Shown: positions 1 to 64,000 of the stretch, one piece after another
Numbering within the stretch: position 1 is the first letter of the stretch
Layout of the letters: every line of letters begins with the position of its first letter
IMG/VR virus record: IMGVR_UViG_3300033233_000006
Location: 32,001-96,000 of that record
Direction: 5' to 3' (one strand)
Length of the DNA stretch: 64,000 nucleotides
Source: a virus
Notes under the pieces: generated by a model
Seen by the model: only the letters and a program-made list of their open reading frames with translations
Told to the model about the DNA's origin: nothing
The model's database searches: none
Program-made: the position numbers and the translations under genes

Positions 1-219
1 GCGAACGAGGTCAAGACGGCGATCTCGGAGAACAAGACGGACGAGAACGATCCGCGCATCGTGATCGGTCGCCACCTCGAAGGCATCGCCAACGATGCCG
101 CAAGCGTCGGGTCGCTCGTGGCCGAGGGCAAGGTCACGGCGGAGCAGGCGGAGAACGATCTCCGCAACCTCGCCGCCGACCTCGACGACACCGTGGAGGT
201 GATGCGCTCGGTCGAGTAG
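1..219 (+). CDS. 3' end of an acidic protein upstream of the prohead protease (possible prohead core/internal protein), truncated by window start
   Basis: Open frame from nt 1 (ANEVKTAISEN...EVMRSVE) to TAG at 217-219; phage-typical codons; position before protease. Confidence 0.6.
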   Translation, partial: ANEVKTAISENKTDENDPRIVIGRHLEGIANDAASVGSLVAEGKVTAEQAENDLRNLAADLDDTVEVMRSVE

Positions 220-302
220 CGCCCGAAAGGGCGCCGGCTAGACCGCGCGCTTCGCACCGTAGGCAACGCCCGAGTCCACGAACGAACCCAGGAGATCACC
301 CG

Positions 303-2093
303 ATGAGTCGCCGAGTCCTGAACGACCTGCAAGGCACCTACAAGATGTCCATCCTCGAAGGGCAGCAGGGCGGGAAGCTCGTCGTCGAGGGCAAGATCGG
401 TCACTGCGATCAGGCCACGGCGAATGGCCGGGTGTACCCGCGCTCCGTCATGGAGCGCGAGATCGGCAGGCTCAAGCCGAAGATCGAGTCGGTCAGCGTC
501 TACAGCGCTGTCGACCACCCGGGCGACGGCAAGACGCGCATCAAGGACTCGGGCGCGCTCGTTCGCGATCTCTGGATCGAGCCCTCGGGCGAGATCAGAG
601 GCCGCTTCGAGGTCGTCGAGGAGGCTCCGGCTGGACAGGCGCTCGCCGCCTTCCTGCGCCGGGGCGCCTCGGTCGGCATGTCCTCGCGCGGCATGGGTTC
701 GACGACGACCGGGCCCGGCGGCCACGATGTCGTCGGCGAGGACTTCCGCCTCAACACCTGGGACTTCGTCTCCGATCCGGCGTGCCAGGACGCCTACCCC
801 TCGCTCGTCGCCGAGGGGGAGGAGGAGAAGATCACCGAGGATCACATCCGTGCCCGCTTCCCCAAGATCGTCACGGCGATCGAGGAACGCGCCTACGCGA
901 CCGCTCAGTGCGTCGTCGAGGAGGACGCTCGCGAGCGCATCGGAACCGAGGTCACCACCCAGACCGAGAAGGACGCCGAGGAGGCGATCAAGCTCGCGGC
1001 CCCCAAGATCCGCGAGGAGATGAAGGCCGAGCTGCGCGAGGAGATGAAGAAGGAGCTGAGCGAGGACTTCGCCGTCAAGCTCGTCCGCGCGCTCGCCGAG
1101 ATGAAGGACACGGTGACGGAGGAAGTCCGCTCCGAGCTGTCGTCCGACCCCGAGGTCGCCGGAGCCAAGCTCGCGATCAAGAAGATCGCGGAGATGGTCG
1201 CTCCCTTCAAGGCGCCCGTCGATGTCGAGAAGGTGCTCGCCGAGAAGGACACCAAGGTCACGCGGCTGGAGACGCAGCTCAAGACGGAGCAGGAGAAGGT
1301 CGCGAACCTCGACCACAAGGGCAAGATCCTCGCCTACGCCGTCTACGTCGAGCAGCGCATCGCCAACCGCGAAGATGCCGCCGACCTGCGCAAGCTCATC
1401 GGCAAGCTCGAAGACGTGAAGTCGGGCAAGGAGCTGGAGGCGAAGGTCGACGCCGTCGTCTCCGAGGCCGACAAGCACATCGCCAAGGCCAAGGAGGACG
1501 CCGAGGAGCAGCTCGCTTCGGTCCAGGCCGAGGCCGAGGAGCGGGCCGCCGAGGCGGAGCGCCGCGCGCTCGACGCCGCGACGCGCGAGCGAAAGCTCCG
1601 CGAAGAGGTCGACAAGCGCATCGGGCAGGTCGAGTCGCAGGTCAAGTCCGTCACCGAGGACTTCAAGAAGAAGCTTGACGAGAAGGACAAGGCGCTCGAT
1701 GCCGCCCAGAAGCGGATCACGACGCTGAGCGAGTCCGGCAACAAGGCCAACCTCGCCTCGTACGCGAAGGAGCGGACAGCCGGACACCCCAAGGCGCAGC
1801 AGATCACCGAGGAGGTTCAGGCCGGCAAGCTCACCTCCAAGGTCGAGATCGACAAGCGCGCCACGAAGCTCGAAACGGCGGCCCAGGAGCCCGGCGGCGT
1901 CCACGAGCGCGTGCGCCGCGCGATGAGCGCCGGACGCGAAGCCATGACCGAGGACGAGCGCGTCCAGGTCGAGGCGACCGAGATCGCCTACGGAGACGAT
2001 GGAGAGGCGGCAGACGATCTCAGGGAGATCGGCACGTCCCTCACGGAGCAGACCCATCTCGCCCGAGGCCCCAGTCGGGCCCCGGGCATGTAA
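303..2093 (+). CDS. gp21: T4 gp21-type prohead protease fused to a long coiled-coil scaffold region
   Basis: Motifs NGRVYP, VDHP, VGMSSRGMGS, WDFVSDPA; E/K/A-rich coiled-coil C-terminal 400 aa; RBS AGGAGA; directly before capsid gene. Confidence 0.88.
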   Translation: MSRRVLNDLQGTYKMSILEGQQGGKLVVEGKIGHCDQATANGRVYPRSVMEREIGRLKPKIESVSVYSAVDHPGDGKTRIKDSGALVRDLWIEPSGEIRGRFEVVEEAPAGQALAAFLRRGASVGMSSRGMGSTTTGPGGHDVVGEDFRLNTWDFVSDPACQDAYPSLVAEGEEEKITEDHIRARFPKIVTAIEERAYATAQCVVEEDARERIGTEVTTQTEKDAEEAIKLAAPKIREEMKAELREEMKKELSEDFAVKLVRALAEMKDTVTEEVRSELSSDPEVAGAKLAIKKIAEMVAPFKAPVDVEKVLAEKDTKVTRLETQLKTEQEKVANLDHKGKILAYAVYVEQRIANREDAADLRKLIGKLEDVKSGKELEAKVDAVVSEADKHIAKAKEDAEEQLASVQAEAEERAAEAERRALDAATRERKLREEVDKRIGQVESQVKSVTEDFKKKLDEKDKALDAAQKRITTLSESGNKANLASYAKERTAGHPKAQQITEEVQAGKLTSKVEIDKRATKLETAAQEPGGVHERVRRAMSAGREAMTEDERVQVEATEIAYGDDGEAADDLREIGTSLTEQTHLARGPSRAPGM

Positions 2094-2107
2094 GGAGGTT
2101 CTTCAAG

Positions 2108-3559
2108 ATGTTGACTCAGCGCAGAATGATCAACGAGAGCGATCAGAGGGCCGCGGTGCGCGAGGCCGTCCCGATCGCCGACGAGTCGGCTGTAGGCCGA
2201 TACGTCGCGAAGTGGAACAAGCTCCTCATCGGTCTCGACGAGGAACTCGGTCCGCACGCGACGCCCGGCCAGAAGCAGTACGTGAGGGGCATCGCCGCCC
2301 TCATGATCGAGCAGGAGGTTCGCCACCTCAAGCGGCTGAACGAGGAGACGCGCGCTCTCTCGGTCGGTCCGTTCATGAAGTACGTGCTTCCGGTCATCCG
2401 GCGCACGGCGATCCGCCTCGTGGCGACGCAGATCAGCTCGGTCCAGCCCATGACCGGCCCGATCGGCGGCGTCGCGTTCTACCGTCCGCGCTACGCGAGC
2501 GACAAGGGCTCGATCGTCGCCGGCACGGAGATGAACAAGGTCTTCAACAAGTGGTACAGCTCCAACTTCGTCGACGGCGAGCCCTTCGCCACCGGCGACG
2601 CGGGCGGTACGGTGACGTTCGGACGCAACCTCCAGTGGCCTCGCCCGACGGCGGGGACGCTCGTGGTGAAGGTCAACGGCACGGTCGTCGGCACCGACAA
2701 CGGCGGCGGCAGCTTCAACATCGTCGCGGGGTCGATCCTGGCCGGTGGCTCGGGCTCGATCAACTACCAGTCGGGCCTGCTCAGCCTGACCTTCGGCACC
2801 GCTCCGGCGAACGGTGACAAGGTCACGGTCGAGTACCGCTACGACAACGAGCTGAACAGCCGCATCCCCGAGGTCCAGCTCGACATCGAGATCAAGGAGA
2901 TCCGGGCCGAGAGCCGCAAGCTCAAGAGCCTGGCGTCGGTCGAGGCGGCGGACGACCTCCGCGCTCTCTGGGGCCGCGACGTGGATGCGGACCTGGTCGC
3001 GCAGATGTCGGACGAGATGACCGCCGAGATCGACCGTGAGATCGCCGGCACGGCGCTCAACGCGGTCGAGCCGACGGCGGTCGTCAAGTGGGACCGTGCG
3101 ACCGCCTCCGGCGTGTCGGACCCCGAGCACCTCAAGTCGCTCACGATCCGGCTCTCCAGGGCGAGCCACATCGTCCACCGTCGCACCCAGCGCGCTCCGG
3201 CGAACTGGATCATCACGTCGTCCGAAGTGGCGTCGCTCCTCGACAACATCGACGGCTTCGTGGCCGTCGACGAGGGACACGTCTACCAGGGCGGCATCAT
3301 CAAGCAGGGCGTTCTCCAGCGGAAGTGGGTGGTCTTCGTCGACCCGCTCTTCCCGCAGAACCAGATGCTCTTGGGCTATCAGGGTCCGAGCATTCTGGAC
3401 ACGGGCCTCATCTACAGCCCGTACATCCCGATGGAGATCACTCCGAACTTCATCGACCCCAACGATCTGAGCCTGCGTCGCGCCGTGCGCACCAGGCACA
3501 AGATCACCCTCACTCGCCCCGAATTCTTCGCGCGAGTCGAGATCGACAACCTGACCTAA
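2108..3559 (+). CDS. gp23: Major capsid protein (T4 gp23 family)
   Basis: SVQPMTGPIGGVAFYRPRY, AESRKLK, EMTAEIDREI, ANWIITSSEVAS, GLIYSPYIP motifs; RBS AAGGAGG. Confidence 0.95.
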   Translation: MLTQRRMINESDQRAAVREAVPIADESAVGRYVAKWNKLLIGLDEELGPHATPGQKQYVRGIAALMIEQEVRHLKRLNEETRALSVGPFMKYVLPVIRRTAIRLVATQISSVQPMTGPIGGVAFYRPRYASDKGSIVAGTEMNKVFNKWYSSNFVDGEPFATGDAGGTVTFGRNLQWPRPTAGTLVVKVNGTVVGTDNGGGSFNIVAGSILAGGSGSINYQSGLLSLTFGTAPANGDKVTVEYRYDNELNSRIPEVQLDIEIKEIRAESRKLKSLASVEAADDLRALWGRDVDADLVAQMSDEMTAEIDREIAGTALNAVEPTAVVKWDRATASGVSDPEHLKSLTIRLSRASHIVHRRTQRAPANWIITSSEVASLLDNIDGFVAVDEGHVYQGGIIKQGVLQRKWVVFVDPLFPQNQMLLGYQGPSILDTGLIYSPYIPMEITPNFIDPNDLSLRRAVRTRHKITLTRPEFFARVEIDNLT

Positions 3560-3602
3560 GAGTCCTTTCAGCTCTAGGGCTGGAAGTTGATTCTGGTTAG
3601 AA

Positions 3603-3650
3603 TAGAGACGGCGGTCAAGGTGATAAACCTCGACCGCCGTCTCTGTTTGT
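3603..3650 (+). terminator. Intrinsic terminator after capsid gene
   Basis: Stem AGAGACGGCGGTC/GACCGCCGTCTCT followed by GTTTGT. Confidence 0.65.
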
Positions 3651-3662
3651 ATACCGATTGCC

Positions 3663-3692
3663 TTGACTGTTGACGCCTGCCGCGGGTAGAAC
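3663..3692 (+). promoter_or_regulatory. Sigma70-like promoter for HNH gene
   Basis: TTGACT-18 nt-TAGAAC; contains the recurrent GGGTAGAAC motif. Confidence 0.5.
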
Positions 3693-3709
3693 ACCGGTCG
3701 AGGGCGCGC

Positions 3710-4771
3710 ATGGAAATCACTGAGAAGGATCGAGCCCGCTTCGATAAGAAGCTCGTCAAGTCACCCGAGCCGGACGGCTGCTGGATGTGGTCGGCGGGGA
3801 AGAACCCGCGCGGCTACGGCCTGTTCAACATCCGGGGCAAGGTCTGGCTCGCCCACCGCCTCGCCTTCGCGATGGCCCACGGCGAGATCCCCAACGAGCA
3901 GCTCGTCCGACACACCTGTCCGGGGAAGCACACCGAGGCGACGCGGGCGTGCTGCCGCCCCGACCACCTCGCCGTAGGCACGCACGCCCAGAACTCGGCT
4001 GACCGGCACGAGCACGGCACCGGACACATCAACGTCGGAGAGGACAACGCGCGCCACGTCCTGACCGGAGCCGATGCGCTGGCGATCTACGCTGACACAG
4101 AGGCCACGCAGAGCGCGCTCGCCGAGCGCTTCGGCGTCAGCCAGAACCTCGTCATGCTCATCAAGAAGGGGCGCGCGTGGGCGCACGTCACTGGCGCAGT
4201 ACCTATTCCCGCCGTCCCGCGTTCGGATCGCGACCGGCACGCCGAGGTCGTCCGCTTCGAGGCTGGTGTCGCATCGGACGCAGATCGCGAGCGCTTCTGG
4301 GCGAAGGTCGACAAGACCGGCGAGCACTGGCTCTGGACAGCGGCGACCGCCAAGGACGGCTACGGGGTCTTCCACTGGCAGGGTCGGAAGATCGAGGCGC
4401 ATCGCTTCGCCTACATCGCCGAAGTTGGTCCGATTCCGCACGGGCTCGACGTGGCGCACGAGTGCGCGATCGACCTCTGTATGAGGCCCGAGCATCTCAT
4501 CCCGAGGACACGGGTCGACAACATGGCGAACGCGGAGACGCGTGAGCGGCTTTCGGCGGCCAAGAAGGGCAACCGCTACCGCTCAAAGTTCTCACCCGAG
4601 CAGGAGCGCGAGATCGCTGCACGGGTGGATGCTGGCGAGTCGAAGACAGCGCTAGCGCGCGAACTCGGCGTCTCGGACACGGCGATCGGGAAGGTCTGTA
4701 CCCGAGTTCTTCGCTCGGGCGGGCACGACAACCCCGTCAGTTCGCTTGATTCGTCGGGGCTTACGGGGTGA
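3710..4771 (+). CDS. Free-standing homing endonuclease with two HNH domains and HTH segments
   Basis: CWMW...GYG...AHRLAF...CCRPDHLAVGTHAQN, repeated as HWLW...GYG...AHRFAY...CMRPEHLIPRTRVDN. Confidence 0.88.
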   Translation: MEITEKDRARFDKKLVKSPEPDGCWMWSAGKNPRGYGLFNIRGKVWLAHRLAFAMAHGEIPNEQLVRHTCPGKHTEATRACCRPDHLAVGTHAQNSADRHEHGTGHINVGEDNARHVLTGADALAIYADTEATQSALAERFGVSQNLVMLIKKGRAWAHVTGAVPIPAVPRSDRDRHAEVVRFEAGVASDADRERFWAKVDKTGEHWLWTAATAKDGYGVFHWQGRKIEAHRFAYIAEVGPIPHGLDVAHECAIDLCMRPEHLIPRTRVDNMANAETRERLSAAKKGNRYRSKFSPEQEREIAARVDAGESKTALARELGVSDTAIGKVCTRVLRSGGHDNPVSSLDSSGLTG

Positions 4772-4860
4772 CCGACGAGAACGCCAACGACAAGACGTGG
4801 ACTGGAGTCGTGAGATGCTAAGTCGCAAGGACCGGGTAAAACAACGCTCGGGAGGCCAGG

Positions 4861-7586
4861 ATGCCCAAGGGCAAGGATCGCCGCGGTTGGCGTCGCAGAG
4901 AGCACGGAAGCCTCGCCGAATACGCGCCGGAGATAGCCGCGGAATGGCATCCGACAAAGAATGGCGTCCGAACGCCAGACACCATCGCCCCCGGCGCCCG
5001 ACTCGTCGTGTGGTGGCGATGCAAGCTCGGGCACGAATGGGAAACGCCGGTCAGCTGGCGTGGTTCCAACGGGCACGGCTGTCCGTTTTGCAGCGGACGA
5101 CGATTTCTCCCCGAAAATTCGCTCGCCGTTACCCACCCGAACCTTGCGTTGGAGTGGCACCCGACGAAGAACGGCTCGAAGACGCCGTTCGATGTTTCGG
5201 CTCGGAGTTCTCGCCGCGTCCACTGGAGGTGCGACGCCGGACACGAATGGACCACGACGCCGTTCGTTCGTACGTCCAGGCACGACGCCGAAAATTTCTC
5301 TCCATGTTCTCGATGTTCCGGTCGGCGGCACGAAGGCACGCTCGCCGATGAGTTTCCGGCACTGGCGAGTGAATGGCACCCCACCAAGAACGCCCATCCT
5401 GCGTCGGCGATCACGCCCGGTTCTGCGCGGCTAGCCGTGTGGGTTTGTGGGGCGTGCGGAAACGAGTGGAGCGCCGAAGTTTATAGCCGGGCGATCCGCG
5501 GTGATAGTTGCCCACGCTGCTCGGCGGCGCGCAGGAGACACCCACGGATCGTTCCAGGCGTGAACGACCTCGCCACCGTTCGACCTGATCTCGCCGTCCA
5601 ATGGCATCCGACCAAGAACGGCGCCTTGTCTCCGTCCGACGTTACCGCCCATTCTGGTAAGGCCCGATGGTGGCGGCGCATCGCCGATCCTACACACGAA
5701 TGGCGGGCCTCGTGTGCCAACAGGGTCGACCGCGGCTCAGGTTGTACCGTATGCCGCAACGATCGCCGCGGCTGGTCGATCGCCAAGCTCAAACGCTTCG
5801 TTGAATCTCTCCGTCCCCACCTTCGTTCTATGACCTCAGCCGAGCTGTTTGTCATCTTCGAGCAAAGCGGCATCTCGAAATCTAAGCACGGGGCGCTCGT
5901 CGCGAAACTCTTGGCGTCAGGCTCAAGCTCGCTCGCCGACGTGTTGGAGCTGCTCGGCGTCGAAAGAGAGAAGCGCGGGCGTAAGGGGACCGGAACAGCC
6001 CCGGGTTTTACCGACGAAGATGCCTCGCCGGAGGCCGCGCTTGCCGCCATCGACCTCGCCGGAGCCAGCGTCGGCGACGACACCGAGGCGGTCGAGTTCC
6101 TTGTCCAGTCGGCGATCACGAAGCTCTGGCGCGCGGTCTTCAAGGGCGGCGCCGAAGCGGCGAAGGCTATCGCGGCGTTCAAGGTGGGCGACTATTCGCG
6201 TCGGGTGAAGCGTCGCTTCATGAGCGAGTACGGACGGGCGATGCGGCTCAAGACCCCCAAGGGTTACGCCGTTACGCCTTCTCGGTCGCCGGTCTTCCCG
6301 CCGCGCCCAATCTCATGCAGAAGCTCCTGGCCGTGCGGCTGCTCAAGTCGAAGCGGGTCGGCAACTGGTCGGGGGCCGGAGCCGGCAAGACGCTCTCGGC
6401 TGTGCTCGCGAGCCGCGTCTGCGGAGCCAAGCTCACCGTCATCTGCTGCCCGAACAACGTGATTCCGACGTGGGTGAAGGAGATCGTGGTGGCCTTCCCC
6501 GACAGCCGAGTCGAGACGAAGACCTTTCACCCGACGTGGTCGCGGTCGAAGGGGCCACGCTACCTCGTCCTCAACTACGAGATGTTCCAGCAGCCCGGCT
6601 CCGAAGACGCGGTCCGATCGTTTGCGGCGCACCACCGCACGGACCTCATCGTCATCGACGAGATCCACTACGCGAAGCACCGCAACGAGGATGTTGACGC
6701 GTCGAAGCGAAGGACGCTCATCGGCGAGCTGGAGCGACTCTCCTCGGCCAAGAATCCGGGGCTTCGCGTTCTCGGCATGTCGTCGACCCCCGTCATCAAC
6801 GAACTCTACGAGGGAAAGAGCCTCGTCGAGTTGGTGAGCGGCTCGCCGCTCGACGTGGAGACGACGGCCACCGTCGCGAACTGCATGAAGCTCCACCGCG
6901 CACTCATGAACCTCGGCGTGCGGTGGGTGCCAAACTACTCCGTCTCGATCGCAACGCAGAAGCCGTCGGTCGATTGCAGCGCCGTCGTCGATGAGATCAG
7001 CGAGAGTCGCACGGTTCTCGACCTCGAACTGGCGCTCACGAAGGCCCGCCTCCCGGAGATCCTCAAGAACATCCAGCCGAAGACGTTCATCTACACGCAC
7101 CTCATCAGCGGAATCGACCGGGTGCTCCAGACCGCGCTCGAAGCGGCGGGGTGGAAGGTCGGCTTCTTCACCGGCGACGACAAGGAAGGACTCGACGGGT
7201 TCCTCCACGGCGACATCGACGTGCTCATTGGAACGAGCGCGATCGGCACCGGCGTGGACGGGCTCCAGAGCGTTTGCCAGCCCCTCATCTTCAACGTGCT
7301 TCCGTGGACCTCCGCTGAGTTCGACCAGATCAAGGGACGAGTCTACCGCCAGGGGCAGAAGGGCGGCGTGACGGTCATCATCCCGGTCACGCACATGACC
7401 GTCGACGGCGAACGGTGGTCGTGGTGCGACGGCAAGATCGAGCGCATCGAGTTCAAGCGGTCCATCGCCGACGCGGCAGTCGACGGCGTCGTTCCGAAGG
7501 ACAAACTCCGGTCGCCGACGCAGGCTTACCGGGACACGATGGAATGGCTCAAGCGACTTGGAAAGACCACAGCCGCATCGAAGTGA
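4861..7586 (+). pseudogene. Zinc-ribbon-repeat / SNF2-like helicase gene split by an 8-bp tandem duplication (ORFs 4861-6462 and 6315-7586)
   Basis: Four EWHPTKN...WxC..GHEW...CPxC repeats; helicase motifs GAGKT, DEIH, QIKGRVYRQGQ; removing one copy of GTTACGCC (6263-6270/6271-6278) gives one 905-aa frame. Confidence 0.8.
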
Positions 7587-7597
7587 GCGACGGCAGC

Positions 7598-7636
7598 GCG
7601 GCCCCGGGCTCTACGCTCGGGGCCGTGTCGTTTCTT
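7598..7636 (+). terminator. Intrinsic terminator
   Basis: GCGGCCCCGGGC/GCTCGGGGCCGT stem then GTCGTTTCTT. Confidence 0.55.
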
Positions 7637-7665
7637 CGTGGTAGAAGGTCCGGGGAGGTTCTCGC

Positions 7666-7965
7666 ATGGGCTCGTCGCGCAAGCCGAGGCCGCATCGTAC
7701 CGAAGGTGAGGTCCGGCTCGGCCCGACGCTCGTCGCGCTAGAGTCGAAGGACAACGAGTGGTGTCACCTATGTGGACAGCGCTCGACCGGGATCTTCGTC
7801 GAGGTTTGGCTCCCCAAGAACGCTGAACACGACCGCCGGAACTCAGCCGGAGCCCTCGATCGTAGCTACCTGCGGATGTGCGCGGACTGCGCGACGGCGA
7901 TCGGCGGAGCCGGCGTCTCGGTCGTCGACAGGTTGGCCGCCCTGGACGACAGGCCGCCCAGGTAG
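7666..7965 (+). CDS. Small zinc-finger protein with C-terminal tag (SVVDRLAAL)
   Basis: CHLC and CADC pairs; RBS GGAGG; upstream GGTAGAA motif. Confidence 0.7.
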   Translation: MGSSRKPRPHRTEGEVRLGPTLVALESKDNEWCHLCGQRSTGIFVEVWLPKNAEHDRRNSAGALDRSYLRMCADCATAIGGAGVSVVDRLAALDDRPPR

Positions 7966-7985
7966 ACTCTCCCAGGAGGTGCCCG

Positions 7986-8330
7986 ATGGCGCGCGTGTTC
8001 GACGAGTTGGCGAGGAACCCGGACGGCGAGGTCATGCTCAAGACCTACCGGATTCCGTTCCGGCCCGAGTACGTCCTGATCGGGAAGCCGGGGCAGGGCC
8101 CGATGGAGATGGTCTCCATCGCCCAGCCCACGGGCCGCGACATCTGCGCCTTCCGCTTCCACCTCTCCCCGGAGGCGATCGCGCTGGTCATGGCGCAGGA
8201 CCCGAACGTCACGTCCAGCGGCGGCTACTGCTCGCTTTCGATCCACTTCGACGCGGCTGAGTCTGGCTCGGCGATGATCGAGGTGAAGCGCGGTGTGTTG
8301 AAGCGTGAGCTGGAATCGGCATCAGCGTGA
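7986..8330 (+). CDS. Hypothetical protein (MARVFDELARNP...)
   Basis: RBS AGGAGG, ATG at 7986, typical codon usage. Confidence 0.7.
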   Translation: MARVFDELARNPDGEVMLKTYRIPFRPEYVLIGKPGQGPMEMVSIAQPTGRDICAFRFHLSPEAIALVMAQDPNVTSSGGYCSLSIHFDAAESGSAMIEVKRGVLKRELESASA

Positions 8331-8542
8331 TCAAGAGCAAGCTCGTCATCGTCAACAGCGCGGGTGTCTATACAACCGAGGCGACGCTGGATGACAACGG
8401 TGATCTGACAGTCGATCGGGACGCCTTGGAGATGATGTACCGAGAGACACGAAGTCGGTCTCTTGGGACGGCCCGAACCTGATCGCCGAAGGGAAGAAGC
8501 GCCGCGCTGCGAGAGACGGGTAGAAGGCCGGCATGATCGGGC

Positions 8543-9109
8543 TCACTTCCAGACGAACTTGGTCCCACACGCTTCGCACCTCGGCGTCTTTGCCGGATCG
8601 AGCGCCTTGGGCGGCAGGAGTCGGTGACGACCAGCCGCGGCGCAGCCGGGACAGGCTGGCGGGAGACTCGCGAGCGCGCCTTCGAGTTCCTCCACCCGAG
8701 CGACAAGCTGCTTGCGGGTAAGTTTCTTCTCCGGCCTCTCCGTCGGACACAAGCCCTCGGTGACATCGTAGAGCGGCTCTACCTCCTCGGAGATCGTGCA
8801 GACTCGCTTACGGTCGAGCTTGGTGGCGAGGCCGTGGCGCTTCAACTCGTAGTAGGCGCGGACGGACGTGCTCTTTCTCGACGCGTCCTGCGTCTTCGAC
8901 GACTTGGGCGTCTTGCCCAACGCGCGCGAGCCATCTCGGTCTATCTCTCGCAGCGTGAGCGGTCCTTTCTCGTAGAGAACATCGTAGACAGCCTTCATGG
9001 ACTTGGCGGCCCACCCCGACGCCTTGACGGATTCCCACGCTCTGCGGGAGGCTTCGGTCCTCCACGGGTGCGGGTGAAGCATCGACTCGTCGATCACGAC
9101 CTCGGGCAT
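8543..9109 (-). CDS. Putative winged-helix DNA-binding protein with C-terminal zinc ribbon
   Basis: VYDVLYEKGPLTLREI...YELKRHGLA; CPGC...CEACG; GGGTAGAAC and GAGGT upstream on minus strand. Confidence 0.7.
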   Translation of the reverse strand: MPEVVIDESMLHPHPWRTEASRRAWESVKASGWAAKSMKAVYDVLYEKGPLTLREIDRDGSRALGKTPKSSKTQDASRKSTSVRAYYELKRHGLATKLDRKRVCTISEEVEPLYDVTEGLCPTERPEKKLTRKQLVARVEELEGALASLPPACPGCAAAGRHRLLPPKALDPAKTPRCEACGTKFVWK

Positions 9110-9252
9110 CGCTACCTCAGCACTCGTTCTACCCGCCGGAGCAGAACGCGGTCGGGTGTCGCACGGCCCAGCTTAGCACTCGGGGTCGCGTCGTTTCTTC
9201 ACTGGATCGTCGCCGGATAAGCAGGGTAGAAGCGGGGTGTGGAGGTACGCGT

Positions 9253-11241
9253 GTGACCGCGAAAACAGTAGCACCGCTCAAGGGAACGCCAGACATCTCG
9301 ACCGCTCGGCTGATCCACAGTTACAGGGCCGGACTCAGCCTCGGGCAGTGGATTCGAGAACTCACCGTCAACGCGATCGAGTCGATCGGACGCGCCGGTG
9401 GGACCGGCGTCGTCAGGTGGGATGTGACGCAGCGCAAGGGCTCGATCGCGCCGAACGACCCGCTCTCTGGCAAGCCGCTCATCGCCCCCAAGCTGTTCCT
9501 CGTCGATACCGGCGACGGCATGACGCGCGACCAGCTCGTTTCGTTCCTGACGCGCATCGGGTGGTCGACTGGGAATACCGAGCCTGGTGGTCCGAACTTC
9601 GGGGTCGGAGCGCGCATCTCGCTGCTCCACCTGTGTCCCTACGGCGCACTCTACAGGACACTCCGGGCCGGCGAAAAGGAGGGCCACGAGGCGCTCGGAC
9701 GCCTCACACTAAGCAACGAACTCGAACTGTTGGCCGGCGCCGACGGGCAGCACGTTCGGACGATTCCGCTCTCGGAGTTCCCCGATGAGATCCGCGACGC
9801 AGGACACGGCACCGTCGTCTACCTGCTCGGCGAGTCGGCGGAGCACGACACGACAAGGGTGTGGGGCGACATCAACAACGACGACTACCCCAACAAGATC
9901 AACGGATCGCGCTTCGTCTTGCAGTACCTCAACACGCGCTTCATCAGCTTCCCCCCGACGATCAAGGTTCAAGCCCCGAAGTGCAAGAAAGACGGATCGT
10001 TCGACACGATGGCGACCGCGCAAGGAGCCGACTACTACACGCGCGCCGCCTCTGCGTGGAACGGCATCGTCAAGGTGCGCGGCGCAGAGATCCACTGCTT
10101 CATCCCCAGAAAGCATCCGTCCAAGCACATCACCCCGGGCGACTACGACGACCTGCCGCGCATCGACTTCGTGCTCGACAACGAGGTCTACACGACGCAC
10201 CGCAAGGTCGCCGAGCGCCGCCCCCGCTTCGAGGACTTGAGGCTGTCCATCTCGGCCAGCTATCTCATCCTGCGCGTCCACCTCGACCGCAAGGATGGCT
10301 ACCAAGTTCCGCCCTCACGCGCGTTTGTCTACCGCGGCGACGCCAGGGGTTCCAACCGTGGTTTCCCGTGGGATGCGTGGGTCGCGGACTTCAAGGCCAA
10401 CATGCCGAAGGAGCTGCGAGACTTCGAGGCGCAGCTCGCCGAGGACCAGCTCAAGCACACGTCGTCGAAGAAGGCGATGCAGCGCGAGTTCGTAGAGGTC
10501 TATGGCGACGTGCTGCTCCCCACGGTTCAGCCGAGCACCAAGCCGTCATCCAAGGGCATCCCCGGCTCGGTCCCGGTTACGGGTGGCCCCGGACACGGTG
10601 GCGGGAATGGCGGCGGGAACGGAATCGGAAACGGGACGCTGTCCGGCGGCAAGTACAGTCCCGGTTCTCCCATGAAGAAGCCAGCCACGGTCAAGCCCCA
10701 GAAGACAACCGACTTCGATCTTCCCAAGGTGGTCTGGGAGGAAAAGGGCGCGTTCGAGCGGCGATTCGGAGACATCAATCTGCCCGCCGACTACGATCCC
10801 AACAACCACGTCCTCACGATGAACCTCGGTTCGCTCTTCTACAGGGAGTTCTCGGCCAAGTGGCGCTCGCGCATCAACAGCGAAGACCCGGCGCACGTCC
10901 GAAGGGTCAGGAGCTTCGTGCGCAAGGAGTACGCGCTGGCCTTCGTCGAAGGGGTGATGTCGGCGATTGCCCTCAAGGCCGACAAGACGTTCCGCAAGAA
11001 GGACAAGTGGAAGATCCTGTTCTCCCAGGATGCGATGTTCGCGTACGCGAACGTTCGTCTCCGTCGCGAGAAGCGGGTCAGGGCGTTCATGGCGAAGAAG
11101 CACTTGTTGAAGGCCCAGTCGGCGTGGCCGACCGCCGAGAACTTCCTCAACACGCGAAAGCTCCTCAAGGCCCCCAAGGCAACGGCGCCGGCTATCCCGG
11201 CCTTCACCACGCCGCCCCCCACTGCGCCGACCACGCCGTAG
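9253..11241 (+). CDS. GHKL (HSP90/MORC-like) ATPase domain protein
   Basis: GHKL motifs RELTVNAIES, DTGDGM, NFGVG, GTVV; RBS GGAGG. Confidence 0.8.
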   Translation: MTAKTVAPLKGTPDISTARLIHSYRAGLSLGQWIRELTVNAIESIGRAGGTGVVRWDVTQRKGSIAPNDPLSGKPLIAPKLFLVDTGDGMTRDQLVSFLTRIGWSTGNTEPGGPNFGVGARISLLHLCPYGALYRTLRAGEKEGHEALGRLTLSNELELLAGADGQHVRTIPLSEFPDEIRDAGHGTVVYLLGESAEHDTTRVWGDINNDDYPNKINGSRFVLQYLNTRFISFPPTIKVQAPKCKKDGSFDTMATAQGADYYTRAASAWNGIVKVRGAEIHCFIPRKHPSKHITPGDYDDLPRIDFVLDNEVYTTHRKVAERRPRFEDLRLSISASYLILRVHLDRKDGYQVPPSRAFVYRGDARGSNRGFPWDAWVADFKANMPKELRDFEAQLAEDQLKHTSSKKAMQREFVEVYGDVLLPTVQPSTKPSSKGIPGSVPVTGGPGHGGGNGGGNGIGNGTLSGGKYSPGSPMKKPATVKPQKTTDFDLPKVVWEEKGAFERRFGDINLPADYDPNNHVLTMNLGSLFYREFSAKWRSRINSEDPAHVRRVRSFVRKEYALAFVEGVMSAIALKADKTFRKKDKWKILFSQDAMFAYANVRLRREKRVRAFMAKKHLLKAQSAWPTAENFLNTRKLLKAPKATAPAIPAFTTPPPTAPTTP

Positions 11242-11265
11242 CTGACAGGCAACGACACCTGACAC

Positions 11266-11307
11266 AACGACCACGGACTCGGAGCCCGTGGTCGTGTCGT
11301 TTCTTTC
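11266..11307 (+). terminator. Intrinsic terminator
   Basis: ACGACCACGG/CCGTGGTCGT stem then GTCGTTTCTTTC. Confidence 0.55.
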
Positions 11308-11329
11308 GGGTAGAACGGTTGGCGTGGGC

Positions 11330-11986
11330 ATGAAGATCGTCGTGGTCGGCCTCCACATTGACGAGGATGGCAAGCTCCTCATCCAAGAGCGCCTGCCGAC
11401 CCAGAAGCGCGGCGGCCTCTGGGAGTTCCCGGGCGGCAAGGTCGAAGGCGGCGAGACGATGCGCGAGGCGCTTCGTCACGAGTGGATGGAGGAGCTTGGC
11501 CTTGAGATCGAGGTCGGGCCGCTCATCACCGAGACGGTGATCGAGTTCCCCGAGGGCCTCGCGCTCCTGCCGCTGTTCCGCGTCTTCTACGACCCAAACC
11601 GTAACCCTTACCCCAAGGAGGGCCAGAAGATCGACCGGGCTACTCTCGACGAGGCGATGGCACTGCCCGGCGTCCCGAGCATGGTGCGTTACCAGCCGGT
11701 CCTCCGCGACTACCTCGGCGAGCACCTCACTGGCCGCGGGTGGCCCAAGGGCAACGATCAGTGCGGCGACCCCTACCCGAAGACGGACAAGGGCAACGCG
11801 CTCGCGCGCCTCATGAGCGTGCCGGCGTCGATCGGTCTCCTGCCGCGCGGGTTCAAGGTCCACCACGACGGCGAGGCGGGGCCGTGCGTGCGGTGTGGCC
11901 GAAGCGCGAACACGACCAACGCGAAGGACGAGTGGGAGCACCACGAGATCCGGTGCCCGTTCCCCAAGGAGAGCGAGAGGCGATGA
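11330..11986 (+). CDS. Nudix hydrolase (MutT-like) with C-terminal extension
   Basis: Nudix box WEFPGGKVEGGETMREALRHEWMEELGL. Confidence 0.88.
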   Translation: MKIVVVGLHIDEDGKLLIQERLPTQKRGGLWEFPGGKVEGGETMREALRHEWMEELGLEIEVGPLITETVIEFPEGLALLPLFRVFYDPNRNPYPKEGQKIDRATLDEAMALPGVPSMVRYQPVLRDYLGEHLTGRGWPKGNDQCGDPYPKTDKGNALARLMSVPASIGLLPRGFKVHHDGEAGPCVRCGRSANTTNAKDEWEHHEIRCPFPKESERR

Positions 11987-12297
11987 TCCTCACCATCCCC
12001 GAGAAGCACGTCTCGCTGGTGCTCGACGCCGCCAAGTTCCTCGGCGGCCATGCCGGCCACCAAGAGGGAGGCATGAACACCATCCTCGCCGGCCTGCGGA
12101 CGACGATCGCCGCGGCGGTCCCGAACGTCACACGCCGTCGCACGATCGAGGTCGACATCCAGACCCGCGTCGGCCTCATGCTCATCGTCGATCGCATCGC
12201 CGAGACGGCGCCACCGTCGGCGAAGCACTGGGCGGAACGCGCTCGCTCGAAGCTCGTCAGCACCGACCCGGCGACCGCGGCGCGGGTGATCCTGTGA
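11983..12297 (+). CDS. Hypothetical protein (MILTIPEKH...), weak tag-like end DPATAARVIL
   Basis: ATGA overlap with Nudix stop; typical codons. Confidence 0.6.
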   Translation: MILTIPEKHVSLVLDAAKFLGGHAGHQEGGMNTILAGLRTTIAAAVPNVTRRRTIEVDIQTRVGLMLIVDRIAETAPPSAKHWAERARSKLVSTDPATAARVIL

Positions 12298-12518
12298 GCG
12301 CGACCGACGATGTCTTCATCCCGTGCGATGCGGAACACGGCTGGTGCCAGTGCGGCGAGTGGCACGAGAACCCCGAGAAGGAGAAGCGGCGCCTCGGGTC
12401 GAAGGAGCACGGGCTCACCCTGTGGTCGATAGACAGCGGGCTCTCCTACGACGCGAACCCCCGAGAGAAGCTCCGAGGAGAGGCGATCAAGCGCGGCGCC
12501 CACCGAGTCGACAAGTGA
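12294..12518 (+). CDS. Small Cys/His-containing hypothetical protein
   Basis: GTGA overlap; CDAEHGWCQC. Confidence 0.55.
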   Translation: MSATDDVFIPCDAEHGWCQCGEWHENPEKEKRRLGSKEHGLTLWSIDSGLSYDANPREKLRGEAIKRGAHRVDK

Positions 12519-12733
12519 CCCTCGCCGTTGGCGACATCGTCGTCATCGCCGTCCGCGCGGGCGTCCCTCAGACCTTCTACCGTGGTCCGACAGGGCGGGG
12601 CACGGTCACGAAAGGCGACGACCGCCACGGCTTCGTCTACGTCGACTTCCGCGACGACGGGGCCCCGATCTACATCGATGCGCGCGAGCTGCGCCTCGTG
12701 AGCGCGCCCGAACTGCTGGTCGACCTCGCCTAG
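12515..12733 (+). CDS. Small SH3/KOW-like protein with C-terminal tag (SAPELLVDLA)
   Basis: GTGA overlap; LAVGDIVVI...GRGTVT...VYVDF...ELRLV. Confidence 0.65.
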   Translation: MTLAVGDIVVIAVRAGVPQTFYRGPTGRGTVTKGDDRHGFVYVDFRDDGAPIYIDARELRLVSAPELLVDLA

Positions 12734-13215
12734 TCGATGTCGCGCAGCACGTCGTCGACCTGGCGGATTCGCTCGATCGCCTGCCCCGGCGTCTCATTGT
12801 CAGCACCGATGACGGTCCAGAGCGCCCGGTAGCCGCGGTCCTCGCGCATCGGATCGAGCTGGCGCAGCCGCCCGACGAGCCCTTGAGCCGCTTCCGTGAA
12901 GAGATCGGCGTACTTGGAGAGAAGCAGGTCGGCAATGCCGCTCGCCCGACCGATCGCGCCCACGGCGCTCGCCATCTCCTGCAAGCGGCCCAACTCGCGA
13001 GCGTCGGCGATCACGGCGCGGAGCGCCTCGCGGACCTCGATCCGGTCGGCGAGGATCTGTCCGCCGTCGACGCCGTCGGACATCCGCTTCGAGTCCGGGT
13101 CGAGCCCCGCCAGCCGCTCGACCACGGAGACGTAGGCCGAGATCCGCGGGGCGAGGCTCTCGGCGAGTGCCCCGAGCGAGAGCATGTCCATGTCGGAAGC
13201 GTTGAAGTGGGTCAT
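12730..13215 (-). CDS. Helical hypothetical protein (MTHFNASDM...)
   Basis: RBS AAGGAG upstream on minus strand; converges on the 12515-12733 gene. Confidence 0.65.
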   Translation of the reverse strand: MTHFNASDMDMLSLGALAESLAPRISAYVSVVERLAGLDPDSKRMSDGVDGGQILADRIEVREALRAVIADARELGRLQEMASAVGAIGRASGIADLLLSKYADLFTEAAQGLVGRLRQLDPMREDRGYRALWTVIGADNETPGQAIERIRQVDDVLRDID

Positions 13216-13304
13216 GTGGTCGGGCTCCTTCTGCCCTTCTTCGGAACGCGCGGCGGTCGGACATCTCACTGTCGAACGCGCTTCCGCGTCCGATCACCGG
13301 ACGC

Positions 13305-13400
13305 GTCGGACGCTTAGGTCCAGTTCCGACTGAGGCTTGCAGGAATTCTGGAAAGTTCCGACAGGAGCCCCTGCCCCTCGCAGTCGGGGGGCTGTCCGAC
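13305..13400 (+). ncRNA. Candidate structured RNA / leader before the first tRNA
   Basis: Nested stems GTCGGAC/GTCCGAC, CCGACTG/CAGTCGG, GGAATT/AGTTCC. Confidence 0.35.
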
Positions 13401-13405
13401 ACGAA

Positions 13406-13477
13406 CGGGCTGTAGCGAAGGAGCAACGCGCTGCACTGGGGGTGCAGAGATCGTGGGTGCAATCCCCACCAGCCCGA
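13406..13477 (+). tRNA. tRNA-Pro(GGG)
   Basis: Cloverleaf CGGGCTG/CAGCCCG-A; loop CT-GGG-GG; T-loop TGCAATC. Confidence 0.85.
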
Positions 13478-13496
13478 TCAAACGACGCGAACGCAT

Positions 13497-13570
13497 GGTG
13501 GCTGTAGCTCAGCAAGTAGAGCAACCGGCTGTGAACCGGAAGGTCGCGAGTGCAAGCCTCGCCAGTCACC
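13497..13570 (+). tRNA. tRNA-His(GTG)
   Basis: G-1 and C73; loop CT-GTG-AA; T-loop TGCAAGC. Confidence 0.9.
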
Positions 13571-13577
13571 TCTGGGC

Positions 13578-13606
13578 TTGACCGTGGTTACACACGGAGC
13601 TATACC
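13578..13606 (+). promoter_or_regulatory. Sigma70-like promoter, probably leaderless, for HNH gene
   Basis: TTGACC-17 nt-TATACC, 6 nt before ATG 13613. Confidence 0.45.
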
Positions 13607-13612
13607 CCGGTC

Positions 13613-14020
13613 ATGCCCTACAAAGACCCCGACAAGCAGCGTGCGTTTCAACGGGAGCGTTGCCGTCGTCTAAGGAAAGAGTGGCTCGACGCTCACGGCC
13701 CCTGTGCGAAGTGCGGGAGCCGGAAAGATCCTCAAGTCGATCACATAGACCCGGAGACCAAGGTAGCCCACAACGTCTGGTCGTGGACGCCGAAGCGGCG
13801 AGACGCTGAGCTGGCGAAGTGCCAAGTCCTGTGCATCGACTGTCACAAGGAGAAGACGAAAGCAGAACGGTGGAGACCAATCACGCACGGTCACGAATCA
13901 GCCTACACCCGACGCGGGTGTAGGTGTCCGGCTTGCACCGAAGCGCACCGGCTCGCGAGGGCCAAGTACCGAAAGAAACAGCGCAGGTCAGTCACTCCAA
14001 TGCCCGAGAAGTTCAGGTAG
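13613..14020 (+). CDS. HNH endonuclease
   Basis: CAKCG...VDHIDP...KCQVLCIDCHKEKT; C-terminal CRCPAC. Confidence 0.85.
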   Translation: MPYKDPDKQRAFQRERCRRLRKEWLDAHGPCAKCGSRKDPQVDHIDPETKVAHNVWSWTPKRRDAELAKCQVLCIDCHKEKTKAERWRPITHGHESAYTRRGCRCPACTEAHRLARAKYRKKQRRSVTPMPEKFR

Positions 14021-14074
14021 CGGAACATGTGCTTGGTAAGCACGAGGTGGTCGGTGCAACTCCGACCTCGGGCT
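14002..14074 (+). tRNA. tRNA-Thr(GGT)
   Basis: GCCCGAG/CTCGGGC-T; loop TT-GGT-AA; T-loop TGCAACT. Confidence 0.85.
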
Positions 14075-14082
14075 TCACGAGA

Positions 14083-14222
14083 GGGGTAACGAATGCTTGG
14101 TCCCGCGATGCCGAGTGGTCCCGATCCGAAGTCGACGTGCGACGCCTTCACGATGCTGATCGGAAGGGCCTACGAGGTGCGGGAACGCGAACGAGAGAAG
14201 GGAACCAAGCGGAGGTTGCTTC
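14083..14222 (+). ncRNA. Candidate rod-like structured RNA between tRNAs
   Basis: Stems GGGGTAAC/GTTGCTTC, GCTTGGT/ACCAAGC, TCCCGC/GCGGGA, CCGATC/GATCGG. Confidence 0.45.
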
Positions 14223-14237
14223 ATCGACGCTGATCGT

Positions 14238-14310
14238 GGCGCGCAGGCCAAAGAAGTGAGGCACGCCCCTCATAAGGGCGAGAAACGGGGTGCAACTCCC
14301 TGGCGCGCTA
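14238..14310 (+). tRNA. tRNA-Met(CAT), elongator type (Ile2 not excluded)
   Basis: GGCGCGC/GCGCGCT-A; loop CT-CAT-AA; T-loop TGCAACT. Confidence 0.8.
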
Positions 14311-14327
14311 TCGACGAAGACAAGAAT

Positions 14328-14415
14328 GGATCGCACACGTCCGGGGTAGTCCCGGCGCCCGCCTCGAAAGCGGTGGAGCCCGAAAGGGTTCGGGGTGCAA
14401 CTCCTCGGCGATCCG
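14328..14415 (+). tRNA. tRNA-Ser(CGA)
   Basis: GGATCGC/GCGATCC-G; long variable arm; extended D-arm. Confidence 0.85.
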
Positions 14416-14455
14416 TGAGACGTTCAACTGGCCGTCTTTGACAATTGGGTCCGTC

Positions 14456-14526
14456 CGGGCATTGGCCTAAGCCAAGGCATCGACCAAAGAGGGTCGAGGA
14501 TTCAGGTGCGAGTCCTGAGTGCCCGA
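14456..14526 (+). tRNA. tRNA-like gene with Pro-type acceptor and aberrant anticodon loop
   Basis: CGGGCAT/GTGCCCG-A; intact D- and T-arms; anticodon arm TCGACC-AAAGAG-GGTCGA. Confidence 0.65.
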
Positions 14527-14557
14527 TTGCTGCGCGGAGCAGCTGCGCCTAGACTTG

Positions 14558-15034
14558 ATGGCGATGAGTCAAACGAAGGTGTGCCCGCGCTGTCCGACGC
14601 CGACACCCAAGCCGATAGAGGAGTTCAGTCTCCGAGCCCAAAGCGCCGACGGTCGCGACCTCTACTGCCGCAAGTGCAAGCGGGCCATCAACCGCCGCTC
14701 CTACGAAGGGAACAAGAAGGCTCACATCGCCGCGAACAGGGCGGCGATGGATCGGCGCCGAGTCGAGGTGCAAGAGTTCGTGTGGAACTTCCTCCTCTCT
14801 CACCCGTGCGCGGACTGCGGCGAGGGTGATCCGATCGTCCTCGACTTCGACCACCTCTACGGCAAGCGGAAACACACTCGCGGCGTGTCTGAGATGACGC
14901 GCGGCTGTCACACCGTCGAGACGGTTGCCGCCGAGATCGAGAAGTGCGCCGTGCGATGCGCCAACTGCCACCGCCGGAAGACCGCCAGGGAAAGAGGCTA
15001 CTGGCGCTCGGAGAGAACCAACACAGCGTCGTAG
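14558..15034 (+). CDS. HNH-type endonuclease with N-terminal zinc finger
   Basis: CPRC...YCRKC; CADCG...LDFDH...KCAVRCANCHRRKT. Confidence 0.85.
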   Translation: MAMSQTKVCPRCPTPTPKPIEEFSLRAQSADGRDLYCRKCKRAINRRSYEGNKKAHIAANRAAMDRRRVEVQEFVWNFLLSHPCADCGEGDPIVLDFDHLYGKRKHTRGVSEMTRGCHTVETVAAEIEKCAVRCANCHRRKTARERGYWRSERTNTAS

Positions 15035-15043
15035 TCCGTCTTT

Positions 15044-15115
15044 CGGGGTGTAGCGCAGGAGTAGCGCGCTGCTTTCGGGAAGCAGAGGTCGTGGGTGCGA
15101 ATCCCACCACTCCGA
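15044..15115 (+). tRNA. tRNA-Pro(CGG)
   Basis: Cloverleaf; loop TT-CGG-GA; T-loop TGCGAAT. Confidence 0.9.
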
Positions 15116-15129
15116 TTCAGCAGCATCAT

Positions 15130-15202
15130 GGGCTCGTAGCTCTAATAGGAGAGCGTTCCCCTCGCACGGGAAAGGTTACGGGTGCAACTCCCGTCGGGTC
15201 CA
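15130..15202 (+). tRNA. tRNA-Ala(CGC)
   Basis: G3:U70; loop CT-CGC-AC; T-loop TGCAACT. Confidence 0.9.
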
Positions 15203-15207
15203 CTCAA

Positions 15208-15280
15208 GGGGTCGTAGCTCTAACGGGAGAGCGTCTCGATGGCATCGAGAAGGCTGCGGGTGCAATTCCCGCCGACTCCA
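15208..15280 (+). tRNA. tRNA-Ala(GGC)
   Basis: G3:U70; loop AT-GGC-AT; T-loop TGCAATT. Confidence 0.9.
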
Positions 15281-15293
15281 TCAGCAACGATGA

Positions 15294-15379
15294 GGAGAGC
15301 GAACCGGCCAAGGCGCCGGGCTCGTCTTGAAAGCGATGCGCCCGCTTCGGCGGGTGGGGTGCGAGACCTCCGTTCTCCG
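15294..15379 (+). tRNA. tRNA-Ser(TGA), 8/4 fold
   Basis: 8-bp acceptor GGAGAGCG/CGTTCTCC-G; 4-bp T-stem GGGG/CCTC; long variable arm. Confidence 0.85.
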
Positions 15380-15445
15380 TGCAAGCTTCTCGAATCTTGA
15401 CCCCGAGACCTGCCTTCGAGGCCGTCACGCGGTCAAGATGTTCCT

Positions 15446-15518
15446 GGGTTCGTAGTTCAGCAGCTAGAACAGCACCTTGACATGGTGAAGATCGCGGGTG
15501 CGAGTCCCGCCGAGCCCA
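15446..15518 (+). tRNA. tRNA-Val(GAC)
   Basis: Loop TT-GAC-AT; D-loop AGCAGCTA; T-loop TGCGAGT. Confidence 0.9.
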
Positions 15519-15527
15519 TTTCAACAC

Positions 15528-15601
15528 GGGTCTGTAGCTCCAATAGCCAGAGCAGCTCGCTCTTAACGAGATGGTTGTCGGTGCAAGTCCGACCAGGCCC
15601 A
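15528..15601 (+). tRNA. tRNA-Lys(CTT)
   Basis: Loop CT-CTT-AA; T-loop TGCAAGT. Confidence 0.9.
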
Positions 15602-15605
15602 TCAT

Positions 15606-15677
15606 GGCGTGGTGGTCTAACAGTAGGACGCCCGGCTTTCAATCGGGACCGTACGGGTGCAAGTCCCGTCCACGTCA
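15606..15677 (+). tRNA. tRNA-Glu(TTC)
   Basis: Loop CT-TTC-AA; T-loop TGCAAGT. Confidence 0.85.
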
Positions 15678-15681
15678 ACTT

Positions 15682-15754
15682 GGTCTGCGAGTCGTCTAGT
15701 GATGGCAACCGATTGCAACCCGGTTCGAGCAGGGTGCGATTCCCTGGCAGACCT
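15682..15754 (+). tRNA. tRNA-Cys(GCA)
   Basis: U73; loop TT-GCA-AC; T-loop TGCGATT. Confidence 0.85.
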
Positions 15755-15758
15755 TCAT

Positions 15759-15830
15759 GCGGGTGTAGCTCAGCAGCAGAGCGCCGGTCTTCCAAACCGA
15801 TGGTCGAGGGTGCGACTCCCTCCGTCCGCT
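15759..15830 (+). tRNA. tRNA-Gly(TCC)
   Basis: U73; loop CT-TCC-AA; T-loop TGCGACT. Confidence 0.9.
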
Positions 15831-15831
15831 T

Positions 15832-16182
15832 CTACGTGACGACCGGGGCCGATGCGGTCAGGAAGACCTGATTCGCGGGCGGCAACGGAGTCGGGTTGGA
15901 GGTGACCGTCACCCTGGCGATCGTGTCGGGAGGACTCGGCAGGTTGCCGCGCGCCGAACAGGTGATGGTAGCGTTGCCGAAGCCGACCCCGTACACGAGA
16001 CACCGGAGCCCGTCCTCGGTAGGCGCGAGCCTGACGGCGACGGGGTTGTCGACCCGCCATACCGGGGTGATGCCGGAAGGAAGCTGTCCCGGGCCGCCCG
16101 AGTCGAAGTCGACCCCGTTGATGGTCAGCGTGAACTTCTCGCCGGGCGCCAACTGGAGGCTCGGAACAATCGAGGCGGGCAT
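15832..16182 (-). CDS. Ig-like (Big_2-type) domain protein, antisense within the tRNA array
   Basis: PVWRVDNPVAVRL...GVGFGNATITCSA pattern; strong RBS AGGAGGAG on minus strand. Confidence 0.7.
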   Translation of the reverse strand: MPASIVPSLQLAPGEKFTLTINGVDFDSGGPGQLPSGITPVWRVDNPVAVRLAPTEDGLRCLVYGVGFGNATITCSARGNLPSPPDTIARVTVTSNPTPLPPANQVFLTASAPVVT

Positions 16183-16240
16183 GGGTGCTCCTCCTCGCCG
16201 ATCTTACTACACGCCAAGGTCGCCCATGCGACCGAGGAAT

Positions 16241-16313
16241 GCCCCCGTAGCTCAGTAGACAGAGCAGCCGCCTTCTAAGCGGAAGGTCGAAGGTGCGAAT
16301 CCTTCCGGGGGCA
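16241..16313 (+). tRNA. tRNA-Arg(TCT)
   Basis: Loop CT-TCT-AA; D-loop AGTAGACA; T-loop TGCGAAT. Confidence 0.9.
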
Positions 16314-16326
16314 ACGCGACGAACAC

Positions 16327-16398
16327 GGGGTCGTAGCTCAGCAGGAGAGCGTCTGCCTTGCAAGCAGAGGGTCGCGGGTGCGATTCCCGCCGATTCCA
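16327..16398 (+). tRNA. tRNA-Ala(TGC)
   Basis: G3:U70; loop CT-TGC-AA; T-loop TGCGATT. Confidence 0.9.
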
Positions 16399-16414
16399 TG
16401 AAGGAGGAGATGAG

Positions 16415-16453
16415 ATGCACACGTACCAGAGGTTCCCCAAACGCCCGTGGTGA
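16415..16453 (+). CDS. Candidate 12-aa leader peptide MHTYQRFPKRPW
   Basis: AGGAGG 7 nt upstream of ATG; 3' end forms one arm of a 12-bp hairpin overlapping tRNA-Lys(TTT). Confidence 0.45.
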   Translation: MHTYQRFPKRPW

Positions 16454-16466
16454 TTCCCTTCACCAC

Positions 16467-16538
16467 GGGCGCGTAGCTCGAAGGACGTAGCAACCGCCTT
16501 TTAAGCGGAAGGTCTGGGTCCGATTCCCAGCGTGCCCA
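16467..16538 (+). tRNA. tRNA-Lys(TTT)
   Basis: GGGCGCG/CGTGCCC-A; loop CT-TTT-AA; T-loop TCCGATT (only non-G55 tRNA). Confidence 0.85.
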
Positions 16539-16543
16539 TTCGA

Positions 16544-16616
16544 GGACTCGTAGCTCAATTAGTAGAGCACCGGATTGAAGATCCGGGTGTTGATGGTGCA
16601 ACTCCGTCCGAGTCCA
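16544..16616 (+). tRNA. tRNA-Phe(GAA)
   Basis: Loop TT-GAA-GA; D-loop AATTAGTA; T-loop TGCAACT. Confidence 0.9.
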
Positions 16617-16621
16617 TTCAA

Positions 16622-16696
16622 GCTCCCATAGCTCATGACAGGTAGAGCGTCGGATTGTCGATCCGAAGGTGGCGGGTGCAACTCCCGTTGGGGGCG
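16622..16696 (+). tRNA. tRNA-Asp(GTC)
   Basis: G73; loop TT-GTC-GA; T-loop TGCAACT. Confidence 0.9.
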
Positions 16697-16701
16697 TACG
16701 T

Positions 16702-16768
16702 CGCGGGTCCCGGAGAGGGACGTTGGGCTCATAACCCGACTGAGGCTGTGCGACTCGGCCACCCGCAA
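16702..16768 (+). tRNA. Initiator tRNA-fMet(CAT) with minimal D-arm (67 nt)
   Basis: C1:A72 mismatch; GGG/CCC anticodon stem; loop CT-CAT-AA; T-loop TGCGACT. Confidence 0.8.
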
Positions 16769-16776
16769 TTCATCAT

Positions 16777-16848
16777 GGCGCATTCGTCCAGCAGCTAGGA
16801 CATCGGCCCCTCACGCCGAAGACACGGGTGCAATTCCCGTATGCGTCA
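16777..16848 (+). tRNA. tRNA-Glu(CTC)
   Basis: Loop CC-CTC-AC (C33); T-loop TGCAATT. Confidence 0.85.
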
Positions 16849-16904
16849 TTCTCCCGTAGGCTCAAACAGTAGAGTCGCCGAAGTGGCTGTGGACCTAAGA
16901 TAGA

Positions 16905-17321
16905 GTGCCTGTTAACATCGGTCGCATGAGGAACGGGCCTTACATCCTGGTTGTTGCGCCGGTTGGCTACCCGGGGAAGAAGTATCGCGGGCGCTACGCC
17001 TACGAGCACTCGGTTGTGTGGTGGCAGAACACCGGGCGAATCGTCCCAAGGGGCTGGCTCGTCCATCACAAGAACGAGGACAAGCATGACAACGCGTTCG
17101 CGAACCTGGAGGCGAAGCGGACCGGCAAGCACACAGCCGACCACAACGCCGTCGCTCCGACCGTTCTCGGGTGCGCTTACTGCGGCTCAAAGATCGAGCG
17201 GAAGCGCGCCGAGCACGAATACCGTCTGAGCATCGGGCAAACAGACTTCTACTGCAACCGATCGTGCTTCGGAAAACACAAAAGGCCGAGAGGTCCGAGG
17301 TATCCAGTTATTGCGCTCTAG
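16905..17321 (+). CDS. HNH endonuclease
   Basis: YAYEHSVVW...VHHKNEDKHDNAFANLE; CAYCG...YCNRSC. Confidence 0.85.
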   Translation: MPVNIGRMRNGPYILVVAPVGYPGKKYRGRYAYEHSVVWWQNTGRIVPRGWLVHHKNEDKHDNAFANLEAKRTGKHTADHNAVAPTVLGCAYCGSKIERKRAEHEYRLSIGQTDFYCNRSCFGKHKRPRGPRYPVIAL

Positions 17322-17384
17322 CATCAAAGTAGATGTCCGGCACTGTTAATGCCGTGGTTCTCGGTGCGAGTCCGAGGGGCGCAG
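17312..17384 (+). tRNA. tRNA-Asn(GTT)
   Basis: TGCGCTC/GGGCGCA-G; loop CT-GTT-AA; T-loop TGCGAGT. Confidence 0.85.
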
Positions 17385-17389
17385 TCGGT

Positions 17390-17451
17390 CTGGTCTTCGC
17401 CGTCGAGCGGAAGAGCGCAAGCCGTCGCGAGCGCGGCGAAGACCAGCTTTT
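17390..17451 (+). other. 13-bp stem-loop followed by CTTTT inside the tRNA array (terminator or processing element)
   Basis: CTGGTCTTCGCCG/CGGCGAAGACCAG. Confidence 0.45.
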
Positions 17452-17523
17452 AGGTCGCTGGGGTCAACAGAAACCTACTCGGCTCCAACCCGAGTGATCT
17501 CCGTGCAAGTCGGAGGCGGCCTG
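17452..17523 (+). tRNA. tRNA-Trp(CCA)
   Basis: AGGTCGC/GCGGCCT-G; loop CT-CCA-AC; T-loop TGCAAGT. Confidence 0.85.
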
Positions 17524-17594
17524 TGCCTCGTCGTTCAACAGTAGGACGGCGGTCTTTGAAGCCGCGAATCTCGGTGCGAATCCGAGCGAGGCAT
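17524..17594 (+). tRNA. tRNA-Gln(TTG)
   Basis: U1:A72; loop CT-TTG-AA; T-loop TGCGAAT. Confidence 0.88.
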
Positions 17595-17601
17595 TCTCCT
17601 T

Positions 17602-17674
17602 TGCCCACTAGCTCAACCAGCAGAGCGACGGATTCTGAATCCGTAGGTTCAAGGTGCGAATCCTTGGTGGGCAG
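17602..17674 (+). tRNA. tRNA-Gln(CTG)
   Basis: U1:A72; loop TT-CTG-AA; T-loop TGCGAAT. Confidence 0.9.
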
Positions 17675-17680
17675 TCTTTC

Positions 17681-17752
17681 GGGCTCGTCTTCCAGCAGCA
17701 AGGATGCCTCTCTCACACGGAGGAGACGAAGGTGCGAGTCCTTCCGAGCCCA
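17681..17752 (+). tRNA. tRNA-Val(CAC)
   Basis: Loop CT-CAC-AC; T-loop TGCGAGT. Confidence 0.88.
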
Positions 17753-17756
17753 TCAT

Positions 17757-17828
17757 GCGGACGTAGTTCAGCAGCAGAACGACAGGTTGCCAATCTGTAG
17801 GTCGCGGGTGCAATCCCCGCCGTCCGCT
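17757..17828 (+). tRNA. tRNA-Gly(GCC)
   Basis: U73; loop TT-GCC-AA; T-loop TGCAATC. Confidence 0.9.
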
Positions 17829-17837
17829 TCTCTCCGA

Positions 17838-17924
17838 GGGCGTGTCATCGTAGTAGCGATCGACCCAGACTGTAAATCTGGTTCCCGGAAGGGATCAACG
17901 TAGGTGCGAGTCCTACCACGCCCA
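17838..17924 (+). tRNA. tRNA-Tyr(GTA)
   Basis: Loop CT-GTA-AA; long variable arm; T-loop TGCGAGT. Confidence 0.88.
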
Positions 17925-17931
17925 TCATCAT

Positions 17932-18004
17932 GCGGACGTAGCTCAGCCAGCAGAGCGAGTGCTTCCCAAGCACTAGGTCGCGGGTGCAACTCCCGCCGTC
18001 CGCT
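17932..18004 (+). tRNA. tRNA-Gly(CCC)
   Basis: U73; loop TT-CCC-AA; T-loop TGCAACT. Confidence 0.9.
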
Positions 18005-18008
18005 TCAA

Positions 18009-18082
18009 GTCCTCGTAGCTCAGCAGATCAGAGCGACGCCCTCCGAAGGCGAAGGTCGCTGGTGCGATTCCAGCCGAGGACA
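18009..18082 (+). tRNA. tRNA-Arg(CCG)
   Basis: Loop CT-CCG-AA; D-loop AGCAGATCA (A20); T-loop TGCGATT. Confidence 0.9.
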
Positions 18083-18087
18083 TGCTT

Positions 18088-18161
18088 GTCTCCGTAGCTC
18101 AGCAGATCAGAGCAACGCGCTACGAACGCGGAGGTCGCAGGTGCAATCCCTGCCGGGGACA
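18088..18161 (+). tRNA. tRNA-Arg(ACG)
   Basis: Loop CT-ACG-AA; T-loop TGCAATC. Confidence 0.9.
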
Positions 18162-18169
18162 TCTCTCAA

Positions 18170-18242
18170 GCCGTCGTAGCCCAATAGCAGAGGCGCTTGA
18201 TTCAGGGTCAAGAGGTTGTGGGTGCAACTCCCACCGGCGGCA
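18170..18242 (+). tRNA. tRNA-Leu(CAG), short variable region
   Basis: Loop TT-CAG-GG; variable region AGGTT; A73. Confidence 0.85.
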
Positions 18243-18246
18243 TCGC

Positions 18247-18322
18247 GGGTCGCTAGGGAAGCGAGCACACCCGCCCGGCCTAAACCCGGGAACGCTCGGT
18301 GCAAGTCCGAGGCGACCTACCA
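18247..18322 (+). tRNA. tRNA-Leu(TAA), short variable region, encoded CCA
   Basis: Loop CC-TAA-AC (C33); variable AACG; ends A-CCA. Confidence 0.75.
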
Positions 18323-18325
18323 CAC

Positions 18326-18398
18326 GCCCCTCTAGCCCAACAGCAGAGGCGCTCGGCTTAGGACCGAGAGGTTCCGGGTGCGAATCCCGGGAGGGGCA
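18326..18398 (+). tRNA. tRNA-Leu(TAG), short variable region
   Basis: Loop CT-TAG-GA; variable AGGTT; T-loop TGCGAAT. Confidence 0.85.
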
Positions 18399-18402
18399 TC
18401 GC

Positions 18403-18472
18403 CGGGCGCGGTCTAGTCGACCAGGTGAGGCTTATATCCTTGCCGCGCTGGGTGCGATCCCCAGGCGCCCCA
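18403..18472 (+). tRNA. Atypical tRNA with TAT anticodon (Ile or initiator-like)
   Basis: C1:C72 mismatch; D-arm GGTC-TAGTC-GACC abutting acceptor; 7-bp anticodon stem; loop CT-TAT-AT. Confidence 0.7.
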
Positions 18473-18476
18473 TCAA

Positions 18477-18550
18477 GCCGCTCTAGCCCAACCAGCAGAG
18501 GCGCCGGTCTCAAAAGCCGGAGGTTCTCGGTGCAAGTCCGAGGAGCGGCA
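18477..18550 (+). tRNA. tRNA-Leu(CAA), short variable region
   Basis: Loop CT-CAA-AA; variable AGGTT; T-loop TGCAAGT. Confidence 0.85.
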
Positions 18551-18561
18551 GCAGCAGCGAG

Positions 18562-18631
18562 TGTCACCGGGCGACCAAAAGCCCGGCGAGGCGTGGAGCG
18601 ATGTCCTCGCGAGAGGGCTACGCAACCGACA
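18562..18631 (+). ncRNA. Candidate three-way-junction small RNA between tRNAs
   Basis: TGTC/GACA closing CCGGGC/GCCCGG and GCGTGG/CTACGC with inner CCTC-GCGA-GAGG GNRA hairpin. Confidence 0.4.
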
Positions 18632-18639
18632 ACAACTAC

Positions 18640-18727
18640 GCGGTCGTGGCGGAATCTAGCAGACGCACCAGGTTGAGGGCCTGGCGTCCCGAAAGGGCGA
18701 CTGTGGGTGCAAGTCCCACCGACCGCA
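18640..18727 (+). tRNA. tRNA-Leu(GAG)
   Basis: Long variable arm; loop TT-GAG-GG; D-loop AATCTAGCAGA; T-loop TGCAAGT. Confidence 0.9.
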
Positions 18728-18732
18728 TTCAA

Positions 18733-18805
18733 GGGTGTGTAGCTCAGTAGTTAGAGCGCGCGGCTGATAACCGCGAGGTCGAGAGTGCGATCCTCTCCTC
18801 ACCCA
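18733..18805 (+). tRNA. tRNA-Ile(GAT)
   Basis: Loop CT-GAT-AA; D-loop AGTAGTTA; T-loop TGCGATC. Confidence 0.9.
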
Positions 18806-18810
18806 TCTCT

Positions 18811-18897
18811 GGAGAGCGAACCGAACGAGCGCATCGGTCCTCGGTGCTAACGAGTGAGTGCCCGAGAGGGTATGGGGTGCAAGTCCTCCGTTCTCCG
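18811..18897 (+). tRNA. tRNA-Ser(GCT), 8/4 fold
   Basis: GGAGAGCG/CGTTCTCC-G; GGGG/CCTC T-stem; loop GT-GCT-AA. Confidence 0.85.
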
Positions 18898-18923
18898 TGC
18901 GATCATGTCGTCCAACCCTAAGA

Positions 18924-18995
18924 CGGGGTGTAGCTCAGCAGCAGAGCCTCGCGTTTGGGACGCGAAGGTCGCGGGTGCAATCCCCGCCACCCCGA
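18924..18995 (+). tRNA. tRNA-Pro(TGG)
   Basis: C1:G72, A73; loop TT-TGG-GA; T-loop TGCAATC. Confidence 0.9.
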
Positions 18996-19015
18996 TCCGC
19001 ATACATAATTAGGCC

Positions 19016-19693
19016 GTGACATCGCGCGAGTCGATGACTAGACTCGTTGGCGTGAGCGACGCAGCGGGCATCTCCGAGACGAAGACGTGCAGCCGATGCG
19101 ACTTTCCCAAGCCCATCGGCGAGTTTTCGCTCAAGAAGAAGTCGACCGGCGAACGCCGCTCGGAATGCAAGAAGTGTCGAGTCGATGCACACGCCGCCCA
19201 CGTCGCGCAGTGCAAGTCCGATGGTGTGTGCCCCGACTGTCGAGCCTCGACAGACGGCGAGCGTCTCTACTGCGACAAGTGTCGCGCCAAGCGCGCCAAG
19301 GCTTCTCGCGCCAAGCGCGCAAGACGCAAGAGTGCTCGCCGTTGCGTCCACTGCGGGACTCCGAGTGGCAGACTTTCGCTCTGCAAGGGGTGTCGCCCGA
19401 TCTACGCTGCCCACAACAAGCGGCTGCGGGACAAGAACAAGCAAGCCGTCCTCGACCACTACGGACACGCTTGCGCGTGTTGCGGCGAGGCTCGAAGCGC
19501 CTTCCTCACGATCGACCACATCGACGGTGGAGGGAACAAGCACCGGAAGGAGATCGGCGGGTCAGCGCATCTTCATTCGTGGCTCATCAAGAACAAGTTT
19601 CCCGACGGATTCAGGACGTTGTGCTTCAACTGCAACTGCGGTCGGCGCTTCACAGGAGGTGTCTGCCCACACGAACTGGAGAGGAAGACATGA
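19016..19693 (+). CDS. Cys-rich HNH-type endonuclease
   Basis: Multiple CxxC; CACCGE...LTIDHIDGGG...LCFNCN. Confidence 0.8.
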   Translation: MTSRESMTRLVGVSDAAGISETKTCSRCDFPKPIGEFSLKKKSTGERRSECKKCRVDAHAAHVAQCKSDGVCPDCRASTDGERLYCDKCRAKRAKASRAKRARRKSARRCVHCGTPSGRLSLCKGCRPIYAAHNKRLRDKNKQAVLDHYGHACACCGEARSAFLTIDHIDGGGNKHRKEIGGSAHLHSWLIKNKFPDGFRTLCFNCNCGRRFTGGVCPHELERKT

Positions 19694-21297
19694 GCGTCTT
19701 GAACGAGCCCGTGCTCGTACTCAATCGCAACTGGCAACCAGTGACCTTCCTTCCGGTTCAAGTGGCGATCGTCAACGTTATGCGGGACATGGCAAGTGTA
19801 CTGGATGCTCAGAACTACCTCCTCCTCACCTTCGAGGAGTGGGCGGTGAGCGAGCCGGACACGGACCGCTGGATCAAGACGGCTCGCGATCCGATCCCGG
19901 CGCCCGAGGTGATCGTCCTCAAGAAGTACGGCGAGCGTCCTCCCCGGAAGATCGTGTTCAACCGACCGAACCTCGCCAAGCGGGACGCCCACCAGTGCTT
20001 CGCTTCTGGCACGCCGGTCCAACTCGGCGGTGGTCGGTGGGTTTCGATCGAAGATGTGTCGATAGGCGATTCGATCATTACGGCGACTGGTGTTTCGGTC
20101 GTTACCGACAAGATGGCGCAGGAACCGTCTCGTCCCTGTGTCTCAGTTAAGCCGTACTACGGACTGCCGGTCGTCGTTACCGACGACCACAAGTTCCTGG
20201 TGCTCGACAGGGCGGGTGGACTCCGTTTCGTTCCTGCGGCTGAGTTGAAGGGGCATCACGTCGTCTGGCCGCTCGATCGAACGGGAGATGTAATAACTCT
20301 GCCTGCGCCGCTCGCCCGCTTGATCGGTTACTTCATGTCCGAGGGACACACCGCGCGCGACTACCGAGACGGCGTAGAGCAGTATGTTGGCTTCACGATC
20401 GCGCCGCATGAGGACGAACTGGCGGAGGGTATCAAGAGCGCCGTCAGGGCGGTGCTCTCGCTCGACGACAAGCACATCGCCGACAAGATCAATGTCGACC
20501 CGCGAAACGGGAACCAGAGTCGCCGGATCAATGTCGGTTCTCGCGAGCTTGCCAGGATAGTGAAGACTTACGTCTCTGGAAGGAAGGCGCGCGTTAAGCA
20601 GTTCCCGTTCGACCCCATCAACCTCGACGAGAGAACGGCAACCGAACTTTTCGAGGCGATGATGTCCGGTGATGGCTGTGATCTCATGACACGCGATTCG
20701 CCAACTCGCGTGCTTACGACCGCGTCACGGACGCTTGCGCTCCAGTCCCAACGTCTCGCGTGGGGTCTTGGGCGCTTCGCTTCGATCGTACAGGGGCGGC
20801 AGGTCAACTTCAACCCAGGCGCTCCTGTCTACCACGTCCGCTGGTTCCCCGAGACGACGCGGCATCTCGGAAAGGTTGTTCGGGTCGACGGACACACCTA
20901 TATGTCTGCTCCCGTTCAATACGTCCGAGACGTTTCATATGACGGTTTGGTCTGGGATCTCACAGTGAGGTCGGAGGACGAGCGCGGACACACCTTTGTG
21001 ACATCCGCCGGAATCGCGAGCAACTGCCAGTACTGCGGCGCGGACCTCTTTCGCGAGAAGATCACGGTGGAGCACATCCTGCCGCGGTCGCGCGGAGGCC
21101 CGACGAGCTGGGAGAACTGCGTCGCCGCGTGCGAGAGCTGCAACTCGCGCAAGGCCGACCAGACCCCTCAAGAGGCCGGCATGAGGCTCCGCACGGTGCC
21201 GAAGGTACCGGCGTGGCGAACTCGACTCCGGGCGCCCCGAGGCGTAGTGAGGCCGTCGTGGGAGCCGTTCCTCGCGAAAGAGCTGGAGTCGGCCTGA
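19690..21297 (+). CDS. McrA-like HNH endonuclease (PVLVLN family) interrupted by an intein
   Basis: PVLVLNRNWQP...RD-[intein]-CQYCG...TVEHILPRSRGG...WENCVAACESCNSRK; ATGA overlap with upstream stop. Confidence 0.9.
   Translation: MSVLNEPVLVLNRNWQPVTFLPVQVAIVNVMRDMASVLDAQNYLLLTFEEWAVSEPDTDRWIKTARDPIPAPEVIVLKKYGERPPRKIVFNRPNLAKRDAHQCFASGTPVQLGGGRWVSIEDVSIGDSIITATGVSVVTDKMAQEPSRPCVSVKPYYGLPVVVTDDHKFLVLDRAGGLRFVPAAELKGHHVVWPLDRTGDVITLPAPLARLIGYFMSEGHTARDYRDGVEQYVGFTIAPHEDELAEGIKSAVRAVLSLDDKHIADKINVDPRNGNQSRRINVGSRELARIVKTYVSGRKARVKQFPFDPINLDERTATELFEAMMSGDGCDLMTRDSPTRVLTTASRTLALQSQRLAWGLGRFASIVQGRQVNFNPGAPVYHVRWFPETTRHLGKVVRVDGHTYMSAPVQYVRDVSYDGLVWDLTVRSEDERGHTFVTSAGIASNCQYCGADLFREKITVEHILPRSRGGPTSWENCVAACESCNSRKADQTPQEAGMRLRTVPKVPAWRTRLRAPRGVVRPSWEPFLAKELESA
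19996..21024 (+). mobile_element. Intein (343 aa) with LAGLIDADG homing endonuclease
   Basis: Starts CFASGTPV; block B VTDDHKFL; LIGYFMSEG and FEAMMSGDG motifs; VWDLTV...HTFV...IASN followed by +1 Cys. Confidence 0.92.
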
Positions 21298-21334
21298 AAG
21301 ACTGCGGTCGGCGCTGATGTTGGCGTCGGCCAAT

Positions 21335-21421
21335 GGAGTAGGACCCGCGGGGTAGTCCTGCGGCTCGCCTGGAAAGCGATGGCGCCCGAAAGGGCGTGGG
21401 GTGCAACTCCTCCCTGCTCCG
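21335..21421 (+). tRNA. tRNA-Ser(GGA), 8/4 fold
   Basis: GGAGTAGG/CCTGCTCC-G; GGGG/CCTC; 6-bp D-stem; long variable arm. Confidence 0.85.
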
Positions 21422-21425
21422 TCTC

Positions 21426-21497
21426 GCCCTCGAAGCGTAGTCAGCGACGCACTGGTTTCGTAAACCAGAGAGCCCGGCGCACCTCCGGGCGAGGGCT
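21426..21497 (+). tRNA. tRNA-Thr(CGT)
   Basis: Loop TT-CGT-AA; aberrant T-loop CGCACCT. Confidence 0.78.
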
Positions 21498-21582
21498 TCT
21501 CGTCGAATCCGGTTGGGACTACATCTGGCCTAATCAGCCTGAACCAACTACGTCTCAGCCACCCTTTCATCGACGGGTTTTC

Positions 21583-21657
21583 GCTCCCGTAGCTCAGGCA
21601 GATCAGAGCGACGTTTTCCTAAAGCGTAGGTCCCAGGTGCAAGTCCTGGCGGGAGCA
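21583..21657 (+). tRNA. tRNA-Arg(CCT)
   Basis: Loop TT-CCT-AA; T-loop TGCAAGT. Confidence 0.88.
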
Positions 21658-21660
21658 TCT

Positions 21661-21732
21661 GCCTCCGAAACTTTGAGAGTGAAGCCCGGTCCTGTAAACC
21701 GGCGGAACTCGGTGCGAGTCCGAGCGGGGGCT
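21661..21732 (+). tRNA. tRNA-Thr(TGT)
   Basis: Loop CC-TGT-AA (C33); T-loop TGCGAGT. Confidence 0.8.
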
Positions 21733-21756
21733 TCGACGATCCCAGTTGATGCGCGT

Positions 21757-21792
21757 GGCGCCGGGGTTCCTGCCCGGCGCCGCTTCGTTTCC
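21757..21792 (+). terminator. Terminator closing the tRNA array
   Basis: GGCGCCGGG/CCCGGCGCC stem then GCTTCGTTTCC. Confidence 0.55.
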
Positions 21793-21793
21793 A

Positions 21794-21802
21794 GGGTAGA
21801 AC
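21794..21802 (+). promoter_or_regulatory. Recurrent GGGTAGAAC promoter-like motif
   Basis: 6 nt before ATG 21809; same motif precedes many genes. Confidence 0.5.
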
Positions 21803-21808
21803 ATCGGC

Positions 21809-22150
21809 ATGCGAGGCTTCGTCCACTACCTCGTCACCGGTGGCGTTCCGCTCGTCGTCCTGTTCATGGCGCTCTGGCTCATTCTCTACTTCTTCCGGCT
21901 CTCTCGTCCACCAGGGCCCCCGCCTTTCAAGCCGGGTGAAGAGGTCGAGTACAGGCGCGAGACGCCGCTCACCGACGAGGAGGCGCGCTGCCCGGTCCAC
22001 GTCGTCGGGTGCGAGTGGAGCGCGCGGAAGGGCGAGTGGGAGGTTCGACTCGCCTTCACGTTTGCCAAGGACTCGACCTGGGAGGCGACGGCGCCCGCCT
22101 CCCGCGTCCACCACCTCGACATCGTGCGAAGACTGGCCGAACTGGCATGA
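21809..22150 (+). CDS. Membrane-anchored SH3-like protein with C-terminal tag (LDIVRRLAELA)
   Basis: N-terminal hydrophobic helix; FKPGEEVEY. Confidence 0.7.
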   Translation: MRGFVHYLVTGGVPLVVLFMALWLILYFFRLSRPPGPPPFKPGEEVEYRRETPLTDEEARCPVHVVGCEWSARKGEWEVRLAFTFAKDSTWEATAPASRVHHLDIVRRLAELA

Positions 22151-22413
22151 CCCCGCCCTTCGCTTCCGGCGACCGCGTCGAGGTCACGGAGTTCCACGGC
22201 GGCTCGATCGAGCAGGAGCCGTGGCACGAGCGGTTCAAGTGCCCGGTACGCGGCTTCGTCGACGATACGGAGTGGTGCCAGGAAGATGACAACTGGCTCA
22301 TCTACGTGGTCGTCGACGGCCACCCAGGATTCGGAGTCACCTACCCCGAGCGCGCCAGGCTCATCTCCGCACCAGAACACCTCGCCGAGTTGAACGATGC
22401 GCCTCCCGCCTGA
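22147..22413 (+). CDS. SH3-like protein with tag (SAPEHLAEL)
   Basis: ATGA overlap; FASGDRVEV. Confidence 0.7.
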   Translation: MTPPFASGDRVEVTEFHGGSIEQEPWHERFKCPVRGFVDDTEWCQEDDNWLIYVVVDGHPGFGVTYPERARLISAPEHLAELNDAPPA

Positions 22414-22891
22414 GTCGGAATGGCCCGAATGGAAGCGTGGCGATCGCGCCATCATCGGCGTCATGCGCACCAGACCGCCCGACGGCGTGAGGCGTAGTCC
22501 GAGCGAGACGGTCTACATCCGCGGGACGGTGACGAGCGTCGTGATCGACCTCGGGTGGGGCGGAGCGTGGCGCATCTTCATCCACACCGATGACGGGGAG
22601 ATCGAGAGCTGCTCCCCAGAGAACCTACGCCGGCCCGACGTGATCGAGCTGATCGGAGAGATCCCATGCACTCCAAGACACCGCCCTTCGAGATCGGCGA
22701 CCGCATCCGCCACGGAGAGCGAACCTACGCCCCGGCTAAGAAAGGGTGGCAGCGGGTCTACCCAGGCAGCGTCACCGCGTGCTACTGGAATGACGAAGAC
22801 TCGGACACCGGCTGGTGGGTTACGGCGAAGCTCGACGAAGGTCGAGAGGTCCACGGCACGGCGGGCGAGTTCGAGAAGGTCGTCGACGTGA
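22397..22891 (+). CDS. SH3-like protein with tag (DVIELIGEI); frame runs on into the next gene
   Basis: WKRGDRAII...RGTVTSV...IFIHTDDG; last ~75 codons overlap 22666-22962 out of frame. Confidence 0.6.
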   Translation: MRLPPESEWPEWKRGDRAIIGVMRTRPPDGVRRSPSETVYIRGTVTSVVIDLGWGGAWRIFIHTDDGEIESCSPENLRRPDVIELIGEIPCTPRHRPSRSATASATESEPTPRLRKGGSGSTQAASPRATGMTKTRTPAGGLRRSSTKVERSTARRASSRRSST

Positions 22892-22962
22892 TCGAGGCGT
22901 TGGCGGATCTCTACAAGGAGAAGCCGCTGCGTTTCCTGCCCCGAGGTAGAACGGAGACATGA
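22666..22962 (+). CDS. SH3-like protein with tag (DVIEALADL)
   Basis: RBS GGAGA; FEIGDRIRH. Confidence 0.72.
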   Translation: MHSKTPPFEIGDRIRHGERTYAPAKKGWQRVYPGSVTACYWNDEDSDTGWWVTAKLDEGREVHGTAGEFEKVVDVIEALADLYKEKPLRFLPRGRTET

Positions 22963-23303
22963 GCGGCGACCTGCCCAAGACGCTCCAAGACGGCCAGCAT
23001 CGCCCCGACCCCCAGGAGCGCGAGCTGGCCGAGAAGACGATCGAGCTGTCCGCGCTGGTGGACGACATCAAGCAGATGCGGGAACGGCTCATCCTCAAGT
23101 CGTCGGCGATCTTCAAGCGAATCCGATCGGGCGAGAAGCTCAAGGCGTCGGAGCGGCAGAAGGTCGAAAAGCTCGCCAAGCACTTCGGCAAGACGCCGTT
23201 CGGGCTCACTGAGGCAGTTCGAGCCGCCAAGGAGGCCGATCTCAGTCCGATGCTCCACGCCTGGATCGAGGCGACGGAAGCACGGGTAACTCGGGGGCTG
23301 TGA
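22959..23303 (+). CDS. Helical hypothetical protein
   Basis: ATGA overlap; GGTAGAAC 6 nt upstream. Confidence 0.7.
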   Translation: MSGDLPKTLQDGQHRPDPQERELAEKTIELSALVDDIKQMRERLILKSSAIFKRIRSGEKLKASERQKVEKLAKHFGKTPFGLTEAVRAAKEADLSPMLHAWIEATEARVTRGL

Positions 23304-23306
23304 CCA

Positions 23307-23552
23307 ATGCGCGACGCCGATGGCCGCTACTACAAGGTGCTCGATCGCGTCGTGGTCGAGCCGGCGTGGCACGACGGCTCCAGCATCGGAACGACCCACC
23401 TGGTCGGGCGGCCTACGCGCGGCACGCTCATGGAGACGGAGGGGCCCTCTCGGTTCCGCATCCGACTCGACAACGGCCCGATCATCTACGCGATGCCGGA
23501 GTACGTCCGGCACCTCGACGCGATCGAGGCGGTTTCCGAGGCTGACCGATGA
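23307..23552 (+). CDS. SH3-like protein with tag (LDAIEAVSEA)
   Basis: YKVLDRVVV...FRIRLDNG. Confidence 0.68.
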   Translation: MRDADGRYYKVLDRVVVEPAWHDGSSIGTTHLVGRPTRGTLMETEGPSRFRIRLDNGPIIYAMPEYVRHLDAIEAVSEADR

Positions 23553-23806
23553 GCGAGAAGCCACTGCCGTGCCCCTTCGCCGCTTATGCGCTGGTCAAGG
23601 TGCCCGAATGGGCACGTCCTCTGTACGTCGGGGTTGTCATGGGCACTGAGTCTCGACTCGCGCCCACACCGGCGGGGGCTCGCCCAGACGGCGCCTGGAC
23701 CTGGTTCATCACGATCGACTTCGGGAAGGGAAGAGGCGTTGGCGTTTTTGAGATGCGACACGTCAAACACGTCGACCCGATCTCGGCGCTGGCGCTCATC
23801 CGATGA
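23549..23806 (+). CDS. SH3-like protein with tag (VDPISALALI)
   Basis: ATGA overlap; YVGVVMG...FITIDFG. Confidence 0.68.
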   Translation: MSEKPLPCPFAAYALVKVPEWARPLYVGVVMGTESRLAPTPAGARPDGAWTWFITIDFGKGRGVGVFEMRHVKHVDPISALALIR

Positions 23807-24051
23807 GCGCCGAGGCGAAGGTCGGCGACTGCGTGCGCGTGGTGCGTCCGCACTCTGAGGGCGTGGACAAGTACATCGGCACGGTCGAGGACATCCGCAA
23901 GTACGGCCAATTCCTCCGTTACTACATCCGCCTTCGGAGCGGGAAGCTCCTCAATCTCGACTCGCGGGTCATCAAGCAGCTCGACATCGTGACGGGCTTG
24001 GCGATGCTCGACCCGGAGTTCCAGCCCGACTCGGAGAACGAGAAGCCGTGA
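23803..24051 (+). CDS. SH3-like protein with tag (LDIVTGLAML)
   Basis: ATGA overlap; KVGDCVRVV...YIGTVEDI. Confidence 0.7.
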   Translation: MSAEAKVGDCVRVVRPHSEGVDKYIGTVEDIRKYGQFLRYYIRLRSGKLLNLDSRVIKQLDIVTGLAMLDPEFQPDSENEKP

Positions 24052-24281
24052 GCGGCTTCGAGCGCGGGCAGCGCGTGATCGTTCAGCCAGACAAGAACCT
24101 CGAAGTGGTGCGCGCTGAGGGAGTGGAGATCCGGCTCCCGGCGTTCGGTACCATCGCCCAAGAAGACCCGTGGGGTTATGCGATCGTCCTCGTAGACGGG
24201 CTCACCGAACCGAAGTCGTTCCCGGCCTGGCGCTGCACGCCGCGGAACGTCATCGACGAGATCGGGATGCTCGATAAGTAG
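24048..24281 (+). CDS. SH3-like protein with tag (NVIDEIGML)
   Basis: GTGA overlap; FERGQRVIV. Confidence 0.7.
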   Translation: MSGFERGQRVIVQPDKNLEVVRAEGVEIRLPAFGTIAQEDPWGYAIVLVDGLTEPKSFPAWRCTPRNVIDEIGMLDK

Positions 24282-24360
24282 CGCCACGGCCCGAACTTCG
24301 ACTCGATGCAACTCCTCGCCGGTCGCGTGTCTCAGGGTAGAACGAGGGCGAGGTGACGGC

Positions 24361-24780
24361 GTGGGCATATTCGAGAAGGCGACCAAGTCGAAGCTGACCA
24401 AGAACGGGCGCAAGCTGTCACTCACCTTCACGCAGCTCGTCGGACTGCGCGCGGCGATCCCACACGCGTTCGAGCTGGGCGGTCTCCAGCCGGAGATCGC
24501 TGCGCAGCTTGTTGCTCTTCGGGCGTGGCTCCCCAAGCCACCGATCCCGCACCCGACCACGGACGAAGGCACGATCACGGCGTGGCGAAGCGAGTGGCAA
24601 GGGACGCACCACCTCACGGTGCCGGGCGAGCACCTGACCGCGCTCGCGTTCGCGCTCAAGTTCGCCTTCTGGCTCGCCACGCAGGGGCTCATCGTCGGCC
24701 AGCCGATCGTCTACCAGCGTCGGATCGAGGCGATCGAGAAGCTCGGCGCCGTCGATCTTCTTGCGATCGCGGAGGGCTAG
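24361..24780 (+). CDS. Hypothetical protein with tag (GAVDLLAIA)
   Basis: GGGTAGAAC and RBS GAGGT upstream. Confidence 0.68.
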   Translation: MGIFEKATKSKLTKNGRKLSLTFTQLVGLRAAIPHAFELGGLQPEIAAQLVALRAWLPKPPIPHPTTDEGTITAWRSEWQGTHHLTVPGEHLTALAFALKFAFWLATQGLIVGQPIVYQRRIEAIEKLGAVDLLAIAEG

Positions 24781-24782
24781 TC

Positions 24783-25157
24783 ATGTCTGTCGACTTCGTC
24801 TTCACGATCCCGTTGAGGTACCACGCCGAGGCGGTCGCGGTCTCCAAAGCCGCCGCCTTCGCGGAGGCGTCAGCCGCGGCGGACCGCGTCCTCAGCGCGA
24901 TCGAGCGCGGAACGAAGATCACCGCACTCTACCCGTCCCTTACGCCGCACGATGCGATCGAAGTCCGCGTGGGGCTCGACGACATCTCGGCGCTCAAGGC
25001 GATCCTCGATGCGAACCACTCGCACAGCTTTCCCGTCGTTTCTCCCGACACCGACGAGGTCCAGCTCGACTGGGAGGACTGGAGCTGGCACACGATGCAC
25101 TTGCTCTACTCGTTCGAGCGCGAGTCGGTCGTCGATCATCTCGGGAAGATCCAGTGA
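24783..25157 (+). CDS. Hypothetical protein with tag (SVVDHLGKI)
   Basis: RBS GGAGG; ATG 24783. Confidence 0.68.
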   Translation: MSVDFVFTIPLRYHAEAVAVSKAAAFAEASAAADRVLSAIERGTKITALYPSLTPHDAIEVRVGLDDISALKAILDANHSHSFPVVSPDTDEVQLDWEDWSWHTMHLLYSFERESVVDHLGKIQ

Positions 25158-25537
25158 GCCTTCCCGCGTTTCAGCTCACGTCCCCCGCGCCGCGCGATCT
25201 CTACGAGGTGATGACCTGCGCCGAGCAGATCCTCTGGGACACCAGGAACGAGAAGATGCGACCCGACAGCAACCGCGAGTCGCTCCAGCGGATCGTTGCC
25301 GTGATCAAGACGGACCCCGACTACGGTCGTGGGTGCATCCCCAGCCGATCGCCTGTGCTCGAAATCGCGCACGAAGATGTCCGCACTCTGCGCTTCGTCT
25401 TCCTCGTCCTCCACACCGAGCTGGCGATCAAGGAGGAAGTGACCATCCGCTACGAGGAGTGGCTCGAAGTGACGATGGAGACCCTCGCCAAGATCGGCGA
25501 CACCTCGATCGTCGAGCACATCGGACGAATCCTGTGA
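25154..25537 (+). CDS. Hypothetical protein with tag (SIVEHIGRI)
   Basis: GTGA overlap; begins MSLPAF like next gene. Confidence 0.68.
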   Translation: MSLPAFQLTSPAPRDLYEVMTCAEQILWDTRNEKMRPDSNRESLQRIVAVIKTDPDYGRGCIPSRSPVLEIAHEDVRTLRFVFLVLHTELAIKEEVTIRYEEWLEVTMETLAKIGDTSIVEHIGRIL

Positions 25538-25896
25538 GCCTACCCGCGTTCAAGTTCTACGTTCACGCCGGCATCTTCACAGGCTTCGTGGAGGGCCTTC
25601 GCGTTCACAGCCTGAAGACCAACGGCATGCCCGAACCGCCGTTCGTCTGCGATCGGCCCGCCATCAAGGCGATCGACGAGATGGCGGCGCTCAACGCCCA
25701 CCGGCTCCAGCTTCACTGGACGATTCCCTACGACCTGCTCGACGCTCTCATGGACGTGCTCGCGTGGTGGATGGCGAACACGAAAGCCGGCGCGTTGACC
25801 GACGCGGACGAGTTCGCGTTCGACCTCCTCGAATCGGCCCGGGAGTGGCGGCGTCGGTCGATCGTCGATCACATCAGCGAGATCCGGCATGAGTAA
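25534..25896 (+). CDS. Hypothetical protein with tag (SIVDHISEI)
   Basis: GTGA overlap; begins MSLPAF. Confidence 0.68.
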   Translation: MSLPAFKFYVHAGIFTGFVEGLRVHSLKTNGMPEPPFVCDRPAIKAIDEMAALNAHRLQLHWTIPYDLLDALMDVLAWWMANTKAGALTDADEFAFDLLESAREWRRRSIVDHISEIRHE

Positions 25897-26290
25897 AGAC
25901 CGACTCGGACCCCCGGTTCGTGTCGAGATCGCAGCCGGCGAGTGGCAGGTCTTCATGCTCGGCCTCTCGTGGGCGATCCGTCGCAGCTACGTCGATCACG
26001 TTACGCTCGGCTACTCGGCGCTTGTCGAGGAGGCGCTTCTCGCGGCGAGCAAGAAGCGGCGGACGCGCGACAAGACGCCCGCCGTGCTCGAATTGCCGAG
26101 GTCGACGCTCGACTGGACTGGCGAGGCGCTCATCCGGGCCAGTCGCGACGCGAAGGCCAAGGTCAACTACTTCAATGGTCGCACGACTAAGGAACGGCGA
26201 GCGTTCATGCGGAACGCCGGGAAGACGATCGAGCGTCTCAAGGCGGAGAACAAGAAGACGGTCATCGACCTCATCGGAGACCTCGGGTAG
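25889..26290 (+). CDS. Hypothetical protein with tag (TVIDLIGDL)
   Basis: Coupled to upstream stop; typical codons. Confidence 0.7.
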   Translation: MSKDRLGPPVRVEIAAGEWQVFMLGLSWAIRRSYVDHVTLGYSALVEEALLAASKKRRTRDKTPAVLELPRSTLDWTGEALIRASRDAKAKVNYFNGRTTKERRAFMRNAGKTIERLKAENKKTVIDLIGDLG

Positions 26291-26308
26291 AACGGAGAGG
26301 GCTTATCC

Positions 26309-26677
26309 GTGTGGTATCCGAATCGAGATCCGAGCCGCGACCCAGACCTCGGCAAGCTCCACTACGGCGTGCTCGTCGACGAAGACTGGTCGTGGACGAC
26401 GCGCCAACCGCAGAAGGGCGAGCAGCGGCCTTACTCACGCGCGCTCAAGCGTGTGATCGGCAAGAACCCGGAGCTGCTCTCCAGTCTTTTCCGAGCGCTC
26501 GCTACCGGCGACGTGACGAGCATTCGTGTGGCCCAGGATGCGATCGCAGACGCCGTCCTGAGCAAGCGCTCAACGTGGTTCCGCAGCGACCGCGGAGCGC
26601 GTCAGAAGATCGACGCCCGGATTCGCGACCTCGCGCTCGCCGACCCGATGACCGTTCTGGCGACGCTCCACGAGTAG
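26309..26677 (+). CDS. Hypothetical protein with tag (DPMTVLATL)
   Basis: GGGTAGAAC and GGAGAGG upstream. Confidence 0.65.
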   Translation: MWYPNRDPSRDPDLGKLHYGVLVDEDWSWTTRQPQKGEQRPYSRALKRVIGKNPELLSSLFRALATGDVTSIRVAQDAIADAVLSKRSTWFRSDRGARQKIDARIRDLALADPMTVLATLHE

Positions 26678-26692
26678 GAAGGGGTGAGGGAG

Positions 26693-27034
26693 ATGAGGAA
26701 CATCGGCACTGACAACATCGTCGAGTTCGTGCGCGGGATGCTCAATCGCCCGATGATGTACTGTCAGTCGACCGAGTCGCTGGAGATGGCGCTCCTCACC
26801 GCCATGACCTGCTGGGCCTACGCCAGCGGAGCTGACTCGGACGAACGCGTCAGGAATCTGTGGCGTCGCGAGATCCACCGACTCCATGGCAACACCGGCT
26901 CGCGCGCAGTAACGCTCTCCGATCTTCCCACTTGTGGCAAGGCGATGCACATGGACGCTGTGACCGTGCCGATGCGCCGCATCTGGCTCGCGCTCACGGA
27001 GCCGATCACTGCTATCGGAAACGTCGAGCTATGA
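26693..27034 (+). CDS. Hypothetical protein with tag (EPITAIGNV)
   Basis: Purine-rich RBS; typical codons; start could be 26684. Confidence 0.65.
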   Translation: MRNIGTDNIVEFVRGMLNRPMMYCQSTESLEMALLTAMTCWAYASGADSDERVRNLWRREIHRLHGNTGSRAVTLSDLPTCGKAMHMDAVTVPMRRIWLALTEPITAIGNVEL

Positions 27035-27213
27035 AGATCCTGCGGTGTATGGTCTGCCACCACGAGCACCCGCTCGAAGACGCGCCCGAGCGCTGCCTGT
27101 GCGGTGCTAAGCTCTACGGGAAGTGGGCTCGGGCTACCGAGCGCGTCATGGTGGCCGCGCGGGCTCGTGGCGCTGAAATCAGGTCTCAGATCAACGTGCG
27201 AGAGCAGACATGA
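27031..27213 (+). CDS. Small zinc-ribbon protein
   Basis: ATGA overlap; CMVC...CLCG. Confidence 0.55.
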   Translation: MKILRCMVCHHEHPLEDAPERCLCGAKLYGKWARATERVMVAARARGAEIRSQINVREQT

Positions 27214-27599
27214 GCGTCGACGCCGACTCCATCAAGCAGAAGTGGGGTGTGCTCGCCGGTTCGCTCGACTCGAACGCGGCGGCGCTCATGGAGAGATTCG
27301 TTCGTGGGGAGACGGAGCTGCTCGAACGGCTTGAGGCAAAGGGCTCCAAGATCCCGGCGTGGGTGATGGCGGCGCACAGGCCGATCAACCCACCGCACAC
27401 ACCGCTCATCTCGGTTCAACCCATGTCGGCGCCGGTCGGCGGCATCGCGTTCTACAGGCCGCGATACGGGTCGGAGCCCGAGTGCATCATCGACGCGCTC
27501 GCCACGCTCGACTCGAAGAAGCCGGTCGAGAACCCCTACAAGCGCAAGCGCAGAGGGGGCGAGATCGCGCCGGGTCGCGAGGGTATGAAGACGGTCTGA
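27210..27599 (+). CDS. Truncated paralogue of the major capsid protein N-terminus carrying the tag (CIIDALATL)
   Basis: ISVQPMSAPVGGIAFYRPRYGS versus capsid SSVQPMTGPIGGVAFYRPRYAS; KQKWGVLAGSLD versus VAKWNKLLIGLD. Confidence 0.8.
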   Translation: MSVDADSIKQKWGVLAGSLDSNAAALMERFVRGETELLERLEAKGSKIPAWVMAAHRPINPPHTPLISVQPMSAPVGGIAFYRPRYGSEPECIIDALATLDSKKPVENPYKRKRRGGEIAPGREGMKTV

Positions 27600-27880
27600 T
27601 GGCGAAGTCTGGTCCGAGCCAGGAAGATGATGCTCGCCTCGCCGCCGAGCGGGAGAAGGTCGCCTGCCGCTACTGCGGCGGCAAGCCTATTCACTTCCCA
27701 CCGCCGGGACGCCCTCAATCGGATGCTGTCTGCGAGGACTGCTCGCATCGCGCGCCGTGGATGTCGGTCGTCGAATCCGTCGTCCAGTTGGCGCACCCGG
27801 AACCGAAGGCTGTCGACATCCGAGTCGACGGTGTCAAGTACCGGCCCACGACCGATTTCTCCAAGGAGAACTTCACTTGA
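27599..27880 (+). CDS. Zinc-finger protein with weak internal tag (SVVESVVQL)
   Basis: TGATG overlap; CRYC...CEDC. Confidence 0.6.
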   Translation: MAKSGPSQEDDARLAAEREKVACRYCGGKPIHFPPPGRPQSDAVCEDCSHRAPWMSVVESVVQLAHPEPKAVDIRVDGVKYRPTTDFSKENFT

Positions 27881-28230
27881 CCCCGAACAGGCCGGCGTTC
27901 GCCGCGTGCATGGTCGCCTACACGGCGGTCGATGTGCTGGCGAACCTTCGGCTCAAGGTCTGGCTCGCCGATGGAAGCTGGATAGCGTTCGCGCAGGGCA
28001 TGTTCTTCTACGTCGGATGCGGCGCGCTGTGGGCGCTGAGCCTCAAGTTCGAGAGCTTCGCCAAAGCAGCGCTCGTCTACACGCTGATTGCCCTCGCGGC
28101 GGGCGTCATCCTCGGCGTATTCTTCTTCAAGGAGAAGCTGTCGACGTTGAACTGGGTGGGCGTGGGCGTCGCGCTCATCGCCATCATCCTCGTCGAGTGG
28201 CCCAGCAACCAGGGAGTGAACGAACAGTGA
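27877..28230 (+). CDS. Small multidrug resistance / DMT-family membrane protein
   Basis: Four hydrophobic helices; GVFFFKEKLSTLNWVGVGVAL signature; start TTG 27877 or ATG 27910. Confidence 0.75.
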   Translation: MTPNRPAFAACMVAYTAVDVLANLRLKVWLADGSWIAFAQGMFFYVGCGALWALSLKFESFAKAALVYTLIALAAGVILGVFFFKEKLSTLNWVGVGVALIAIILVEWPSNQGVNEQ

Positions 28231-28508
28231 GCGAAGACAACGAGATGCCGAACGGCGAGATCCCCCACCGCACCGACGAGCGCGAGTGGCGCCCAGGAGA
28301 ACTTGCCGAGGTGAAGACGCGCGGCGCGGGTCCGGGCCAGCGCGTCAAGATCCTCTCGGCGTGGTGGGGCAAGGACACCGGTCACCGCGTCTGCAAGGTC
28401 ATCGACGAGTCGACCGGCAAGGAGTACGTCGTCTTCGGCGACGTGCTCAAGCCGCTCGATGCGGTCACGGCGGTCGGCGGCGCGGCTTCGACCACCCAGC
28501 AGCGGTGA
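28227..28508 (+). CDS. SH3/KOW-like protein with tag (LDAVTAVGGA)
   Basis: GTGA overlap; WRPGELAEVK...GQRVKIL. Confidence 0.68.
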   Translation: MSEDNEMPNGEIPHRTDEREWRPGELAEVKTRGAGPGQRVKILSAWWGKDTGHRVCKVIDESTGKEYVVFGDVLKPLDAVTAVGGAASTTQQR

Positions 28509-28735
28509 ACCGGGTCTACGAGTTCGCGGTAGGAGAACGTGTCAGGTGGGAGTATCCGCCCGGCGAGTTCGGCGTGGTCACGAAGCTCGGCCCGCCGAAC
28601 GGCATCTTCGGGAACTACGGAGTCCTCGTGAAGTGGGACGACAGGAAAGACCCGGCGTGGCATGACGATCTCGACCTCGTTTCGGCACCAGTCGTCGACC
28701 TCCTCGCCTCCATCCATGCGCACCATCGGCACTGA
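28505..28735 (+). CDS. SH3-like protein with tag (PVVDLLASI)
   Basis: GTGA overlap; FAVGERVRW...FGVVTK...VLVKWDD. Confidence 0.7.
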   Translation: MNRVYEFAVGERVRWEYPPGEFGVVTKLGPPNGIFGNYGVLVKWDDRKDPAWHDDLDLVSAPVVDLLASIHAHHRH

Positions 28736-29039
28736 TACCGCTCGCCGGTGCGCGCAGATGCGCATTGGCGGCGGTCGCCAGGTCGCCTGCAACAAGCCGG
28801 CGACCTGGCGCGTCGGCCTCGGGCTCCGCTCCTACAAGGACGGCCAAGAGCGGCTCTACATGATCGACGCAGCGGTGTGCTGTAACCGCTGCCGCGCGTC
28901 GGTCACCTTGAAGAACTTCGTCGACGACCGCATCTTCGCCTACGTCTCCCATCAGGCTATCGCAAGCGGGTGGCCGCCGCCCAAGCGGGGGCTCGTGCGG
29001 CTCGTGTTCGAGCACCTACGCCGCGGCTACACCACGTAG
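28716..29039 (+). CDS. Cys-containing hypothetical protein
   Basis: C...C...CCNRC; typical codons. Confidence 0.55.
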   Translation: MRTIGTDTARRCAQMRIGGGRQVACNKPATWRVGLGLRSYKDGQERLYMIDAAVCCNRCRASVTLKNFVDDRIFAYVSHQAIASGWPPPKRGLVRLVFEHLRRGYTT

Positions 29040-29094
29040 ACCAGCTACCGCGTTCGAGTCCGGGGTGCTAGGGTAGACGCCGAAGGAGACCTCG

Positions 29095-29421
29095 ATGTCC
29101 ACCACGATCACCATCAACGTCGGTGCGGTTGCCGATGCCGTCCAGCCGGTTCTCGACGCGCTCGACTCGATCCTCCAGTCGACGGTCGTGCCGCTCCAGA
29201 ACCAGCTCGCGTGCTCGAAGCAGCTCAACAGCCCGCTCACGCAGGTCATCTACACGTTCCCCGACTCGGTCCCGGCGGACCAGGTCTACAACTTCTACCG
29301 GCGCGTGAAGCTGGAGACCGGCATCCTCGGGACGAAGCTCACCGAGACGACGCCCGCCGGTATCCCGCAGGCCCTCTCGGCGGTCGTCTTCGAGGTCCCC
29401 GCCTACGGCCAGCCGGTCTAG
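29095..29421 (+). CDS. Hypothetical protein
   Basis: RBS AAGGAG; GGGTAGAC upstream; strong codon bias. Confidence 0.75.
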   Translation: MSTTITINVGAVADAVQPVLDALDSILQSTVVPLQNQLACSKQLNSPLTQVIYTFPDSVPADQVYNFYRRVKLETGILGTKLTETTPAGIPQALSAVVFEVPAYGQPV

Positions 29422-29534
29422 TCGACACACTCCGACGCGCTCCTTGGTTTGATCGTCCAGCGCCGGGCCGTGGTGGGCTCGGCGCTGTTTTGCCGTCTGG
29501 CTTCTGCTACCTTATCCGCGAACTGGAGGGTTCG

Positions 29535-30023
29535 ATGGAGACGACGGCGGTGCTCGCACCCGGTCTTCTTCCGCATCAGCATCATCGCGCTGTCGGCACC
29601 GTCAAGAAGACGGAGGCCCACATCGCCCGCGTCAAGGCGGCCCACAGACGCGAAAGGACGAAGGCGTCGTCGCGGTCGCCCAAGTGGGCCTACTTCCGTA
29701 CGAAGCTCCTTGTCAAGCACCGGGCGGCTGGGAAGGGCTGTGAGGCGTGCGGCTCGAAGGTCGGACTTCAACTCCACCACATCGTGCCGTTCAACGTGAA
29801 TCCCAAGCGCGAGCTGGACCCGACGAACATCATCGTGCTCTGCGAGTTCGTGGGAGGGCTGGAGTGCCACGAGTTGCTCGGCCACGGCGACAACTGGAAG
29901 CGCTACAACCCGCGCATCCGCGAGGACGCGGCTGCGCTCATGGCCGACCCCAAGAAGCTCAGCGAGATCCGAGCCAGCGCAAGGAAGAATCGCGTCCTCA
30001 ACGCGCCCCCGCGCGCGAGCTAG
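29535..30023 (+). CDS. Small HNH nuclease (possibly packaging-associated)
   Basis: RBS GGAGG; CEACG...LHHIVPF...NIIVLCE...CHELLGH. Confidence 0.8.
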   Translation: METTAVLAPGLLPHQHHRAVGTVKKTEAHIARVKAAHRRERTKASSRSPKWAYFRTKLLVKHRAAGKGCEACGSKVGLQLHHIVPFNVNPKRELDPTNIIVLCEFVGGLECHELLGHGDNWKRYNPRIREDAAALMADPKKLSEIRASARKNRVLNAPPRAS

Positions 30024-30088
30024 CCGAACACCGTCTTCCGGTAGGCCGGGGGCGGCTTGTGCGATAGGATGGGTCCGAGGAGCAGTCC

Positions 30089-30958
30089 ATGGCGCCGACT
30101 CCCGAACCCCCGAAGATCGGTCCGAACGGGCTTCCCATCCTCTCCGGGCAGGGCCCGGTGGTTACCGAGGACAAGCTTTGGCGCTACGTCATCCGCCAAC
30201 TTGGCGGCGGCGTCACCGACGTTGAGCTGCTTTCGCCCGGCGACAGGGACCCCTACACGAAGGGGACGATCGAGGAGGGCGAGTCGGATCGCGACGACTG
30301 CTTCATGCTCACGAAGGAGTGGTACGCCCACCGCGTCGGCTTCCCCAAGATCATCTCGGTCACGCTCGGCAACCGGCAGAGCGCCTACCTCATGCCGCCG
30401 GACTGCATCGAGGTGATCGACCTCTGGCTTCCGAGCTTCCAGCTGCCGAGCCTCGACGCCGACCAGTTCTCCTACACCTACTTCTCGCTCCTCTTCGGCC
30501 AATGGACGAATCCGAACGCCGCGCCGATGCCCTATTCGGATCTCGTGCAACGGCTCCAGTATCTCGCCACGATCGGACGCGTCTTCTCGTCCGACCGCGA
30601 CTGGGAGTACAACAACACGACGCGCATCTTGGAGATCCTTCCGCCGCCGTCGGCGATCGGGTCCTTCACAGGCTTCCCGTTCGGCTCCGACGTGCGCGCG
30701 CTCGTCACGATCTGGACGAACCACATCGACGTGCGACAGCTCGACCCGATGGAGCTTGGCTTCTTCAGGCGGAAGCTCGTTGCCAGGGCCCACTTCACGC
30801 TCGGCAACAAGCGCATGAAGTTCATGGAGACGGCGAGCGCCGGAGGAAACGTCCAGCTCAACGGCGAGAAGCTCATCGAGATCGCCGAGAAGGCCGAGGA
30901 ACAGCTGGAGAAAGACGTGATAAATTGGAAGCGAACAACGCCACTTATTTCGGGGTGA
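30089..30958 (+). CDS. gp13: Neck / head-completion protein (T4 gp13-like)
   Basis: YVIRQLGGGVTDVEL N-terminus and GGNVQLNGEKLIEIAEKAEEQLEK C-terminus. Confidence 0.78.
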   Translation: MAPTPEPPKIGPNGLPILSGQGPVVTEDKLWRYVIRQLGGGVTDVELLSPGDRDPYTKGTIEEGESDRDDCFMLTKEWYAHRVGFPKIISVTLGNRQSAYLMPPDCIEVIDLWLPSFQLPSLDADQFSYTYFSLLFGQWTNPNAAPMPYSDLVQRLQYLATIGRVFSSDRDWEYNNTTRILEILPPPSAIGSFTGFPFGSDVRALVTIWTNHIDVRQLDPMELGFFRRKLVARAHFTLGNKRMKFMETASAGGNVQLNGEKLIEIAEKAEEQLEKDVINWKRTTPLISG

Positions 30959-30962
30959 ATTG

Positions 30963-31517
30963 ATGCCGAAATGGCGAGCGATACCAGGGTGCTTTGGCTA
31001 CGCGGCCTCGCGAAGCGGGAAGATTCTGTCGATCAAGACCGGCATCGTCCGCAAGTCTTCGCCGGTACGGTCGGCTAGTAGACCGAACGACCGACACCGC
31101 CGCGTGTCGCTCTTTGTCGGCGGTCGCCACAAGACGTTTGCGCTGCATCGGCTCATCGCGCGGACGTTTATCGGGCCGCCGCCGACCGCCAAGCACCAAG
31201 TGAACCACAAGAATGGCCGAGCCGACGACAACCGCGCTCGGAACCTGGAGTGGGTGACGCCGAAGGAAAACGGCGAGCACGCCGCGAGACTTCGACTGGT
31301 AGCGAGCGGAGAACGACACGGCACGCACACGAAACCCGAGACGAGATGCTTCGGCTCGAAGCACGGACGATCGAAGCTGACAGAAGCGGACATCCTTGAA
31401 ATCCGCCGTCGCGGGGCCAACGGCGAGTCCCAAGCGGTTCTCGCCGCTGCTTTCAGCGTGACACAAGCGTCGGTTTCGATGATTCTCACGAGACGGACAT
31501 GGCGGCATGTTGCATGA
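30963..31517 (+). CDS. NUMOD4-HNH homing endonuclease
   Basis: WRAIPG..GYAASRSGKI; LHRLIARTFIG...VNHKNG..DDNRARNLEWVTPKEN; C-terminal HTH. Confidence 0.9.
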   Translation: MPKWRAIPGCFGYAASRSGKILSIKTGIVRKSSPVRSASRPNDRHRRVSLFVGGRHKTFALHRLIARTFIGPPPTAKHQVNHKNGRADDNRARNLEWVTPKENGEHAARLRLVASGERHGTHTKPETRCFGSKHGRSKLTEADILEIRRRGANGESQAVLAAAFSVTQASVSMILTRRTWRHVA

Positions 31518-31552
31518 TGACGGTCCCGCTCATCTCGGGTTAGGAGTAGAGC

Positions 31553-31945
31553 TTGTCCTTCACCCCGCCGTACAAACTCGATCCGTATGAGTCCGTGAGG
31601 AGCCCGGGAGGGCTCCCCATCCTCATGCAGCGCGGGATGCACGACGTGATCGAGAAGGAGAAGGACGGGAGCCTACACGACAAGTTCGTAAAAGCCTTTA
31701 ACGTTATCGCGTTCTCGCTCGCGGAGTCGGGTCGGTTGAAGGAGGGCCACCTCACGCTCACCGGGAGCAAGGGGCTCGCGCGCGAGAAGGAAGTGAAGCG
31801 GCTCCCCGATACGCTGGCAAAGCAGCGACAGCTCGTGAAGTGGGCCGACAAGCTCAAGGCCCAATACCCGGGCCGCTACGACAACTCGTGGTGGAACGAC
31901 CCGTACCGCGGCGTCGCGCCCAAGCCGCAAGCGGCTCCGCGATGA
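31553..31945 (+). CDS. Hypothetical protein
   Basis: RBS AGGAG; TTG start. Confidence 0.6.
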   Translation: MSFTPPYKLDPYESVRSPGGLPILMQRGMHDVIEKEKDGSLHDKFVKAFNVIAFSLAESGRLKEGHLTLTGSKGLAREKEVKRLPDTLAKQRQLVKWADKLKAQYPGRYDNSWWNDPYRGVAPKPQAAPR

Positions 31946-31954
31946 GGTGCGCCC

Positions 31955-32692
31955 GTGGCTGACATCCAGAACCCGAATCCCCCTTCGTATCCCTATGGGC
32001 AGTTCAAGCAGCTCCCGAGCGCAGACGGAGTCAGGCCGCTGCCCGACACCTTCATCGGGCCGCGTGACAAGGCGTACGCCGACTTCAAGGCGCGCGACAA
32101 GATCCGCATCCGCGGCGTCGACGCCTTCTACTACGCCAAGCTCGACCAGCCGAGGCGCATCGACAGCAAGGACGCGACGCCGCTCAAGAACTCGGAAGCC
32201 GTCGCCGAAGACGTGCTCAAGCGGCGGTCACACGCCGGTATGGCGCTCTACGGCGAGAACGCGCTCGTCGGCGAGCGGCTCGACTCGATCCACCGCGAGA
32301 TCCAGCCCGACTGGGCCCCCGACAAGGCGATCCTCGTGCGCGGCCTCCCGTTCGAGGTCCAGCAGGAGCAGAACGCCAACGAGCGCGGCGGCACCTACGT
32401 CCGGCAGCTCAAGTTCGATCTCGCTCGCGCCTCGTGCGAGACCGAGTGGAGCATCGCGCCCGAGCCGGGCGACATCGTCCGCATCCCGAAACTCTTCGAC
32501 ACGACCGGCGACGACTCGGGCGGCTACTTCGACGTGCTGAAAGTAGACGAGGACGAGACCAGGTTCGGCAGCACGGGTTTTTTCGTCTGCTACCGTCTCT
32601 CACTCTTCCGGTCGAGTCGCTACCCGGCGGAACGCAAGCTGTCGCCGGAGAAGACCACGACCGAACAAGACTTGCAGGAGCGAAGCACATGA
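31955..32692 (+). CDS. Putative neck / head-closure protein (gp14-like)
   Basis: IRIRGVDAFYY...PEPGDIVRIP...YFDVLKVDE; position after gp13. Confidence 0.6.
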   Translation: MADIQNPNPPSYPYGQFKQLPSADGVRPLPDTFIGPRDKAYADFKARDKIRIRGVDAFYYAKLDQPRRIDSKDATPLKNSEAVAEDVLKRRSHAGMALYGENALVGERLDSIHREIQPDWAPDKAILVRGLPFEVQQEQNANERGGTYVRQLKFDLARASCETEWSIAPEPGDIVRIPKLFDTTGDDSGGYFDVLKVDEDETRFGSTGFFVCYRLSLFRSSRYPAERKLSPEKTTTEQDLQERST

Positions 32693-33084
32693 GACTCGCG
32701 ACCGAGATCCTCGCTGACCAGCTCGTCGCCTCGCTCTCCGAGGCGTGCTGCGGCGAGTGCGGCTCCATGAGCAAGCAGCTCGGCAAGAAGGTCTGCTGCG
32801 GCGGCCACAAGGAAGAGGAGAAGCCCGCTCCGAAGACGGAGGCGGCTGACCGCCACACGCATCCCTTCATCAAGAGGTGCGTCGCCGCGATGACGGGCAA
32901 GGAAGGGTCGAAGGACCCCCACAAGCCGGCCCAGCTCTCCTCGGCCTTCGCTATCTGCGTAGCCTCCAAGAAGAAGCACCCAGGTGCGGCGAAGGAGAAG
33001 GCGAAGGAGGGCGTGCCCGAGAAGAAGATGGCCGCCTACGAGAAGGCGCTCTCGGTCGCTCGCAAGGCGCGGGCGAAGAAGTAG
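32689..33084 (+). CDS. Basic hypothetical protein (possible virion-internal)
   Basis: RBS AGGAG; ATGA overlap; SSAFAICVAS. Confidence 0.65.
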   Translation: MRLATEILADQLVASLSEACCGECGSMSKQLGKKVCCGGHKEEEKPAPKTEAADRHTHPFIKRCVAAMTGKEGSKDPHKPAQLSSAFAICVASKKKHPGAAKEKAKEGVPEKKMAAYEKALSVARKARAKK

Positions 33085-33804
33085 ATGTTCTCGCTCAAGG
33101 TCACGGTCAAGGGCGATCCCAAGGAGATCGAGCGCCGACTCCGGCTGGCGAGCCAGCTCACCGCGGAGAACGCGAGCTACAAGATCGCCGAGCTGGTGCG
33201 CCAGAAACTTCCGAGCGGCGGCTGGTACGACATCTACCGCCACGCGATCAACTACTTCGTCTCCAAGGACGGACGGAGGTGGGCTGTCGCGGGCCGGTGG
33301 GAGACGCAGTTCTCGACGTTCCCCGCCGAGGGGACGCTGATCGAGTTCGAGGGCGCTGGCGATGTCGCTGACGTGCTCATGCAGTACAGCCCGTGGGCGA
33401 TCGACCAGATCCCAGCCATCTCCGGCGGTTACCGACTCACTGTTGTCGCTCGACCGGCTCCTGCGGGGGATGTCGAGACGCGTCGGACGGCCATTATCGG
33501 CGCTCGCGCGGCGATCCTCGACAAGCTCAAGGCGGCGGGTGCGACGCCGACCGATGGGTTCCCGGCCATCAACGGACGCGTCTACGCCGACATCGCTTTC
33601 ATGGCGAAGGCGCTCGAACACGGGCTCGCAGGGCTCAAGCGCGTTCCGCACTGGGTCGTCGCCTTCAACGAGGCTCGACACGAGATCGCCAACTGGACCG
33701 AAGAATCAAGAGGGCGCATCCAGGCCATTCTCGATGGGTCAGCCGATTTCAAACCCAAGGCTCAGCCGATGCCGCCGGAGATGGATCGCGCGTCGGGCGC
33801 GTAG
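33085..33804 (+). CDS. Hypothetical virion morphogenesis protein
   Basis: Abuts upstream stop; ...ALEHGLAGLKRVPHW; structural context. Confidence 0.65.
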   Translation: MFSLKVTVKGDPKEIERRLRLASQLTAENASYKIAELVRQKLPSGGWYDIYRHAINYFVSKDGRRWAVAGRWETQFSTFPAEGTLIEFEGAGDVADVLMQYSPWAIDQIPAISGGYRLTVVARPAPAGDVETRRTAIIGARAAILDKLKAAGATPTDGFPAINGRVYADIAFMAKALEHGLAGLKRVPHWVVAFNEARHEIANWTEESRGRIQAILDGSADFKPKAQPMPPEMDRASGA

Positions 33805-33852
33805 CATCGGTAGCTTGTGGCGGCTTCAGCCCGAGGTCCGTAGAATGCCGAC

Positions 33853-34662
33853 ATGGGCTCGCGCGAGTTCGGGCGGCGTACAGGTAATCTGGACAAGCTC
33901 GACTACGACCAGGCCGTCGCCGAGGGTCTCGGTGCCATCTTCGACGACGAGAAGAACCAGTACTTCCTCCCGATGGTCGACTCGAAGGGGCGCGGGATCT
34001 TCATCAGGCCCCAAGGGAGCGATGCGCCCATCGAGATCAGGCGGGCGCTCGTCGTCTTCAAGAAGCCCGAACCGACCAACGTCAACGACATCCTTCCGAT
34101 GATCGTCCTGAACCTCGACGACATCTCGTTCAACGCCAAGCGGCTCCTCGGCGTCACCGAGCAGTATCGCCTCGCCTCGGAGGGCGCCCATCGAGTAAAG
34201 ATCGGGAACGAACTGGGGTGGGACTCGTACGAGACCCGTGAGCAGGAGTGGCCGTTCGATCTGATCTACACCATCGAGTGCTGGAGCAGGTTCCGAGTCG
34301 TCGCAAACCAGCTTCTCCAGATGGCTCAAGTCAAGTATCCTGGTTACGGTTCTCTCACGGTCACCGACAGCATCAACAACGAGCGCGTCTATCACACGTT
34401 CCAAGAGGGCACCCAGGATCTCACGGAGGTCGACTCGCTGGTCGAACGCTACTGCGGCTACAGCCTGACCATCAGAGTCGAAGGCGAATACTCCAACGAA
34501 AAGATCGCCTTCGACGCCCCCGCCTTCCTCGGCCAGACCATTCCTGCTTCTGGGGGTGGCGGTGGAGGGGGTGGAGGTGGTGGAATAGACCTTGGCCCCG
34601 GCGGTCTCATCGGCGATGGCCGTCCTACCGAGCGTGTTACGCTCATAGAACCCGACGAATGA
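33853..34662 (+). CDS. Putative tail terminator / sheath stabiliser (gp15-like)
   Basis: LPMIVLNLDDISFNAKR...PFDLIYTIECWSR; before sheath gene. Confidence 0.6.
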   Translation: MGSREFGRRTGNLDKLDYDQAVAEGLGAIFDDEKNQYFLPMVDSKGRGIFIRPQGSDAPIEIRRALVVFKKPEPTNVNDILPMIVLNLDDISFNAKRLLGVTEQYRLASEGAHRVKIGNELGWDSYETREQEWPFDLIYTIECWSRFRVVANQLLQMAQVKYPGYGSLTVTDSINNERVYHTFQEGTQDLTEVDSLVERYCGYSLTIRVEGEYSNEKIAFDAPAFLGQTIPASGGGGGGGGGGGIDLGPGGLIGDGRPTERVTLIEPDE

Positions 34663-34690
34663 GCGCAGCGCGCTCGCGGAGTATGACGAG

Positions 34691-34987
34691 ATGAGCTTTT
34701 ACCAAGTCGTCGGCAGCGGCCTCTGGATGATCGACTACCCCCACGGCGACGCCAAGGCCCACCGGACAGGCGACGTGTTCGAGGCGACGCCCGACAACCA
34801 GTCCGTCACCAGAGGACTTCAGATGGGTCGCCTTCGCGAGATGTCCGACCGCGAGTCGACGGCGCTTCGCGCGGCCAAGGTCGCGACCGCCGTTTCGCCG
34901 ACCTCCGGTCCTCCGGTAAAACTCGCCGCACCGGCTGTTCTGGCGGCGCCGACCCCGATCACACCTACGCCCAAGCCGGGCAAGTAG
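34691..34987 (+). CDS. Small hypothetical protein before sheath
   Basis: RBS GGAG; typical codons. Confidence 0.65.
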   Translation: MSFYQVVGSGLWMIDYPHGDAKAHRTGDVFEATPDNQSVTRGLQMGRLREMSDRESTALRAAKVATAVSPTSGPPVKLAAPAVLAAPTPITPTPKPGK

Positions 34988-35004
34988 GATAGGAGCCCGC
35001 GAAC

Positions 35005-37761
35005 ATGGCGAACACTCTTGAGATCCTGAGCCCCGGCGTCTTCGGCTTCGAGAAGAAGCCTGGGCGCGCGCCTCAGTCATTCTCCCCGGCCAAGATGGGC
35101 ATCGTCGGGTGGACCGATCAGGGTCCGTCCAACCTGCCGGTCCAGGTCCAGTCGTTCGAGGACTTCAAGGCCGTCTTCGGCGACATCTCGACGCTCAGCG
35201 TCGTTCCGCTCGCGGTGCAGGCGTTCTTCGCGACGGGCGGCCAGGCGGCGTGGGTCAGCCGAGTCGTTCCCGCCGACGCCGTCGCCGCGTCGGTGCAGGT
35301 CGATCCGGTGCCCGGTCCGACGAAGTGGACCTTCACGTCGCTCGGGGAAGGCACCTGGGGCAATTCGACGACGGTCCGCATCCGCGGCAACCAGAACTTC
35401 CTCGACCGCACCCCCGGCTCGGTCAAGTGGGACAAGTTCGACCTCCTCGTTCTCCGACCGTTCCCCGTCGATCCGACGATCATCACGGCGGCTGAGACGT
35501 TCGAGGCGATCACGCTCACCGACGCGACCGCGACCGACTACCTCGGGACGGTGATGGCCGACCCGTCGCGGCGCTCGACGCTCATCACGGTCACGGCTGG
35601 CATCAGCGGCGTGCCGACCGGGCTCCTCGGGGCGAACTACCAGGACGAGGTCAGCGGCGTCGGCACCGGCATCCTGACGAACTTCGTCTTCACGCTCCTC
35701 AACGGGAATGTCCTTCCGGGCAACTACCGGCTCGTCGCGGGCGGCACGCAGGTCAACGACCAGGCCCAGACGCCCACCGGCCTGATCAACAACTCGAACA
35801 TGCTGTTCACGCTGACAGTCCCCGGTTTCCCGATCGCCGACGGAACGCTCAAGCTCTTCTACGCGAAGTTCCCGTCGCTCATCGCGCAGGCGCTCACGGT
35901 CACCGGCGCGATCAACGGCGTCAACAAGGACTTCACAGTCGCCATCGGCGCGTTGGGCAACGCCGTCTACCGCGAGGGCACGGTCTTCCGCATCCGCTAC
36001 GCCGCTGTCGCGGGCGCGTCGCCGCAGCTCCTCTTCACGGTCGGCGCATCGCCCGCGACCTACGACCTCTCGACCACGCCGCTCACGAGCACGCCGATCA
36101 TGCCCGGCTCGGTCTCGATCGCGGTGACCACGGTCGCGAACGGTGCGCAGGTCATCACCGACGACGGCAACGGGAATCTCACCAACCCGCTCGCTCTGGC
36201 GGCACCCGGTACGATCGACTACGTCACGGGCGCGATGACGGGCATCACCCTCACGCTCACGGCGCTGTCGACGGTGGTCGCGACTTACAACTCCTCGCTC
36301 GCGATCACCAAGGGCGCATCGAGCAGCAACGTGGCGCAGGGCGTTGCGCTCGTCGGCTCGATCGACGGCACCGGCGTCAACACGATCAACCTCACGAACT
36401 CGACGACTGCGCCGACCACGAACGGCGCCATCTCGTTCAGAACGTTCGTCGCCCCGCTCGCCGGCACGACCATCCTCATCGACTACGTGAGGACTGGCAT
36501 CATCAACTCGTCACTCGCGGGCGTGCTCACGGGCGACGTGAACCTCGTGCCGACCCACACGATCGACTTCACGACCGGTCTCACCCAGTTCACGACGACG
36601 TTCCCGCCGCTCACCGGCACGACGATCGACGCCACCTACCAGACCGGTCTCGTCATCAGGGACAACGGCCTCGGGCGCCTGATCGGCAACGTCAATCCGA
36701 CCGGGGTCAACACGATCGACTACGCCACGGGCGCGGTGAACGCCCAGTTCTCGACGCCGCCGCTCAGCGGAGCGACGCTCTACTCGAACTACGACACGCT
36801 CGCGCCGTTCCTCGACTTCCCGCTCACCGGCGGACTCAACGGCAGCGCGATCAGCCGGTCGGACATCTCGCTGGCGGGACCGCCGATCACCGGGCTCGAA
36901 GCGACGAAGAAGGGCATCTACGCCCTCGATCTCGTCGAGGAGCCGCTCAACGTCATCGTGCCCGACTTCGAGGGCTCGCAGTTCGTCCAGTTCGACCTCG
37001 TGCAGTTCGGAAAGAACCGGGCCGACAACCGCTTCCTCATCATGGGCTTCGGCTTCGGCACGACGGTCCCCCAGGCGATCCAGTACGTCCTCGTCACCCA
37101 GGCGTGGGACGTGAAGTTCGGAGCGATCTACTACCCCAACATCTACTTCACGAACCCGGTGACGGAGCTGGCCCAGCTCATGCCGGTCACGCCGTTCGCA
37201 GCCGGCATCTACGCGAAGACGGCCCACAACAAGAACGTGGGCAAGGCTCCCGGTGGCGTCGAGGACGGAGCCCTGGACGGCGAGGGCACGGTCGGTCCCG
37301 AGTTCAAGGTCGAGCTGGCCGACCGCAACGCGCTCTACCAGGCCAAGATCAACCCGATCATCTCCTCGCAGGCGACGGGTCTCTCGGTCTGGGGCGTCCG
37401 CACGCTCTCCAACGAGCGCCGGTGGCGGTACGTCAACGCCCGCACGCTGCACGACTACCTCATGTACGCGACGAGCCTCCAGCTCCAGTGGGCCGTCTTC
37501 GAGAACAACGGGCCTCCGCTCTGGGCGAAGATCAGCACCGCGCTCAAGGGCTTCTACGGGTCGCTGTTCCGACTCGGCTACTTCGCGGGCGATACCGAGG
37601 CGCAGGCGTTCGACGTGGTCTGCAACTCGACGAACAACAACCAGAAGACGATCTCGCAGGGCAAGGCGATCATCGACATCGGGTTCGCCCCCAACACCCC
37701 AGCCGAGTTCATCATCTTCACGCTCAAGCAGCCGGTCGGCCAGCAAGCGTCGCTGGTCTAA
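35005..37761 (+). CDS. gp18: Contractile tail sheath protein with large beta-rich insertions
   Basis: LSPGVF, GWTDQGP, FFATGG..AWVSRV, GTWGN, VGKAPGG, INPI, WGVRTL, RYVNAR, VFENN, PAEFI. Confidence 0.95.
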   Translation: MANTLEILSPGVFGFEKKPGRAPQSFSPAKMGIVGWTDQGPSNLPVQVQSFEDFKAVFGDISTLSVVPLAVQAFFATGGQAAWVSRVVPADAVAASVQVDPVPGPTKWTFTSLGEGTWGNSTTVRIRGNQNFLDRTPGSVKWDKFDLLVLRPFPVDPTIITAAETFEAITLTDATATDYLGTVMADPSRRSTLITVTAGISGVPTGLLGANYQDEVSGVGTGILTNFVFTLLNGNVLPGNYRLVAGGTQVNDQAQTPTGLINNSNMLFTLTVPGFPIADGTLKLFYAKFPSLIAQALTVTGAINGVNKDFTVAIGALGNAVYREGTVFRIRYAAVAGASPQLLFTVGASPATYDLSTTPLTSTPIMPGSVSIAVTTVANGAQVITDDGNGNLTNPLALAAPGTIDYVTGAMTGITLTLTALSTVVATYNSSLAITKGASSSNVAQGVALVGSIDGTGVNTINLTNSTTAPTTNGAISFRTFVAPLAGTTILIDYVRTGIINSSLAGVLTGDVNLVPTHTIDFTTGLTQFTTTFPPLTGTTIDATYQTGLVIRDNGLGRLIGNVNPTGVNTIDYATGAVNAQFSTPPLSGATLYSNYDTLAPFLDFPLTGGLNGSAISRSDISLAGPPITGLEATKKGIYALDLVEEPLNVIVPDFEGSQFVQFDLVQFGKNRADNRFLIMGFGFGTTVPQAIQYVLVTQAWDVKFGAIYYPNIYFTNPVTELAQLMPVTPFAAGIYAKTAHNKNVGKAPGGVEDGALDGEGTVGPEFKVELADRNALYQAKINPIISSQATGLSVWGVRTLSNERRWRYVNARTLHDYLMYATSLQLQWAVFENNGPPLWAKISTALKGFYGSLFRLGYFAGDTEAQAFDVVCNSTNNNQKTISQGKAIIDIGFAPNTPAEFIIFTLKQPVGQQASLV

Positions 37762-37779
37762 GGCGATAGGAGATAGAGC

Positions 37780-38619
37780 ATGGCTCGCGCTGCGGCAACT
37801 TGGACCCAAACCGAAAAGGACTTCCTCACGAAGTCCTATTCGTCGTTTGGTTCCAAGAAGTGCGCCGCAGCGCTGGAGAGGCCCGAGGGAGCGGTTCGGA
37901 CGATGGCGAACCGCCTCGGGCTCAAGCTCGCCGCAAAGAACGCGACTCACCGGAAGCTCGGCCACAGCCAGAAGGCCGAGATCGTCGCGCTCTACCGGAG
38001 CGATCCGACCATCTCAGCGCAGGCGATCATCGACCAGCTCAAGCTCCCGGTGAAGGTCGATTGCGTCTACAAGGCGCTCGCCCAGGCCGGAGTCAAGCGC
38101 GGAACGACCGGCCAACGCAACCGACGGTGGACCGATGCCGAGGAACTGGTCATCGTTGCCGACTACGTCGGAGGAATGTCGCAGCCCGAGATCGCGGCGG
38201 CTCACAGCACCCGCCCTGGCGTCATTTCGGGCATCCTCAAGCGACGCGGCGTGAAGACGCGGCATCAGGAGCGGGAAATCTCGGATGTCGAGTGGACCGA
38301 GATCATCCGGCGTTATCAAGCGGGCGACGTAATCGTCGAGGGGATCATGTGTCGATACACACCCGACTTCGTTTTGACGAGCGCAGACGGAGACGAGACG
38401 CTGGTCGAGGTGAAGGGCCGCTGGTTCACGCGCTCACGGCTCAAAGTCGAGTCGTTCCGTCTGCTTTACCCACACGCCCATCTCGAAGTGTGGGACGCCT
38501 CCGTCCTGACGGATCTCGGAATCCTCCGTTCGATCACCGAGCGTAACAATGAGCGGCGTCGTAAGGCGAGCGCGACGCCAAACAGCTCCCTAATAAGCTC
38601 AAGCACACAGGAGTCATAA
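37780..38619 (+). CDS. Free-standing endonuclease (HTH repeats plus PD-(D/E)XK domain)
   Basis: WTQTEKDFL/WTDAEELVI HTH repeats; YTPDFVL...LVEVKG. Confidence 0.8.
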   Translation: MARAAATWTQTEKDFLTKSYSSFGSKKCAAALERPEGAVRTMANRLGLKLAAKNATHRKLGHSQKAEIVALYRSDPTISAQAIIDQLKLPVKVDCVYKALAQAGVKRGTTGQRNRRWTDAEELVIVADYVGGMSQPEIAAAHSTRPGVISGILKRRGVKTRHQEREISDVEWTEIIRRYQAGDVIVEGIMCRYTPDFVLTSADGDETLVEVKGRWFTRSRLKVESFRLLYPHAHLEVWDASVLTDLGILRSITERNNERRRKASATPNSSLISSSTQES

Positions 38620-38625
38620 GTCCTT

Positions 38626-39117
38626 ATGGCTAGGGCAGCTGCGACCGACCCGTACCTCAACTTCCGGTTCCACGTCACGGACCCGGCTGGCGGCAACCTG
38701 GACCCGGTCGCCGGGTTCACATCCGTCGCGACGCCCGAGATCAGCATCGAGCCCGCGCCCTACCGCGAGGGCGTCATGCGCTGGACGCAGAAGTACCCGG
38801 GCGTCCAGTCGGTGAGCGAACTCCAGCTCTCGAAGGGCACCGTCCGTCGAGAGTCGGACTTCTTCGCGTGGGTGCTCCGCGTCATCAACGGCGGCGTGGC
38901 GTCGTACCGCACCGACCTCCAGATCGCGGAGTTCCACATCACCGACGCCTTCGGCATCAACGGCGCCCCGTCGCGCATCATGCGCGTGCGCGAGGCGTGG
39001 CCGGGTGCGACGAAGCCGATGGCCGACAAGGACGCGTCGGGCTCGGAAGTCGCCATGCAGTCGCTCACAATTCAGCTCGAAGAGCTTGAGCTAGAGATCA
39101 TCCCCTCCCCGGTGTGA
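38626..39117 (+). CDS. gp19: Tail tube protein (T4 gp19-like)
   Basis: DPYLNFRFHV, AGFTSV, YREG..KYPG, LSKG..FFAW, EAWP. Confidence 0.92.
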   Translation: MARAAATDPYLNFRFHVTDPAGGNLDPVAGFTSVATPEISIEPAPYREGVMRWTQKYPGVQSVSELQLSKGTVRRESDFFAWVLRVINGGVASYRTDLQIAEFHITDAFGINGAPSRIMRVREAWPGATKPMADKDASGSEVAMQSLTIQLEELELEIIPSPV

Positions 39118-39169
39118 GCCCGGAAGCCCCCGTTTACGGCCCCGTCGGAACCTTCTGAGGACCGCGCCC

Positions 39170-39724
39170 ATGAGCCTTTTCGATCGCATCAAGCCGCTGC
39201 ACGAGTTTGACCCGAGCAAGCATGCAGCGGCGGCTGCAAAGGCGCAAAAGACGCTCGGCGCGTTCCAGAAAGCACCGCACGCGCCCACGGGCCACACACC
39301 GGCGATGCAAGCCTTCGACAAGCCCATGCAGGCGAGGAACCAGGCGAAGGCCGACGCGCGCAAGCACGAGGACGCCGGCCCCTCACTCGGTGCTCGCATT
39401 GGCGCCCGAGCGCTGACCGAGCAGACCGAGGCGGAGGCCGCGGCCCATCCCAGGCCGCTCCTCGAAGACCTCGTGGCGGCCCGTTCGGTGCGGTTCTTCT
39501 CGCCGCGCGACATCCAGTACGCGATCGAAGACCTCGCTACGGCAGCGGAGCGGTTCCAAGAGCGAGACTCGCGCTTCAGCTACATGAAGCTCGGTCGTCG
39601 CGGGAAGGACAGCTGCGAGGACGAGAAGAAGGCCAAGGCCATGCTGGAGGCCGCGCTCAAGGAGCTTCGCGAGTCGGCCAACGCCGTGAAGAAGTACGCG
39701 GACCTCTGCGACGCCGACTACTGA
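39170..39724 (+). CDS. Hypothetical protein (possible virion-internal)
   Basis: RBS GAGGA; typical codons. Confidence 0.65.
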   Translation: MSLFDRIKPLHEFDPSKHAAAAAKAQKTLGAFQKAPHAPTGHTPAMQAFDKPMQARNQAKADARKHEDAGPSLGARIGARALTEQTEAEAAAHPRPLLEDLVAARSVRFFSPRDIQYAIEDLATAAERFQERDSRFSYMKLGRRGKDSCEDEKKAKAMLEAALKELRESANAVKKYADLCDADY

Positions 39725-39776
39725 GTCGCGCTCGCATCGATGACGTGGCCGCGGGGTAACACTGGTCGGGAGGTTC

Positions 39777-40046
39777 ATGATGCTGCCAACTCCGCCCGCC
39801 GCGGTTGCGGTGGAGATGCCGCTACAACCGCTCATCGCGCCAGCGCAGACGCACGGCTTGGAGATCGAGCTAGTCGTTCTCACGAACCGGATGATCGAGC
39901 GCCTCGTGGACAAGCGCGCGAGCCTCTCCAACGACGAGCGCCGGCTGCTGGAGCGGACTGCGAAGGCACGCGTGGCCGAGATCCTCAAGCGCACTGCCGT
40001 CGATGTCGCCGAGACGATCAACGGTGTGGTGAAGCGGGCGCCTTGA
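39777..40046 (+). CDS. Small helical hypothetical protein
   Basis: RBS GGAGG. Confidence 0.55.
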   Translation: MMLPTPPAAVAVEMPLQPLIAPAQTHGLEIELVVLTNRMIERLVDKRASLSNDERRLLERTAKARVAEILKRTAVDVAETINGVVKRAP

Positions 40047-40074
40047 GCTACCATGACGAGGTGAGAACCGCGCC

Positions 40075-40629
40075 GTGGCTAGAAGCGTAAATCAAGATCC
40101 GTTCATGTCGCACAATTTTGCCCTGATTGACATCCCGGTGCAGGCCGCCATTCCCACGGCCTTCCCGATCAAGCTCCTCCAGTCGGCCATCACATCGGGT
40201 ACCTTCATCGGCTTCTCCCGCATCTCGATGCCTTCGCTCTCCATCGAAACGAAGGCGATCAAGGAGGGCAACTGGCCGCCGATTCACAAGGTTCTCATGG
40301 GCTTCACCGATGGTGGCGAGGTGACGCTGGAACAGGCGCTCGTGTCGATCAATGCCGACATGTACTTCTGGTTCCAGCAGGCGATCTGGGGGCGGATCGC
40401 TCCACGCCGCGACTTTCTCATCGTCAACACGCGGGCCGACAAACGAATCCCGCAGCGGCTCACCCATCTCGAAGGGTGCATTCCGACTGGCTGGAAGCCC
40501 AGCTCCGACCTCGTCGGCCTGACCGGCGAGGTGGTCATGGAGAGCCTCACGATGGCTGTGACCCGGGTGAGCATCATCCCTCTGCCCATCCCCGTTGCTC
40601 CGCCGACAACCATCGCCCCCCCGGGCTGA
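40075..40629 (+). CDS. Second tail tube paralogue
   Basis: DPFMSHNF, GFSRISMP, IKEGN, VTLEQ, LEGCIPTGWK. Confidence 0.85.
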   Translation: MARSVNQDPFMSHNFALIDIPVQAAIPTAFPIKLLQSAITSGTFIGFSRISMPSLSIETKAIKEGNWPPIHKVLMGFTDGGEVTLEQALVSINADMYFWFQQAIWGRIAPRRDFLIVNTRADKRIPQRLTHLEGCIPTGWKPSSDLVGLTGEVVMESLTMAVTRVSIIPLPIPVAPPTTIAPPG

Positions 40630-40698
40630 TCCACAAGCCCCTTGCCAAGTCAGAGGTGAAGCTAGTATCCTCATCGGAGCGTTGAGGAGCACTACCTC

Positions 40699-41181
40699 AT
40701 GGGTCTGGCTGGTCAGGGTCGTCTGAATTTTGTGATCCCGGAAGCCATCGAGCAGAGGCTCGATGTCTACTGCGATCGCACGGGGCGCACGCCCACCGAT
40801 GTCATCCGCCAGCTCGTGAGCGAGGTGCTCGAAGGCGATCGCGAGCTGTCCAAGGCAGCAGCCGAGCATCCCACCGGGCGTCGGACGAACATTCCGCTCG
40901 GCTACGGCGCGCTTGCGCGCCTCGACGAGTTCGTGCGCGAGGGGAAACACGCGTCAGCCGCGGCGGTCATCGCCACGCTGCTTACCCAGTTCCTCGCGAA
41001 CCGCGTGGACATGAAGGCCGACGAGGTGGTCATCGTCCACGTTCCGCTCCCGGTGTCGGTCTACTCCGCGCTCACGGCTCAGTGTGCGCGGAACGGAACG
41101 CCGATCGAGAAGTTTCTGGCGAAAGAGGCGGCGAGCGCCGCGAACGCCGTCCACGCAAAGTCCAAGGCGAGGCGCAGTTAG
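40699..41181 (+). CDS. Repeated ribbon-helix-helix DNA-binding protein
   Basis: Three strand-helix-helix repeats; RBS GAGGAG; TTGCCA-18-TATCCT upstream. Confidence 0.65.
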   Translation: MGLAGQGRLNFVIPEAIEQRLDVYCDRTGRTPTDVIRQLVSEVLEGDRELSKAAAEHPTGRRTNIPLGYGALARLDEFVREGKHASAAAVIATLLTQFLANRVDMKADEVVIVHVPLPVSVYSALTAQCARNGTPIEKFLAKEAASAANAVHAKSKARRS

Positions 41182-41193
41182 GGAGGCTGAACA

Positions 41194-42042
41194 GTGCCCG
41201 GAATCACCGACGTTCCCGGCGTTGAGGTGTGGGGGGCCGGAAGGGGGCAGTACGACATGCCCTGTGGGTGGGTCGACGAGCAGGGCAAGGCCCACAAGAA
41301 GGTCGTCCTCCGCGAGATGATGGGCACGGAGGAGGACATGATGGACGACGATTCCGTCCCGCGTCACACCCGAACGACCAACGTCCTCACGGCGTGCATC
41401 GACGAGCTGGACGGCGTGAAGGACAAGGACAAGATCCGCGACATCGTTGCTGATGAGGTGAAAGTCGGAAAGGGGATCACCTCGACCGACCGCATCGCGC
41501 TCATGGTCTTCCTGCGGCGCGTCTCCCTCGGCGACAACTACAAGTTCGAGCGCCGGTGCCCGTGCCCGCGCCAGCACCTCTGCAAGAACCGCTCGCTCGA
41601 CCTGCGGACCATCGGGATCAAGGCGGTCCCTGACGAGCGCGTCCCGAAGCGCCGCGTCGAGGTCACGCTCCCGCGCTCCAAGAAGAAGGCCGTGCTCCGA
41701 GTGATGACAGCCAAGAGCGAAGGTCCGCTCGTGGCCCTCCGGCCCACCTCGAAGGACTTGCGCTCGGTGGCGATCACCGCACGCGTCGAGTCCCTCGATG
41801 GTCAGCTCCTCGACAACCCCAGGATCGCCGTCGACATCGTGAAGGCGCTGCCGCTCGACGACCGCGAGTTCATCCGGTCGTGCTACGACAAGATGGAGGC
41901 CGACGTGGACACCTCCGTCGAGGTCCAGTGCGACCACCCCCTCTGCGCAGCCGAGTTCTCCTTCCCGCTCGACCTGGGCCAGAGTTTTTTCTCGAAGGGG
42001 GAGGAAGATGGGGCTACGGAGAAGGATCTGCGCTGGCTGTAG
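41194..42042 (+). CDS. Baseplate-hub / tail assembly chaperone
   Basis: VVLREMMGTEED, DRIALMVFLRRVSLG, CPC..C, CDHPLC; before tape measure. Confidence 0.75.
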   Translation: MPGITDVPGVEVWGAGRGQYDMPCGWVDEQGKAHKKVVLREMMGTEEDMMDDDSVPRHTRTTNVLTACIDELDGVKDKDKIRDIVADEVKVGKGITSTDRIALMVFLRRVSLGDNYKFERRCPCPRQHLCKNRSLDLRTIGIKAVPDERVPKRRVEVTLPRSKKKAVLRVMTAKSEGPLVALRPTSKDLRSVAITARVESLDGQLLDNPRIAVDIVKALPLDDREFIRSCYDKMEADVDTSVEVQCDHPLCAAEFSFPLDLGQSFFSKGEEDGATEKDLRWL

Positions 42043-42311
42043 GACCCGCGTTTCACGCTTTTCTCCCCCTCGGACACCGCGCCAACCTGGAGTTCGAGAT
42101 CGTTTTCCTCATGGAAGCCTACAACCAGCCGTATGACGCGATCATGTCGATGCCCTCGTCTCGGCGGCATCGGTTGGTCAAGATACGAGAGGAGATCGTA
42201 AGATCGAGGAACCAGAAACGAGGAGGGAACGAAGGGGGCGGACCGATGGGTCCACCTCCTTCGGGACCAGGTAGTCCGCCAGCCGGTTGGCGTCCTCCTT
42301 CGAGGCCATAA
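41985..42311 (+). other. Predicted -1 programmed frameshift site and extension frame of the tail chaperone
   Basis: In-frame slippery heptamer T-TTT-TTC at 41985-41991; -1 frame open to 42311 (EIVFLMEAYNQPYDAIMSMPSSRR). Confidence 0.7.
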
Positions 42312-42328
42312 GGGATGTAGGAGACACG

Positions 42329-45300
42329 GTGCCCGCTCAGCCTTACAGCCTTGGAATCGGAGTCCAGGTCGACTACCAGTCGATCGAACGGGCGGCAAGC
42401 GCCATCGAGCGGCAGCTTCTCAATGCGTTCCGCGGAGTGTCGCGGGACGCATCGAAGTACGCCGGGCAAATCACCGAGTCCTTCGGCGGCAAGGGCGGTG
42501 GCGGAGCGCCAGCCAGCGACAAGCTCGCTGGCGCCCTCGGCGGAGCCGTCGGTCCAGCCGAGCTGCCGATGCTTCCCGGAGCGATCGGCCCCGAAGCGCC
42601 CAAGAGCATCGACAAGATGGCGACGGCAATCGGCGATCTCGCCAAGGAGACCAAGCCGGCTGTAAAGGAGCTGGCTAAGCTCGACGAGGAGGTGAGGGAG
42701 AAGCCGAAGGACGCGAAGAAGGCCGTGGCCGGCTTCGGAGACTTCGCCAAGGCGATCGGTCACGTCGCGAACGTCGTCTCCGACTTCGCTAACAAGATGC
42801 GTCAGGGCTTTGCCTTCACGAAAGACGCCGAACTGCTCGAAGTGGCGACGATCCGTATGGCCGTCGGGCTGGGCGAGGGGTGGAAGCGCGCCGATCAGCT
42901 CCGCGACAGCATCGTCGACCTCGGTACGGCGACAGGCCAGAACGTTCACGAGATTACGAAGATGGACGCGGCGCTCGTAAATGCCGGCATGACGTTCACG
43001 AACTTCTCGACCGACACCCAGAAGGCGATCATCAGTCTCGGACACAACTACGGACTCACCGGCGAGCAGATCGCGACCACAGCGACCACGCTCGACACGT
43101 TCGGTCAAGACCTGGGCAACGTGCTCGGCGACGCCGTGCGCTTCCAGAAGGGCTTCAAGCTCCCCGGCGTCTTCGAGCAACTGCCCGGCATCGTGAACTT
43201 CGCCCGCGACTCGTTCCTGTCGTTCAGTGACAAGATCGTCGGCTCCGGCGCTGACATCGTTAAGACGGCCATGCACACGTCAGGCGTCTTCGCCAAGGCG
43301 TTCGGCACGACGATGGCTGATGCGACCAAACGCGCCGAGCAGGCGATGTCCAGGTTCGCCGAGTCGGCTCAGCAGGACCAAGATGTGTTCCTTGGCCTCG
43401 GGACCGAGTTCAGCGGCCTCACCATGTCGCTCATGCAAGCCGGTGTTCCGATCCAGCGCGCAATGGATCTCACGAAGGAGGGCTTCACCGACACCGTCGA
43501 GGCGGCCAAACATTACCGCGAGGTTCTCGACAAGATGCCGAACAGGTTCATGAAGGACCGCTTTATGCGCCAGCTCCAGAAGGAGCTGCCGAGGGACGTG
43601 TTCGCGCTCGTCAAGGACACGAAGCTGCTCCAGAAGACGCTGGCCGATCGCGGCAAGGCGGCTGACATCGAGAAGACGTGGAATCAGGCCGGCGTCGGCG
43701 TCTTCAACGACATGACGACGACGCTCCAGAGCGCCACGGCTGAGCTGCGCGAGATGTTCAACAACGTGGTGGAGGTCGGCAAGGCGATCGGCGGCCAGAT
43801 CGGGAAGATGCTCGGGCTCGACGAGATGTTCAAGGGCGCGACCGATACCTTCAAGGACTTCAACAAGTCGATCCTCGCCTTCGTGAAGTCTGAGCGCTTC
43901 ACGAAGTGGATGGAGACGATCAAGCCCTACGTCGTGAGCATCGGTAAGGTGCTTCTCCCAATCGGGACCTTGATCGGCGGCATCGGTGGGGCTATCGGGA
44001 GCCTCTGGAGCGGAACGAAGGTTGTTACGAAGGGTTTCACGCTCGCTGAGAAGCCGATCGCGTTCCTCGCCAAGATGTTTCCTCGGCTGGGCAAGGGCGT
44101 CAACTTCCTCCTGACGCCGCTCAAAGTGCTCGGCAAGTTCGCCGGCAAGCTCGTAAGCAAGGCGTTCGGCATCGGTCTTCTCATCGACGGATTCAACGCG
44201 TTCAAGACGGCGATCTTGGACATGGGCGAAGTCCTGGGTGATCCGAACGCGACCGGTATGGAGAAGTTCGAGGCGATTGCCCGCGGACTGATCAAGGGCG
44301 TCGGCAAGTTCATCGACGGCGCACTCCTCGGCATCCCGAGCTGGCTCCTGAGCAAGTTCTTCCCGGACATGGAGAAGTCGTTCGACAGGGGCATCGCGGG
44401 GATCTTCGACACACTCGGCGAGTGGTTCGGCGATGGACCGGGCGGCATCTTCGACACTGTCGGCGGGTGGGTGTCAAGGCTTGGCGACTACCTGGCCTCG
44501 CACATCCCCGACTTGGCCGCGTTCACCAAGTCGTTCGGAAAGGCGCTTGGGCAAGTGCTCGCCTTCATGGCGAAGACGAGCGTCAAGGGGCTCAAGTTCA
44601 TCTTCATCGACCTGCCCATCAAGATCATGAAGGCCGAGGTGGGGCTCATCGTTTCAGCGGTGAAGTCCCTCTTCTCCAAGAGCGCCGATGCCGGCGCGGA
44701 CGCCGTGAAGGAGTCGTTCACCCTCGATAAGTTTCTCAAGACGCTTGGAACCCGGCTCTCGCCCATCACCGATTTCATGGTGGGCCTCGGTGAAGGGATT
44801 GCCGGTTCGTTCGGCACCTCGCTGAAAGCCGTCGGCCTCCGCTTCAAGATCCTATGGGAGACCGTCAAGTACGGCGCCGAGTCGGCTGGCGACTGGATCT
44901 ACGACGCATTCGCGAACAACTGGGACCGCATGCAGAACGGAATGAGTAAGTTCGGCGGCCTCCTCAAGAAGTTCTTCACCGTCTCGATTCCTTCAACCGC
45001 CGAGCAGGCGATGGTCCTCGTGATCGGCTCGTGGAACTCCGGCTTCGCGGCGATGAAGGTCGTGGCCTACGAGATGATCGCTGGCGTCGCAAAGGCATTC
45101 AGCGACCTCGCCACGACGGCGATCGACAAGCTCAAGAGCGTGGCTGACGCGCTGCCTGACATGACGCCGGGGATCAAGGATCTCCGGGCCAAGCTCGATA
45201 GCGCCAAGGCGACGGTCGGCGGCCTTGCAAGCAGTTTCACCGATATGACGACACAGGCCAAAGCGGATCTCGCCAACTCGCTGGTCGGCACGGCTCAGAA

Positions 45301-46009
45301 GATCAAGGCGATCGAGGACAAGGCGACTGCTGAAAAGGCGGCGATCGACGAGGTGACCAACGCCGTCTCCAAGCAGCTCGCCGCTGAAATAGCAGCGCGT
45401 GAGGCCGTCTCGGCGAAGAACAGAGAGGCTCACAGGGAGAAGCTCGTCCAGCTCAACTCGGAGTTTGCGCAGGAGACGAGAAACGTCGAACAGCAGCAGC
45501 AGCGGGCGACGGACGCCCGTCGTTTCGCCAAGGAAGCGCGCAAGTTCGAGGAGGGCACTATCGAGCAGTTTACGAAAAGTGGGAAGGCCCAGAAGATGTG
45601 GGGCGCGGAGGGCGTCGATGCCGCGTCGAAAGTCATCACCGACCGGACGGAGAAGCTGGTCGCCTCGCTCACCGAAGATGTCAAGAAGGGCAGCATCAGC
45701 GTCGAGGAGGCCAGAAAGCGCCTTGACGACGACCGATTCAGAACGCTCAAGGCCGGCGAGGTGGCCGGTCAGGAAGCCTACAAGAAGACGACCGGCGTCG
45801 CCGCCGGTGCCACAGCTGCGCGGGCCGGCGGCGGTCCAGCGCCGGGCGGCATGAGCGATGAGGCGGTCAAGCAGCTGATGGAGAACATCAACCGCGGCGG
45901 TGGGCGGGGCAGCAACAGGGTTACGGTCACGCTCAACGGCGGCGACGCAGTGTCGCGAGCGCTCGTGAGCAAGTCTCAGGTCGACGCCAAGAACGCCGGT
46001 ACCGAGTAA
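42329..46009 (+). CDS. Tape measure protein
   Basis: About 1226 aa, helical, A/G-rich; RBS AGGAGA before GTG 42329; follows chaperone. Confidence 0.88.
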   Translation: MPAQPYSLGIGVQVDYQSIERAASAIERQLLNAFRGVSRDASKYAGQITESFGGKGGGGAPASDKLAGALGGAVGPAELPMLPGAIGPEAPKSIDKMATAIGDLAKETKPAVKELAKLDEEVREKPKDAKKAVAGFGDFAKAIGHVANVVSDFANKMRQGFAFTKDAELLEVATIRMAVGLGEGWKRADQLRDSIVDLGTATGQNVHEITKMDAALVNAGMTFTNFSTDTQKAIISLGHNYGLTGEQIATTATTLDTFGQDLGNVLGDAVRFQKGFKLPGVFEQLPGIVNFARDSFLSFSDKIVGSGADIVKTAMHTSGVFAKAFGTTMADATKRAEQAMSRFAESAQQDQDVFLGLGTEFSGLTMSLMQAGVPIQRAMDLTKEGFTDTVEAAKHYREVLDKMPNRFMKDRFMRQLQKELPRDVFALVKDTKLLQKTLADRGKAADIEKTWNQAGVGVFNDMTTTLQSATAELREMFNNVVEVGKAIGGQIGKMLGLDEMFKGATDTFKDFNKSILAFVKSERFTKWMETIKPYVVSIGKVLLPIGTLIGGIGGAIGSLWSGTKVVTKGFTLAEKPIAFLAKMFPRLGKGVNFLLTPLKVLGKFAGKLVSKAFGIGLLIDGFNAFKTAILDMGEVLGDPNATGMEKFEAIARGLIKGVGKFIDGALLGIPSWLLSKFFPDMEKSFDRGIAGIFDTLGEWFGDGPGGIFDTVGGWVSRLGDYLASHIPDLAAFTKSFGKALGQVLAFMAKTSVKGLKFIFIDLPIKIMKAEVGLIVSAVKSLFSKSADAGADAVKESFTLDKFLKTLGTRLSPITDFMVGLGEGIAGSFGTSLKAVGLRFKILWETVKYGAESAGDWIYDAFANNWDRMQNGMSKFGGLLKKFFTVSIPSTAEQAMVLVIGSWNSGFAAMKVVAYEMIAGVAKAFSDLATTAIDKLKSVADALPDMTPGIKDLRAKLDSAKATVGGLASSFTDMTTQAKADLANSLVGTAQKIKAIEDKATAEKAAIDEVTNAVSKQLAAEIAAREAVSAKNREAHREKLVQLNSEFAQETRNVEQQQQRATDARRFAKEARKFEEGTIEQFTKSGKAQKMWGAEGVDAASKVITDRTEKLVASLTEDVKKGSISVEEARKRLDDDRFRTLKAGEVAGQEAYKKTTGVAAGATAARAGGGPAPGGMSDEAVKQLMENINRGGGRGSNRVTVTLNGGDAVSRALVSKSQVDAKNAGTE

Positions 46010-46020
46010 GGAGGTGACGT

Positions 46021-46341
46021 GTGCCGACCATCCGACGAAACCCGCAGGGTCCGCTGCGCAACGCCACCCTCGTCCAGTTCAACGAGGTACTGTTCTGGGA
46101 CAAGACGGCACCGCCGACGATTGCGCCAGCGGACGATGACTCGCAGTACACCGTCAAGAGCTTCGACCGTCACGACTTCATAGGCTTCCGCGAGCTGGGG
46201 TCGAGCCAGTTCGGCTGGATCATCATGGAGCGGCAGGACCAGGCCGGAGACCAGATGCGGCTCTGGCCGAACGACTGGGTTCCGGGTCGGCGCATCGCCA
46301 TCCCGTCTCGCGACAGTCTCTCGGCGAGGGGGATCGTCTAG
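46021..46341 (+). CDS. LysM-like baseplate protein (gp53 / tail X-like)
   Basis: YTVKSFDRHDFIGFRELGSSQFGWII...PGRRIAIPS; RBS AAGGAGG. Confidence 0.75.
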   Translation: MPTIRRNPQGPLRNATLVQFNEVLFWDKTAPPTIAPADDDSQYTVKSFDRHDFIGFRELGSSQFGWIIMERQDQAGDQMRLWPNDWVPGRRIAIPSRDSLSARGIV

Positions 46342-47933
46342 TGGTCGCCGGAACCATTGATCCGTTCAAGGGACAGCCGAAGGTCGGCGACTTCTTCGCG
46401 CCGTTCTTCACCGTCCGGTTCCTCGCTGCGACTTCGACACCGGCGCTTCAAGCTGGGCCGTTTGGAGCTGCCGCCAACAAAGCGAACGCCGTACTCGGCG
46501 CCATCGCGGACGTGACGGCTGAGATAGTCGTCTCATCCGGCGACACCAAGATCAGATTCTCCGAGGACAAACGCACCTCACAGTTCCGTTCCACGATGAC
46601 GCGTCTCACGGTCACGAATCAAGGCGGCGGCGCGAACTTCGCCGAGGTGGTGATAGAGCCTCCGTTCGAGGAGGCCAAGAACATCATCGACAACCAGCTC
46701 ATCCAGTGGAACTCGGTCATGGTCATCGAGTGGGGTTGGGTATCCAACGGCTCGAAGGACTCGATCATCTCCGATCGACACTACTTCGTGATCCAACAGC
46801 CCAAGTTGGAGATGCACGGAACGGACGTAACCATCACGATCGTCGGTGTGGATATGTTCGCCTACTCGTCCACCAAGCGAGAGGATCGGCGATCGTGGCC
46901 GCGTTCGCAGTACCCCACCGATGCGCTCATCCTCGCGGAGATCGCCAAGAAGAACAACTTCAAGCTCAACTTCTCGCTGGCCCCCTATCCGACACTTCGC
47001 GCGCCGCTGGGTATCTCCGTTCCGCTGATCTCGTCGCCAACCTCGACTGTGCTGATCCACCGGACGCATCCGATCGACGACAAGGAGCCGACTGTCGTCG
47101 AGCAGAACGAGAAGAGCTGGGTCTTCTTCGCCCGGCTCTGCGACATGAACAACTGCTCCTTTTTCACGATCGGTGATACGGTTTACATCGTCGACCAGAA
47201 CATCGCCAAGGTGCAGGAGACCTCCTACCGACTCATCTTCTTCCAACAGCCGAACGGCCCTCGCGACGTTCCGATGATGAGCTTCTCCACACAGGCCCTT
47301 CCCCAGCTCTTCTTCCCGGCTGAATCGAAAGAGATCAAGTACTCCCATCACGACATCGACCAGAACAGGGTCGTAACCATCAGCATCGACCCGACGCAGA
47401 TGCCGGATCAGGTTGCTCTCGGGCAGCGCACGGCAGCTGGAAAGGGGGAGGCCGACGGGCGGACAGTTCAAGTCGCCGCTGGAGTGCAGACCGTTCCGAA
47501 CCCGGCTTACACGTCGACCGAAACGGGAAAGCACTTCTCGGTGCCCAACCAGCAATCGAGTCGCGACGAGATGGCAAAGCGCGTGGCCCGGAACGCGATG
47601 ATCGTGGCGAACACGAACGCGGAATGCACCGTTCCAGGCGTTCCGCACATGGTTCCGCAGCAGCTTGTACGCGTCGAAGGCGTCTCCAAGACCTTCTCCG
47701 GGGTCTACATGATCCTGAAGGTCGTTCATCGCCTCGATCCCTCCGGCTACGAGACGGATCTCACGCTCATCCGCGATTCGAGCACTGGTGACAAGGCCAC
47801 CGGCAAGGGCGAGCGCCCGACCACCGGCGGCAGCGACCCCGAACAAGCGGATGGGGCCGGCGAAGCGACTACGGCGGCTGTCGCGGAGGACGAGAAGTTG
47901 CCGCAGTTGGACCGGGGGACTGGTGCCGAATGA
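46341..47933 (+). CDS. Baseplate hub protein (gp27 / late control D-like)
   Basis: IEWGW, EKSWVFFARL, VPGVPHMVP..LVRVEGVSKTFSGVYMILKVVHRL..GYET. Confidence 0.8.
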   Translation: MVAGTIDPFKGQPKVGDFFAPFFTVRFLAATSTPALQAGPFGAAANKANAVLGAIADVTAEIVVSSGDTKIRFSEDKRTSQFRSTMTRLTVTNQGGGANFAEVVIEPPFEEAKNIIDNQLIQWNSVMVIEWGWVSNGSKDSIISDRHYFVIQQPKLEMHGTDVTITIVGVDMFAYSSTKREDRRSWPRSQYPTDALILAEIAKKNNFKLNFSLAPYPTLRAPLGISVPLISSPTSTVLIHRTHPIDDKEPTVVEQNEKSWVFFARLCDMNNCSFFTIGDTVYIVDQNIAKVQETSYRLIFFQQPNGPRDVPMMSFSTQALPQLFFPAESKEIKYSHHDIDQNRVVTISIDPTQMPDQVALGQRTAAGKGEADGRTVQVAAGVQTVPNPAYTSTETGKHFSVPNQQSSRDEMAKRVARNAMIVANTNAECTVPGVPHMVPQQLVRVEGVSKTFSGVYMILKVVHRLDPSGYETDLTLIRDSSTGDKATGKGERPTTGGSDPEQADGAGEATTAAVAEDEKLPQLDRGTGAE

Positions 47934-49366
47934 CGCAACCGGGCATCACGGACCTCTTCGTCAACTTCGCTCGCGATCTGCGGAACCGCGGTGTGGAGTT
48001 CGTCTCGGGGCGCTACCTCGGGAAGTATCCCGGTGTCGTTACTGACACCGATGATCCCCAAGGCCAGAGCCGCGTCCTCGTAACGTGTCAGGTCGCCACC
48101 GGACGCGACACGCCGCTGAATCTGTGGGCCTACCCGAGTTCGCCCTACGCCGGGCGCAACAAGGGCTTCTACACGCCACCCGATGTGGGAGACGGCGTGT
48201 GGGTGTGGTTCGACCACGGCGACGTGACGCAGCCGCGCTTCTCGGGGAGCTTCTGGTCAAACCCGCAGCTCATCAGAACGAAGGAGACCTCTCACATCCC
48301 CTTCGAGTTCAGGAAACTCACGCCGGGTCAGGTGACGACCCGCGGCTTCAAGACCAAGGGCGGCCTCGGCTGGCTCTTCGAGGACGACAACACGCTCCCT
48401 CTCGGACGGCGCTTCGAGCTGTGGACGGGGCAACAACCGCCCGGAGACCCGGACGGCGCGTCGGAGCGCCACCACCAGCTCGTAATGAGCGACAAGCCGG
48501 GCAGCGAGAGCATCGAGGTCTCGTCGAATGGCGGCCAAGCGACCCAGTGGATCGACATCGCCGGTCAGGCGGCGATCAGGAACACCACGGTCGGCGGTCT
48601 CTTCGTCAACCTCCTCGACTACATCCAGAAGATCGTGTTGGGCGGCCCCCTCGGGTTCACGGTCTCGATCGACGAGGGGTCGGGCAAGCGGATCGAAGCG
48701 AGGACGCCGCTCGGGCTCTTCGCGCGCCTGCTCGAAGCGACCAAGGTCATCGAGTCGGGCGGGCCGCTCGGCTTCAAGTCCACGATCGACGAGCAGACCG
48801 GGGCGATAACCCTGGAGACGCCGCTCGGGAAGAAGCTCAAGATCGACGAGACCGGGTCGACGATCCTCATCACGGACGAGCTGTCAAACAGCTTCACGAT
48901 CACTCCTGCCGGAATCATCGTCGACTCGAAGACGCTCGTGAACATTCAAGCGCTGGCTGCGCTCCAGATGAGCGCTGGGGCCGCCGCTTCGCTGATCGCG
49001 CAGGGCGCCGTTGCGATCACTGGCCTCGGCATCGCCATCGAGAGCACCGGCGCAGCTCCTATGAGCACGATCGCGGGTGGCGTCTCGAACAACACCTTCG
49101 TTGGACTCGTGAGCGAACAATTCCTGGGGGCGCTCACATGGGCCATCACCGGGCTGTGGCAGGTTGGAGCCTCGATCGTGAACATCACGTCGCCCAACAT
49201 CCAGCTCGGCACCGGCGGATCGAACTTCTTCCTGGTCGATGAGCGCTTCCTCACCCTCTACAATGCACATACGCACATCTCCAGCGTTCCAGCTGCTCCG
49301 ACGGGGCCGCCGCTGGTTCCGGCTGTGATCGCCGCGCAGACGACCACAGCGGTCAAGGCCAACTAG
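47930..49366 (+). CDS. gp5: Baseplate central spike (gp5 OB-fold and beta-helix)
   Basis: YLGKYPGVVTDTDDPQGQSRV, PPDVGDGVWVWFDHGD..PRFSG; C-terminal YNAHTH. Confidence 0.88.
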   Translation: MTQPGITDLFVNFARDLRNRGVEFVSGRYLGKYPGVVTDTDDPQGQSRVLVTCQVATGRDTPLNLWAYPSSPYAGRNKGFYTPPDVGDGVWVWFDHGDVTQPRFSGSFWSNPQLIRTKETSHIPFEFRKLTPGQVTTRGFKTKGGLGWLFEDDNTLPLGRRFELWTGQQPPGDPDGASERHHQLVMSDKPGSESIEVSSNGGQATQWIDIAGQAAIRNTTVGGLFVNLLDYIQKIVLGGPLGFTVSIDEGSGKRIEARTPLGLFARLLEATKVIESGGPLGFKSTIDEQTGAITLETPLGKKLKIDETGSTILITDELSNSFTITPAGIIVDSKTLVNIQALAALQMSAGAAASLIAQGAVAITGLGIAIESTGAAPMSTIAGGVSNNTFVGLVSEQFLGALTWAITGLWQVGASIVNITSPNIQLGTGGSNFFLVDERFLTLYNAHTHISSVPAAPTGPPLVPAVIAAQTTTAVKAN

Positions 49367-49375
49367 GAGAGCGGC

Positions 49376-50029
49376 ATGAGGATGCCGACTGTGGATCTGA
49401 CGGGTCGCGTCTTCGGGCGGCTGCGCGTCATCCGCTTCGACGGACGAGGTGAGCGCCGCCAGGCACGCTGGCTTTGCGCGTGCGAGTGCGGTCGTGAGGT
49501 GGGCGTCTTGGGGGCCCGGTTGACCCAACCGACGCGCCCCACCATCTCGTGCGGATGCGTGTGGAAAAGTCGTGGAGGGAGGTCGCGGACGCCGGAATAC
49601 GGCGCATGGCTTCACATGATCGGTCGGTGCCACAACACAGACGACCCAGGCTACAAGAGCTACGGCGGACTGGGAGTCATCGTCTGCCGGCGCTGGCGCC
49701 ACAGCTTCGACGCCTTCTTGGCCGATGTCGGACCGCGGCCACCGGGAACGAACGGCAAGCGCGCCGCCTACTCGCTCGATCGGTTCCCAGACAAGAACGG
49801 GAACTACGAACCGGGGAACGTGAGATGGGCGACCTGGCGCGAACAGCAAAACAACAGGAGAAACAATCGTCGCCTCACTCTTGGAGCCGAGACGCATACG
49901 TTGGCCGAGTGGGCGCGTCGTCTTGGTGTGAGCGGACCAGCTGTCTCCCAGCGACTCAGGATGGGCTGGTCCATGGCTGATGCGCTTACCAGCCCGGCGT
50001 GTAACAATAGCGCGGATCGGGGCACGTAA
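49376..50029 (+). CDS. Free-standing HNH homing endonuclease
   Basis: DLTGRVFGRLRV, WLCACECG, SCGC, YGGLGVIVC, SLDRFPDKNGNYEPGNVRWAT..QQNN. Confidence 0.9.
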   Translation: MRMPTVDLTGRVFGRLRVIRFDGRGERRQARWLCACECGREVGVLGARLTQPTRPTISCGCVWKSRGGRSRTPEYGAWLHMIGRCHNTDDPGYKSYGGLGVIVCRRWRHSFDAFLADVGPRPPGTNGKRAAYSLDRFPDKNGNYEPGNVRWATWREQQNNRRNNRRLTLGAETHTLAEWARRLGVSGPAVSQRLRMGWSMADALTSPACNNSADRGT

Positions 50030-50032
50030 CCG

Positions 50033-50401
50033 ATGGCACGCATAAAGGGACTCGCGGTCAACTTCCGGTTCGACACGGCTGGTTACCCGTCGGAAGCCAT
50101 CGACGTGGAGCTGCTCGGCGACTCGATCCTGACCGTACTCAAGACCATCCCCGGCGAGCGCCCTTACCGTCCGACGTTCGGCTGCTATGCCGTCCGGCTG
50201 CTTTTCGCCAACATGGGTCGTGCCGCCGCGCTGAGGGCCCGTACCGAAGCGCGCAGGGCCATCGAGACCTGGGAACCGAGAGTGATCGTGGACGACATTC
50301 TTCTGACCACGGCGGACAGCACGATTACGCTCACGGTCGTCTGGCGCCCCAAGGGCAACGCTGAGCAACGGCAGCAGACATCGTTGCAGGTAGCGGCCTG
50401 A
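50033..50401 (+). CDS. gp25: Baseplate wedge protein gp25
   Basis: LKTIPGERPYRPTFGC...AIETWEPRVIV. Confidence 0.92.
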   Translation: MARIKGLAVNFRFDTAGYPSEAIDVELLGDSILTVLKTIPGERPYRPTFGCYAVRLLFANMGRAAALRARTEARRAIETWEPRVIVDDILLTTADSTITLTVVWRPKGNAEQRQQTSLQVAA

Positions 50402-52011
50402 TGGTCGGCGGCGGCATCTCCCTCAGTACCACGGCACGCGACTTGGTCCGGTCGGGATTCTTTGGGAAAGACTTCGACACCTACGTCTCCGAGCTGGTCG
50501 ACTTCATCGGGCTCCGGTTCGGGACGGACGTGGCGAACAACATCGTCGCCAGCGAGCAGGGCATCGTCCTCATCGAGATGATGGCGTTCGCTCTCTCCAC
50601 GATGTCGTGGTACGGCGACCGACAGGCCGACGACACGACTCTCCTGAATGCGAGGCTCAGGGCGGCGGCTGTCGTGATCGCTCGGCAGCTCGGCTACGTT
50701 GCGCGAGCATCGGTTCCGCCCGCCGTGACTCTCACCATGACGCTCACGACGCCGCCACCGTCGCGACTCACGATCGACCAGGGAACGAAGATGAGCGGGC
50801 CCAGTGGCCTCATCTTCGAGACGGCGCAGCAACTCATCTTCGACACCGGCGTCGTCGGTCCGGTGACCTTCGCCGCCCGAGAGGGCCAGACGCTCAGCGC
50901 CGTCTTCACGTCCAACGGCGAACCGAACCAGGTCTTCCCGATCACGTCCGTTCCGACCGGGAAGTCGATCGCCCAGGACTCAGTTCAGGCGTTCGTGTCG
51001 ACGCTCCAGTGGACGGCCAATCCGATCATCACCTTCGATCAGACGAACCAGTTCGAGTTCCAGTACGGGTTCAACCCGCCCCGGCTCCTATTCGGCGACG
51101 GCATCGCCGGCAACATCCCGCCCAAGGACGCCGAGATCAAGGTCATCTTCTTCGTGACCGACGGCACGGCTGGTTCCGTTCCGGCCAACTCGGTCAAGTC
51201 GTTCTCTGCGCCGCTCGCCGTCGGCACGACGCTCATCGGCACCAGCATCTCCCAGCCCGACCCCTCGACCCCCGGTTCCGATCCTGAGACGATCGCGTCG
51301 ATCAAGAACAACGCGCCGCTCGTCTTCCAGGCAGCTCAACGCGCGGTGACCCAGGCCGATCTCGACGGATGGATCAACGGCTTCATCGACCCGACGTTCG
51401 GCGGCGTAGCGATCGGGCGCGCGACCGTTCCGCGCTCCTATCAGCAAGACGCGGAGGCGCTCTCGATCATCCAGGCGATGATCAACGCCAGTGTGCCGGC
51501 GGACGTGGTGACGCGGCTCCAGAACTACTGGAACACCGTCCTCTCGTCGAACTGCGCTGCCAATGTCGTCGTAGCCCAGATCCTCTCGTCCGACTCGATC
51601 GGGCGCTACGTAAGGGCTCCCGTCGGCCTCGCGCGAGCGCTGGAGACGTTCCTGGGCGCCAAGACGGAGAGCACGGTCAAGGTCCACGTCGCCGACGGCT
51701 CGGTCAATCTGCTCTCGGTCGACCTCGCCGTCGACCTCCACGTCCTCCCGGCGTTCGCCAGCCAGGAGGCGACGCAGGCGGTCGTGGCCTCCGTCATCGA
51801 CACGCTCGAACGACAGCTCCTCGGGCGACGCTACGGCGACTCGCTCCGCATCAGCGACCTCTACCAAGCGGTCGAGGCAGTGGACGGGGTCGACTACTCG
51901 CACATCGCGATCACGAACAACCTGACGCGCGTGAGCGCGCCTGGCGACCTTCCGATCAACGACTTCGAGGTCGTCACTTTGGGGCAGCTGCCCGTCGTGA
52001 CCGTGGTCTGA
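50401..52011 (+). CDS. gp6: Baseplate wedge protein (gp6 / baseplate J-like)
   Basis: KDFDTY, LIEMMAF, ARQLGY, LLFGDGIAGNIP, GSDPETIASIK, QRAVTQAD, AVDGVDY. Confidence 0.9.
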   Translation: MVGGGISLSTTARDLVRSGFFGKDFDTYVSELVDFIGLRFGTDVANNIVASEQGIVLIEMMAFALSTMSWYGDRQADDTTLLNARLRAAAVVIARQLGYVARASVPPAVTLTMTLTTPPPSRLTIDQGTKMSGPSGLIFETAQQLIFDTGVVGPVTFAAREGQTLSAVFTSNGEPNQVFPITSVPTGKSIAQDSVQAFVSTLQWTANPIITFDQTNQFEFQYGFNPPRLLFGDGIAGNIPPKDAEIKVIFFVTDGTAGSVPANSVKSFSAPLAVGTTLIGTSISQPDPSTPGSDPETIASIKNNAPLVFQAAQRAVTQADLDGWINGFIDPTFGGVAIGRATVPRSYQQDAEALSIIQAMINASVPADVVTRLQNYWNTVLSSNCAANVVVAQILSSDSIGRYVRAPVGLARALETFLGAKTESTVKVHVADGSVNLLSVDLAVDLHVLPAFASQEATQAVVASVIDTLERQLLGRRYGDSLRISDLYQAVEAVDGVDYSHIAITNNLTRVSAPGDLPINDFEVVTLGQLPVVTVV

Positions 52012-52027
52012 TGGAGAGGACTGACCG

Positions 52028-53014
52028 ATGAGCGACATCACTCCCAGACTCGGTATCGGGGTGCCAAGCGAGTTCCAAGAGCCCTTCTTCGAGACGGCTC
52101 AGGGCTTCGAGCTTGCGGTCGACGCCGGCATCTTCGCCAACGCGGAGAACAGCCAGCTCATCTTCGAGTCGACCGGCATCGTCGGCTGGAACGCGACGAT
52201 GGCCGGACCGACCATCGGCGTTCTCTTCTGGGCGGCTGATGTCTTCATCACGCCGTCCACGACACCGTTCAAGGCCAAGCTCGCCGGCCCGGCATCCGTC
52301 GAACTCCAAGACGGCGAGGTGTTGTTCTTCGTCATGCCGCGGCTCATGTCCCAGGAGACGCCGATCCAGCTCTTCAAGAGCAATCGCATCTTCCTCCAGG
52401 GCACGCAGCTCATCGACCTACGGCTCTTCTGTGAGCGAGTCGGCACCACGCTCTACTTCTACGACAACAAGAGCCTCAAGACCGGCGACACCGGCTACCT
52501 CTGGGGCGGCGGCCTCAACAACGTCTCGGTCATTCCGCCTCACACTCACCTCGCTCCGCTCATCATCCAGCCGCCCGCCCCGGGCGTCTTCCTGCTCGAC
52601 GCGCTACTCACCACGCCCCTGCTCATCATGCTCCAGCTCTACCGGAACGGAATGCTCCAGGTCGAGCCGGACGACTACTCGCTCAATCCGGTGACGGGCA
52701 TCATCACGCTCGTCACCCCGACGCTCATCCCCAACGAGCGCTTCGTCATCTTGCGCGAGAAGCTCGACACGACCGTCATCACGACTACGCACTCGCATCT
52801 GATAGCGCTCAAGTACGCCCCGCTCCCCGGCACGACGACGCTCGACGCCCTCGTGACCACGCCGACGCTGCAAGGGCTCGATCTCTACAGAAACGGACTC
52901 TTGCAGGTCGAGCCCGACGACTACACCCTCAACCCGGCTACCGGGATCAGCACGCTCGTCATCGCGTCCCTTGCGGGCGAAATCTTCCAGCTGCTCAGGA
53001 GGATAAACGTCTAG
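52028..53014 (+). CDS. Baseplate/fibre-associated protein with two tandem C-terminal repeats
   Basis: HTHL...LYRNGMLQVEPDDYSLNPVTGI repeated as HSHL...LYRNGLLQVEPDDYTLNPATGI. Confidence 0.7.
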   Translation: MSDITPRLGIGVPSEFQEPFFETAQGFELAVDAGIFANAENSQLIFESTGIVGWNATMAGPTIGVLFWAADVFITPSTTPFKAKLAGPASVELQDGEVLFFVMPRLMSQETPIQLFKSNRIFLQGTQLIDLRLFCERVGTTLYFYDNKSLKTGDTGYLWGGGLNNVSVIPPHTHLAPLIIQPPAPGVFLLDALLTTPLLIMLQLYRNGMLQVEPDDYSLNPVTGIITLVTPTLIPNERFVILREKLDTTVITTTHSHLIALKYAPLPGTTTLDALVTTPTLQGLDLYRNGLLQVEPDDYTLNPATGISTLVIASLAGEIFQLLRRINV

Positions 53015-53953
53015 GTGAGCGGTTCGGCACTCGGCTTCGGCCACCAGCCCTTTGGGCACCCCCACGGCGGGAGCCCGTTCGCGCAGCACGACACGGGACC
53101 AGGTTCGCAGCCCTACCTGGTGAACGTCGGCTACGGGATCGGCGACTGGGCCGAGGAGGTTACGTGGCGCATCCTCCCGATGTGGATGCGCGATGAGGAC
53201 GGCACCCAAGGAGTCGTGCCCGAGCCGCTCCGCGGCTTTATCGACGCCGTCAAGCCGCTCCTCAACGAGCTGATCAAGAAGTGGCGGGCGTTCCCGTCGC
53301 TATGGGACGCCCAGGCGTGCCCGATCGACCAGCTTCCGGCGCTCGCCGCTACGCTCGGTCTCACGCTCGACCCGACGAAGCAGGAAGCCCTGCAACGGTC
53401 GGAGACGCTCAACGCGGCGCAGCTCTTCCTCCACAAAGGTGACAACACCGGCTACTCGATCCTCGCCGCCTTCGAGGATCTCCTGGTCCAGATCATCCCG
53501 CTCTGGGCGAGCGACTGCTCTCCGACGGCGACGCTCTCGCCCGACGAGATCATGCGGTTCATCCCGCATTTCGACGACGTGGGAGCCGACATGCTCCCGC
53601 TCGACTCGGTGTTCGACGACATCTACGCGAAGTGGCCGATCACGCTCTACTTCGACCAGCAGTGCCGATCGCACTCGCTCCGCCTCATCTTCTTCCCGTC
53701 GGCCAACCCGACGCAGGACTTCGACCCAGACACCGTGACGCGTCTCGTGGCGCGGCTCACGCAGTTCACGCCGATCCACGTCACGATCGACAGGATCACC
53801 TTCGACGGCCTTCGCGGGTCGTCCCAGGTGTGGATCGCGCCCATCCTGGCCGATGCCGGAGCGGCTGGCATGTGGATGGGTCCCGTGGCTGGCGAACAGC
53901 GGGCGAGCAGCCAGGTGTGGATCGGGCCAGTGAACGCGGTGCCAACACCGTGA
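53015..53953 (+). CDS. Baseplate wedge protein (tail protein I / gp7-like)
   Basis: LWDAQACPIDQLPALAATLG...LFLHKG...FTPIHV. Confidence 0.72.
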   Translation: MSGSALGFGHQPFGHPHGGSPFAQHDTGPGSQPYLVNVGYGIGDWAEEVTWRILPMWMRDEDGTQGVVPEPLRGFIDAVKPLLNELIKKWRAFPSLWDAQACPIDQLPALAATLGLTLDPTKQEALQRSETLNAAQLFLHKGDNTGYSILAAFEDLLVQIIPLWASDCSPTATLSPDEIMRFIPHFDDVGADMLPLDSVFDDIYAKWPITLYFDQQCRSHSLRLIFFPSANPTQDFDPDTVTRLVARLTQFTPIHVTIDRITFDGLRGSSQVWIAPILADAGAAGMWMGPVAGEQRASSQVWIGPVNAVPTP

Positions 53954-53970
53954 CGGCAGAGGAGTAACAC

Positions 53971-55389
53971 ATGGCGAAGGCGCTGGCTTTCAACCGCGCG
54001 ACGCAACAGGTCGAAACGGTCGACACCGTCAACAACGCCGTCACGGCGCTGGGCGGCGTCATCGCCACGGCTGAGCTGACCAACGCCTTTCCGGGGCGGT
54101 CGGAGAACCTCGGGGCGGTCTTCCTCGGGGAGTCCTACTTCCTCTACCGCGACAACACGAACGCGATCAAGCTCGCCAAGCTGATCGCTGGTGTCTGGAC
54201 GAACGTCGTCGGCTTCCCCGGTGTCGCGATTCCTACCGGCGCCGGGCAGCTCGCCCCGCTCGCGCTCATGGGCGACCGCCAGCGGCTCATCGCCATCGTG
54301 GGCCGAAGCGCATCAGCCGCGACCGACGGAAACGCCGTCCGCGTTTCGACGGACGGCGTGACGTGGACGGCTCCATTCGCCGACATCGCTACGCCGATCC
54401 AGCCGACGCCGTCGCAAGGTGGGAACTCGGTCCTCTGGCGCAACACGCTGTTTTTCGCGCACGCCGCCGGGATCTCGTGGACCTCGCCCACCGCTGCCAC
54501 GCAGGCGCCCGGGTACGACACCGGGAGCGATGGGCTCCTCGCTAACACATTCACGCCCTACGGGCACTTCGTCTTCTGGCGCGGCACCCTCTACTTCGTG
54601 AAGGCCGGGCCCGTTCCGGCGCTCTACTCGCTCGACCCGAACTGGAATCCCGCCACGCCAACCGCCGCGCCCGCGTGGACGCGCATCGTTGCGACGGGAA
54701 TCCCATCCGTCGTGGCTCTTACTCCTGGCCCCGATGTGGGCACACTCCTCGCCTTCGTCAACAAGGCGGGGAACTTCTGCATTGCCTACTCGGGCTCGGC
54801 TGGGTCGAAGCTCGTTCAGACGACATCGGCGTCGTTTCCAGCCTTCACGGACCTGACGACGACCGTGCTTCCCGTCGCGATCAACATGGCGGCCAACCTC
54901 GGGTTCTCGATCTTCGTCGACGATCGGCGTCGGGTGAACGAGTTGCAGTCGATCCTCATCCGCGACGTGCTCAACAACCAGATGATCCTCGCGACCTGGG
55001 ATGGCGCGGTGACCTTCACCATCCGCGCCACCTTTACCGGCATGCAGCTCATGCTCTCCGACGACCGCTTCGGCGAGCTGCGGACTTACACCGCGATCCA
55101 GCCCGCCGCTTTCATCACCGCCGAAACGCAGCCGTTCCCTGGCCGCGTCTCGATCGCCTACACCGTGCGAGACACGCTCTCGCGGAAGGTCGACACGTTC
55201 GGCGAGTACTCGGTCACTGGCGATTCGTGGTTGCCGATGACCGAGGGCAGCGGAGACGATGGCGGCGTGCAGCTCACGTCATCGCCAGCCGGCATCGCGC
55301 ACACGTTCTTCTGGGACGCGTTCGTGGATTTGGACGGGGATCTTCCGTTCGTGTTCACTCGAATCGTGGCTCGGCTCTCGGGGGTGTGA
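53971..55389 (+). CDS. Beta-rich virion protein (baseplate/fibre)
   Basis: RBS GAGGAG; Asp-box-like STDGVTW; C-terminal HTFFWDA. Confidence 0.7.
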   Translation: MAKALAFNRATQQVETVDTVNNAVTALGGVIATAELTNAFPGRSENLGAVFLGESYFLYRDNTNAIKLAKLIAGVWTNVVGFPGVAIPTGAGQLAPLALMGDRQRLIAIVGRSASAATDGNAVRVSTDGVTWTAPFADIATPIQPTPSQGGNSVLWRNTLFFAHAAGISWTSPTAATQAPGYDTGSDGLLANTFTPYGHFVFWRGTLYFVKAGPVPALYSLDPNWNPATPTAAPAWTRIVATGIPSVVALTPGPDVGTLLAFVNKAGNFCIAYSGSAGSKLVQTTSASFPAFTDLTTTVLPVAINMAANLGFSIFVDDRRRVNELQSILIRDVLNNQMILATWDGAVTFTIRATFTGMQLMLSDDRFGELRTYTAIQPAAFITAETQPFPGRVSIAYTVRDTLSRKVDTFGEYSVTGDSWLPMTEGSGDDGGVQLTSSPAGIAHTFFWDAFVDLDGDLPFVFTRIVARLSGV

Positions 55390-55391
55390 TC

Positions 55392-55580
55392 ATGGCAAGC
55401 TACGCCTTCATTCAGAAGAACGACGGCGGCGACGAGGTTACGCGTCTCTGCGCAACCGACGCCACACCGCCGCTCCGGCTTCTGTCTGGCGCAACCAAAG
55501 TCCCGGCGGCCATCGTGGTCGGGGACCTGATCAAGAACGGCAACTACGCGCTGCGCGTCGATGAAATCGTGATGGCGTAA
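55392..55580 (+). CDS. Small hypothetical protein
   Basis: Fills the gap between two genes; typical codons. Confidence 0.55.
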   Translation: MASYAFIQKNDGGDEVTRLCATDATPPLRLLSGATKVPAAIVVGDLIKNGNYALRVDEIVMA

Positions 55581-55592
55581 GGAGACAACGTC

Positions 55593-57023
55593 ATGGCAAA
55601 CATCAGTCCGTTTCTCGCACTGAACAGCCGCGGCGCGGCCACGCCCCAGCTCAAGCGATTCGTCAACGCCACCCCATCGTTCATCGGGGCCACTTTCGGC
55701 GTCATCGACACCGACGACGTGAGCTTGGACTTCGCGCGCGGCTACCCAGCTGTCATCAAGTTCGGCGGCTCGCAAACGTTCCTCGCCACGGTGGGTCTCG
55801 ACATCTACCGGAGCACGAACGGCGGTACGTCGTGGTCTTCCGTCAAGACCTTCACGGGCGCGCATCTCAACGCCGCCCGCTCGATCGGGAAGTCGGGGTT
55901 GTTCGTTCTACACGTCGCGGGCGTGGCGACGGCCTGCATCGTTACGGCTGGTGCGGCTGGCACCGCGGAGTACTACGCGCACACGTCCACCAACGGAACC
56001 TCGTGGACGACGCTCGGGCCGTTCGTCGCGCCCTTCGCCGATGTCTATGACCCGAGCGACTCCGTCGTGTGGGACGGGAAACTAGCAACCATCTGGACCC
56101 GACAGCCCAGCACCAGCACCATCTCGTCCCTCTTCGATCCGACGACCGGTACCATGACGTTCGCGACGTTCGGCACGTCCAGCGGCGGCAACGTTCAGCG
56201 AACATCCGCGCTGTGCGTCTACCAGAACCGGCTGTTCGGGCTCGCGCACGAACTCGGCGGTGCGTCCAACACCTACTTCCGAGAGCTGATCGCTGGTGTC
56301 TGGACGAACGTGGGAACGGCCCTGTTCGCGCCGTCGCTCACCGACTCGGCAAAGCACTGTCTGTTCGTGGACGGTGCGAATATGTACGCATTCACTCCGA
56401 ACGGAACGGGGTGGCGAGCGTGGAAATGGAACTCTGCGCTGACGCGCACGGAGATCACATCATCGGTGGTCCCGACCGCACTCGCTTCGGGACTCGGCAC
56501 AAGCCAGCGCATGTCGGTCATCGTGGACGAGCGTGGTGTTCCCGGCACTGCGCCGACCATCTGGCTCTACCAGTCGGTCGACGGCGCGTTGGCGAGCGCG
56601 CTCAACGAGTGGCAGTGGAACGGTGACACCTCGTTCATCGGAACCACGCCGGGGAGCGCCGGTTCGGGGCCGAACGACTCGGGCGGAAGCGCGCGCGACA
56701 ACCTCCCCTACGTCAAGCACGCGCAGGGCACAACCTACTGGACGAGCGGAGAGGACTTCGTCGAACTGAAGGGCATGGCTCCCGCTGTGGGCGGCGTCTC
56801 GGTGTCCTTCACGCTCTACTCCGACGCGGGTTCGGGTACTGGAAGTGTGCGTGCGTGGCACGGCTCGAACACGGCGGCCTATCCGCTCACCGCGGCTACG
56901 CTCACAGGCACCCTCACGGGGCTCACGAAGGACAACACGACCGTCTACACGATCACCTGGCAGGCCGCAACGGACGGCTATTCGTCGGGACAGCGGGCCA
57001 AGTTCGTGCTGGAGAAGTACTGA
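55593..57023 (+). CDS. Beta-propeller-like virion protein, distant paralogue of 53971-55389
   Basis: Asp-boxes STNGGTSW, STNGTSW; shared LIAGVWTNV and SVIVDER/SIFVDDR; RBS AAGGAG. Confidence 0.72.
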   Translation: MANISPFLALNSRGAATPQLKRFVNATPSFIGATFGVIDTDDVSLDFARGYPAVIKFGGSQTFLATVGLDIYRSTNGGTSWSSVKTFTGAHLNAARSIGKSGLFVLHVAGVATACIVTAGAAGTAEYYAHTSTNGTSWTTLGPFVAPFADVYDPSDSVVWDGKLATIWTRQPSTSTISSLFDPTTGTMTFATFGTSSGGNVQRTSALCVYQNRLFGLAHELGGASNTYFRELIAGVWTNVGTALFAPSLTDSAKHCLFVDGANMYAFTPNGTGWRAWKWNSALTRTEITSSVVPTALASGLGTSQRMSVIVDERGVPGTAPTIWLYQSVDGALASALNEWQWNGDTSFIGTTPGSAGSGPNDSGGSARDNLPYVKHAQGTTYWTSGEDFVELKGMAPAVGGVSVSFTLYSDAGSGTGSVRAWHGSNTAAYPLTAATLTGTLTGLTKDNTTVYTITWQAATDGYSSGQRAKFVLEKY

Positions 57024-57026
57024 TCC

Positions 57027-57632
57027 GTGACCCTCAGCGCGCAGGCTGAGCCGTTTGCGATTGACTCTCCGAGTGCGAGCAGCCTCGGCGCGCTCGGAGA
57101 GTTGACGCTCGACTTCGCGCTCAGCAACGCGCTTACGGCGCAGGCCGAGCCGTTTGTCGATTTTCCTGCGACCAACGCGCTGAGCGCCCAGGACGAGGAG
57201 ACGCTCGCTTTCCTGCCGCCGCAGAACGCTCTCACAGCTCAGTCCGAGCCGATGGTGGACTTCCCGGCGGCAAACGCGCTCGGCGCTCTCGACGAGTTCG
57301 CGCTCGACATCGCACGGGCCAACGCTCTCGGCGCGGTCAACGAATCGACGATCGACATGGCCCGAGCCAACGCGCTCTCGGCGGAGTTCGATGTCGAAGC
57401 GGTTCCGCCGCTGACCGGTGTCGGCGGTCCGCTCTGCGACCACATCGTCATGTACGCCCCGCTCATCTCGCCGCTCGATCCGAACGCGGTGAACCCGCCC
57501 GAGTCGGCGGTCCCGGTGCCACAGCGTCTTCCCTCCGTGGGGACCGGGCAAGGCGACCTGAGTCCTGGTACCTTTGGTACTGAGTTCCGCGGTCGAAGTG
57601 ACCCCGGCGCAGGGGCGGTGCAAGAGCCATGA
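57027..57632 (+). CDS. Acidic protein with about eight 16-aa repeats
   Basis: NAL[TSG]A..E...D repeats. Confidence 0.68.
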   Translation: MTLSAQAEPFAIDSPSASSLGALGELTLDFALSNALTAQAEPFVDFPATNALSAQDEETLAFLPPQNALTAQSEPMVDFPAANALGALDEFALDIARANALGAVNESTIDMARANALSAEFDVEAVPPLTGVGGPLCDHIVMYAPLISPLDPNAVNPPESAVPVPQRLPSVGTGQGDLSPGTFGTEFRGRSDPGAGAVQEP

Positions 57633-59560
57633 CCCTTCCGACGCTCGCCTTCGCGCCTACGCAGATCAAGCCGGTCTTCGGGGAGTCGTACGTCTCGGAG
57701 GCGGCGAACACGAAGTTCCTCGGACAACCGCGCGGCGTCTATCTCGGGTTTGTGCCGCAGGTTACGACAGGCTCGCGATTCCTCACACTGGCGGTCGACC
57801 CGGTCTACGGCGTCTCTCTCGCGCGCATGAAGTCCTCGCTCGAAGCGACGAACGTCGACGTGGTCTCGGACCAGGCGACCACACTCGACTTCACCGGGCA
57901 CAACTTCATCGCCGACCCGACCGTTTACGTGAAGGTTCACGCCAGCTCGAAGCTCGGGTCTCCGACGACGGCGGAGGTCTACACAACCGCCGTTCCGGGG
58001 TCGACGCCGACCGATCAACTGCTCTGCGTCGTTACGCTCGTTCTCGGCGAGCTGAGCGTGGCCTCCGATGCGCCGGCCAACCGAGCGACGCCCTACGCCT
58101 ACGCAACGGCACCGCTTGGCTACGGCTTCATGCGAGATGGCGCCGTCGAGCAGCTTCTTGCGTCGGTGGCGATGGTCGCCGAGGTGGCGGCGGCCCGAGT
58201 CGATCTCGACGGCGTCAACCACCCCTACGTGCCGATCCCGCAGCAAGGCATCGCTGACCGCATCGCCGCTGACCTTCTCCCCGCCGCCGTGGCGAGCCGC
58301 CTCGGACGCTCTCACTACATCGTCCGCAGCCAGGACTACTTCACCGCTGGTGCGGCGGACACTTTCCAGGTCTCCAGCTCGTTCGCCAAGGCGGCCAGGA
58401 CGCGCGCCCCGCTCATCACCATCCCACCCAACGCGTCCGAGCTGGCAAACGGCGCGATCACCGGTACGAACGACGCAACGAGGAATATCTGCTTCGTCTT
58501 TCAGGTGGGCAAGAACGAGCGTCCGACCGATGCCAACAGGTTCGTGGGCTATGGTCGCCTCGACGCGTTCGTGATGGTTCTCACCGGCGTGCCCACGTTC
58601 AGCAACGTGAGCACGCTGGTTACCGGCGTCGGGACACTCTTCACGTCGGAGATCCAGGCGGGCGACATCATCCTCGCACCCGACGGCGAGTTCTACGTCG
58701 TGAGCACGATCACAGACGACTTCAATCTCACGCTTACGACGATTCCGACCATCGGCGGTCCCGTCGTCTCGACTCGGCGCCGCTTCCAGCTTCGCGTCGT
58801 CGTGATCAACCCAACAACCGGAGTCGAGCAACCGCTCGCTCTGCCCGGCGGCACGACGTTCCGGTTCTTCTTCGGAGCCTTCTTCGACCTCACGCAGTCG
58901 ATCCACGACTCGACGCTCCTCATGTTCGAGGGCGGCGAGGAGCCGCCACTCCCCGACTCGGCTGTCGGGGTGAGGGGCAAGGCGCAGGTCAACCCACTCA
59001 TCACCTACCCCGCCTTGGTCGGAGCGGTCAGAGCGCTCGACAACGGCAACCCGGTCGGCACCGGACGCCTCGCCTACTCGCTGGGGTTCCACAGCCCTCC
59101 CGGCCAACCGGCCATCCCAGGCGCATCGCTCAACGTGACGCCCGGCATCGCCAACGTGACGGCAGCGGGCCAGGTGGGGCCGATCGGTCCTCCGGGACTC
59201 GGACCTGGGCCGACGGGACCGGTCGGACCAGCCGGGCTCGCATTCAACAGCTTCTCCACACTGTTCACGGCAAGTGCTGACTTCCTTGCGCCATTCGGCG
59301 GCTGGTCGCTCGGGCAGGTACTTACGCACGACGTGGTCTTCGCCGGTTCGATCAAGTACCTGCACGGCGGCATCTCCCTGTGGGCGATCGACGCTCCCTC
59401 GGCTGACAACAACGACAACTTCGACATCACGGCTGTTACGATCACCAACCCCGGGGGTCTCAACAACACAGGACGCATCCAACTTACGGTCCCGAACGAG
59501 ACGAGTACCAGCGGACCGCCGATCGGGACCTACGGCCTCTTCCTTAACGCGGCGGGCTAA
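57629..59560 (+). CDS. Tail fibre-like protein 1 with short collagen-like segment
   Basis: PRGVYLGFVP N-terminus; VTGVGTLFTSEIQAGD; GPIGPPG..GPTGPVGPAG. Confidence 0.75.
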   Translation: MTLPTLAFAPTQIKPVFGESYVSEAANTKFLGQPRGVYLGFVPQVTTGSRFLTLAVDPVYGVSLARMKSSLEATNVDVVSDQATTLDFTGHNFIADPTVYVKVHASSKLGSPTTAEVYTTAVPGSTPTDQLLCVVTLVLGELSVASDAPANRATPYAYATAPLGYGFMRDGAVEQLLASVAMVAEVAAARVDLDGVNHPYVPIPQQGIADRIAADLLPAAVASRLGRSHYIVRSQDYFTAGAADTFQVSSSFAKAARTRAPLITIPPNASELANGAITGTNDATRNICFVFQVGKNERPTDANRFVGYGRLDAFVMVLTGVPTFSNVSTLVTGVGTLFTSEIQAGDIILAPDGEFYVVSTITDDFNLTLTTIPTIGGPVVSTRRRFQLRVVVINPTTGVEQPLALPGGTTFRFFFGAFFDLTQSIHDSTLLMFEGGEEPPLPDSAVGVRGKAQVNPLITYPALVGAVRALDNGNPVGTGRLAYSLGFHSPPGQPAIPGASLNVTPGIANVTAAGQVGPIGPPGLGPGPTGPVGPAGLAFNSFSTLFTASADFLAPFGGWSLGQVLTHDVVFAGSIKYLHGGISLWAIDAPSADNNDNFDITAVTITNPGGLNNTGRIQLTVPNETSTSGPPIGTYGLFLNAAG

Positions 59561-59563
59561 GAC

Positions 59564-61720
59564 ATGGCGATCTTCCCCCAGCAGTACTTTACGAAGGACA
59601 ACGTGCTCGTGCGGACTGGTCCGCCCGAACTGCGGGAGAACTACGCCTCGGCGCCGGTCGCAGAGAAGTTCGCGGGCCCGCCGAAGGGCGTCTACCACGG
59701 CTTTACCCCAGTCGCCGTAGGCGCCGTGCTTAACCTGAACACCGACATCGGGGAGGGGCTCTCGCTTCTCAAGGTTCACTCGAATGTCGATCCGGCTGGG
59801 ATGGACATCATCGTCCCTGGCAATATCTCGATCGACTTCTCCACGGCGGCCAACCCCGACTTCCAACCGGACGGCGTCCAGGTGATCGCTCGCGCGTCCT
59901 ACACCAAGGGACAGCCGACTACGGCGATCATCGCGCCGCGGACGAAGACCACGACGGCTACGGTGGCAACGATTGGCGCTGTCCCGGCGCCGTTCGACCT
60001 CTCAACGCCACAGCTCGACCCGATCTTGCCGGGCACCATCTCGATCTCCGTAAACGTCTTCGGTTTCGGCCCCGCTGTCATTACCGATGACGGTGCCGGT
60101 AACCTGGTCGGTGCAACGGCGCTTCCCGGTGGCGGAACGGTCAGTTACGAAACCGGCAAGCTCACTGGAATCACCGCATCGCTCACCGCGCTCTCAGCCG
60201 TCGTTCTCGCCTATACCCGAGGCGTTGGTAAGGACGAGGTGCTCATCTGCGAGCTGACGAACGCGAGTACGAACGCTGCGATCGTCGTCGCCGCAGTTCC
60301 AGGTACGACGCGAGACACGCCGCTCGCGTTCCCCGCTGACGAGTTCGGCTTCATGTCGGCTGGCGCCGTCGAATCGCTCGCTGCGGCGGTCGACATCTTG
60401 AACGAGGTGATCGCCGCGCGCCTCGATCTTCAGGGCGTCACCCACCCCAACCTCAAGGAGCGCCTCGATGTGGATCTCGGGGCCCCAGCGATGGCGTTTC
60501 GGCTGGGTCGCGATCTTCGGCTGCTTCAAAGCAACGACTACTCGGCGCTGAGCGGGCAGAACGAGATCATCGTCTCAGGCTCGCTTACCGAGACCGGTCG
60601 CACCAACGCGCCCGTGCTCACACTGAACGGCGGCGGTTCGGAGACGGTCATCGGCGCAATCACCGATCCGCCCGACTCGTCGAGAAACGTCTGCTTCGTC
60701 GTCAACACACTCACCGGCGACCGAGTTCTCGCCGACGACACGAGTCGCGAGGTGGTCTTCGGACGGCTCAAGCAAGATGCCGACTTCCTTCTCGACGGGA
60801 CGCTCACCTTCACAAACGCCCTCACGTCCCTCAGCGGCGCTGGCTCCCACTTCGCCTCGCAGCTGAAAGTCGGAGACACGGTACTCGGCCCGGATGGGAA
60901 GTTCTACGAGATCGCCTCCGCCGCCAGCGACACGACGGCGACGCTCAAGGTCGCCTACCAGGGCGGCACAGCCAGCTCGGGCGGACTGATTCGACGGCGC
61001 TTCCGGCTTCGGTTCCGTAAGTTCGACGGCGGCTCAGAGGTAGATCACGCGCTGCTCACCTCGGTCGGGGTTCAGTTCTTCTTCCCGGCCTTCGTCACAC
61101 ACGCCCAGCCCAATTTCGACGGGTCAGTCGCGATGCACGCACCAGGAGACCGCCCGCCGGTACCGGACGCGACGACGGCGATCCCCGGCAAGGTCGCCCT
61201 CGCCAACGCAGGCTCGCCGTACATCGGGTCGATCAATCTCCAACTCGGGGGTGTCCCGGTCGCTGGTGGTCCGTACCACACGCTCAACTTCACCGGGTCA
61301 CCCGGGTCGCTGTCCGAGCTGAGCCCCGGCGTCATCGACGTAACCAACATCGGTGGGATCGGGCCGACCGGCCCGGGGTCGGGCTTCGGACCGCCTGGCG
61401 CTCCAGGCATCCCAGGTCCGAGTCTCACGCATATCACGACGTTCGCGCCCAAGGCGAGCGCCGACAGCCTCGCGACATCGCCGCCGACCAACGTGTCACA
61501 CACCGTCACCTTCGGCTACCAGGTTCGCTTCCTGAGTGGCGGACAGGCGCGCATCAAGGTTCCACCTCCGGGCGGACTCTTCTTCGCCGGGCACGACTTC
61601 TGTACGATTACGGACATCCGACTCGACTCAGCAACGGTCGGTACGATCACCGGCACGGGCGGTCCGGCGGCGGTGGCAGCGTCGGTGCTCCTTTACCTTG
61701 ACGCGGCAGGGACGGACTGA
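59564..61720 (+). CDS. Tail fibre-like protein 2
   Basis: PKGVYHGFTP; paralogous to neighbours; GPTGPG..GPPGAPGIPGP. Confidence 0.75.
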   Translation: MAIFPQQYFTKDNVLVRTGPPELRENYASAPVAEKFAGPPKGVYHGFTPVAVGAVLNLNTDIGEGLSLLKVHSNVDPAGMDIIVPGNISIDFSTAANPDFQPDGVQVIARASYTKGQPTTAIIAPRTKTTTATVATIGAVPAPFDLSTPQLDPILPGTISISVNVFGFGPAVITDDGAGNLVGATALPGGGTVSYETGKLTGITASLTALSAVVLAYTRGVGKDEVLICELTNASTNAAIVVAAVPGTTRDTPLAFPADEFGFMSAGAVESLAAAVDILNEVIAARLDLQGVTHPNLKERLDVDLGAPAMAFRLGRDLRLLQSNDYSALSGQNEIIVSGSLTETGRTNAPVLTLNGGGSETVIGAITDPPDSSRNVCFVVNTLTGDRVLADDTSREVVFGRLKQDADFLLDGTLTFTNALTSLSGAGSHFASQLKVGDTVLGPDGKFYEIASAASDTTATLKVAYQGGTASSGGLIRRRFRLRFRKFDGGSEVDHALLTSVGVQFFFPAFVTHAQPNFDGSVAMHAPGDRPPVPDATTAIPGKVALANAGSPYIGSINLQLGGVPVAGGPYHTLNFTGSPGSLSELSPGVIDVTNIGGIGPTGPGSGFGPPGAPGIPGPSLTHITTFAPKASADSLATSPPTNVSHTVTFGYQVRFLSGGQARIKVPPPGGLFFAGHDFCTITDIRLDSATVGTITGTGGPAAVAASVLLYLDAAGTD

Positions 61721-63571
61721 ATGCCCAGTTTTCCGGCTTCTCCCTTCACGCGCGACAACGTCAAGGTCCGATTCCTCGAACCGACCGTGTCGCAGTCGAT
61801 CAACCAGCGCTTCCTTGGTCTGCCGCGCGGCGTCTACGTGGGCTACATCCCACAGGTCACGCCGGGCTCGCTCGTTCTCGCCCTCGCCCCAGACCCGCGG
61901 CTTAGGTTTTCGACGCTCAAGGTCGGAGCAGCCTCGACGGCGGTCCAAGTCGATGTCTTCACCGGTCAGAGCGTCACGCTCGACTTCACCGGGCACGCTC
62001 AGTTTCCGGTCTTCGTGCTCGCCCGCGCCGACTACGCGCCGGGCGCCATCACGCAAGCCCAGATCCTCACGCGGCTGACTGGCCCGATCGGTCCGCAGGA
62101 GATCGGCATCTGCGTCGTCGACAAGCCCGGTGTGAACCTCGTCGTCTCGACGACGATTCCTGGGCAGAGACAGCCGCCGCTCGCGTTCGCTGGACAGGCG
62201 TTCGGCTATATGTACGGCGGCGCTACCGACGACATCGCGTTCGCCCAGACGGTTACGAACGAGGTCATCAACGCGCGCATCGCGCTCGCTACCGGCCTGC
62301 CCGCGGCCAACCTCTCGGCCCGCCTCGCACTCGACTTCGCGGGGAGTTATCTCGCGGGCATCCTCGCGCTTCGTAACGTGACTGTCGCCGGAAACGCTCA
62401 GATCGTCCCCGGGTTCGCCGGTTCCGCGAACGTCTCGGCCTCGTTCGGTGCCATCACCAGGCAGCAACCACCGGCGCTTACGATCCCCGCCGGTGGAACC
62501 GAGACGGTCGAAGGAGCGATCACCGCCCCGGTCGACCCGAACGATGAAAACGTCTGCTTCATCGTTGACGACACTACGGGACAGCGCATCGTCGATTCGG
62601 GGAACAACCCGATCTACGGTCGGCTCTCGTTTCTGGCGGGTGCGATCGCTGGAACGATCGCTTTCCAGAACGCCCAGACTGCCATCGTCGGCACGGGCAC
62701 GACCTTCACCGGTCTCCAGGTCGGCGACCTCATACTCGGGGCCGACGGCAAGTACTACTCGGTTGCGGCAGTCGCGGACAACACCAACGCGACCATCACG
62801 CCGGCCTATCAAGGCGCCGACGCGAGCGGCTTCGTCTCATCGTTCCGGCGCTTCACGCTCAGCTTCCTCACGAGGGGCAGCGGCGCCGAGCTGCCGGCGA
62901 CGCTCGCCAACACGACGAACCTCCGGTTCTTCTTTCCAGCGTGGTTCAAGCTCGACAAGGCGGTCTTCGACGCTACTGCTTTCATGAAGCGAGATGGCGA
63001 ACGCGAAGTCGAGCCGATCGCGTCGACCACCGTTAAGGGTCGAGCGCTGCTCGCGATCGCCGGTTCGCTCGCTGGAGCGCTGTTCCAGGTCCAGTCGAAC
63101 CAGATCCCGCTCGGCGCAAACAACTTCCACACCCTCAACTTCGCGTCTGTCAACGCGGTGGTCACGAACGCTGGCGGTGGACAGGCGAACATCTCGGTCC
63201 CCGGCAACCCCGGACCTCCGGGTCCGGGCGCGAACCCGGGTCCTCAAGGCGCGCAGGGCGGCTACGGCCCCGGAGCCAGGGTTCTCAACGCGTTTCAGCT
63301 CTCGCCGACGACCTACGGCCCCGGCGGTACCGGCACTTTCAGCGTGGACTTCGGTGCGCCCCCCACGGGGCCATCGCTCTCGGGTATTGTGCATCTCGTG
63401 GCTGGCTTCGCGATGTACGACGCCGACCCAGCAAACATCGGCTTTGGCAACACGAGCTGGAGAATCACGTCGATCTTCAAGTCGGGTGTCGCCGTTGGCA
63501 ACGTATCGTTCGACCTCTCCGGTCTCGGCGCCCATGCCAAGGCTCGGTTCTTCTTGGGAGCGTCTTTCTGA
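61721..63571 (+). CDS. Tail fibre-like protein 3
   Basis: PRGVYVGYIP; GTGTTFTGLQVGD; GNPGPPGP..GPQGAQG. Confidence 0.75.
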   Translation: MPSFPASPFTRDNVKVRFLEPTVSQSINQRFLGLPRGVYVGYIPQVTPGSLVLALAPDPRLRFSTLKVGAASTAVQVDVFTGQSVTLDFTGHAQFPVFVLARADYAPGAITQAQILTRLTGPIGPQEIGICVVDKPGVNLVVSTTIPGQRQPPLAFAGQAFGYMYGGATDDIAFAQTVTNEVINARIALATGLPAANLSARLALDFAGSYLAGILALRNVTVAGNAQIVPGFAGSANVSASFGAITRQQPPALTIPAGGTETVEGAITAPVDPNDENVCFIVDDTTGQRIVDSGNNPIYGRLSFLAGAIAGTIAFQNAQTAIVGTGTTFTGLQVGDLILGADGKYYSVAAVADNTNATITPAYQGADASGFVSSFRRFTLSFLTRGSGAELPATLANTTNLRFFFPAWFKLDKAVFDATAFMKRDGEREVEPIASTTVKGRALLAIAGSLAGALFQVQSNQIPLGANNFHTLNFASVNAVVTNAGGGQANISVPGNPGPPGPGANPGPQGAQGGYGPGARVLNAFQLSPTTYGPGGTGTFSVDFGAPPTGPSLSGIVHLVAGFAMYDADPANIGFGNTSWRITSIFKSGVAVGNVSFDLSGLGAHAKARFFLGASF

Positions 63572-64000
63572 TGAAACACTACTTGAGCCACGACACGAAC
63601 GGAAAGATCGTGGGTGTCCACACGCATCACCACCACCAGACGCAGCTCGGCGGCTGGCCCGACGACCGACAACTGGAGGACCCTGGCTCCGAAGATGAGA
63701 CGGTCCAAAGCCTGCGCGGCGCGCAGCTCGGCGGGGCGAACGGAGCGATCGCCTTCATCGCCTACAACTGCCCGTGCGCCCCCACAGAGACGCGATGCGC
63801 GTGCGCGCCAACGAAGGCCGGCAACGCGCGTGTCGCCGAGGGAAAGCTCGTCGACAAGAAGACAGGGAGCCTCGTCATCGATGGATCTCCCGCCGCATCC
63901 GGTTCGACCGTCAAGCGACCCCCGGGCACGAAGATCAAGTTCTCCGTCGCCTCGGCTGGCGCCGTGGATGGCTCGAAGGTCGTGGTCCAGCAGGGCGGAC
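63571..64000 (+). CDS. Hypothetical protein (MKHYLSHDTNG...), truncated by window end; possible fibre assembly protein
   Basis: TGATG overlap with fibre stop; frame open to window end. Confidence 0.6.
   Translation, partial: MKHYLSHDTNGKIVGVHTHHHHQTQLGGWPDDRQLEDPGSEDETVQSLRGAQLGGANGAIAFIAYNCPCAPTETRCACAPTKAGNARVAEGKLVDKKTGSLVIDGSPAASGSTVKRPPGTKIKFSVASAGAVDGSKVVVQQGG

Follow-up and report, generated by a model that had tools for sequence, protein, structure and literature searches.

A small accessory gene carrying a conserved segment of the major capsid protein and a widely shared peptide tag in an uncultured T4-type phage

A capsid-fragment gene in an array of small genes

The DNA analysed here (the window, 64,000 nucleotides) comprises bases 32001-96000 of a 131,251-base viral record with a GC content of 64% and a CheckV completeness of 46%. 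Its source is an uncultured phage of roughly 250 kb with a T4-type capsid. A portal gene with an intein lies just upstream of the window, which itself holds the prohead protease-scaffold fusion gene and the gene for the major capsid protein (MCP) (Table 1). The MCP gene is followed, in this order, by an HNH endonuclease gene, a tRNA cluster, a hairpin, an array of small genes and the tail module. There are 34 tRNA genes (33 at 13.4-19.0 kb and one at 21.6 kb), the array consists of some twenty small genes on the plus strand between 21.8 and 29 kb, and the sheath gene of the tail module occupies 35005..37761.

One of the array genes encodes a 129-residue mini-protein that carries a piece of the MCP, and its GC3 is usual for coding frames of the window. 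The start codon of this capsid-fragment gene overlaps the stop codon of the zinc-ribbon gene upstream (ATGA), and its own stop codon overlaps the start codon of the gene downstream (TGATG). The preliminary description had presented it as an intact frame, translationally coupled to both neighbours, about 24 kb from the capsid gene and ending in a tag and a basic tail; it is as described in each of these respects, with a measured distance of 23.6 kb downstream of the MCP gene.

The N-terminal region of the mini-protein, residues 11-43, aligns to MCP residues 35-80. The short helix that follows is a remnant of the MCP N-arm helix (MCP residues 86-103), and its PAW or PPW is kept in the orthologues. 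The core motif spans the end of the N-arm and the first E-loop strand, and overlaps the region homologous to the Gol peptide of gp23. In the basic tail, the motif [KR]x[VA]xNP[YF] is common to the aligned family members P0002, P0006 and P0019. An AF2 model of the whole protein (pLDDT 64.6) contains four helices (residues 5-16, 21-43, 50-55 and 93-101) and no strands, with the core motif modelled as coil and the tail as disordered; in isolation the capsid stretch is thus predicted to be unstructured.

An identical 129-residue protein is also present on a 254,565-base contig. The nearest clusters in the ESM Atlas are short viral proteins annotated as Gp23 (score 0.91-0.92), a PDB search with the mini-protein gave no match at E <= 1, and searches of Pfam and PHROGs with it and with 70 plus 29 tagged or array proteins assigned no family to any mini-protein.

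Table 1. Features of the window discussed in the text (positions are those of the window; aa, residues of the capsid-fragment mini-protein)
Feature	Position	Strand	Basis or remark
Prohead protease-scaffold fusion gene	303..2093	+	Pfam Peptidase_S77, E 3.3e-13
Major capsid protein gene, T4 gp23 type, 483 aa; source of the copied segment	2108..3559	+	Pfam Gp23, E 2.7e-54
Tagged 99-aa gene outside the array	7666..7965	+	also behind a GGTAGAA motif
Hairpin resembling a terminator (21755-21783), followed by GGGTAGAAC (21794-21802)	21755..21802	+	14 nt upstream of the first array gene
Further tag-bearing array genes	22666..24281	+	ends at 22962, 23552, 23806, 24051, 24281
Four coupled small genes, each tag-ended	24783..25157, 25154..25537, 25534..25896, 25889..26290	+	starts inferred from overlaps
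GGGTAGAAC promoter-like motif, nearest upstream of the capsid-fragment gene	26285..26293	+	covers the stop codon of the tagged gene 25889..26290
Two small genes with looser C-terminal tag variants (26309..26677, 26684..27034)	26309..27034	+	
Upstream coupled mini-gene, zinc ribbon, 59 aa	27034..27213	+	weak rubredoxin-like match, E 0.015
Capsid-fragment gene, 129-aa mini-protein	27210..27599	+	intact, ATG start; GC3 0.88
aa 11-43, copied MCP propeptide region (KW..L..LD followed by a long helix)	27240..27338	+	tblastn with aa 11-88; AF2 helices 5-16, 21-43
aa 49-55, short helix of PAW type left from the MCP N-arm helix	27354..27374	+	AF2 helix 50-55
aa 64-88, capsid core motif SVQPM..P.GG.AFYRPRYG, equivalent to MCP 107-131	27399..27473	+	BLASTP and alignment
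aa 92-101, shared helical tag C-I-I-D-A-L-A-T-L-D	27483..27512	+	AF2 helix 93-101
aa 102-129, basic tail with NPY/F-K/R motif	27513..27596	+	motif common to closest orthologues
Downstream coupled mini-gene, Cys-rich, 93 aa	27599..27880	+	overlaps the stop of the capsid-fragment gene

The array is associated with a recurrent promoter-like motif. GGTAGAA occurs 33 times in genome G000, with 17 occurrences placed 8-49 nt upstream of a start codon on the same strand, usually as GGGTAGAAC. Within the array the motif is found at 21794, 22945, 24335 and 26285, and as GGGTAGAC at 29071; the copy at 26285..26293 probably heads an operon (26309..27880) that includes the capsid-fragment gene. In several cases 11-17 nt separate the motif from the start codon, so that the mRNAs may be leaderless or nearly so. 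The motif also precedes genes for HNH, NUDIX, ADP-ribosylglycohydrolase, AAA_5, DUF2201 and DUF2325 proteins; it was found neither in the tail module (29.3-65.7 kb) nor on the plus strand across the portal, protease and MCP genes. Since the motif is common to accessory genes and absent from the structural modules, the capsid-fragment gene belongs to an accessory regulon. No match to the T4 late promoter TATAAATA was found, and there were no sigma-70-like promoters between 20.5 and 31 kb.

Homology to the capsid protein and selection on the fragment

The MCP that supplied the fragment is a T4-type capsid protein, matching the gp23 structures in the PDB (6uzc, 7vs5 and 5vf3) with E 5e-54. Its AF2 model (pLDDT 68.6) shows a propeptide helix (residues 53-83), the N-arm helix and the first E-loop strand (122-129), then an insertion domain (155-243) and return strands; a short helix (279-288) precedes the spine helix (292-319). 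In a BLASTP comparison, residues 64-94 of the mini-protein matched MCP residues 107-137 with 18 of 31 positions identical (E 2e-11), the source motif lying at 2426-2500 within the MCP gene, and a profile of MCP residues 1-140 matched the mini-protein with E 2.3e-11. When the whole 131-kb record was searched in six frames, and reciprocally, the matches were restricted to the capsid-fragment gene and the MCP gene (E 2.2e-9). The clear similarity that had been noted at the outset is therefore borne out, but the wording "nearly identical" was too strong, as 16 of the 22 residues of the core motif are shared.

The KW..L...LD segment upstream of the core, which had also been pointed out from the sequence, matches the phage's own MCP only weakly. 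A tblastn search with residues 11-88 found these to be collinear with the N-terminal parts of complete MCPs from other phages (34% identity, E 3e-7), so that the segment is real and belongs to the same copy. Compared as DNA, the motif and its counterpart in the MCP gene are separated by numerous synonymous differences (for example AGG versus CGT for arginine), and the copy must therefore be old rather than the result of a recent conversion.

What was copied is a small part of the capsid fold. The Pfam Gp23 model (PF07068) scored 14.2 bits on the mini-protein against a cut-off of 24.4, with only positions 21-52 of its 376 matched, and the P-domain sheet, spine helix and A-domain that make up a complete HK97 fold, a full set of which is seen in the MCP model, are not found in the mini-protein. 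With most of the fold missing, a role as a shell subunit is impossible. Judged by its sequence, the mini-protein is a shortened, old copy of about the first 130 residues of the MCP, followed by the tag and then by the basic tail.

The retained part is the most conserved of gp23-type capsid proteins: residues Q113, P114, P118, G120 and Y129 are invariant even in comparison with gp23 of phage T2. A profile search retrieved 61 related small proteins, and an exhaustive phmmer search 20 at E <= 1e-3; a set of 43 (41 of the 61 profile matches, together with the mini-protein itself and the ORF at locus L014) was examined further. Residues Q, P, P, G, G, F, P and Y of the core motif are invariant across this small family. 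Capsid motif and tag occur together, both intact, in 21 of the 43 proteins, on many contigs, and their order is variable: the tag precedes the motif in P0033, P0036 and P0067, and P0030 has one tag on each side. In the remaining 22 no clear tag accompanies the motif; some of these are membrane-anchored (P0010, P0012 and P0013), some have another C-terminal domain (P0018, P0026 and P0037), and some may be capsid genes truncated at the end of a contig.

Two further IMG/VR phages, G001 (119 kb) and G002 (160 kb), encode orthologues of the mini-protein in similar arrays, in G002 at about 85 kb from the MCP gene. Between these two orthologues, a core of 66 codons (N-arm remnant, motif and tag) gave a Nei-Gojobori dN of 0.21 and dS of 1.11 (dN/dS ~0.19, with dS near saturation), and 46 flanking codons, whose alignment is uncertain, gave a dN of 0.71 and dS of 0.60 (dN/dS ~1.2). 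Both orthologues are intact, which together with the low ratio in the core speaks against the neutral decay or frameshifting that had been named as grounds for rejecting a function. No cultured relative was found in our searches: tblastn found no match among 50,697 phage records, a scan of JGI metagenomes returned 8 loci, none of them close, and all 2578 phage records matched by the MCP itself are below 60% identity.

The relatives also carry other pieces of the MCP. Tagged small ORFs of G001 and G002 were found to contain the MCP C-terminus (residues 433-482; BLASTP E 4e-7, profile E 1e-5), residues 430-449, and, in a 127-residue ORF of G002, residues 411-471 (E 8e-8 and 2.3e-8). The region 269-317 was detected only at the profile level (E 2e-4 to 3e-3), and a propeptide piece only weakly (E 0.011). 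When 402 small ORFs, with tags masked, were compared to 121 large proteins, the short-fragment matches of tagged ORFs were to the MCP for four ORFs, as well as for one MCP-fragment ORF with a tag variant missed by the regular expression; there was one marginal match to the sheath protein (E 0.002), and the other matches were long alignments of ordinary homologues. As about 1.5% of the residues in this large-protein set come from the two MCPs, the captured fragments are strongly biased towards the MCP.

These observations bear on whether the gene has any function at all. If recombination in tag-bearing arrays captured pieces at random, the capsid-fragment gene could be a neutral passenger. The arrays are indeed mosaic and fast-changing, the flanks of the core evolve at a ratio above one, and in the 131 kb of the window's phage no MCP-fragment gene was detected besides this one. 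Such a by-product would however hardly show purifying selection on its core, an intact motif-tag combination in about half of its small relatives, or captured pieces drawn overwhelmingly from one protein and, within it, from its most conserved motifs. We therefore consider a neutral origin very improbable; the gene is a conserved accessory gene under selection and not debris.

Another possibility is that the mini-protein is directed against competing phages. It would interfere, in a dominant-negative manner, with capsid assembly of co-infecting relatives whose MCP has the invariant motif. The core motif is nearly invariant among 20 related MCPs, so that one fragment could act on many relatives, and scaffold-like mimics such as CpmB of SaPI1 and Sid of P4 are known means by which satellites redirect capsid assembly. 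The phage's own MCP has the same motif, though, so that without a separation in time the fragment would also act on its own phage. There is also no sign of lysogeny or of a resident state: one genome from each of 185,579 prokaryote species yielded two pattern matches and no locus of the family. A role of this kind is thus unlikely to a considerable degree.

A peptide tag shared by unrelated proteins

The helical tag of the mini-protein is widespread in this phage clade. A regular expression for it matched 75 of the 553 coding-like ORFs of G000, G001 and G002 (~14%), compared with a mean of 11.75 in shuffled proteins. The matches are chiefly in small ORFs and chiefly near the C-terminus, amounting to some 20-35 tagged proteins per genome; on the plus strand of G000 (29,648 coding-like residues) there are 13, with 10 in the last 45 residues of the ORF. 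The tag is a 10-residue amphipathic helix of the form hhDxLxxL, which in G001 and G002 usually has E-P-S before it and a D-P turn with a charged helix after it. An ESM Atlas search with the tag region alone gave no usable match.

The tagged proteins are otherwise unrelated. A Pfam scan of 70 of the 75 tagged ORFs (leaving out the mini-protein, its G002 orthologue and three ORFs across piece boundaries) identified a C-terminal tag on a DNA methylase, a zeta-toxin-like kinase/ATPase and two DUF6011 proteins. A few internal matches were also seen in large proteins (portal, Metallophos, EamA and DnaB_C), and these may be the share expected by chance. The codons of the tag follow genome-wide usage, with GCG and GCC used equally, both GAC and GAT, and both families of serine codons; G001 contains tags and no GTCGAC site. 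Conservation is therefore in the peptide and not in the DNA, and a DNA or RNA element, considered because of a palindrome around GTCGAC, is ruled out on the same grounds. The tag is a portable peptide-level module common to unrelated proteins, placed on either side or on both sides of the capsid motif depending on the family member, and the suggestion that it is a portable module is supported on this evidence.

Two further origins of the tag were considered. It is not a homologue of the MCP C-terminal segment that follows Y-x-P, as both occur in tandem in G002_143988 and G001_101516. By eye, the tag strikingly resembles the MCP helix at residues 279-288 and the C-terminus of the scaffold, but a PSSM built from 66 tag instances scored none of 27 scaffold tails above the 95th percentile of the controls (Mann-Whitney p 0.13). 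The C-terminal motif of the protease-scaffold protein is itself kept in relatives and is not tag-like by this PSSM.

A shared peptide of this kind could be an address to the prohead, as in the T4 capsid-targeting sequence, the Dar proteins of P1 or the cargo peptides of encapsulins. The mini-protein and other tagged proteins would then be cargo of the head interior or modulators of its assembly, with the capsid part binding scaffold, protease or a neighbouring MCP. In favour of this reading, the pieces copied from the MCP are ones that make contacts in the HK97 fold (N-arm and first E-loop strand here, spine helix and C-terminal P-domain strands in the relatives). The propeptide-like helix is kept, and what appears to be an L-x-E-type motif lies at the position aligned to the end of the MCP propeptide. 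A DNA methylase and a kinase-like ATPase are among the tagged proteins, and enzymes of such kind are injected by other phages (DarB of P1 and Alt of T4); moreover, some 20-35 proteins per genome would suit a large head. Several observations do not fit. The array stands behind the promoter-like motif of accessory genes that is absent from the head and tail modules, the scaffold tails are negative in the PSSM test, and the tag is N-terminal, internal or doubled in some members. We regard this as the main rival explanation, and as a rather unlikely one.

Known short address peptides of the capsid context, namely the capsid-targeting sequence of T4, the cargo-loading peptides of encapsulins and the C-terminus of SaPI1 CpmB, offer a comparison for the tag, as each is a short peptide acting as an address on proteins with no other kinship. 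The T4 capsid-targeting sequence is N-terminal, about 10 residues long and removed by the prohead protease, whereas the tag has another sequence and is C-terminal, internal or doubled. In contrast to the scaffold mimics of the CpmB type, the tag is unlike the scaffold C-termini of its own clade and belongs to an accessory regulon.

A proposed mimic of unassembled capsid protein

The vertex protein gp24 (PDB 1yue), a paralogue of gp23 (6uzc, 7vs5 and 5vf3) in PF07068, to which the donor gene belongs, shows that MCP paralogues can take separate roles; gp24 is however a full HK97-fold subunit, whereas the mini-protein has only about 25 conserved residues of the fold and falls below the Pfam cut-off. 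By analogy, a parallel may be found in microProteins, small proteins that stem from the interaction region of a larger one and titrate its partners, a concept that comes from eukaryotic transcription factors. Like these, the mini-protein is a small paralogue of a single contact region in a large protein and is likely to be competitive. Among the known classes compared, a small selected paralogue of one interaction region is the only description that it fits, although microProteins have no counterpart of its shared tag.

The region copied coincides in part with the Gol peptide, which we take to span approximately residues 93-122 of gp23. In an alignment with gp23 of T2, the invariant Q-P-M..P.G of the family falls at gp23 residues 113-122, inside this stretch. 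What the small family retains of the Gol-homologous region is mainly its C-terminal half, together with the strand that follows; the N-arm half is degenerate in the mini-protein and is kept in members of the P0003 type. According to a review (PMC3014915), Gol is a 29-residue stretch, the most conserved of gp23, which functions as a free peptide and binds domains II and III of EF-Tu, and its authors expect all T4-type MCPs to bind EF-Tu.

We tentatively favour a reading in which the mini-protein is a competitive mimic of unassembled MCP over the Gol-homologous region, docked by its tag to a common receptor. It would show the most conserved linear segment of the MCP in an open, floppy form beside a docking helix, and would compete with newly made, unassembled MCP for whatever reads that segment. 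The tag would dock it to the common receptor, as it would other tagged accessory proteins. The accessory promoter class leans towards such a cytoplasmic mimic or decoy over a late head component. An action against competing phages and a neutral origin fit the data less well than either a decoy or a head cargo.

The partner of such a mimic is perhaps on the host side, either EF-Tu or a sensor of nascent capsid protein, in which case the mini-protein may be a decoy or a blocker. A host-side partner is favoured because EF-Tu, with Lit acting on the complex, is the only reader of this part of a gp23-type protein known from experiments. The Lit/Gol system (Gol/EF-Tu/Lit exclusion, prophage e14) had been proposed beforehand as an analogy, together with CapRel. 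The overlap of the core motif with the Gol-homologous region, where it aligns around VQPM of T2/T4-type gp23, lends the Lit/Gol analogy some support; we found nothing specific to CapRel. Gol differs in being a part of the capsid protein, whereas the mini-protein is encoded by a separate gene and has a tag and a basic tail.

Two observations weigh against this proposal. The T4 Gol peptide alone activates Lit, as stated in the same review (PMC3014915), so that a faithful mimic could trigger such a defence instead of blocking it. Avs7, the only structurally characterised MCP sensor in the literature consulted, grips a folded MCP monomer by shape complementarity according to its preprint, and a linear fragment would therefore not imitate what Avs7 recognizes.

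The presence of other MCP pieces on tagged proteins allows a wider version of the mimic, of which we are more doubtful. The docking helix would bring dozens of accessory proteins to one receptor, and a subset of these would display free segments of the capsid protein (the Gol-like stretch of N-arm and E-loop, the spine helix and the C-terminal strands), blunting the host's sensing of nascent MCP or capturing EF-Tu before the capsid gene is expressed.

Capsid proteins are by now established as major triggers of bacterial immunity (Lit, CapRel, Avs7, Avs8 and Avs10). In the main texts covered by a full-text search, and in the available part of a November 2026 review of phage countermeasures, we found no published description of capsid-fragment genes or decoys, of a countermeasure made from copies of the capsid's own conserved segments, or of a proteome-wide tag. 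If the tag-addressed display of capsid segments were true, it would represent a new anti-defence class built on self-epitope decoys. A peptide carried by ~14% of the ORFs of a phage points to a hub receptor, whether the tagged proteins act as decoys or as cargo. If the tag is an address to the head, these tailed phages would possess a natural system for loading cargo, comparable to that of encapsulins; if the capsid fragments are decoys or EF-Tu binders, they would give a direct handle on the sensing of nascent capsid protein and on the reasons for the conservation of the Gol region.

Recurrent motifs and the tRNA cluster

Across the whole record of this phage (G000), the starts of accessory genes are preceded at 8-49 nt by a promoter-like motif, GGGTAGAAC, often with a hairpin and TTCGTTTC on its 5' side. 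The distance from this motif to the ATG is often 11-17 nt, which suggests that the genes it heads give rise to leaderless mRNAs. When both strands of G000 were scanned, the motif was found neither in the tail module nor on the + strand of the head module. Gene starts also lie 18-60 nt downstream of a second recurrent motif, TGCAACTCCTCG-N7-GTGT, and these belong mostly to small genes on the - strand upstream of the window; the 9-mer TGCAACTCCTCG is present in the T-arms of many tRNA genes as well. The tRNA genes, 34 in number, are clustered between head genes on one side and the mini-gene array on the other, and a 4-base anticodon was called in one of them.

Positions of the features discussed (window coordinates unless a record is named)
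Feature	Position	Remarks
GGGTAGAAC promoter-like motif	3684, 7640, 9224, 21794, 22945, 24335, 26285, 29071	examples; both strands of G000
TGCAACTCCTCG-N7-GTGT	24307; -21758, -19575, 72820, 87192, 90842	all but the first outside the window (G000), as examples
tRNA genes	13406-18995, 21583-21657
Portal gene with intein	G000 26502-30011	L079:6502-10008; immediately 5' of the window
ADP-ribosylglycohydrolase gene	G000 104838-107057	L080:8939-11155
HNH homing-endonuclease gene	3710-4771
Long ORF	4861-6462
Four coupled genes	24783-26290
MCP insertion-domain match (sheath-sized proteins)	G001 17687-18502, G002 88145-88873	related phages
Sheath gene	35005-37761

Inteins, homing endonucleases and restriction sites

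The T4-type portal gene is split by an intein (Pfam Portal_T4, 3e-31; Intein_splicing, 4e-25), and a LAGLIDADG domain lies within an ADP-ribosylglycohydrolase gene that is preceded by a GGTAGAA motif. The capsid gene is immediately followed by an HNH homing-endonuclease gene, after which a long ORF carries repeated W-H-P-T-K-N-G zinc-ribbon-like units. GTCGAC occurs 135 times in G000 and 89 times in the related phage G002, compared with 0 in the 119 kb of its relative G001 (whole record, L064-L069); G001 therefore looks as if it avoids a SalI-type restriction site.

Capsid pieces and the tag in other proteins

The metagenome proteins P0010, P0012 and P0013 (240-250 aa) run from an N-terminal membrane helix through the major capsid protein's (MCP's) N-arm and VQPM motif to an acidic tag-like helix; within the capsid-fragment family they represent a membrane-anchored variant. 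The tag itself, a short helical peptide, ends each of four translationally coupled genes (120-133 aa); two of these start identically, with V/M-S-L-P-A-F, and because of this common start are probably tandem paralogues. Repeated domains in the 920-940-aa sheath-sized proteins of relatives match the MCP insertion domain (MCP 138-238, E 1e-4 to 8e-3). These sequence matches suggest that one domain is common to capsid and tail proteins.
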